A stretch of 24,000 nt of DNA from Sporocytophaga sp. (GTDB lineage Bacteria; Bacteroidota; Bacteroidia; Cytophagales; Cytophagaceae), in contig JANQAB010000002.1 in assembly GCA_024707265.1 (NCBI GenBank), positions 244,188 through 268,187 of the forward strand, in the 5' to 3' direction. The number at the start of each line of letters is the position of its first letter. Within the stretch, counting starts at the first letter, position 1. The position numbers were made by a program, and so were the translations under genes. A model generated the notes under the pieces. That model ran no database searches. It was not told the DNA's origin and worked only from the letters and a program-made list of their open reading frames with translations. This document shows, one piece after another, positions 1-24,000 of this stretch.

Positions 1-75
1 GTAAGAGAAATTGCTGAAATTACAGGATTAAGTCCTGCTGGAGTTCAACATCATATTTCAAAACTAAAATCATGA
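1..75 (+). CDS. 3' end (24 codons) of an upstream gene with a helix-turn-helix-like C-terminal tail; N-terminus lies outside the window
   Basis: Frame 1 is open from the window edge and reads VREIAEITGLSPAGVQHHISKLKS, then TGA at 73-75. The IAExTGLSxxxVxxHIxKL pattern is typical of an HTH recognition-helix region. The stop overlaps the next start (ATGA at 72-75). Confidence 0.5.
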   Translation, partial: VREIAEITGLSPAGVQHHISKLKS

Positions 76-692
76 GCGATAATTCTAGAAGACCCATTTT
101 ATATAATGGAGAGTTATATAGTAGCCCGATTTCAAAGGGTAGTTCTGGACCTACTAAAGAACCCTATGTAAGTTTTGAAGTAGCAAGGGAAAAAGTACTT
201 AGCGATTTAAGTTTTACTAAAGAGAAACTTCGAAGTATTCCTTCGAAATCCAAATTGCCTAATGAAGCGATTATTTGCATTAGAATGCAGTCTGAATTCT
301 CTGCCAAATCATATTATCCAGATTCTTTATTTGATAATGTCAAAACTAAGTATGGTTTAAAAGAAATCGGCTCTAGAATTTGGAAAAGCATTGATGAAGC
401 TAATGTAGAAACGGGTAAACTTTTCTTTGTCAGAACTACTGAAGATGCGATATCAAACTTCGAAGATATTCTTTCAAAGGAAATCAATATCACAAAGAAA
501 TTTTCTACTGATATTAGAAAAATATCATCAATAGATATCTTACTACCTTCAGAACAAGTTTTGGGTATTGGAGATGATTGGGCTCAAGGTAGATTAGAAG
601 CAGTTCTTCACCCATTTAATATTGATAAAGATTATGCATTACCTCATTTTTGGATCTTATTAATACATCGGGAGGAGATATTGGAAAGGTGA
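72..692 (+). CDS. 206-aa hydrophilic protein with no signal peptide; likely the N-terminal module of the defence-associated S8 peptidase family, either a separate gene or split from the next ORF
   Basis: ATG at 72 overlaps the upstream stop. From memory, the sequence RRPILYNGELYSSPI...PYVSFEVAREKV...SAKSYYPDSLF resembles the conserved N-terminal region of cytoplasmic S8 peptidases encoded next to AAA ATPases. The ORF ends at TGA 690-692, overlapping the next ORF. Confidence 0.6.
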   Translation: MSDNSRRPILYNGELYSSPISKGSSGPTKEPYVSFEVAREKVLSDLSFTKEKLRSIPSKSKLPNEAIICIRMQSEFSAKSYYPDSLFDNVKTKYGLKEIGSRIWKSIDEANVETGKLFFVRTTEDAISNFEDILSKEINITKKFSTDIRKISSIDILLPSEQVLGIGDDWAQGRLEAVLHPFNIDKDYALPHFWILLIHREEILER

Positions 693-2362
693 GGTTCAAG
701 CAATATGGAGAAGGAATTACATTTATTAGCTTTATAGGTGATAAAAATATATTAAATGCGGTATCTGGATATAATCCTTTGAGAACAATACACCCGCTAA
801 AAGTAAGAAGTTTGCCGGCAAGCCCAAGATCTCATTCAATATTCTCAGGGCCTAATCCACCTACATTTAATGAGAAATCGCAAATAACTGTTGGAGTTAT
901 AGATGGAGGAACCAATATAAATCCCTATTTAAATAATTATGTTGAAATTATTGAAAGCGTTTCAGGAAGCCCATTAGCTGGTTATATGGACCATGGAACC
1001 CAAGTTTGTGGTACAGTACTTTATGGGCCGTTAAATGAATTTACTTCAAAAGATGTATTACCCGAGCCGTCTTTATCTGTCAAAAGCTTCAGAGTACTTT
1101 CAGATGATACGATAGATCCAGATCTATATGAGGTTATTGATGCAATAGAAGATATTGTTCCTGCTCATAAAGAAATCTCAGTTTATAATTTAAGCTTGGG
1201 ACCAGCAGGCCCAATATTAGATGATAGCATTAGTCGTTTTACTTATTCATGCGACTTATTAAGTAAAAATCATGATATTCTTTTTTGCGTTGCCGTAGGT
1301 AATGACGGAGACGTAGATGGATATAATAGAATTCAATCTCCTGCAGATATGGTAAATGGGCTTGCAGTGGGGGCATATACTAAAATAGACGGGAAAATTG
1401 AACGAGCCTCTTATAGCTGTATTGGTCCTGGAAGAGAGGGTAATAAAATGAAACCAGATCTGGTTGCTTTTGGAGGATGTGATAGAACTCCAATACATCT
1501 TATTGGTTCAGATGTTGGTATGAAAGTTTTAAGTGCAGGTACAAGCTATGCTTCACCTCTGGTAGCTAGAGCTGCAGGTCTATTAATAGGTGGAAGTTCA
1601 AACATTCTTTCTCCTCTTATTGCCCGCGCTTTATTGATACATAAGGTTGCGGAGGTTAACTATAATAATAGTCATCATATTGAAACCGGACATGGAGTAT
1701 TACCAGATGATATTAATGATATTGTAAGTTGCCCTCAAAAATCTTATACATTAATTTATAAAGGAGAGATTACCGAAGGACAATATGCAGAATTTCAAAT
1801 TCCATGGGAAAATGAGATAAAAGAGGGGAAAGTTACATTTCGTTGGACAATAGCGATTTTAACTGATGTAGATCATCTAAGCCCAGATGACTATACAACT
1901 TCAGGAGTGGAAGTAACCTTTTACCCAAATAGGTCAAATTATTGCTTCAGTAGACAGAAAAGCGGAGAAAAAAAGAAAACCCAAAATATAAATCTAGATT
2001 TATTCCCAGAAAAAGAGAATGAACTCATTCTGGATGGTTGGGTTCGATCAAATTTTCCAGTTAGTGAATCTGGGAAATCGGCATATATGACAGAAGAAGA
2101 GTTAAGAGCGAATTTGAAATGGGATAGTTTAAACTCTAAGAATATTAAAAAAAGAGCTGATAAAATAAGCAATCCTTTCTTTCATTTACATGCTTTAGGT
2201 CGAGGGAGTAGACATACTCAAGGGAAAGTCAAATTTGCATTAATTATAACTGTAGAAGCTCCAAAATCAACAATAGATTTGTATTCTACTATTATTAAAA
2301 ATTATTCTGAATTAGCCCCTATTAACCTAAACGTTAAAGCAACACTTTCAGTAAGGACATAG
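650..2362 (+). CDS. S8 family serine peptidase (subtilase) with a C-terminal non-catalytic domain; start uncertain (TTG 650, GTG 689, or fused to the upstream ORF)
   Basis: Subtilase triad motifs occur in the canonical order: GVIDGG (Asp codon 902-904), HGTQVCG (His codon 992-994), GTSYASP (Ser codon 1544-1546). No N-terminal signal peptide is visible in either candidate N-terminus. GTG 689-691 overlaps the upstream stop as GTGA. Confidence 0.85.
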   Translation: MDLINTSGGDIGKVRFKQYGEGITFISFIGDKNILNAVSGYNPLRTIHPLKVRSLPASPRSHSIFSGPNPPTFNEKSQITVGVIDGGTNINPYLNNYVEIIESVSGSPLAGYMDHGTQVCGTVLYGPLNEFTSKDVLPEPSLSVKSFRVLSDDTIDPDLYEVIDAIEDIVPAHKEISVYNLSLGPAGPILDDSISRFTYSCDLLSKNHDILFCVAVGNDGDVDGYNRIQSPADMVNGLAVGAYTKIDGKIERASYSCIGPGREGNKMKPDLVAFGGCDRTPIHLIGSDVGMKVLSAGTSYASPLVARAAGLLIGGSSNILSPLIARALLIHKVAEVNYNNSHHIETGHGVLPDDINDIVSCPQKSYTLIYKGEITEGQYAEFQIPWENEIKEGKVTFRWTIAILTDVDHLSPDDYTTSGVEVTFYPNRSNYCFSRQKSGEKKKTQNINLDLFPEKENELILDGWVRSNFPVSESGKSAYMTEEELRANLKWDSLNSKNIKKRADKISNPFFHLHALGRGSRHTQGKVKFALIITVEAPKSTIDLYSTIIKNYSELAPINLNVKATLSVRT

Positions 2363-2429
2363 ATTCATTAACTTAGTAATTTATCCTACATAATCTGTCT
2401 GTTTTGAAATACAGCAATTACCATTATCA

Positions 2430-2768
2430 TTAATGATAAAAAAGCTTCTGGTATTTGCAGCTTGGTCTATAATTTAAGGACCGTAGAGCTTTCCCTACGG
2501 TCTCGGTAATTATTTTTTTAGGGGCATCTGAAGCTTCTAAGATCTTCAAAGCTTTTTCATATGCAGAAAAAAGCTTTTTGTTCTGTGGCTCAGAAATTAA
2601 AAGGTCAAATCTATAATTCTCTTTGACTGCCTTATCACTTAATAAGTTTAAAAAGCCATAATTATGTACAGCCTTAACATTTATCGAATTTTCATCTGTA
2701 AGGTCAAATCCAATAGGTTTAATTAGATTTAAAGAGCCATTTTTCCAGGCATAATCAATTTTTAATTG
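2430..2768 (-). pseudogene. 3' fragment (about 113 codons) of an ORF interrupted by the IS21 element; product unknown
   Basis: The tracked ORF 2430-2792 takes its first 8 codons (MAQFHRNY) from the IS21 terminal repeat, so its start is an artefact. The real coding sequence continued upstream across the IS insertion point. I recognise no motif in it. Confidence 0.4.
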
Positions 2769-2773
2769 ATAAT
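2769..2773. repeat. Putative target-site duplication (ATAAT), left copy
   Basis: ATAAT lies immediately outside the IS21 terminus TCCGGTGAAATTGAGCCA. An identical ATAAT lies immediately outside the other terminus at 5383-5387. Confidence 0.55.
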
Positions 2774-2815
2774 TCCGGTGAAATTGAGCCACCCTTCCGG
2801 CCTAAATTGAGCCAC
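2774..2815. repeat. IS21 istB-proximal terminal repeats (2 copies)
   Basis: TCCGGTGAAATTGAGCCAC (2774-2792) and TTCCGGCCTAAATTGAGCCAC (2795-2815) are reverse complements of the repeat unit found at 5215-5384. Confidence 0.85.
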
Positions 2816-2840
2816 CCTGTTTTGATTTTGCAAAGTTAAT

Positions 2841-3584
2841 TTAGGCAGATTTTTTGGATGATTTAGCTTTTCTTAAAGATTCTCCTTTTAATTCAATTTT
2901 GTGTGCATTGGCTGTCATTCTGTCCATGATAGCGTCAGCGAGTGTAGGTTCTCCAATGTATTCATGCCATTTGTTTACTGGAAGCTGCGATGTTACCATG
3001 ATGGACTTTTTACCATATCTGTCTTCCAGCATTTGTAATAGGGCTAATCTCAGGTTGTTGTCAATCGGCTGCAAGCCGAAGTCGTCGAGAATTATCAGGT
3101 GAACCTTCTCTATCTGATTTAGCATTTTTACGTAAGTGCCTTCAAGTTTTGATTGAGCAATTTTTTCAAGTAACCTTGTCATTCCCATATAAAGTACCTT
3201 ATATCCCATAGCACAGACCTGTCTTCCAAGGGCACAAGCCAGATAGCTTTTGCCACAACCTGTAGCTCCTGTTATCAGAACATTTTCCGCTCTTTCTATA
3301 AAACCGCAGTCAGCCAATATCGCGAGCTTATCGTTGGTAAAGTTTCTTTCCGATGAGCAATGTATCTGCTCCAGAACTGCGTTATACCGCAGTTTGCTGA
3401 GCCTGATATACATTTGTGTTTTCTTATGGGTTCGGTACTGGAGCTCTGCTTCTGCCAGTCTTGCAATAGCTTCATGTAATGATAGCTGTTCATGTATCGG
3501 CATTGATAAGAATGCTTCGTACGCTTTGCCCATTCCTGTAAGCTTTAGATTATAAAGTTGCTCAAGTGTTTGTCTGGTGTTCAT
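2841..3584 (-). CDS. istB: IS21-family helper ATPase IstB
   Basis: 247 aa with Walker A GATGCGKS, Walker B-like LIILDDFG, and the typical IstB N-terminus (LKLTGMGKAYEAFL). It lies directly downstream of istA. Confidence 0.92.
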   Translation of the reverse strand: MNTRQTLEQLYNLKLTGMGKAYEAFLSMPIHEQLSLHEAIARLAEAELQYRTHKKTQMYIRLSKLRYNAVLEQIHCSSERNFTNDKLAILADCGFIERAENVLITGATGCGKSYLACALGRQVCAMGYKVLYMGMTRLLEKIAQSKLEGTYVKMLNQIEKVHLIILDDFGLQPIDNNLRLALLQMLEDRYGKKSIMVTSQLPVNKWHEYIGEPTLADAIMDRMTANAHKIELKGESLRKAKSSKKSA

Positions 3585-3611
3585 TTTAATTGATTTTTAA
3601 TTGGTTTAACA

Positions 3612-5165
3612 TTAATATTCTTTAGGACCTCTGATGTTTTCATGAACAGGTATGGTGATCTGTGATGATGGCTCTTCCTGCTTATCCCTGTTATTGGATA
3701 ATATGTTTTCAATAGTTTTGTATGACAGATATCCGGCATACAGACCTATTCTACAGGCGTTATTTGTACGTTCATTTCCATATTTATCGGCCAGGCGCAA
3801 AAGACCTCTACAGGAAAGAAAGGCTTGTTGAGTAAACTGCCTTGATTCAAGCAGGCCGCTTACCACCTGTAGAAAGTATTCTCCTATAGGTTTGGCCTTT
3901 TGTAAAAAGTAGTCTTTATCCCATCCCAGAGTCTCTTTATATTTGAGGTGACTGGTAGGCATGTGAGTATCTGTAGTTGTGTAACAGTGTTTCTGGTAGT
4001 TCCTTTTATGAGCTGCTATTCTTTTATGATCCAGGTAAACCTCAACTTGTTCGCTGTCATATACAATGGTGGTTTGTTTACCTATGTATTGATAAGGAAC
4101 GCTATAGTAGTGCATGTCCTGTCCTAGCAAGACATGATAGTTCTTCTGCACTTTAGCTCTGACTGAATATTTCACTTCAAAGGCTTGTAGTGGAAGGGGG
4201 TTAAGCAAAGGTTGTTCATCCTGGACAAATCGATCTTTTCTGGAATAATCCTTTTTCTGCATCAAGCAACCATTATGTTTTTCCAAATTCAACTTTATGT
4301 GGTAATTCAACTCTGAGAGGCTATAAACCACGTTGTCTCTTAATGGGGCATAAATACGCTTGTATGCAAGATCTACAGACTTTTCTACACGGGCCTTGTC
4401 TTTAGGCTTTTCCACACGTGTAGCCGACAGGGTGGTGTTATAGAAAACGGAGAACTGTTCTGCAAGGGCAGTAAAGGTTGGTTCATAGCGGTCGCTTTTT
4501 ATCACCATTTGCCTCATGTTATCTGTGAGAATTGAAGCGGGAGCTCCTCCAAAGTATTGCAGACACCGGTTTAATGCTCCCACTAACTGATCAAGGGTAG
4601 CATTATGCAAGGCTTCAACATAGGTATAACCGCTATAGGGCAATACAGCAACGAAAACAGGACATTCTAAGACTTCACCGCTGGTCTTGTCGATATAGGA
4701 AAGTTTCTTTCCCGCAAAGTCAATCTCTAAAACTTCTGCAGGCTTATGCTGTTGTGGCATCACTGCATTGCGAATCTGACTATAGGTATTCAGGTGCTCA
4801 CAAAATTGTTGATAGGAATAGCCGTCAGGATCTTCTCTGCGATATTCTTCCCACAACAACATTCGGGTTACTCCGGTGCGCTTAAGCTCTGAAAGGTAAT
4901 GCCCCAGCTTGGGAGATAAACGACCATACCGTTCATCCTTTCTGCTTTCGATAGCATGATTATAGACAACACTACCCAGAGTATCGTCTGAGAGAGAGAG
5001 TAATTGATTAAAGTCATATCCCGAGGTTTTAAACCGTTTTAAGTAGGTGGCAACTGTATTGCGACTCATGCCAAGTGTATTGGCAATTTGTCGTTCTGAG
5101 AGGCCGGAAATGAGTAATTGTAATAGTCTGCGTATTTGCAACATGGTTTTAGCTTGGTTAGCCAT
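3612..5165 (-). CDS. istA: IS21-family transposase IstA
   Basis: 517 aa with an N-terminal HTH (LSERQIANTLGMSRNTVATYLKRF) followed by a DDE integrase-type core (EIDFAGKKL..., ILTDNMRQ...). Size and pairing with istB are typical of IS21. Confidence 0.92.
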   Translation of the reverse strand: MANQAKTMLQIRRLLQLLISGLSERQIANTLGMSRNTVATYLKRFKTSGYDFNQLLSLSDDTLGSVVYNHAIESRKDERYGRLSPKLGHYLSELKRTGVTRMLLWEEYRREDPDGYSYQQFCEHLNTYSQIRNAVMPQQHKPAEVLEIDFAGKKLSYIDKTSGEVLECPVFVAVLPYSGYTYVEALHNATLDQLVGALNRCLQYFGGAPASILTDNMRQMVIKSDRYEPTFTALAEQFSVFYNTTLSATRVEKPKDKARVEKSVDLAYKRIYAPLRDNVVYSLSELNYHIKLNLEKHNGCLMQKKDYSRKDRFVQDEQPLLNPLPLQAFEVKYSVRAKVQKNYHVLLGQDMHYYSVPYQYIGKQTTIVYDSEQVEVYLDHKRIAAHKRNYQKHCYTTTDTHMPTSHLKYKETLGWDKDYFLQKAKPIGEYFLQVVSGLLESRQFTQQAFLSCRGLLRLADKYGNERTNNACRIGLYAGYLSYKTIENILSNNRDKQEEPSSQITIPVHENIRGPKEY

Positions 5166-5214
5166 AAATTCTTCAGCTTAAAAAGCTGAAGTTACAGTTG
5201 CAAAATCAAAAAAA

Positions 5215-5382
5215 GTGGCTCAGTTTATGCCGGAATGGCAGTTCTTAAAATTGAAAAAATACAAATTTAAGTGGCTCAGTTTGGTCCGGAATTCCCTGAT
5301 TCTTCTACTAAAAAGTGGCTCAGTTTGGTCCGGAATCAGTGGCTCAGTTTAGTCCGGAATTACTGGCTCAATTTAGTCCGGA
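5215..5382. repeat. IS21 istA-proximal terminal repeats (5 direct copies)
   Basis: GTGGCTCAGTTT(A/G)(T/G)(G/T)CCGGAAT-type units begin at 5215, 5271, 5315, 5339 and 5364. The outermost copy abuts the element end. Confidence 0.85.
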
Positions 5383-5387
5383 ATAAT
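5383..5387. repeat. Putative target-site duplication (ATAAT), right copy
   Basis: Identical pentamer to 2769-2773, immediately outside the IS21 terminus ...AATTTAGTCCGGA. Confidence 0.55.
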
Positions 5388-6129
5388 CAGTTTGATCGCA
5401 TAGCACACCTTTTGTTTTATCTACTGGATGTGAATACAACCTTCGATAGTCCATATTATCTTTTGCTCTTGTAACATAGAAAGCATCTGACAAACAAATC
5501 TTGTAAAGCCTTTTGTAATCCACATATCCTCGATCCATAATATAAAAGCTATTAGCTTCAAATGGAATAAGATCCAATACATTTACATCGTGGACAGAAG
5601 CTGTAGAAAAAAGAATGAACTCAGGAATAGATGTTTTTAAATCCAGTTGAGTATGCAGTTTGATACCACTTTTTGTAGATCGAAAAGTAGCCCAATAAAA
5701 GGTAGATAAACACAAATCAATGGTAGTAGAATCTATAGCAAATACGTTGTTTTTAAGCGGTACATCCAATTCAGTATCTCCTAAATATAAATGTTTGGCT
5801 TGTTTTATTAATATCATAGCCAAACCTTCATAAATTTTATAGGAGCGATTTTCATTCGCTTTAGAAAGTGTACTTTTAGCAACAACATCTCCAATACCTA
5901 AGTGATACATTTTATCGGCATTAGCCCTTAAACACATCATCGTATCACTTAAACTTTCACGATGAGTAAGCTGACCAAATGCCATGCAAAGAAATTGTTT
6001 CCAACAACTAAAATCTTTAACCTTATAATCACCATCATAGCGTTTTACAAGGGTCTGAAACTGTTTATGAGAAACAATCTCTATAATTTGTGAGAAAATA
6101 TATCTACCTCGATTCATGATTATTGACAA
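5383..6129 (-). pseudogene. IS4-family (DUF4372 + DDE_Tnp_1 type) transposase, N-terminal two thirds only (about 247 codons), truncated at the IS21 junction
   Basis: The N-terminus RGRYIFSQIIEIVSHKQFQTLVKRYDGDYKVKDFSCWKQFLCMAFGQLTHRESL is typical of Bacteroidota IS4 transposases. DDE residues sit in AIDSTTIDL and FYIMDRGYVDY, and the FYVTRAKDNMDY motif is present. The expected C-terminal third with the catalytic Glu (YKNRWQIELFFK-type motif) is absent, and the ORF runs into IS21 repeat sequence. Confidence 0.8.
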
Positions 6130-6526
6130 TCAACGAATTGTTAAATTCGTAATTTTCAAAAATTCAAATCGTTTCCAACTTAAAATCTTCTCTAACTCAA
6201 TAATGACAATACTTTCAAAGAACTTTTGTTTTGAACATCAAAACGCTAATGTCAATATATAAATTTTTAAGCCTATCTAAATTTTGAGGATATTTGAATA
6301 TTATGGAGCTCTTACTTGTCCATTCTAACTTTAATCAATAATATCCATTCTGAGCTTTTGTTATATGCTTTTTAATATCGTTTAAGGTGGACTTATAAAA
6401 ATTTTTACTTTTACTATTAGTGAAACTTTCTTTTTGTTTTTAGTTTAAGATATTTAATCAATCATAACAATCACAGAATTACGAACTTGTAATTACCATC
6501 AATTTCATAATCACCGATAGATTTCA

Positions 6527-7489
6527 ATGAAAAGAGAAAACATTATTATGTTCTCAGGCCAGGGTTCTCAATACTACCAGATGGGAAGGGAATTGTATGA
6601 AAATAATGCCGTATTCAGCTATTGGATGGACCATTGTAATGAAATCATTGCTCCATTAATTCAAACCTCATTAGTTGAAATCCTTTATAGGCAAGAGGAC
6701 AAAAGCAAGCCATTTGATCGCTTGCTGTATACTAATCCTGCTTTGTTGTGTGTCGAGTACTGCCAGTTCAAAGTACTTAAAGAATTGGGTATTCAGGCAG
6801 ATTATCTTATTGGATATAGTCTTGGTGAATTAATCGCTAGTGTTGTTTCCGGTGCAGTGTCTTTGGAAGATGGGATTCGCTTAGTTATAAATATAGCCAG
6901 ACTTGCTGAAGATAAAACACCTCCGGCAGCAATGATGGCAATCATGGATTCGCAAAGTATTATCAGCAAATATCCTGATTTGTTTGCCGACTGTAGATGT
7001 ACCGGAACAAATTTTCAGGAGAATTTTGTAGTATGTGGCTTGCCTCCTGCAATTCAGAATTTGCATTTAAATTTAAATAAGATCAATATAATCTCTCTGG
7101 TATTACCGGTTAAACAAGGATTTCACGCAGAGTTTATTGATCCGATGGAAGCGGAAGTGAAGCAACTGGTTAAAAATATTAATATTTCAGATATGAAAAT
7201 ACCAATCATATCATCAGCCAAATCAGAGATTGTCAAAGAGTTGAATGAAGATTATTTCTGGGAAGTAATCAGATGCCCTGTTAATTTTGAATTTACCATC
7301 AAGAGGATCCTTGAGGTAGGAGATTATATTTTTATAGATTCAGGACCAAGTGGAACGCTGTCTACTTTTGTTAAATATATGCTTCCTTCTGATTCAGGTT
7401 CAGTTTCTCTTCCAATGATCAATCAGTTCGGAAGAGATGTGATTGCTATTGAAAAGTTAAAAACTTTTTTATTCGCGAACGTAAGCTGA
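6527..7489 (+). CDS. Stand-alone acyltransferase-domain protein (FabD / PKS-AT-like malonyl-CoA:ACP transacylase superfamily)
   Basis: 320 aa with FSGQGSQ near the N-terminus, the nucleophile elbow GYSLGE (Ser codon 6818-6820; Tyr replaces the usual His), and a downstream LPVKQGFHAEF matching the xAFH(S) His motif position. Confidence 0.8.
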   Translation: MKRENIIMFSGQGSQYYQMGRELYENNAVFSYWMDHCNEIIAPLIQTSLVEILYRQEDKSKPFDRLLYTNPALLCVEYCQFKVLKELGIQADYLIGYSLGELIASVVSGAVSLEDGIRLVINIARLAEDKTPPAAMMAIMDSQSIISKYPDLFADCRCTGTNFQENFVVCGLPPAIQNLHLNLNKINIISLVLPVKQGFHAEFIDPMEAEVKQLVKNINISDMKIPIISSAKSEIVKELNEDYFWEVIRCPVNFEFTIKRILEVGDYIFIDSGPSGTLSTFVKYMLPSDSGSVSLPMINQFGRDVIAIEKLKTFLFANVS

Positions 7490-7682
7490 AAATCTGCCGG
7501 GATAAGAGCATTCTATATAAAACCAATATTTTTTTCTTGACAAATTATTCCTCTCCTAATACCAGACTTTTTTTGCTTTATTATTTCCGGGAGTTTATCA
7601 TAAATCTGTCTGTAACTCAGAAACCATAAATATATTGTTGGCAATAATATTTTGTCAGAATAGTTTTTAAAGTCTCTTAGCT

Positions 7683-9578
7683 ATGGTAAAAATTAAAAGC
7701 ATATATCCATTTAATCTTTCATTTCATACTTTATGGGTATATGCATTTATTTTATTGATTTCCTTTGGGGCGACAGAGGTAATAGCAGAAGGCACTAAAG
7801 AGTTAATGCCTAAACCCACCGATCATGGAGTTGTTCAGATATTCGATCGCTCCAGGTTGTTTATGACCTATGACGCTCCGAAAGAAAACCGGCTAAATAT
7901 TCACATCTGCAAGGCTGGTGAAATTATTTATTTCGGTTTTAATCAGCCGGATGAAGATGTTTATTTCAGGCTTAAAAGTCCCGATGGTACTGTAGTAATG
8001 GGACCTACCTTGTTGCCTGCTTCCGGTGCTGGTTTTATTGCTAGTTACAACCAGGCCGTTACAGGTCCTGTACAATTATCTCCAGGAGGCTATAATGCGC
8101 TTTCCTATACTTCTCTTGTAGATGGAGATTATTATATTGAATTTAATCCGGTGTCTCCAACAACAATAACGGATTCAAAGAGATATTTTGATCTGTTTGA
8201 TATAACTGTCGCAGATGGAAATACTGCTAAACCCGGGCGGTTATGGTCTTATACATGGGATATCAATACTACCAATGCTGATTATTCTTTTAACGGGAAG
8301 ATGTATGTGCTGTCAACAGATAGTATTGTTACTTCCATTGACTTTAATGGAATCCAGCCTTATGGTGCTACCATCAGCGCAAATTCAAAGGGGTGCACCA
8401 ATACCGGAATGGCCATTAATGACAGAACCAGCAGGGTAGGCAATGTAACTTATCCCGAGTATAAAATCTTTCTGAATGATCCTGATCCTGCATGTTATCC
8501 CACAGGCACCTTTGGTAATTTCTTACAAAAGCCATTTATAAGTGGATGTGATCCTGATAACAGGTGTATAAACATTTCTGTAGATAAGCCTGGGAACATT
8601 GAAGTGGTTTTGGATATAAATGGGCAGGATGGATATCAGGCTAATACTACAGATAGAATTCTCTCTGCTTCTGTAACCAAAGGGCAGAACTGTATCAAAT
8701 GGGATACAAGAGATGGTAAGGGAAACATAGTGCCTCCTGGTACACCGGTGGAAATAGAGATAAGTTATGGAAATGGAATCACGCATCTACCGTTGTATGA
8801 TGTTGAGCATCATAAAAACGGATATATTGTTGAACTGGTAAGACCGATAGGCCCTAAACCCCAGCTATTCTGGGATGATAGTCAACTCAAAGCTGGGATT
8901 GCTATTGATGGACTAGCCAATCTTACCGGGTGCTCCGATGCAGATGGATGTCATCAATGGATAGACAGGGGAACAGACGATTGCAGACAAGAATGTCCTG
9001 AAACTATAAATACCTGGTGGTATGCCAGGATGGTAAAAGAGAATGTTGAATATCTTGTATCACTTCCCAAGGTGGATGCTGAAACAAGAAATAAACCCGG
9101 TGAGATTAATGATACACTTGTTTGTGTTAATGTTCCAAACTTCCGCTTAAGTGGCAGCTTTACAAATGCTTCAGGTGCTCAATGGATTGGAGGTAATGGA
9201 GTTTTTAACGCTTCGCGTGCCGGACTTAGTCCTTCGTATATTCCAACTGAAGAGGAAAGAAAGTCGGGATTGGTTAAGTTATATTTAAAATCAGACGGTC
9301 AGGCTAAATGTCCTTCTGCGACAGATTCTATCTTGATCCGTTTTAAGAAACTTCCTGAAGCAGAAGCTGGAGACTCTCTTGTCCTATGCGAAACGACAAA
9401 AGTTATTAATTTGAATGGCATTGTCAAAAATGCTACAGGAAGCATCTGGTCAGGAGGCAACGGGAGCTTTGGAGATAAAAATAAAATAACAACAACCTAT
9501 ACGCCTTCTGCAGCTGAGTTAAAATCAAATTCTTTTTTTGTTAAGACTTGCTTCTGTAAACGCAGCTCCATGTCCTGA
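7683..9578 (+). CDS. 5' part of a large T9SS type-B cargo / gliding-motility-associated surface protein; frame breaks at the T7 run 9533-9539
   Basis: N-terminal hydrophobic signal-like segment (LWVYAFILLISFGATEVIA). The body is Cys-rich with repeats. The last 13 codons after the T7 run (VKTCFCKRSSMS) do not fit the repeat pattern, whereas the +1 frame does. Confidence 0.75.
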   Translation: MVKIKSIYPFNLSFHTLWVYAFILLISFGATEVIAEGTKELMPKPTDHGVVQIFDRSRLFMTYDAPKENRLNIHICKAGEIIYFGFNQPDEDVYFRLKSPDGTVVMGPTLLPASGAGFIASYNQAVTGPVQLSPGGYNALSYTSLVDGDYYIEFNPVSPTTITDSKRYFDLFDITVADGNTAKPGRLWSYTWDINTTNADYSFNGKMYVLSTDSIVTSIDFNGIQPYGATISANSKGCTNTGMAINDRTSRVGNVTYPEYKIFLNDPDPACYPTGTFGNFLQKPFISGCDPDNRCINISVDKPGNIEVVLDINGQDGYQANTTDRILSASVTKGQNCIKWDTRDGKGNIVPPGTPVEIEISYGNGITHLPLYDVEHHKNGYIVELVRPIGPKPQLFWDDSQLKAGIAIDGLANLTGCSDADGCHQWIDRGTDDCRQECPETINTWWYARMVKENVEYLVSLPKVDAETRNKPGEINDTLVCVNVPNFRLSGSFTNASGAQWIGGNGVFNASRAGLSPSYIPTEEERKSGLVKLYLKSDGQAKCPSATDSILIRFKKLPEAEAGDSLVLCETTKVINLNGIVKNATGSIWSGGNGSFGDKNKITTTYTPSAAELKSNSFFVKTCFCKRSSMS

Positions 9579-9891
9579 TGTCTTTGATGAGGTTAAGATT
9601 ATATATCAACAAGCCCCTCATATAGAAGCGGGTTTGCCTATTAGTCTATGCGCAGATAAAGATTCTGTTCAGGTATCAGGGAGCATTATGAATGCTACTG
9701 GCTTAATATGGAGTGGAGGAATGGGCAGCTTTTCTTCTAACTCAAAAGCGCAAACGTATTACAGGTTTAATCCGATTGAAAAATCAGGAACTGTTACACT
9801 TACCTTAGAAGCAAAAGGTGTAGCGCCATGTGGCCCTGTTTCTGATGAGGTTAAAATTTTGATTAATCCATTACCAATTGTAAGTGCAGGC
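9108..9891 (+). repeat. Three tandem protein-coding modules of about 88 aa within the cargo gene
   Basis: Each module reads C..(6-9)..(S/N)G..(T/K/M)NA(S/T)G..W.GG.G.F ... (P/N)..E.KS(G/N)...L.L......(A/K)(P)C(P/G)...D...I......P...AG. The second module spans the frameshift. Confidence 0.8.
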
Positions 9892-11310
9892 AATGATCTG
9901 AGTAAATGCAACGGTGACGTTGCTTTATTTGAAGCAAAATCTTCTCCTTCTTATTCTTATGAATGGATAGATGAAGCAGGTAACGTTGTGGGTAAAGAAA
10001 CTACACTGAAAGTTACTTCCTCTGATGACCGGACTTTTATTCTTAAGGGTAAAGACAATTATGGTTGTATGTCTTTTGACACGGTACAACTTATAACTAT
10101 TTCAACTCCGAAATTAATTCTTCCAAAAGATCTATGTCTCAGTGATACTTTGAAGATCAATGCTGTTTCTCAATCAGCATCTTATGCAGGTACTTACACA
10201 TGGAAAAGAGATGGAATGGTATTGCCAGGCAAAGTGACATCCGAGATTGGTATAACTGAAGCAGGTGTTTATGAGGTAGACTTTAAGAATGGGAGCTGTA
10301 AAGCTTCTGCAAAATCTACGGTATGGGCTTCCCCGGCTTTAACTCTTGCTGATTCTGTTATTGAATGTGAAAGTACAAAAGTTGTTTTATCTGCGAGTAT
10401 GGTTGAGAATGCTTTTTATACCTGGTCTCTCAATCATTCGCAATTGCCTTTTACCACAGCATCTATTGAAGTAATATCTTCTGATTCAATTCAAAAATAT
10501 TATGTTGAGGTAAAAGACAATCATGGTTGCAGGGACAAAGACAGCATCTTGCTTGTTGGTATTCCTTTACCAAAAATTGTGGCAACTGATACTGGAATTT
10601 GTCCCGGAAAAGAAGTCGTATTAAGACCTGTCATAACGAATACACAGAATGCCATCGGACTTCCTCTTGAATACAGTTGGATGGTTAATGGGAATGCCTC
10701 GGACAATCATGATAACATTTATAGAACGTCTGATGAAGGGGAATATCAATTTTCTGTTCAAGTGGGAAGTTGCTATAACTTCAAATCCTTTATAGTAAAA
10801 AGGTATCCTGCACCAACGAGGTCACTTCCTGAATTGATTAAGTTTTGCAGAGAAGAGACACCCTTTTATGAACTTAGTGCAGGAACAGGAACACGATATC
10901 TATGGCATCAAACGGGCGACACTTCTCAGTCAATAAGTGTTGCATTGCCAGGGAGGTATTCAGTTTTAATTACCAATGAATATGGTTGCACAATTGAAGA
11001 TGCAACTGAGGTACGAGAGGTATGTCCTCCGAGAGTTTTTATCTCTAACTCATTCTCTCCAAATAAAGATGGAACGAATGACACTTATGATGTATTTGGA
11101 GCAAACTTTACAAATTTTAGAATGCTGATCTTCAATAGATGGGGAGAAATAATCTTTGAAAGCAATGATAGGAATGAGGTGTGGGATGGCCAATACAGAG
11201 GGGAACCCATGCCTGTAGGTGTATATCCATGGATGATAACTTATGAAGGTGATTCGGAAGAATACAAAGGTCCATATAAAATGGAAGGTAGCGTCACAAT
11301 TGTGAGATAA
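9538..11310 (+). CDS. 3' part of the same T9SS type-B cargo gene, ending in a gliding-motility-associated C-terminal (CHU_C / type-B sorting) domain
   Basis: The C-terminus VFISNSFSPNKDGTNDTYDVFG...FRMLIFNRWGEIIFES...VWDGQYRGEPMPVGVYPWMITY matches the TIGR04131/PF13585 consensus (PN.F.PN.DG.ND.F......IFNRWG..VF....WDG...G...P.G.Y.Y). The tracked TTG start at 9538 lies inside the T run and is probably not a real start. Confidence 0.8.
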   Translation: MLRLASVNAAPCPDVFDEVKIIYQQAPHIEAGLPISLCADKDSVQVSGSIMNATGLIWSGGMGSFSSNSKAQTYYRFNPIEKSGTVTLTLEAKGVAPCGPVSDEVKILINPLPIVSAGNDLSKCNGDVALFEAKSSPSYSYEWIDEAGNVVGKETTLKVTSSDDRTFILKGKDNYGCMSFDTVQLITISTPKLILPKDLCLSDTLKINAVSQSASYAGTYTWKRDGMVLPGKVTSEIGITEAGVYEVDFKNGSCKASAKSTVWASPALTLADSVIECESTKVVLSASMVENAFYTWSLNHSQLPFTTASIEVISSDSIQKYYVEVKDNHGCRDKDSILLVGIPLPKIVATDTGICPGKEVVLRPVITNTQNAIGLPLEYSWMVNGNASDNHDNIYRTSDEGEYQFSVQVGSCYNFKSFIVKRYPAPTRSLPELIKFCREETPFYELSAGTGTRYLWHQTGDTSQSISVALPGRYSVLITNEYGCTIEDATEVREVCPPRVFISNSFSPNKDGTNDTYDVFGANFTNFRMLIFNRWGEIIFESNDRNEVWDGQYRGEPMPVGVYPWMITYEGDSEEYKGPYKMEGSVTIVR

Positions 11311-11323
11311 TGGTACTAAGCAA

Positions 11324-12364
11324 ATGAAGTTGATTGTAAAATATTGGTATGTAAAGTTGAAAGCTTTGATTGTGTTTACAATGCTTTTTATTATTATTAA
11401 TAAAGCGGCCGGACAAGACATTCAGTTTTCACAGTTTTATGCCAATACTTTATATCTGAATCCCGCCTTTGCAGGAAGTACGCATGATCTGAGAGGTGTG
11501 TTGCATCAGCGTCTTCAGTGGCCCAAACTTGAGGCTAAATATATAACTTCAATGACAAGTGTTGATACCTATATCAAGAAAACCAATGGTGGTGTTGGGC
11601 TCATAATCATGAAAGACTGGCAAGGTGCAAATACCATAAGTTCTACAGATATAGCACTGCAGTATGCTCAGGAAGTTAACTTTTCTTCAAAATTTTCCAT
11701 GAGGTTTGGCTTACAGGGTGCTTATGTATCAAGGCATATTAATTACGCGCAATTAACATTCCCGGACCAGTACACGGATGGAGGCTTTTCAAGTATTCCT
11801 ACTTCTGAAGATTTTGGGGTGAACAGAAAGAACTTCTTTGATCTCTCTGCGGGAACTGTATTTTACTCCGATAATCTCTGGCTAGGAATTTCAGCTCATC
11901 ATATCAATATGCCAAATCAATCTTTTTACAATGAAGTAGGCAGACTGCCTGTTAAAATTGGTATTGTAGGAGGGTACAAAATAGAGTTGGATGGGGGAGA
12001 ATCAAATAATCCTAATAAGACCGGAAGATATTCGCTTACTCCAACTTTTTATTATAAAATGCAAGGAAAGTCCGATCAACTGGACTTTGGAATTTATGGA
12101 ATGAGAGATGATCTGATGTTAGGGTTCTGGTATAGAGGGCTGCCTATAAAACGTTATGATAGAAACCTTCAGAATAATGAATCTATGGTTGTCCTGTTGG
12201 GGTATAGAATAAAAAGATTAGTTATCTCTTACAGTTATGACTTTACTATTTCAAAACTGAATACTGCTCGTACAGGCGGTTCGCATGAATTAAACCTCAC
12301 CTATATCTATCCATTGCCTCTTAAAAAGAAAATTTATAAAAGACTTCCATGTCCTAAGTTTTAA
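11324..12364 (+). CDS. PorP/SprF-family type IX secretion system membrane protein
   Basis: A signal-like N-terminus is followed by QDIQFSQFYANTLYLNPAFAG, the hallmark start of PorP/SprF beta-barrel proteins. It lies 13 nt downstream of a type-B CTD cargo gene, the typical cognate arrangement. Confidence 0.85.
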   Translation: MKLIVKYWYVKLKALIVFTMLFIIINKAAGQDIQFSQFYANTLYLNPAFAGSTHDLRGVLHQRLQWPKLEAKYITSMTSVDTYIKKTNGGVGLIIMKDWQGANTISSTDIALQYAQEVNFSSKFSMRFGLQGAYVSRHINYAQLTFPDQYTDGGFSSIPTSEDFGVNRKNFFDLSAGTVFYSDNLWLGISAHHINMPNQSFYNEVGRLPVKIGIVGGYKIELDGGESNNPNKTGRYSLTPTFYYKMQGKSDQLDFGIYGMRDDLMLGFWYRGLPIKRYDRNLQNNESMVVLLGYRIKRLVISYSYDFTISKLNTARTGGSHELNLTYIYPLPLKKKIYKRLPCPKF

Positions 12365-12464
12365 GTACTTTCGCTGTCATAAGTAGATATTTTTTATTTT
12401 TTTATAGATTTTTTCAACTAATAAAACTATTTTATCCACTTATGCTTTAGTAAAGCAATGTGAG

Positions 12465-12485
12465 ATGTGATTATTCTAATCACAT
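12465..12485. other. Perfect 9-bp inverted repeat ATGTGATTA-ttc-TAATCACAT followed by TTTTAATTT
   Basis: Read directly from the sequence. It lies 100 nt downstream of the PorP/SprF stop and 140 nt upstream of the antiporter start. It could be an AT-rich intrinsic terminator or an operator. Confidence 0.35.
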
Positions 12486-12624
12486 TTTAATTTCATTATC
12501 ATCCAATTTATTTCATTTGGCATGATGTCTGTTATAGGTTTCCCTCTTATTTAATGAGGTTTTATAGAGGTGAAGGGTAGAAATTATAGTAGTAAGTAGT
12601 AAATTAAATTTTAAGTAAAAAGTC

Positions 12625-14757
12625 ATGACGTTTTTGTTTGATATTTCATTGCCATTTAAAGATCCTGTATTAGTATTTTCAGTGGTATTGTTTATCATAT
12701 TCTTTGCACCTATTGTGTTAAAGAAATTCAGAATACCAGGAATTATAGGTCTTATTTTATCAGGGGTGATTGTTGGTCCTAATGGATTTAATTTGTTATT
12801 AAGAAATTCCGGGATTGTTCTTTTCGGTACAGTAGGTCTTTTGTATATAATGTTTCTTGCGGGTCTTGAAATTGACCTTAATGATTTTAAAAAGAACAGA
12901 AATAAAAGCTTGATATTCGGAGCGCTTACCTTTTTCATACCTTTAATATTAGGTACCCTTGCTTCTTATTACCTTTTGCATTTAAATATTCAGGGTTCTG
13001 TTTTACTTGCGAGTATGTTTGCTTCTCATACTTTGGTTTCCTATCCAATAGCAAGTAAACTTGGCCTTACTAAAAAGCAAGCGGTAACCCTTGCAATCGG
13101 TGGTACTATCATTACAGACACTGCTGTACTGTTATTATTGGCTGTTATTACAGGTTCTGTAAGCGGCAACCTGGACACAGACTTCTGGGTGAGATTATCA
13201 GTTTCCCTTGTAATATTCGGGTTTATAGTGCTCTATATTTTTCCAAAAGTTACCAGGTGGTTTTTTAAGAACGTTGAAGGGGATGGAGGAGCACAATACA
13301 TTTTTGTTTTAGGAATGGTATTCGCAGCGGCTTTTTTATCTGAAGTTGCAGGAGTTGAGCCCATTATCGGAGCATTTCTGGCGGGGCTTTCACTCAACAG
13401 GCTTATACCCCATACATCACCATTGATGAATAGAATCGAATTTATCGGCAATACGCTGTTTATTCCGTTTTTCCTTATCAGTGTGGGGATGATTGTAGAT
13501 GTGAAAGTATTATTTAATGGTTATCAGGCTCTTTTTGTCGCTGGCTTATTGATTGTTCTTGCATTATTCAGTAAATGGGCTGCAGCATTTATCACACAGA
13601 AGATATTTAAATTTTCTTCTATGGAAAGAAATTTAATATTCGGATTAAGCAGTTCACACGCCGCCGCAACGCTTGCAGTAATACTTGTTGGTTTTAACCT
13701 GGAACTTTTTGATGAGGCTATACTTAACGGAACAGTACTACTTATTCTTGTTACCTGTATGGTCAGTTCTTTTGTAACGGAGAGCGCAGGAAGAAAGCTG
13801 GCTATTGCTGAATCGAAAGGTGATGGAGTATATCATGAAATAGAAGAAAGAATTTTAATTGCCATAACAAATCCTGCAAGAATTGAAGCCAAGATCGACA
13901 TGGCTGCAATGTTAAAGGAATCGGATAAGTCTCAGCCTATCTATGCTGTTTCGGTAGTGAATGATGATGAGGAAGCAAGAGACAAACTCATTCAGAATAA
14001 GAAGATGGTTGAGAGGGCAGTCAAACATGCAGCTTCTGCAGAGAATAAACTGGAGGTGGTTTCAAGGATCGATCTGAATATTGCAAACGGAATTGCCCGC
14101 GCTGTAAAGGAACTAATGATTACTGAGGTCATTATCGGTTGGCATGAAAAGAATACAACTACTGAGAAGTTGTTTGGTACCGTGCTTGAAAACCTTGTCT
14201 ACCGCACTGATCAGATGGTCGTGGTAGCACATACACTTCAGCCTTTGAATACGATTGGCAAAATTATAGTGATGGTACCGCCAAATGCAGAACTGGAGAT
14301 AGGTTTTAAAAGGTGGATCAATATGGTTAAAAAATTGGCCAAACAGATTAACAGCCAGGTGGTCTTCTTTGGTGTTTCAGAGTCCCTGCAACATTTGAAA
14401 AAAGCAGTAAATGAAACTAAACCGGGAGTCGAGGCTGATTACAGAGGTTTTTCAGATTGGGACGATTTTCCTTTTTTCTCCGGGCAGCTCAAAGATGACG
14501 ATCTCTTCATTGCTATTACTGCGAGGAAGTCAACATTGTCTCACACATTATTTATGGATTCTATTCCAAAGTTATTGCAGAAATTTTTTGTCAAAAATAA
14601 CTTCATGCTTGTTTATCCTGAGCAATTCAGTGAAGATCCTGAAAATAGAAATCTTCAGCTGGATGGAATGACTACATCTTTGATAAGAGAAGACTTACAG
14701 AGATTTAATAAAATTGGTAAGATATTGAAAGGCGTTTTAAAATGGCCTAGGAAGTAA
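12625..14757 (+). CDS. Cation:proton antiporter (CPA2 / Na+/H+ exchanger family) with a roughly 300-aa cytoplasmic C-terminal domain, possibly USP-like
   Basis: 710 aa. The N-terminal 400 aa are polytopic, with typical Na_H_exchanger signatures (IPGIIGLILSGVIVGPNGFNLL, FLAGLEIDL, FLAGLSLN). The C-terminal soluble half follows the USP-like pattern ILIAITNP...VIIGWHEK. Confidence 0.85.
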   Translation: MTFLFDISLPFKDPVLVFSVVLFIIFFAPIVLKKFRIPGIIGLILSGVIVGPNGFNLLLRNSGIVLFGTVGLLYIMFLAGLEIDLNDFKKNRNKSLIFGALTFFIPLILGTLASYYLLHLNIQGSVLLASMFASHTLVSYPIASKLGLTKKQAVTLAIGGTIITDTAVLLLLAVITGSVSGNLDTDFWVRLSVSLVIFGFIVLYIFPKVTRWFFKNVEGDGGAQYIFVLGMVFAAAFLSEVAGVEPIIGAFLAGLSLNRLIPHTSPLMNRIEFIGNTLFIPFFLISVGMIVDVKVLFNGYQALFVAGLLIVLALFSKWAAAFITQKIFKFSSMERNLIFGLSSSHAAATLAVILVGFNLELFDEAILNGTVLLILVTCMVSSFVTESAGRKLAIAESKGDGVYHEIEERILIAITNPARIEAKIDMAAMLKESDKSQPIYAVSVVNDDEEARDKLIQNKKMVERAVKHAASAENKLEVVSRIDLNIANGIARAVKELMITEVIIGWHEKNTTTEKLFGTVLENLVYRTDQMVVVAHTLQPLNTIGKIIVMVPPNAELEIGFKRWINMVKKLAKQINSQVVFFGVSESLQHLKKAVNETKPGVEADYRGFSDWDDFPFFSGQLKDDDLFIAITARKSTLSHTLFMDSIPKLLQKFFVKNNFMLVYPEQFSEDPENRNLQLDGMTTSLIREDLQRFNKIGKILKGVLKWPRK

Positions 14758-14759
14758 CT

Positions 14760-15167
14760 ATGAAAAGGAGCAGGGTATTATATTTCTGTATAATTATAGG
14801 TCTCATTGGCACAGGCCTGGCTGCCCGGAAATGGAAGGTATTTCTTCCAGACTTGGTCAATGTCTATCTTGGTGATGCTATCTGGGCTGCTATGATTTAT
14901 TTCGGGATAGCCTTTATTTTTAACAGAAAAAGTCTAGCACTCATTGCAATACTCTCATTGGTATTTTGCTATTGTATTGAAGTAAGCCAGTTTTATCATG
15001 CGCCTTGGATTGATGCAATAAGAAATACCAGAATAGGCGCTCTGGTCCTTGGTTTTGCATTTTTGTGGAGCGATATTCTGGCTTACACATTGGGAATCGG
15101 TTTATCATTCCTGGGGGAGTATTTCTTTTTTAAGGGAAAAACCGGGGAAGTAAATGCTGTAGCTTAG
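14760..15167 (+). CDS. Small 4-TM membrane protein, DUF2809-like
   Basis: 135 aa, starting 2 nt after the antiporter stop. From memory, motifs GDAIWAAMIYF and IEVSQFYHAPWIDAIRNTRIGALVLG resemble the DUF2809 family. Confidence 0.55.
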   Translation: MKRSRVLYFCIIIGLIGTGLAARKWKVFLPDLVNVYLGDAIWAAMIYFGIAFIFNRKSLALIAILSLVFCYCIEVSQFYHAPWIDAIRNTRIGALVLGFAFLWSDILAYTLGIGLSFLGEYFFFKGKTGEVNAVA

Positions 15168-15274
15168 TGCTACTCAGTGTGATATTCTATACCTCATATT
15201 TTTACAAGGACTTTTTGATTCATTATCGCTATAAACTTTAATGAGTTTTTAGACGTTTCTTTATATGCAAATCT

Positions 15275-15282
15275 TAATTTTG
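15275..15282 (+). promoter_or_regulatory. Candidate Bacteroidota -7 promoter box (TAnnTTTG)
   Basis: TAATTTTG lies 21 nt upstream of the MATE start codon and matches the TAnnTTTG consensus of Bacteroidota sigma-A promoters. No clear -33 TTTG was seen. Confidence 0.3.
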
Positions 15283-15302
15283 CAGCCTTTCATAAGATAA
15301 AT

Positions 15303-16652
15303 ATGATTTTCAGCAGTTGGTTTAGGGGTAACCTAAAGGAATATAAAGATACGTTAAGAATAGCTTATCCGGTAGTGCTCAGTCAATTCGGCCATATATC
15401 AGTGGGGGTGGCAGATAGCATTATGGTTGGAGGATTAGGAAGTATTCCCCTTGCATCGGCCACATTTGCTTTTAGCGTATTTGTTCCATTTATGATGTTT
15501 GCCATTGGTCTTACATATGGGATTTCTCCCTTAGTTGCCAAGGCAGACGGTGAGCAGAACCACGGTGAAATAAGGAAGATTCTGAAACACAGTATTGTAT
15601 TGAATATCATAGCAGCAATATTGCTTTCAGGAGCATTGTTATTTGCTGCTCCCCTTCTTCAATATTTTCAGCAGCCAAAAGAAGTACTTTCCCTGGCGAT
15701 TCCTTTCTTTAAAATCCTGGTATGGTCATTAGTACCTTTGATTTTATTTCAGATCTGGAAACAGTTTGCTGAAGGACTTGCCATTACCAGACAGGCTATG
15801 TATATCACTGTAATTGCCAATGTACTGAACCTGTTGCTTAACTATCTCCTGATTTATGGCCATTATGGATTTCCAGAGCTTGGTACAAATGGTGCCGCAG
15901 TGGCCACCCTTATTGCAAGGATCTTCATGGCTATTTCAATTTTTGTATTTGTTATAAAATATTCCCGAACCAATATCTTCATCAAAAGCCTGCAAAAGAT
16001 TAACTATTCATTGCAGGAGTTTAAAAGATTGTTTAGAGTAAGTATTGCAGTAGGTTCTCAGCTTGCTTTTGAAACAGGAGCATTCGGAATGGCAGCTATT
16101 ATGATTGGCTGGTTGGGTGCTTCAGAAATGGCAGCACATCATATTGCTTTAAATATGGCCGCAGTAAGTTATATGGGTGCAACGGGAATCGGAGCAGCTG
16201 CTACAGTTCGTGTTGGAAATGAATTGGGGAGAAAAGATTATAATGCAGTCCGCAATGCAGGAAAAGCCGCATTTCACCTTGTTGTGATGTATATGAGCTT
16301 CTGTGCATTGGTGTTTATATTGTTCAGACATGATTTGCCCTCGTTTTATATCAATGAAGAATCTATCTGTAAAATGGCTGCATCCCTATTATTGATCAGT
16401 GCATTTTTTCAATTGTCAGATGGTATTCAGGTTGTATACCTTGGAGCGCTTCGTGGGCTGGAAGATGTGAAGATGCCAACAGCTATTGCCTTGCTTGCCT
16501 ATTGGGTTATAGCGTTGCCATTAGGCTATGTGTTCGCATTTATGTTGAATATGGGCGTTGAAGGCGTTTGGTATGGGCTATTGACAGGGCTTACGGTTGC
16601 GGCTTTGTTGCTTTATTACAGGTTTGAGAAGAAGTCGAAGGAGTTGGTGTAG
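15303..16652 (+). CDS. MATE family efflux transporter
   Basis: 449 aa with about 12 TM segments. The N-terminus (LRIAYPVVLSQFGHISVGVADSIMVG) and a second-half repeat (LFRVSIAVGSQLAFETGAFGMAAIMIG) follow the duplicated MatE pattern. Confidence 0.9.
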   Translation: MIFSSWFRGNLKEYKDTLRIAYPVVLSQFGHISVGVADSIMVGGLGSIPLASATFAFSVFVPFMMFAIGLTYGISPLVAKADGEQNHGEIRKILKHSIVLNIIAAILLSGALLFAAPLLQYFQQPKEVLSLAIPFFKILVWSLVPLILFQIWKQFAEGLAITRQAMYITVIANVLNLLLNYLLIYGHYGFPELGTNGAAVATLIARIFMAISIFVFVIKYSRTNIFIKSLQKINYSLQEFKRLFRVSIAVGSQLAFETGAFGMAAIMIGWLGASEMAAHHIALNMAAVSYMGATGIGAAATVRVGNELGRKDYNAVRNAGKAAFHLVVMYMSFCALVFILFRHDLPSFYINEESICKMAASLLLISAFFQLSDGIQVVYLGALRGLEDVKMPTAIALLAYWVIALPLGYVFAFMLNMGVEGVWYGLLTGLTVAALLLYYRFEKKSKELV

Positions 16653-16818
16653 GGGGAAAGAATGTTGTTAATCGATCATAAGTTTAGATATTCAATTCCT
16701 TCGTAAAGAAAAATTTAGATTATAGTTCTACCGTCCTTGATTTTTAATGTCCCTGAATTCTTGAACATGATTGATTTTCTTTTGATTTAGTTCTTTGGAA
16801 CGGAATAAGGGATGGCTG

Positions 16819-18000
16819 TTACACTGATAATCTTTTGTTCACAGCTTCAATCAGTTCAGGAAGTCCATGAGTTTTATTGTTTAATTCTTTTGCTTTTAGA
16901 AATAATTCTTTAGCCTTTTCATAGTTCCCGATATCAAAATAATAAATACCAAGGTTTTTATAGGCATAAGAGTTATTTTGATCTATTTCCATTGATTTAT
17001 CAATATCCTTTAAACCACCTTCTAGATTCCCTAGCTTGATGTGTGCTAATCCTCTATTATTGTAGGCATATGCAAAATCAATATTTAATTTAATTGCCCT
17101 GTTAAAATCAGCTATTGCTTCAGTGTATTTTTCAATTAAATTATAAGTATAACCTCGGTTATTAAGTGAATTAAAATTGTCTGGGTTTAGCTGAAGTGAT
17201 TGATTGTAAAACTCCAGAGCAATGTTATGCTCCCCGAGATATGAATAAGCTAAACCATAATTACTCAGGTCATCTGAGTTTAACTCTTCTAATGATTTTA
17301 ATACAGTCAGTAGGTCGATTGCTCTGGAATAGTTTTTATTGTTGATATAAGCTGCTATTCCCATCCTGATTAAATTGGGATCTGTATTAGTGGGATATAT
17401 TGATTCAAAGACAGCTATTGCTTTATCAAACTCAGATTTGTTACAGAATTCGTATATTTTTAAATACTGGTTGTATGTCTTTTTATATTTTAATAGATTT
17501 TTTAAGCTCTGGCCGTCATTATATATAATCTTTCCATTGTGTAGCTTAATGGGAGTTTTGTGAGGAAGAATGTTATAGAAAAAGTCTGTTATTGAAGAAA
17601 GAAACAACAAGGTTGTGCCGAATTTGATGAAGCCATGAAGTTCGGTTAGGATTAGGATATAAAAGCAAAAAAATGTTGTGAGTAATGAGGCAATAGGTCC
17701 TGCTAAAGTAAAAAGATAATTCCCTAATATAGAATTGTTAGTTTCTTTAGGAACGCATAATCCATACTGCCAAAGTATAGGGTTATATTTAAAGTGGACT
17801 TTTAAGTTTCCAATTTTAAAATGGAATCCTTTGCTTGGATCACCATAAGATCCTATGAAAATTGTATAGTTGCCTTTAAGAAATACTGAACCTGCAATAT
17901 AATGCCCTAATTCGTGAATGGTAGTTGTCAGCACTCTGGTAAATGCAAAGAAAAAGAGTACAGCTAATGTATAGGTAATAATTATTATAATATCGGACAT
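16819..18000 (-). CDS. Membrane HExxH metalloprotease-like domain (site-2-protease/M50-like) fused to C-terminal TPR repeats
   Basis: HELGH lies in or next to the first hydrophobic helix. Further TM segments are followed by NILPHKTP...NDG, reminiscent of the S2P NxxPxxxxDG motif. The C-terminal 200 aa hold several 34-aa TPR units (e.g. AYSYLGEHNIALEFYNQSLQLNPDN, AYNNRGLAHIKLGNLEGGLKDIDKSMEIDQNN). Confidence 0.7.
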   Translation of the reverse strand: MSDIIIIITYTLAVLFFFAFTRVLTTTIHELGHYIAGSVFLKGNYTIFIGSYGDPSKGFHFKIGNLKVHFKYNPILWQYGLCVPKETNNSILGNYLFTLAGPIASLLTTFFCFYILILTELHGFIKFGTTLLFLSSITDFFYNILPHKTPIKLHNGKIIYNDGQSLKNLLKYKKTYNQYLKIYEFCNKSEFDKAIAVFESIYPTNTDPNLIRMGIAAYINNKNYSRAIDLLTVLKSLEELNSDDLSNYGLAYSYLGEHNIALEFYNQSLQLNPDNFNSLNNRGYTYNLIEKYTEAIADFNRAIKLNIDFAYAYNNRGLAHIKLGNLEGGLKDIDKSMEIDQNNSYAYKNLGIYYFDIGNYEKAKELFLKAKELNNKTHGLPELIEAVNKRLSV

Positions 18001-18101
18001 TATATTAAATTATGTTTACTTAAACAATGCGTCTTATTTCAGGAAGGGTTAGGAGAACGAAACTCAGGCGTTGGTTGGTGTTCTTTTTCTGTCCAAAATT
18101 C

Positions 18102-19229
18102 TCAAAGCCCTTGTTCCTTCCAATACCAATCAAATATATCTGTAAACTTTTTCATTTCGTTTTTATCGGTAAGCAATGCAATAGAAAAACTTGGTCGAGC
18201 AGAGATCCTGTCTTGCGGAATAGAAACACCTTTGATAGTATTTAATTTAGCCAGGAGTTCTAGTCGCTTTTCTTCGCTTCCAAATATTGGTCGATTTTTC
18301 ATGTGTTGAAAGTAAATTTCAACGGCGCCATCCGTCCAGATTGCAAAACAAAATCGATTCTCATTTTTAACTTTAACAATTGGAGCTACTGACCCTCTTT
18401 TGCCTACTCCATAGTAGAAAATAGTTTTTGTTGTGTTTATCCAATCTAAAAGTTTTCGTGCTGCTTCTGCTTCTTGTTGTCCTCGCTGATTCTTTAGTTC
18501 TTTGAAGAATGATTCTTCTGTCCAATGTTCTTCTGACCCACGTTGCTTTCCTTTGATGGTTTGAGCATTTGATGTCATACCAATAACCCTTGGTACAAGT
18601 GTTTTTCGGTCTTGTCCTGAGAACTGTTTTATCTCAACACCTAATATTTCTGCGGGCGTCATCTGCTCGTTTAAAAATTCAATAATCCGTTGCAGTTCTT
18701 TTGGAATGGTATCTGCTATTATGAGTAAGCGAATTTTCCCTGCTTTTAAATTGGTTTTTGTGATTTCCCAAAAGTTGTCAGCATCAATTTCGTCTTGCAA
18801 AAAGTCAGTGAGACAATTTAGTGAGTCAATACCTGATTCTTTACAATACTCATCAAACCTATATTTAATTTCTTCAATTGTCCAATAGGAGACAGCGTTT
18901 GCTGCATAGTCCAAAATTTGACCAATTACCTCTCTCCGGATTCGAGTATCTGTTCCTCGTTTTACTTCGACTAAAGTTGGAATGCCGTCTTGATCAATGA
19001 ATAAATGATCTAAACTCCAACGTTGTCCATTAAGTTTTTCATCAGGGACACCAACTTCTCTTGAGATCAAAAGCCATCTTCTTGGTCTTTCAGGATCAAT
19101 CTGGCTACCTGAAATTAGGGCAGGATAATCAGCAAGGAGTTTTTGAAGCACATCTTCTGTCAGATATGCAGCTTCATTCATTTCTACAAGTTGTCCGTTG
19201 TTATCCAGTAAAAAAATTTTATCGTTCAA
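18102..19229 (-). CDS. PD-(D/E)xK nuclease-fold protein (NucS/DUF91-like core) with an uncharacterised C-terminal domain
   Basis: 375 aa. The N-terminal third follows the NucS/DUF91 pattern: LTEDVLQKLLADYPALI, then REVG...LDHLFIDQDGIPTLVEVKRG...EVIGQILDY, i.e. E...D-x13-E-x-K...Q. Confidence 0.6.
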   Translation of the reverse strand: MNDKIFLLDNNGQLVEMNEAAYLTEDVLQKLLADYPALISGSQIDPERPRRWLLISREVGVPDEKLNGQRWSLDHLFIDQDGIPTLVEVKRGTDTRIRREVIGQILDYAANAVSYWTIEEIKYRFDEYCKESGIDSLNCLTDFLQDEIDADNFWEITKTNLKAGKIRLLIIADTIPKELQRIIEFLNEQMTPAEILGVEIKQFSGQDRKTLVPRVIGMTSNAQTIKGKQRGSEEHWTEESFFKELKNQRGQQEAEAARKLLDWINTTKTIFYYGVGKRGSVAPIVKVKNENRFCFAIWTDGAVEIYFQHMKNRPIFGSEEKRLELLAKLNTIKGVSIPQDRISARPSFSIALLTDKNEMKKFTDIFDWYWKEQGL

Positions 19230-19257
19230 TTTTGGTCTTTTTTATTCTTAGTTAGAT

Positions 19258-19476
19258 TTATCTTATACGCAAAAATAGCCAACCGGAACATTTGAGGTAA
19301 CTTTTCTCCTCAAAATTCTGGAATGTTCCTCCCTTGATTCTGTGTGCCCGATATCTGTAAGGATCATAAAAATAGGCAGGTGAATATCCGCTTTTGTTTC
19401 CCTTTTCCCATCTTAAGGCAAATACATCGTCTCTACCTATGAAGAGGGATTTGAATAGATCGAGCTTATCAGACAT
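19258..19476 (-). pseudogene. 72-codon remnant resembling the N-terminus of large primase(AEP)/helicase-type conflict-system proteins
   Basis: From memory, LFKSLFIGRDDVFALRWEKGNKSGYSPAYFYDPYRYRAHRIKGGTFQNFEEKSYL matches the conserved N-terminus (LF.GR.DV(Y/F)A.RWE..GKSGY.P) of roughly 1000-aa Bacteroidota proteins annotated as AEP-primase/DEAD-box helicase. The ORF stops after 72 codons with an unrelated tail (KCSGWLFLRIR). Confidence 0.4.
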
Positions 19477-19569
19477 TTTGGAATCTGTTTTAAATTTCGG
19501 AATCTGTTTTGATTAGTATCTCCCTTCTTTGTGAGTCTGGAATTGTTCAGTTCAAAGCTATTTAATGTG

Positions 19570-19623
19570 ATTGGCTCATAAGTTGAGTCAATTATGAGCC
19601 AATTGAGCCAATTATGAGCCAAT
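19570..19623. repeat. 12-bp perfect inverted repeat plus three tandem (AT)GAGCCAATT units overlapping the 3' end of the 441-aa gene
   Basis: ATTGGCTCATAA (19570-19581) pairs with TTATGAGCCAAT (19592-19603) across a 10-nt loop. ATGAGCCAATT, GAGCCAATT and ATGAGCCAATT then run in tandem to 19623. Confidence 0.7.
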
Positions 19624-20937
19624 TAAAATATAATTTGTGCCTGCACCGATATCACCGGTTCTTTTTAAAACTTTATGCTTTTCCACCAATTCTGTCAAAT
19701 CTCTTGTAGCAGTTGCTTTGGAAACATTATTTAAGATTTGATATTCACTATTGGTAACTCTCCCTTTTTCTTTAACAAATAATAACGCCTTCACCTGCCT
19801 TTCATTCAATCCAAGTTTAACAAGATGATCTTCATTCAGAATATCTTTGATAATCGTAAGCAGAAACCCGCCATCTTGTTCTATCATTTCTGGTTCGGGA
19901 AGTTCTGCTGCTTTGCAACTGTCAATGATCTTGATAGTACCTCTACCCCAGGCGTCAATAAATCCGCCCTTAAAACAAACGTCGGCAATAACGGGGTTTC
20001 TAGGTCTTGAGGCATGAGGGCGCTTTAATGCGTCAAGTGTTAAGCCTTCCGGAAGGAAACCTTCATTCCATATATTGATCTTTTCGTCATAAACCCTGAT
20101 TTGAGTCGGAGCCCCCATATAATTGCGGTGTACCAAAGCATTAAGAATCATCTCACGCATTGCGGCAACTGGATATTCTCTTTTTTCTATGCGATGCATT
20201 CCTTCAAATTCAATTGGTCTAGTTAAAAACTTATGGTTGAGCTGATTTAAAACTGCCTGCAGAAGGACAATTAAATTACCTTCTTCTGTTTCCTGAAATT
20301 TCAGATCTGTATCATCCTTTCCAAAACGGCCAATTTTAACAAAAGTATTGGGATAAAATTTAGCTGGTTCTTTACCAAACAGAATAATGGCGGCTCGTTT
20401 TAACTGTCCATTTTCACTGAGCCTTAGCTTGTCAAACAATTCCGGTAAAGTTAATCCATCATTTTCAGGCAAACGACCGGCTTTCTCAGATGCTTTTAAA
20501 AAAGTATCAACTGTCTTTTCGTTTATGTCGCCAAAGCTTGCACGCTGCTCTATTACATCATCCCATGTTTTTCCAGATTTCTTCAAAAGAAATTCATTCA
20601 GAGAAGCTCCGGTTAATTCTTGTTTGGTACTACCGCTACGGTAATAATATCTACCTCTGACTGAAATAGGAACAGAATACGGATGCGTTTTTATTTCAAT
20701 AAAATACTTTCCTTTTTCTTCATGAAGATTTATTTCAGAAGAAATACCCATTGAGTTCTTGATTTTGTTGGGTATATCATCCATCAGCTTTTTATAATCG
20801 TCAATGCCGACAACTTTTCCAGTATCGTCCTTACCAATAAAAATTACACCACCCTGGGCATTTGCAAATCCGCAAATCCATTTCAGATAATCATCATGCC
20901 AGCTTTGTTTGTATTCAATGTTTTGTTGTTCGGGCAT
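19612..20937 (-). CDS. AlbA_2 (Schlafen-like) + HATPase_c_4 + C-terminal wHTH protein, usually annotated as ATP-binding protein or putative DNA-binding protein
   Basis: The N-terminus EQQNIEYKQSWHDDYLKWICGFANAQGGVIFIGKDDTGKVVGI matches the AlbA_2 signature. The centre, REMILNALVHRNY...IWNEGFLPEGLT...RPRNPVIADVCFKGGFIDAWGRGTIKI, matches HATPase_c_4. The C-terminal NSEYQILNNVSKATATRDLTELVEK is an HTH. Confidence 0.8.
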   Translation of the reverse strand: MPEQQNIEYKQSWHDDYLKWICGFANAQGGVIFIGKDDTGKVVGIDDYKKLMDDIPNKIKNSMGISSEINLHEEKGKYFIEIKTHPYSVPISVRGRYYYRSGSTKQELTGASLNEFLLKKSGKTWDDVIEQRASFGDINEKTVDTFLKASEKAGRLPENDGLTLPELFDKLRLSENGQLKRAAIILFGKEPAKFYPNTFVKIGRFGKDDTDLKFQETEEGNLIVLLQAVLNQLNHKFLTRPIEFEGMHRIEKREYPVAAMREMILNALVHRNYMGAPTQIRVYDEKINIWNEGFLPEGLTLDALKRPHASRPRNPVIADVCFKGGFIDAWGRGTIKIIDSCKAAELPEPEMIEQDGGFLLTIIKDILNEDHLVKLGLNERQVKALLFVKEKGRVTNSEYQILNNVSKATATRDLTELVEKHKVLKRTGDIGAGTNYILIGS

Positions 20938-21044
20938 ATTTAACTATGATTTAAAAATTGTTATGAATGGTTCTTTTTGACTTTTTTCTCATAGAACTAT
21001 ATCTAAGAAATATGTAGTTATTAAATTTTAAAGCTTAACAACAG

Positions 21045-21090
21045 ATCCTCTCTTTAAAGTGGTCGAATTCCACCACTTTAAAGAGAGGAT
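21045..21090 (-). terminator. 19-bp perfect-stem hairpin 3 nt downstream of the 141-aa gene; probable intrinsic terminator
   Basis: ATCCTCTCTTTAAAGTGGT (21045-21063) pairs perfectly with ACCACTTTAAAGAGAGGAT (21072-21090) across an 8-nt loop, CGAATTCC. On the minus strand it is followed by the moderately U-rich CUGUUGUUAAGCUUUAAAAUUU. Confidence 0.5.
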
Positions 21091-21093
21091 TGT

Positions 21094-21519
21094 TTATCCG
21101 AAGTGACTGAATCCTTCTGAAAATCCCAATTCATTATTGAATTGAGATGCTAATATTTCTTTTAGTTCAGGTGATACAAACAAATGTTCTTCCATATATA
21201 TCCAAACTTGCTGGCCTTGTATTTTAATTGAATCAATAATCTCAGGGGAAATTGAATTTTTGATTGTCAATTCATAATAATCATTGAATTCAATCTTTAA
21301 AACTTGATCAATGATCTTCCTTTGTGTTATTCTCAATTGTTCATTTCCTAATTTTTTAAAAACGGACAATAGTTCTTGTTTTATTAGAATATATCCAGGA
21401 CCACTTAATAGAAGCGAAAACTCTCCATCTTGTAAAATTCTAAAATGGTTATCCTTCAGTCTCCATAATTGAATTTGGATAGTATTTTTGTTAGTTACAT
21501 TAATTGGAATATTACTCAT
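21094..21519 (-). CDS. Hypothetical 141-aa cytoplasmic protein
   Basis: A clean ORF, AT-rich, with no TM or signal segment and no recognised motif. It is followed by a strong hairpin. Confidence 0.55.
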   Translation of the reverse strand: MSNIPINVTNKNTIQIQLWRLKDNHFRILQDGEFSLLLSGPGYILIKQELLSVFKKLGNEQLRITQRKIIDQVLKIEFNDYYELTIKNSISPEIIDSIKIQGQQVWIYMEEHLFVSPELKEILASQFNNELGFSEGFSHFG

Positions 21520-21660
21520 TGAACCAAGTAGGTCTTTCTTTTAAAATAGCATTTAACTTAATTAATTATTTGTTCCAATTCAATATATAAGTTTCTCTTC
21601 CTCCTCCTAAAAATATCATTACAAAACAATATTCAAAAATCCTCATTGTGTCCGGCAACT

Positions 21661-21696
21661 AAAAAAGCCCCGAAGTTTATTTCCTCCGGGGCTTTT
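21661..21696 (-). terminator. Rho-independent terminator downstream of lspA (bidirectional-looking)
   Basis: The minus strand reads AAAAGCCCCGgaggaaataaacttCGGGGCTTTTTT. A GC-rich stem (GCCCCG/CGGGGC) is followed by a T6 run, starting about 20 nt after the lspA stop. Confidence 0.7.
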
Positions 21697-21716
21697 GATT
21701 ATACTATATTCTGATA

Positions 21717-22346
21717 TTAATTATTCTCAGCTTTCTCCGTCACTGATTCTTCCTTATCGGCGTCTTTAAAGAATCTTTTCTGCCAGATAAGTATCACCGA
21801 TACCCCAATAAAGATAGCAGCATCAGCGATGTTAAAAATAGGCCAGAATGCATAATGCTCTCCTCCGAATATCGGAATCCACTCCGGTAGTCTGCCTTCC
21901 CAGATATCTATATAAAACATATCTATTACCTGTCCGTGAAACCATGGTGTGCTTGAGCCGTCAGGAGCGTTGTTCAGTAATACACCGTAAAAGGTACTGT
22001 CTATTACATTGCCTATTGCACCTCCAAGTATCAAAGCAATACACCAAAGCATGCCGGGAGCCATGTCTTTTTTTGCAAGGCGATATAAATATACTGAAAT
22101 AGCAACCATCGCAATGATTCTGAACAGGCTTAGAATAAGCTTTCCATAAGGTATACCTAATTCAAAACCGAAAGCCATACCCGGGTTGGTAGTGTAGTAA
22201 AGCTTAAACCAGTCGTCAAAAATTCTGATCTGTCCGGGATAACCAAAGTCCATTTTAAAATGAACCAGAAGTTTTACGATCTGGTCAAGAACAATTACTC
22301 CAAGAGTAAGAAAGTAGTACTTATAGTATTTATATTGAAGGGCCAT
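21717..22346 (-). CDS. lspA: Lipoprotein signal peptidase (signal peptidase II)
   Basis: 209 aa with 4 TM segments and motifs NPGMAFGF, GGAIGNVIDS and FNIADAAI, which carry the two catalytic Asp contexts. It lies 16 nt downstream of ileS, the conserved ileS-lspA arrangement. Confidence 0.9.
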   Translation of the reverse strand: MALQYKYYKYYFLTLGVIVLDQIVKLLVHFKMDFGYPGQIRIFDDWFKLYYTTNPGMAFGFELGIPYGKLILSLFRIIAMVAISVYLYRLAKKDMAPGMLWCIALILGGAIGNVIDSTFYGVLLNNAPDGSSTPWFHGQVIDMFYIDIWEGRLPEWIPIFGGEHYAFWPIFNIADAAIFIGVSVILIWQKRFFKDADKEESVTEKAENN

Positions 22347-22362
22347 GCCTCTTTATAGTTTT

Positions 22363-24000
22363 TTAAAGTTCAATTTTCATTACAAGCTGATGCTCGTCCA
22401 TATCAACAAGCTTGCCATCTTTCAGATTTTCCGTAAGCACAAGTGATAATGCCTGAGTCTCACTGCAGATATATTCTTTATTTGCAAGTAAGGCATTATC
22501 TATCAACTCATCTTTTTTCTGAATGGTGATTTTGATTTTGTCCTGAACCTCGAGTCCCATGTCCTTTCTCATGTTCTGTACTCTGTTCACGACATCTCTT
22601 GCAATACCTTCTTTCTTCAGCTCTTCTGTAATGGTAATGTCAAGGGCAACGGTAACACCATTTTCACTTGCCACTGACCATCCCGGAATATCTTCAGAAG
22701 AAATATCAACATCTTCCAGTGTTATCTGAACGATGTCTCCTGTAAGTTTTATTTTGAAAGCATTTTCTTTCTCCAGTTTCTGAATATCATCCTGAGTCAT
22801 TGCAGTTATCGCAGCTCCCACTTCTTTTAATCTCGGCCCATATTCTTTCCCCAGTTTCTTGAAGTTAGGCTTGATTTTCTTCACTACAACACCTGAAGTA
22901 TCTTCGATGTATTCGATCTTCTTGATGTTAACCTCAGAAAGGATCAGGTCTTCAACGGCAACTATCCTGTTTTTGTATTCCTGATTCAATACCGGGATCA
23001 ATAACCTTGAAAGTGGCTGTCTTACTTTTATGGTATGACCTTTTCTTAAAGAGTGCACAAGAGATGAAATTCTCTGTGCCAATGACATTCTTTCTTCAAG
23101 ATCTAAATCAATCTGCTTGTCATCTGCAACAGGGAATTGGCTTAAATGGATACTTGCAACTTTTTCTTTTCCACTTACTTCATTCAGATCAAGGAATATT
23201 TTCTCTGAATAGAACGGTGCTATAGATGCAGATAGTTTTGCAATTGTCAAAAGACAAGTATAAAGTGTCTGATACGCAGCAATCTTATCTTCATTGTATT
23301 CGCCTTTCCAGAAACGTTTTCTGTTAAGACGAACGTACCAGTTACTCAGATCATCAACCACAAAGTCCTGGATCTCTCGGCCTGCTTTTGTTGGCTCATA
23401 TTCAGCATAGGCTTCATCCACTTTCTTAATAAGGGTATTAAGCCTTGAAATGACCCATCTGTCGCTTTCTGTTCTCTTATTCAGAGGAACTTCAGCTTCT
23501 TTAAAGGTAAAGTTGTCCAGATTTGAATACAGTGCAAAGAAGGAATACGTGTTTTGAAGTGTTCCGAAGAATCTTCTCTGAACTTCAGTTACCCCGTCAA
23601 TATTGAATTTCAGGTTGTCCCAAGGTGGTGCGTTAACGATCATATACCATCTGGTAGCGTCTGGTCCGAACTGACCGATGGTCTCAAATGGGTTGATAAC
23701 GTTACCAACTCTTTTAGACATCTTTGCACCGTTTTTGTCCAACACAAGGCCATTGGCTATTACATTTTTAAATGCAACGGAGTCTTTCAACATCACTGCT
23801 ATTGCGTGAAGTGTAAAGAACCATCCTCTTGTCTGGTCAACCCCTTCAGCGATAAAGTCTGCAGGAAAGTTATTGTCAAATACATCCTTATTTTCAAACG
23901 GATAATGCCACTGTGCATAAGGCATAGCTCCGGAATCAAACCAAACGTCGATCAGGTCAGTCTCACGGATCATCGGTTTGCCCGATTCACTTATCAGTAC
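22363..24000 (-). CDS. ileS: Isoleucine--tRNA ligase, C-terminal part; the gene continues beyond the window edge
   Basis: The frame is open to position 24000 (VLISESGKPMIRETDLIDVWFDSG...). It carries the class-I KMSKS motif as KMSKRVGN, and the long C-terminal anticodon-binding and extension region is typical of type-2 IleRS in Bacteroidota. Confidence 0.95.
   Translation of the reverse strand, partial: VLISESGKPMIRETDLIDVWFDSGAMPYAQWHYPFENKDVFDNNFPADFIAEGVDQTRGWFFTLHAIAVMLKDSVAFKNVIANGLVLDKNGAKMSKRVGNVINPFETIGQFGPDATRWYMIVNAPPWDNLKFNIDGVTEVQRRFFGTLQNTYSFFALYSNLDNFTFKEAEVPLNKRTESDRWVISRLNTLIKKVDEAYAEYEPTKAGREIQDFVVDDLSNWYVRLNRKRFWKGEYNEDKIAAYQTLYTCLLTIAKLSASIAPFYSEKIFLDLNEVSGKEKVASIHLSQFPVADDKQIDLDLEERMSLAQRISSLVHSLRKGHTIKVRQPLSRLLIPVLNQEYKNRIVAVEDLILSEVNIKKIEYIEDTSGVVVKKIKPNFKKLGKEYGPRLKEVGAAITAMTQDDIQKLEKENAFKIKLTGDIVQITLEDVDISSEDIPGWSVASENGVTVALDITITEELKKEGIARDVVNRVQNMRKDMGLEVQDKIKITIQKKDELIDNALLANKEYICSETQALSLVLTENLKDGKLVDMDEHQLVMKIEL

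Follow-up and report, generated by a model that had tools for sequence, protein, structure and literature searches.

The window (the whole stretch of Sporocytophaga sp. DNA analyzed here, 24,000 nucleotides) begins inside a gene read in frame 1, with no stop before the TGA at 73-75; the translation of this stretch is VREIAEITGLSPAGVQHHISKLKS*. This stop overlaps the ATG (72-74) of the next reading frame as ATGA. Two plus-strand frames follow, at 72-692 (206 aa) and 650-2362 (570 aa), which share 43 nt and meet in a GTGA at 689-692. GenBank lists them separately, as the 206-aa "hypothetical protein" MCR6637842.1 and the 570-aa "S8 family peptidase" MCR6637843.1, the latter with an annotated TTG start at 650. 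A sequence-only reading of this DNA had described three consecutive overlapping genes. The frames and each of these overlaps were recovered, but the number of genes is two, since the second and third frames are parts of one ietS broken at a T5 run (Table 1).

Table 1. Positions of the genes, the frame break and the predicted protein domains of the locus within the window
Feature	Position	Strand	Evidence or comment
3' end of putative ietA (last 24 codons + stop TGA 73-75)	1..75	+	HTH_24/HTH_5 matches; gene cut by the window edge
ietS 5' part, codons 1-193 of the repaired 763-aa protein	72..650	+	Proteins of loci L001-L003 continue into the S8 frame
Predicted pro-region, two tandem ferredoxin-like alpha/beta domains	255..805	+	~residues 62-165 and 170-245; AF2 models and DSSP
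Frameshift site, T5 where T6 is needed	647..651	+	CAT TTT TTG GAT = H-F-L-D; one-base deletion or -1 frame change
ietS 3' part, codons 194-763 + stop TAG 2360-2362	650..2362	+	Annotated 570-aa S8 family peptidase
S8 catalytic domain	878..1675	+	PF00082 at 77-342 of the 570-aa ORF
Predicted C-terminal beta-sandwich domain, ~220 aa	1703..2359	+	DSSP almost all strands over residues 558-729

One interrupted ietS gene and its putative partner

As deposited, the ietS frame is interrupted by a -1 break at the T5 run (cat ttt [t]tg gat), which is the only homopolymer of at least 5 bases within the interval where both frames are open (629-692). Addition of one T at this run yields a continuous protein of 763 aa. 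The repaired junction agrees with the consensus LxHFxxL of a 60-sequence alignment, and F193 is invariant in the IetS family. Nearly all of the best 120 of 571 homologues, single proteins of ~750-790 aa, match the repaired protein over 98-100%. The gene is also one uninterrupted ORF, encoding 762-775 aa, in three genome loci and in another four; a protein-guided metagenome scan contributed just one additional full locus. The 206-aa product MCR6637842.1 consists of ietS codons 1-193 followed by 13 out-of-frame codons that end at TGA 690-692.

The sequence-only reading also proposed an Iet-like protease system, and profile searches bore this out. The PADLOC IetS profiles matched the 570-aa ORF with an E value of 4.5e-49 and the repaired protein with 7.9e-53, the score rising from 165 to 178 bits. 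At the latter E value, PDLC02197 aligned residues 39-578 of the repaired protein with profile positions 39-591 of 749, and its N-terminal region, from position 39, was aligned only after the repair. PDLC02201 matched the repaired protein with an E value of 1.9e-41 and reached profile position 773 of 781. The PADLOC check suggested earlier for the S8 product thus returned IetS-type profiles and not an absence of matches. Among NCBIfam families, IteS_antiphage (NF042956) was the top match of the 570-aa ORF, at 113.9 bits against an equivalog cut-off of 900.

The upstream gene is represented in the window by its 24 C-terminal codons, with the body of the ATPase outside. A Pfam search confirmed the HTH tail that had been noticed (Table 1). 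Over its first 22 residues it shares 21 with the C-terminal end of the 374-aa IetA in locus L010, and the IetA C-termini of loci L001 to L009 are very similar to it. Examination of homologue neighborhoods, as had been proposed, placed an IetA gene next to the S8 gene in 7 of 7 related loci. In each it encodes a 370-380-aa AAA+ protein with the same HTH end and lies directly against, or overlaps, the beginning of the S8 gene, an arrangement with which the ATGA at 72-75 agrees. These IetA proteins scored 269-276 bits against PADLOC IetA (profile coverage 6-372 of 374) and 233-239 bits against NCBIfam IteA_antiphage (NF042959), their top-scoring family, below its equivalog cut-off of 510 bits. 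Judged from these comparisons, the gene cut by the window edge is very probably the partner ATPase IetA, a putative classic-clade AAA+ protein with a C-terminal HTH. The earlier suggestion that the upstream partner might be an ATPase or a sensor accordingly holds for the ATPase and fails for a separate sensor: the HTH at 1-75 appears to be the normal C-terminus of IetA and no distinct regulator.

Two other readings of these genes were weighed. In one, three genes form an operon: one for an HTH protein, one for a free-standing 206-aa module and one for a 570-aa subtilase translated from TTG 650 or GTG 689. The ORF limits of the first description and the separate annotation of the two products by NCBI agree with it. 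However, a search with the 206-aa ORF gave, beside the MAG's own entry, only three homologues, none of which stops at its end and two of which read on into the S8 frame. Its last 13 residues have no counterpart in homologues, whereas the overlapping frame has one, and profile and predicted-structure evidence favors one polypeptide. Such an operon is therefore extremely improbable. Searched alone, the 206-aa ORF gave no match in Pfam, NCBIfam or PADLOC; it had looked like a novel module because the profile signal arises only after the ORFs are joined. In the other reading, the product is an ordinary S8 protease, secreted or degradative, from a cellulose-degrading member of the Bacteroidota, with no role in defense, as might be expected of a genus of polymer degraders with T9SS genes in the same window. 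We give this reading next to no weight: the protein lacks a signal peptide, a TM segment and a C-terminal T9SS domain, its top profile matches are IetS/IteS, and it is paired with IetA in every related locus examined. Moreover, relatives are found on plasmids and integrative elements, beside RES, HEPN_AbiU2, integrase and MobC genes. The two ORFs are one IetS gene with a frame break, not a case of translational coupling, and the locus is almost certainly an IetAS locus with a single interrupted ietS. By its gene content it appears to be an ordinary two-gene toxin-antitoxin and anti-phage system, an AAA-ATPase with a cytoplasmic subtilase, whose distal end lies in the window.

Predicted architecture of IetS and comparison with known systems

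The Pfam Peptidase_S8 model scored 97 bits on the 570-aa ORF. The Asp/His/Ser triad, previously read as intact, was placed by alignment to the catalytic residues of subtilisin BPN'. It comprises Asp85, His115 and Ser299 of the 570-aa ORF, which are D278 (codon 902-904), H308 (992-994) and S492 (1544-1546) of the repaired protein. All three, together with the oxyanion residue N411 (1301-1303), are invariant in the alignment of 60 homologues. The lack of a signal peptide was likewise confirmed. The N-terminus, MSDNSRRPILYNGE..., is hydrophilic (maximum KD(15) of 0.43 within residues 1-60), and the protein as a whole showed neither a hydrophobic N-terminus nor a TM segment (maximum Kyte-Doolittle(19) of 1.46). 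A Pfam search for Por_Secre_tail and CHU_C gave no match. IetS is thus predicted to be a cytoplasmic protein.

AF2 modeled the whole repaired protein as a single confident unit (pLDDT 82.7, pTM 0.85) and the N-terminal 262 aa with a pLDDT of 88.1. In this model the second domain of the pro-region has the order beta-alpha-beta-beta-alpha-beta (DSSP) and occupies the position of a subtilase propeptide; the frame break falls inside its first helix (residues 186-199). The top Foldseek matches of the whole chain were pro-forms of subtilases (ProN-Tk-SP 3afg, pro-subtilisin E 3whi and PCSK9), and together with Kex2/furin these were the best structural matches of predicted IetS (E values of 3e-18 to 1e-11). 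The N-terminal model alone returned weak matches to tandem ACT/ferredoxin-like folds (TM 0.2-0.3), and its predicted resemblance to propeptide folds is at the level of topology only. The C-terminal non-catalytic domain noted in the sequence-only reading is beta-rich in the AF2 model. The matches to Tk-SP, KP-43 and Kex2/furin run past the catalytic domain into this part, which, as modeled, resembles the P-domain/jelly-roll of other subtilases. Like the zymogens, predicted IetS runs from a propeptide-like beta-alpha-beta-beta-alpha-beta unit through the catalytic domain to a beta-sandwich. The zymogens, however, are secreted and activate themselves by propeptide cleavage, while IetS is a cytoplasmic protein with two ferredoxin-like units in tandem and relies on an ATPase partner. 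A PDB sequence search found no solved structure of IetS or IetA.

Anti-phage activity of IetAS was reportedly shown by Gao in 2020. As cited in two later papers (PMC8562856, PMC13069673), Yamamoto 2009 first described the system on the Agrobacterium plasmid pTiC58. IetS is toxic and is neutralized by IetA; the pair stabilizes plasmids and protects against phage by abortive infection, which needs the protease active site, and the SPbeta phage protein YosG triggers IetS toxicity (PMC13069673, bioRxiv 10.1101/2022.08.27.505566, PMC8562856). The locus in the window resembles IetAS (Gao_Iet; NCBI "IteA/IteS") in having the putative ATPase gene first, abutting or overlapping the S8 start, and the protein sizes are alike (IetA 363-380 aa and IetS 735-775 aa across the loci compared). 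It also shares the C-terminal HTH on IetA, which is present in the pRi/pTi-type protein too, and a cytoplasmic S8 protein with an N-terminal extension of ~260 aa and a C-terminal domain; the PADLOC IetS and IetA profiles match lengthwise. It differs from the exemplars in being chromosomal, adjacent to IS elements and interrupted in ietS. IetS shares 23% identity with the protein that NCBI names IteS on a Dongshaea plasmid; with the Agrobacterium S8 protein of pRi type the figure is 25%, confined to the catalytic core. The IteS and IteA scores, far below the equivalog cut-offs, indicate a divergent clade; on sequence grounds the pair is a diverged member of a Bacteroidota/CPR clade with a function predicted from homology.

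Compared by description, TA132/133 of Mycoplasma mycoides (PMC8562856) has a similar layout, in which a 757-aa Peptidase_S8 toxin follows a 353-aa AAA antitoxin. The pair lies on the chromosome and is associated with scars of horizontal transfer, in a host of a different phylum from Sporocytophaga. The ietHAS system adds an SNF2 helicase to the shared IetA/IetS core; its defense needs protease activity, and an ietA mutant was not constructible (PMC13069673). Unlike ietHAS, none of the seven related loci has a helicase gene beside the pair. IetAS is already known as a toxin-antitoxin and abortive-infection system, to which the locus in the window adds a diverged member.

Origin of the frame break

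On balance, we favor a homopolymer error of a long-read (Nanopore) assembly as the most likely origin of the ietS break, in which case the organism would carry an intact system. All family-invariant residues are kept on both sides of the break in the 60-sequence alignment. Within the 24 kb, only one other same-strand pair has open frames that overlap at a homopolymer: a T9SS cargo gene is broken likewise at a T7 run (9533-9539), where a repeat unit of the protein runs across the junction. This second T-run break, in an unrelated gene 9 kb away, suggests systematic sequencing error. The source record, a Sporocytophaga MAG of 2022, has a contig of 1.29 Mb, a size that suggests a long-read MAG. 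A study of the same year used metaFlye, Racon and medaka to recover MAGs of Sporocytophaga, with MinION R9.4.1 as the only source of reads (PMC9501375). Our MAG possibly comes from that Nanopore-only study (PMC9501375), the link being circumstantial. Searched for exactly in the DNA of JGI metagenomes, the junction gave no independent copy with either T5 or T6.

A real mutation that inactivated the toxin is a less likely origin, and the main alternative. The same IetAS locus would then have suffered a one-base deletion that left ietS a pseudogene and ietA an orphan antitoxin in an IS-reshaped region. The protein would be truncated at residue 193, in helix 1 of the domain that resembles a propeptide, and a product from a downstream start would miss a region covered by nearly all of the best 120 of 571 homologues. 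Toxin inactivation is a tolerated decay route in toxin-antitoxin systems; in Mycoplasma, deletion of the ATPase alone is lethal and deletion of the pair or of the protease is not (PMC8562856). The IS elements directly downstream of ietS would also fit. However, no second lesion is present: the triad, the invariant and near-invariant residues and the stop are all intact, so that any inactivation would be very recent. The T7 break and the contig size, for the reasons given above, also speak against a real deletion. Very improbable is a biological use of the frame change, either programmed -1 ribosomal frameshifting or a slipped-strand on/off switch of a dangerous protease. At the break there is a U/T run that would allow tRNA-Phe to pair again in the -1 frame, and a toxic abortive-infection effector is a plausible target of stochastic switching. 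Yet the site, U UUU UGG, is not an X XXY YYZ heptamer and the A-site UGG cannot re-pair, the downstream 108 nt fold no better than shuffled sequences (z = -0.57), and the T run occurs at this position in none of the seven homologous loci. With no slippery heptamer, no stimulatory structure and no conservation in these loci, we rejected programmed -1 frameshifting. A T5/T6 tract is also short for a contingency tract, which counts against a switch.

The practical outcome is a correction: the two GenBank proteins are fragments of one gene, and after frame repair an automated defense finder would report the locus as a standard IetAS pair. The MAG probably carries homopolymer indels, and other overlapping co-directional ORFs in it need caution.

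Possible control of IetS and surroundings of the pair

In the predicted model, IetS has the build of a subtilase zymogen: a pro-region of tandem ferredoxin-like units, an S8 domain and a beta-sandwich. We tentatively propose, as a rather speculative reading of this model, that the pro-region, including the stretch earlier read as a 206-aa module, serves as an intramolecular inhibitor/chaperone and as a handle for the AAA+ ring of IetA, so that a phage block of IetA would free the protease. Probably, IetA keeps IetS latent by holding or remodeling it, either at the pro-region or as a whole. A phage signal that disables IetA would then leave free IetS to cleave cellular proteins, and growth would stop. 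By analogy with type II antitoxins, the HTH of IetA probably autoregulates the operon. In the related loci the AAA domain of IetA is nearest to p97/Cdc48/PAN. Its pore-loop-1 is S-L-M-G, non-aromatic like that of p97 D1 (K-L-A-G) and unlike the threading D2 loop (M-W-F-G), which weakens a simple "unfoldase" picture of IetA. Less likely than the zymogen reading is a variant in which the toxic effector is truly switched on and off through the T-run break. If true, the zymogen reading would give the still-unknown mechanism of IetAS a concrete, testable form. Two small leads on that mechanism emerge, the zymogen-like form predicted for IetS and the lack of an aromatic residue in the IetA pore loop; both are family-wide rather than specific to this copy.

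A homopolymer in an adhesin gene, such as the T7 run, could itself reflect true phase variation, and toxin inactivation is tolerated in toxin-antitoxin systems; both breaks could thus be real.

Downstream of ietS, the IS elements reported earlier are indeed present, an IS21 and a truncated IS4-like element directly after the gene. These two are all that separates ietS from housekeeping genes; the upstream side lies outside the window. A 120-aa ORF on the minus strand (2430-2792) was considered as a third component and rejected. Neither a family match nor a homologue was found for it, it begins within the IS21 end, and the genes downstream of ietAS differ among all related loci, which places it outside the IetAS system. 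An apparent break in ileS at the end of the window is merely the window edge.

A single ietS gene and its upstream partner

The sequence-only reading had described a three-gene, IetAS-like operon containing a separate 206-amino-acid (aa) module. Translation and profile searches confirmed its reading frames, the ATGA overlap, the catalytic triad and the cytoplasmic character of the S8 subtilase. The S8 ORF retains the Asp/His/Ser triad together with the oxyanion Asn, and sequence and profile checks found no signal peptide, transmembrane segment or T9SS C-terminal domain. The three-gene arrangement, however, gave way to two genes, the end of ietA and an ietS that has 763 codons once repaired.

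Features of the window
Feature	Position	Strand	Remarks
Frame 1, end of ietA	1 to TGA 73-75	+	no stop from base 1
206-aa ORF	ATG 72-74 to TGA 690-692	+	ATG overlaps frame-1 stop (ATGA); MCR6637842.1, hypothetical protein
570-aa ORF	TTG 650 (or GTG 689) to TAG 2362	+	Peptidase_S8, 97 bits; MCR6637843.1, S8 family peptidase
120-aa ORF	2430-2792	-	convergent on ietS; first ~7 codons within IS21 end
IS21-family element	~2772-5384	-	IstA 3612-5165, IstB 2841-3584
IS4-like transposase, truncated	5368-6129	-	DUF4372 + first half of DDE_Tnp_1, 253 aa
631-aa ORF	7683-9578	+	first part of split T9SS cargo gene
590-aa ORF	9538-11310	+	Ig_7 + CHU_C T9SS signal
441-aa protein	19612-20937	-	SLFN_AlbA_2 + HATPase_c_4
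Ordinary chromosomal genes	further downstream		fabD, T9SS cargo gene, PorP/SprF, Na+/H+ exchanger, MATE, lspA, ileS

Apart from itself, the 206-aa ORF had just three homologues, none of which ends where it does. Two of the three run on as '...EAVLHPFEKD...ALKNFLELLKKSGV...KYKQYESGITFVS...YNPLRTIH', a continuation that is the start of the 570-aa ORF in the other frame. The frames join at CAT TTT|TGG, in a T5 run at 647-651 that is the only homopolymer of at least five bases within the 63-nt stretch open in both frames. Reading six T's for five gives H-F-L-D-L-I and a single 763-aa protein. This repaired protein had 571 matches at E <= 1e-10, and among the best 120 almost all were single proteins of ~750-790 aa, with 98-100% query coverage and 44-59% identity. 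Each of the seven related loci (Tenacibaculum, Mucilaginibacter, Chryseobacterium, a Bacteroidetes MAG, two more metagenome contigs and a Paceibacterota MAG) contained the gene as one unbroken ORF of 762-775 aa. The PADLOC IetS profile was matched from position 209 by the 570-aa ORF alone (165 bits) and from position 39 by the repaired protein (178 bits), which AlphaFold2 predicted as one confident body (pLDDT 82.7, pTM 0.85). Together, the homologue read-through, the T5 junction, the extended profile match and the single predicted body indicate that the "206-aa module" corresponds to IetS residues 1-193 plus 13 out-of-frame codons.

Frame 1 encodes VREIAEITGLSPAGVQHHISKLKS, a tail matching the winged-HTH models HTH_24 and HTH_5 in a profile search. 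The upstream partner had been suspected to be an ATPase, and the neighborhoods of homologues agreed. In all seven related loci an AAA+ protein of 370-380 aa is encoded directly upstream on the same strand, its stop lying from 11 nt before to 8 nt after the S8 start. These proteins end in '...ITVRE[LI]xEITGLSxxGVQHH[IL]SK...', and the window tail is identical to the IetA of related locus L010 at 21 of its first 22 positions. The nearest matches to their AAA module are p97/Cdc48/PAN. The three scanned with PADLOC (L001-L003) aligned with the full length of the IetA profile, including the HTH (269-276 bits), and pRi/pTi-type IetA also has an HTH at its end. Given the upstream AAA+ gene and the tail identity, the window appears to carry the last 24 codons of ietA, with the ATPase body beyond its edge.

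Family membership and predicted structure

The IetS match and the IetA-type gene upstream in relatives bear out the proposed IetAS identity, and the pair appears to correspond to the PADLOC definition (profile plus synteny). NCBIfam scores were below the equivalog cut-offs, at 114 bits versus 900 for IteS and, for the two related-locus proteins scanned (L001 and L003, best match IteA_antiphage), 233-239 bits versus 510 for IteA. The window IetS is only 23-25% identical to an NCBI-named IteS and the Agrobacterium pRi-type S8 protein. The locus belongs to a diverged clade common to Bacteroidota, CPR and Babeliales MAGs, with ~45-55% identity across Bacteroidota and CPR (Paceibacterota, Parcubacteria, Minisyncoccia)/Babeliales MAGs; CPR/Babeliales examples are L003/L004, from a Paceibacterota MAG, and the homologues P0002, P0076 and P0114. 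This cross-phylum sharing suggests wide horizontal spread, reduced genomes included. We regard the locus as a new, diverged representative of the known IetAS system.

On pTiC58, IetS acts as toxin and IetA as the matching antitoxin (PMC8562856). In mycoplasmas the same AAA/S8 pair is a functional toxin-antitoxin (TA) system (PMC8562856). IetAS defense acts by abortive infection, triggered by SPbeta YosG (bioRxiv 10.1101/2022.08.27.505566). IetAS protects against phage and depends on protease activity to do so, construction of an ietA mutant did not succeed, and the same source regards the mechanism as not yet known (PMC13069673).

In the AlphaFold2 model, a long helix (35-55) precedes a pair of ferredoxin-like alpha/beta units in tandem. 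Unit two (172-242), arranged beta-alpha-beta-beta-alpha-beta like a subtilase propeptide, lies immediately N-terminal of the catalytic domain, which is followed by a ~220-aa beta-sandwich, the C-terminal domain noted earlier. The best structural matches were pro-forms and multi-domain subtilases (ProN-Tk-SP, pro-subtilisin E, PCSK9, KP-43, Kex2/furin). Because of the propeptide-like unit and these pro-form matches, the modeled IetS resembles a cytoplasmic zymogen. In this scheme, IetA would keep the protease latent in the absence of an interfering phage cue, and the operon would be autoregulated through the IetA HTH. Two observations qualify this proposal. Searched alone, the N-terminal region gave a weak fold match (TM 0.2-0.3). 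Moreover, the pore-loop-1 position of IetA homologues (L010 4884-6008 and others) reads S-L-[ML]-G, aligning with K-L-A-G of p97 D1 and M-W-F-G of D2; the aromatic residue that threading AAA+ unfoldases typically have is absent, and S-L-M-G resembles the non-threading D1 loop, not D2.

Origin of the frame break

We favor, with moderate confidence, an assembly artefact at 647-651; the organism itself probably has an unbroken pair, with the interruption confined to the assembly. Family residues that are invariant or nearly so are all retained on either side, which counts towards an artefact and against a real one-base deletion. The same holds for a second frame switch, at T7 9533-9539 in the T9SS cargo gene, the only other same-strand ORF pair in the window with open frames overlapping at a homopolymer. 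Removing one T there gives a single 1208-aa protein with the junction inside a ~80-aa repeat unit; that break reflects either a further homopolymer error in the assembly or phase variation of an adhesin. The 1.29-Mb contig of this Sporocytophaga sp. MAG implies long reads, again pointing to an artefact, as does, through a circumstantial link, a 2022 study that built Sporocytophaga MAGs from MinION R9.4.1 reads only, using metaFlye, Racon and medaka (PMC9501375).

The main alternative, which we consider less likely, is that the deletion is real and ietS a pseudogene. In its favor, TA systems tolerate decay through toxin inactivation (PMC8562856), IS elements adjoin the locus, and the adhesin T tract could be true phase variation. 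A real break would cut the propeptide-like unit, as modeled, in its first helix, and the product from 650 or 689 would lack a family-wide region. A programmed or switchable frameshift at the T run is highly improbable, as the sequence there does not form a slippery heptamer, the RNA that follows shows no structure (z = -0.57), and the T run is absent from homologues.

Surroundings of the locus

The IS elements noted downstream are present, as IS21 and IS4-like copies, and ordinary chromosomal genes lie beyond. The setting fits an accessory insertion and is not evidence for a defense island. The 120-aa ORF, with no Pfam/NCBIfam match and no homologue in a 5.8-billion-protein search, is probably what is left of a gene that the IS interrupted. 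The 27-nt IS21 terminal repeat occurs in five copies at 5210-5384 and two at 2781-2818. We found no clear IS21 target-site duplication, so the two flanks may once have lain apart. The IS4-like transposase, ending at the IS21 terminus, appears cut by the IS21 insertion. The 441-aa protein is of a "putative DNA-binding/ATP-binding" type frequent in accessory regions, and unnamed 375-aa and 141-aa ORFs adjoin it.

In relatives, plasmids or integrative elements carry the pair, its neighbors there include integrase, MobC, ParA, RES and HEPN_AbiU2 genes, and no third gene is conserved. On the Mucilaginibacter integrative element (L007/L008; 2566-4576, 12811-14037), HEPN_AbiU2 and RES-domain genes lie just upstream of the pair and two conserved genes of unknown function (425 and 288 aa) follow it, while the edges carry MobC/ParA and a tyrosine integrase.

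Follow-up and report, generated by a model that had tools for sequence, protein, structure and literature searches.

A variable slot between a MATE exporter gene and lspA in Sporocytophaga holds a candidate single-gene restriction nuclease

We analyzed a 24,000-nt stretch of Sporocytophaga sp. DNA (here, the window), in which five consecutive minus-strand units between a MATE exporter gene and lspA had been predicted to form a defence island. The stretch between these two genes is a true swap-in, swap-out slot that carries different accessory genes in each related species. Our preferred account, to which we assign a probability of roughly 0.65, is that of a recombination hotspot with one probable single-gene, type IV-like restriction variant, the other conflict genes being unrelated or decayed. 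Of the original prediction, the variable accessory slot and the single-gene nuclease candidate stood, the pairing of the nuclease with a TPR protein fell, and the AT-rich composition turned out to be a weak cue. The five ORFs were confirmed, and every domain call was reproduced with HMMs (Table 1).

Table 1. Features of the slot and its flanks, in window coordinates
Feature	Position	Strand	Basis or remark
MATE exporter gene, left anchor of slot	15303..16652	+	PF01554, E 1.5e-60
Genome-specific 2.6-kb block (HExxH-TPR gene and nuclease gene)	16654..19290	-	no alignment to sister species G004
393-aa polytopic membrane protein, site-2-protease-like motifs and C-terminal TPR array	16819..18000	-	HMMs, motifs
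375-aa NucS-like PD-(D/E)xK nuclease, TTG start	18102..19229	-	PADLOC PDLC04916, E 1.8e-16
72-codon stub of AEP-TOTE primase-helicase gene	19258..19476	-	PF22548, E 4e-13, profile positions 1-61 of 230
TAnnTTTG motif TATTTTTG, Bacteroidota-type -7 box by consensus	19270..19277	-	pattern scan
Tandem 19-bp duplication (two 17-nt copies)	19475..19510	.	directly upstream of stub ATG
Three perfect TTATGAGCCAAT copies and TAnnTTTG motif	19553..19623	-	repeats within 19570-19623
441-aa AlbA_2 (Schlafen-like)/HATPase_c_4/C-terminal HTH protein, COG2865 type	19612..20937	-	HMMs
Long hairpin, 3 nt past 141-aa gene stop codon	21045..21090	-	19-23 bp stem
141-aa protein, small unnamed family	21094..21519	-	most AT-rich cluster gene, GC 0.28
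lspA terminator	21663..21696	-	right border of variable slot 0-55 nt past terminator
lspA (signal peptidase II), right anchor of slot	21717..22346	-	PF01252, E 1.8e-34

The MATE-lspA interval is a variable slot

Both anchors are conserved. The MATE protein is 92 to 96% identical across four congeneric species (G001 to G004), and lspA, which is convergent with the MATE gene, is 93 to 100% identical among them; ileS is a further flanking minus-strand gene on the lspA side. Synteny breaks right after the MATE stop codon in all four congeners, where blastn alignments stop at 16650-16653, and alignments restart on the right side at 21608-21660. The distance between the anchors is 795, 1232, 1638, or 5414 bp in the four species. 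The cargo found there likewise varies: UPF0167, 143-aa and 180-aa membrane proteins, an AlbA_2 fragment, and an intact 995-aa AEP-TOTE helicase. Comparison with related genomes, which had been proposed for separating an island from core genome, thus showed an accessory and variable slot, with gap length and cargo differing across the four congeners.

As noted from the outset, the cluster has no integrase and no flanking direct repeats; our search found no border repeats of ≥9 nt and no tRNA at the slot. Because these were absent, we infer that the conserved flanks probably mediate exchange by recombination. The hotspot would be the region bounded by the 3' ends of the two convergent anchor genes, with accessory conflict genes being gained, truncated, and replaced there. 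Defence hotspots that are flanked by core genes and carry variable defence cargo occur in Pseudomonas and E. coli. The slot resembles these in its conserved, convergent anchors, its sharp borders, cargo that differs between close species, gene fragments left by turnover, and the lack of a dedicated integrase. Unlike them, it is small (0.8 to 5.4 kb), and only one of its cargo genes is linked by homology to a defence system that has been validated.

The cluster had been described as visibly AT-rich. Its GC content is 0.340, compared with 0.365 for the genome and about 0.40 for the flanking genes, so that the description holds against the flanks, but the deviation is modest, as 15 to 20% of same-size genome windows reach GC as low. 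Since it is not exceptional in its own genome, we treat AT-richness as weak evidence. Within the cluster, GC outliers are limited to the genes for the TPR protein (z -2.2) and the 141-aa protein (z -3.2), and codon usage is ordinary.

A genome-specific block replaced most of a primase-helicase gene

The sister species G004 aligned to window positions 14734-16653 and 19286-22890, leaving 16654-19285 unaligned. The right-hand alignment has 92.5% identity and ends within codons 62 to 64 of the AEP gene. The unaligned block, of which no second copy was found in its own genome, takes the place of 2.96 kb at the 3' end of the AEP-TOTE primase-helicase gene of the sister species. In the stub, codons 1 to 64 are 89% identical to the 995-aa sister protein; after them come 8 unrelated codons and a stop. 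By tblastn, residues 1 to 64 of that protein correspond to window 19476-19285, and no further fragments of it were found in the window. The intact sister protein matches AEP-TOTE with an E value of 1.7e-86 and is fused to an SF2 helicase. The 2.6-kb block has overwritten the primase-helicase gene except for its first 64 codons. The label of truncated remnant was therefore correct: it is the 5' stub remaining after block replacement, of a gene still intact in the sister species.

The slot of the sister species holds three genes only, namely the 141-aa gene, the 441-aa gene, and the intact AEP-TOTE primase-helicase. These would be the older residents, common to that one sister species, and the block would have come in afterward, past codon 64 of the last.

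The 375-aa protein is a candidate single-gene restriction enzyme

The most credible working defence gene of the slot is that of the 375-aa nuclease, which by analogy is a candidate single-gene, type IV-like restriction enzyme. A single-gene immunity system had been suspected in the cluster, and a candidate is present because this protein matches PADLOC PDC-S11. The PDLC04916 match spans residues 12 to 252, and a second PDC-S11 model matched with an E value of 5.7e-12. Two of the eight PDC-S11 HMMs matched, both partially; since the match covers only 58% of the model, PADLOC might not call the protein. The motif is D74/D79...E88-x-K90, with all four residues invariant in 54 homologues.

PDC-S11, a PADLOC candidate system, is the anti-phage enzyme Madara, validated in E. 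coli ECOR34 (bioRxiv 10.64898/2026.09.05.749240). Madara restricts DNA in a modification-dependent, type IV-like manner, acting on T4 DNA with modified cytosines; its catalytic mutant loses defence, and its likeness to NucS was described by its authors (bioRxiv 10.64898/2026.09.05.749240). The DUF4268 nuclease MdgA, which restricts or cuts T4 DNA bearing modified cytosines (PMC12366544), may be of the same kind.

Like Madara, the nuclease is encoded by a single gene (about 360 to 380 aa) and has a homologous N-terminal NucS-like PD-(D/E)xK module with conserved D...ExK residues, then a linker and a C-terminal domain. Both have a patchy phyletic pattern pointing to horizontal transfer, with some homologues adjoining BREX. 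The nuclease module that is common to PDC-S11/Madara comprises residues 1 to about 220, and hhalign against canonical PDC-S11 gave an E value of 2.9e-5 over residues 25 to 189 only. The C-terminal 140 residues differ: they are not DUF4268/EVE-like and could not be aligned to canonical PDC-S11. Residues 234 to 375 form a separate, confidently folded domain (pLDDT 96) with no Pfam match and no significant match in PDB and BFVD fold searches. One genome has a member of this family and canonical PDC-S11 in tandem, an argument for the two being distinct rather than redundant.

By analogy to Madara, the N-terminal module would cut DNA after the C-terminal domain has recognized some foreign-DNA feature, with a base modification as the likeliest. 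Sensing of a modification is proposed purely on that analogy, because the domain lacks a recognizable fold and is no DUF4268 domain; since Madara carries a DUF4268/EVE-like domain instead, a different target feature is expected here.

A repair function and a two-gene system are poorer fits

We considered whether the 375-aa protein might instead be a housekeeping or repair nuclease, i.e., a NucS/EndoMS-type mismatch endonuclease or a recombination nuclease. The AF2 model (pLDDT 83.5) has a NucS-like fold, and the best Foldseek matches were to the repair enzymes NucS/EndoMS (5gke and 2vld, probability 0.97 to 1.0), followed by the Shedu nuclease SduA. The immediate neighbors of the homologues are also mostly housekeeping genes. 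At the sequence level, however, the relatives of the protein are PDC-S11 defence models, and solved structures gave no significant sequence match. NucS/EndoMS, the archaeal and actinobacterial mismatch endonuclease, shares the nuclease domain fold but differs in domain order and accessory domains, and the distribution of the 375-aa protein is accessory rather than core. The 375-aa nuclease is single copy, sits in a variable slot, and was found in none of the 40 relatives searched, the four congeners included. Its homologues number more than 7,700. At least 509 species have members at 46 to 55% identity, patchily spread over Bacteroidota, Planctomycetota, Chloroflexota, Bacillota, and the methanogenic archaeon Methanothrix, with some on plasmids. 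In a raw count of our own, about 18 to 20 of 116 immediate neighbors match defence models. The family also adjoins conflict genes: a homologue with 35% identity on a Sinorhizobium plasmid has brxL-pglZ-pglX beside it, a PglX fragment follows one with 86% identity, and one with 81% is surrounded by DUF4357, DUF433/PIN pair, Fic, and HNH genes; restriction and toxin-antitoxin genes, besides the canonical PDC-S11 above, are among the neighbors. We therefore regard a repair role as very unlikely.

A two-gene immunity system had also been proposed, made up of the nuclease and the HExxH-TPR membrane protease encoded downstream of it; here the TPR array would sense and the protease would signal or activate. 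The genes are neighbors with the same orientation and a gap of 101 nt, within the same genome-specific block, and TPR proteins belong to some conflict systems, TOTE included. Nevertheless, no S2P-TPR gene lay within 10 kb of nuclease homologues at any of 80 loci, no partner family recurred outside one lineage, and nucleotide similarity to the nearest homologues does not extend past either end of the nuclease gene. As the pairing is seen at no homologue locus, it is unsupported; this missing co-occurrence largely refutes the two-gene reading, to which we give only the slimmest probability.

The 393-aa protein would rather be an independent, rare site-2-protease-like gene product and no partner of the nuclease. 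It resembles site-2 proteases (Peptidase M50) in having HExxH in the first hydrophobic segment (HELGH at residue 29) and NxxP...DG in a later hydrophobic region (NILP at 143, DG at 162). It differs in the long NxxP-DG spacer and in the fusion of a TPR array rather than PDZ/CBS domains, and its Peptidase_M50 match is below the cutoff (18.5 versus 27.2 bits). TPR_1/2/8 matches reached E values down to 5e-26; PADLOC matches were weak and limited to these repeats. The gene occurs in 1 of 40 relatives. Only eight homologues of the N-terminal domain were found, some of them matching Peptidase_M50B, and they adjoin unrelated genes: LexA/ImuB/DnaE2, a sigma factor and TonB receptor, and a DUF3885/DUF1963/NERD cluster.

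The older residents and the mobile-element alternative

The 441-aa protein matches SLFN_AlbA_2 (E 2e-16), HATPase_c_4 (E 1.8e-20), and an HTH, and would act as a Schlafen-like regulator or sensor that binds DNA/RNA. Identity to its G004 counterpart is 96%, and G002 retains a C-terminal fragment of 142 aa. Its gene is patchy (11 of 41 genomes), and the protein matches PHROG 12156 (E 3e-71). The 141-aa protein had no family match by HMMs. Its family has 192 representatives at E<=1e-3, and the gene was found in none of 400 sampled genomes of the phylum. Three of 46 family members gave weak Imm11/Imm43 matches, the window's own protein none. It may be distantly related to these immunity proteins, possibly as an orphan Imm11-like one.

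These two genes and the primase-helicase could alternatively be a decayed integrated mobile element, with the nuclease as a later passenger. Such an element would use the PrimPol-helicase as replicase and the AlbA_2/HTH protein as regulator and would not amount to a set of defence genes. Homologues of the sister primase-helicase (about 34% identity over residues 4 to 723) are common on plasmids, one on an E. coli plasmid lying within an AlpA-YfjI-Gp2-like replication-type module; another adjoins Tn7-like tniQ/tniB genes, and the sister protein matches PHROG helicase and primase families. Operator-like repeats beside a promoter motif, itself a consensus match, fit a repressor-controlled replicase. 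TOTE conflict systems are made up of TPR, OB, TBP, and Effector (Aravind, Iyer et al. 2022, as cited in bioRxiv 10.1101/2025.09.15.676423). Both the 72-aa stub and the intact sister gene match Pfam AEP-TOTE, but only 64 codons of that gene are left in the window, and the partners (a TPR-OB/CSD fusion and TBP) had no match in the window or among the ORFs listed in the G004 slot. Unlike the TOTE partner, the TPR protein of the window is a membrane protein with HExxH, brought in by the replacing block. Against a mobile element are the lack of an integrase, att-like repeat, or tRNA, the mere three genes in the sister slot, and the very strong match of the sister AEP domain to a conflict-system-specific Pfam family. 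On balance we find this origin unlikely, with perhaps more to be said for it than for a repair nuclease. It is compatible with both the hotspot model and the assignment of the nuclease.

Repeats, promoter motifs, and a hairpin

The unusual repeats that had been noticed between the units are real, as is the hairpin closing the 141-aa gene, first given as 19 bp. The hairpin folds at -34.9 kcal/mol (z -7.9), and G004 keeps only the inner part of its stem. The 19-bp tandem duplication is single copy in G004. The three TTATGAGCCAAT copies, one inverted and two direct, overlap the 441-aa gene at its stop codon. G004 keeps them, and the arrangement is found nowhere else in the genome. Immediately downstream of them on the coding strand, at 19560-19553, is a TAnnTTTG motif, TAGCTTTG, and the RNA fold of the repeat region has -24.5 kcal/mol (z -6.9). 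This arrangement may have served the former primase-helicase gene as operator and promoter, or it may be the terminator of the 441-aa gene.

Just within the inserted block, the motif TATTTTTG precedes the nuclease start by 48 nt. With its own -7 box and a position downstream of the orphaned primase-helicase promoter and repeats, the nuclease gene may be read from both. The TAnnTTTG assignments are consensus matches only, the motif having a frequency of about 0.6 per kb per strand in the window. We count against our preferred account that an IS21 element is 11 kb distant and that one 10-nt core of its end repeats recurs at 19601-19610.

The MATE-lspA slot is a variable hotspot

ORF calling recovered the five minus-strand genes of the original prediction between a MATE exporter gene and lspA, and HMM scans recovered every domain that had been assigned to them. 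The window covers positions 244188-268187 of its contig, and its T9SS-type neighbors, like the closest homologues, point to Bacteroidota. Since the exporter gene is on the plus strand and lspA/ileS on the minus strand, the slot lies between two convergent 3′ ends. MATE and lspA share one contig in all four of the other species of the genus that we compared (G001 to G004), with 92-100% protein identity, and the gap between them varies. Five different states were found in the five congeneric genomes, with variable cargo between conserved anchors. The slot is therefore accessory rather than core, and a genuine hotspot at which conflict-type genes vary.

States of the MATE-lspA slot in five congeneric genomes
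Genome	Gap (bp)	Cargo
G001	795	143-aa membrane protein
G003	1232	UPF0167 protein and a short ORF
G002	1638	180-aa relative of the G001 protein; 142-aa C-terminal fragment of the AlbA_2/HATPase_c_4/HTH gene
G004	5414	141-aa gene (91% identical); 441-aa gene (96%); intact 995-aa AEP-TOTE primase + SF2 helicase
Genome of the window	5064	five cluster units

The borders of the slot are sharp. Nucleotide alignments to the congeners stop exactly past the MATE stop codon and restart 0-55 nt past the lspA terminator. No tRNA was found at the slot and no integrase within the cluster, and neither the slot nor the newly acquired block was found to be bordered by any direct or inverted repeat of 9 nt or longer. 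The locus is a clean natural example of in-place turnover of accessory genes, without visible mobility machinery.

The cluster had also been singled out as AT-rich. This is true against its flanks, as the cluster has 34.0% GC, the flanking genes about 40%, and the 6.76-Mb genome 36.5%. The cue is real but weak, because 15-20% of same-size segments of the genome are equally AT-rich and synonymous codon usage is ordinary in all cluster genes. Only two of them have unusual GC, with z = −2.2 for the TPR gene and z = −3.2 for the 141-aa gene. Of the broader defense-island reading, the variable slot and one probable restriction-like nuclease stood; the other genes are unrelated, decayed, or without an assigned role, and for the S2P-TPR, AlbA_2, and 141-aa proteins the case is no more than suggestive.

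Coordinates of features in the window
Feature	Position	Strand	Remark
IS21-family element region	2770-6129
IS21 22-bp terminal repeats	2782-2814 and 5216-5373		multiple copies
IstB	2841-3584
IstA	3612-5165
10-nt core of IS21 end repeats	2782-2814, 5364-5373		recurs once at 19601-19610
Truncated IS4-like transposase gene	5368-6129		DUF4372 + DDE_Tnp_1
MatE exporter gene	15303-16652	+	left neighbor of cluster
Left slot border	16650-16653		congener alignments stop
Block with TPR and nuclease genes	16654 to ~19290		2.6 kb
Five-gene cluster	16819-21519	−
19-bp tandem duplication	19475-19510
TTATGAGCCAAT repeats	19570-19623		three copies
Hairpin after 141-aa gene	21045-21090		−34.9 kcal/mol, z = −7.9
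Right slot border	21608-21660		congener alignments restart
lspA/ileS	21717 onwards	−	right neighbor of cluster

A primase-helicase gene replaced in place

The 72-aa ORF matches AEP-TOTE (PF22548; E = 4e-13) and retains profile positions 1-61 of 230, so that the gene is truncated. Its counterpart in G004 (L011:2083-5070) is intact, encoding 995 aa with PF22548 (E = 1.7e-86), ResIII, and Helicase_C. Window positions 19286-22890 are 92.5% identical to G004, and this identity ends within codon 62-64 of the primase-helicase gene. A tblastn search of the window with the 995-aa protein returned residues 1-64 only and no other fragment, and the 2.6-kb block occupies the place of the remaining 2.96 kb of the G004 gene. 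Because identity stops at this point and nothing further of the gene is left in the window, the comparison indicates that the remnant arose by replacement with the block and not by slow decay. The truncated primase/helicase that had been suspected thus keeps 64 codons of a gene that is intact in G004. One conflict gene was overwritten by another between two housekeeping genes, and a sister species still has the ancestral state intact. The slot has lost genes in other lineages too, as the AlbA_2 fragment in G002 shows.

We compared this older part of the cluster with TOTE, a term that we found in the literature by secondary citation only. Pfam scans found no CSD/OB or TBP domain in any of the five cluster ORFs. 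The G004 slot likewise has no TPR-OB (cold-shock) fusion or TATA-binding-protein partner among its only three gene-sized ORFs on the gene strand, all of which were scanned. Whereas TOTE is defined by its TPR-OB and TBP partners, the AEP-TOTE primase and SF2 helicase of G004 stands without both. The C-terminal 295 residues of this 995-aa protein had no Pfam match. A scan of 41 genomes detected AEP-TOTE in 3, and one of these, G024, gave no match to the 441-aa protein. The latter, with SLFN_AlbA_2, HATPase_c_4, and HTH domains by HMM scan, is patchy itself (11 of 41 genomes) and has no general link to AEP-TOTE. Homologues of the primase-helicase are often carried on plasmids, in replication-type or transposon surroundings, so that derivation from a decayed mobile element has to be taken seriously as an alternative for the older genes of the cluster.

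The unusual repeats and the hairpin noted earlier are real. The three TTATGAGCCAAT copies overlap the stop codon of the 441-aa gene and lie immediately upstream of a TAnnTTTG motif, which precedes the primase stub by 84 nt. The repeats are also kept in G004, and their inverted-repeat arrangement is unique in the genome of the window, on which ground the GAGCCAAT repeat cluster was rejected as a dispersed element. The TTATGAGCCAAT repeats could be the operator/promoter of the lost gene or, equally possible, a terminator. A second TAnnTTTG motif is found inside the new block, 48 nt before the nuclease start. The 19-bp tandem duplication, directly upstream of the ATG of the primase stub, is not seen in G004 and amounts to a minor slippage-type change in the orphaned leader.

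HMM scans found no domain in the 141-aa protein, and a word-indexed homologue search returned only the protein itself. Its family is small (192 representatives) and was found in 0 of 400 sampled genomes of the phylum. Weak matches to Imm11 (PF07791) were seen in 2 of 46 family members (best E = 3.7e-5) and to Imm43 (PF15570) in 1 of 46 (E = 5.6e-4), with neither matching the protein of the window.

The 375-aa protein carries a NucS-like nuclease module

No Pfam domain was found in the 375-aa protein. PADLOC models for the candidate system PDC-S11 matched it (PDLC04916, E = 1.8e-16, residues 12-252; PDLC04915, E = 5.7e-12), and 54 homologues share residues D74, D79, E88, and K90 without exception. 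Foldseek searches with its AlphaFold model (pLDDT 83.5) gave NucS/EndoMS as best matches (5gke and 2vld; probability 0.97-1.0), followed by the Shedu nuclease SduA; a sequence search of the PDB with the family profile returned no match. The protein has more than 7,700 homologues. Its relatives are spread over no fewer than 509 species, which range from Bacteroidota to Planctomycetota, Chloroflexota, Bacillota, and Methanothrix, with identity still at 46-55%. There were no matches in phage genomes, and the gene was absent from 40 of 40 related genomes searched. We regard the protein as a probable single-gene restriction-like nuclease, a variant of the Madara/PDC-S11 kind.

In Madara, as PDC-S11 has been renamed, one protein combines a NucS-like nuclease with an EVE-like domain at the C terminus; Madara adjoins BREX, it restricts T4 with glucosyl-hmC but not T4(C), and a D63A mutation abolishes its activity (bioRxiv 10.64898/2026.09.05.749240). 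In an independent study, two nucleases that carry DUF4268, MdgA and MdgB, protected against T4 but gave no defense against T4-GT7, and purified MdgA was far more active in degrading the DNA of T4 than that of T4-GT7 (PMC12366544). Nuclease-dependent restriction of phages with modified cytosine has been published only for E. coli Madara and MdgA. Phages with modified DNA face a widespread layer of immunity in the form of modification-dependent nucleases, whose specificity lies in exchangeable sensor domains.

Like Madara, the window nuclease has a homologous N-terminal NucS-like PD-(D/E)xK module, recognized by PADLOC, hhalign, and Foldseek. The catalytic D/E/K residues are kept and align with the ID...ELK motif of a canonical member. 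Unlike Madara, it lacks the C-terminal DUF4268/EVE-like domain, the putative modification sensor. It matches 2 of the 8 PDC-S11 HMMs, and those over roughly its first 220 residues only, and the hhalign match to canonical PDC-S11 (E = 2.9e-5) covers residues 25-189 only. The C-terminal domain (residues 234-375) has a confidently predicted fold (pLDDT 96), and no Pfam family matched the last 145 aa at E ≤ 0.1. When this domain was searched in isolation against PDB and BFVD, Foldseek returned nothing significant, the best match being the DUF419 protein DR2400 (probability 0.66, TM 0.40). Because the nuclease module is common to both and the C-terminal domain matches neither DUF4268 nor, significantly, any fold in PDB or BFVD, we filed the 375-aa family as a sister family of PDC-S11 with a different second domain, rather than as a member.

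A more far-reaching interpretation, to which we would give a probability of roughly 0.45, is that this is a large unnamed family of single-gene restriction-like nucleases. Each would join a Madara-type NucS-like module to a new C-terminal sensor, one with no solved structural relative, that reads a modification or foreign-DNA mark other than the one read by the DUF4268 domain. By chance, we found a canonical PDC-S11 gene directly downstream of a family member and on the same strand, in a Thermoanaerobaculia MAG (JBDTQT010000022.1; L100:10001-12328). It matches 8 of 8 models (E = 1e-116) and carries DUF4268 (E = 6.6e-31). This tandem suggests that the two sensor-domain variants are complementary, which would explain their occurrence together in one genome. 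Through this locus, a sister family of Madara/PDC-S11 comes into view that is very common yet unannotated. Defining the ligand of its sensor domain would add to the available readers of modified bases, proteins that also serve as tools.

Neighborhoods of the nuclease and the proposed protease pair

Clustering of 500 neighboring ORFs revealed no conserved partner of the nuclease beyond synteny in one lineage. The most recurrent neighbor family occurred at no more than 9 of 78 loci, and the recurrent families came mostly from Methanothrix-lineage loci. With no neighbor family recurring outside one lineage, the nuclease gene therefore acts alone, if it acts at all, and in this it is like the single-gene Madara. 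The closest homologues show 72-76% similarity at the nucleotide level, and this similarity stops no farther than about 20 nt from the gene.

The immediate neighbors of the homologues are mostly housekeeping genes. By our own raw count from family tallies, about 18-20 of 116 immediate neighbors matched PADLOC models, among them PDC-S02, PDC-S11, REase_II, ZacA, DrmC, mREase_IV, AbiEi, and a PglX fragment. Such a raw count suggests, but does not demonstrate, enrichment of defense genes near homologues of the nuclease. On Sinorhizobium plasmid pSS05631d, a homologue with 35% identity has repC on one side and, on the other, a BREX type 1 operon with brxL, pglZ, and pglX (L120:7001-15095), which mirrors the published arrangement of Madara and BREX. 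A further copy on a plasmid is found in the company of HNH, VapB, recombinase, and Tn7-like genes, and a homologue with 81% identity is surrounded by DUF4357, a DUF433/PIN pair, Fic, and HNH genes.

The other gene of the block encodes the 393-aa protein, which has strong TPR matches, HELGH at residue 29, NILP at 143, DG at 162, and hydrophobic segments at 3-21 and 99-125. Its Peptidase_M50 score of 18.5 bits is below the cut-off of 27.2; two homologues have precomputed PF13398 matches, and one of them also PF02163. The N-terminal protease-like domain has only 8 detectable homologues and was found in 1 of 40 relatives. The nuclease and this TPR-protease had been proposed as a two-gene immunity system. 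However, the 393-aa protein type is absent from all 80 nuclease-family loci, and its homologues occupy unrelated neighborhoods. Because the pairing is unique to the genome of the window, we rejected it as a conserved system.

In two Logan contigs (L022 and L023; SRR30854908 and SRR30854911), an HExxH-TPR homologue sits amid small accessory genes for NERD, DUF3885, DUF1963, and another TPR protein. DUF3885 and DUF1963 belong to the immunity-protein families of polymorphic toxin systems.

IS elements near the slot

An IS21-family element lies 11 kb from the slot and has multiple 22-bp terminal repeats (GTGGCTCAgTTTrgTCCGGAAT). Their 10-nt core, TGGCTCAATT, recurs once within the TTATGAGCCAAT cluster. 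This overlap is probably due to chance, because the remainder of the 22-bp repeat (CCGGAAT) is missing at that position. The IS21 element itself appears to have inserted into, or beside, the truncated IS4-like transposase gene.
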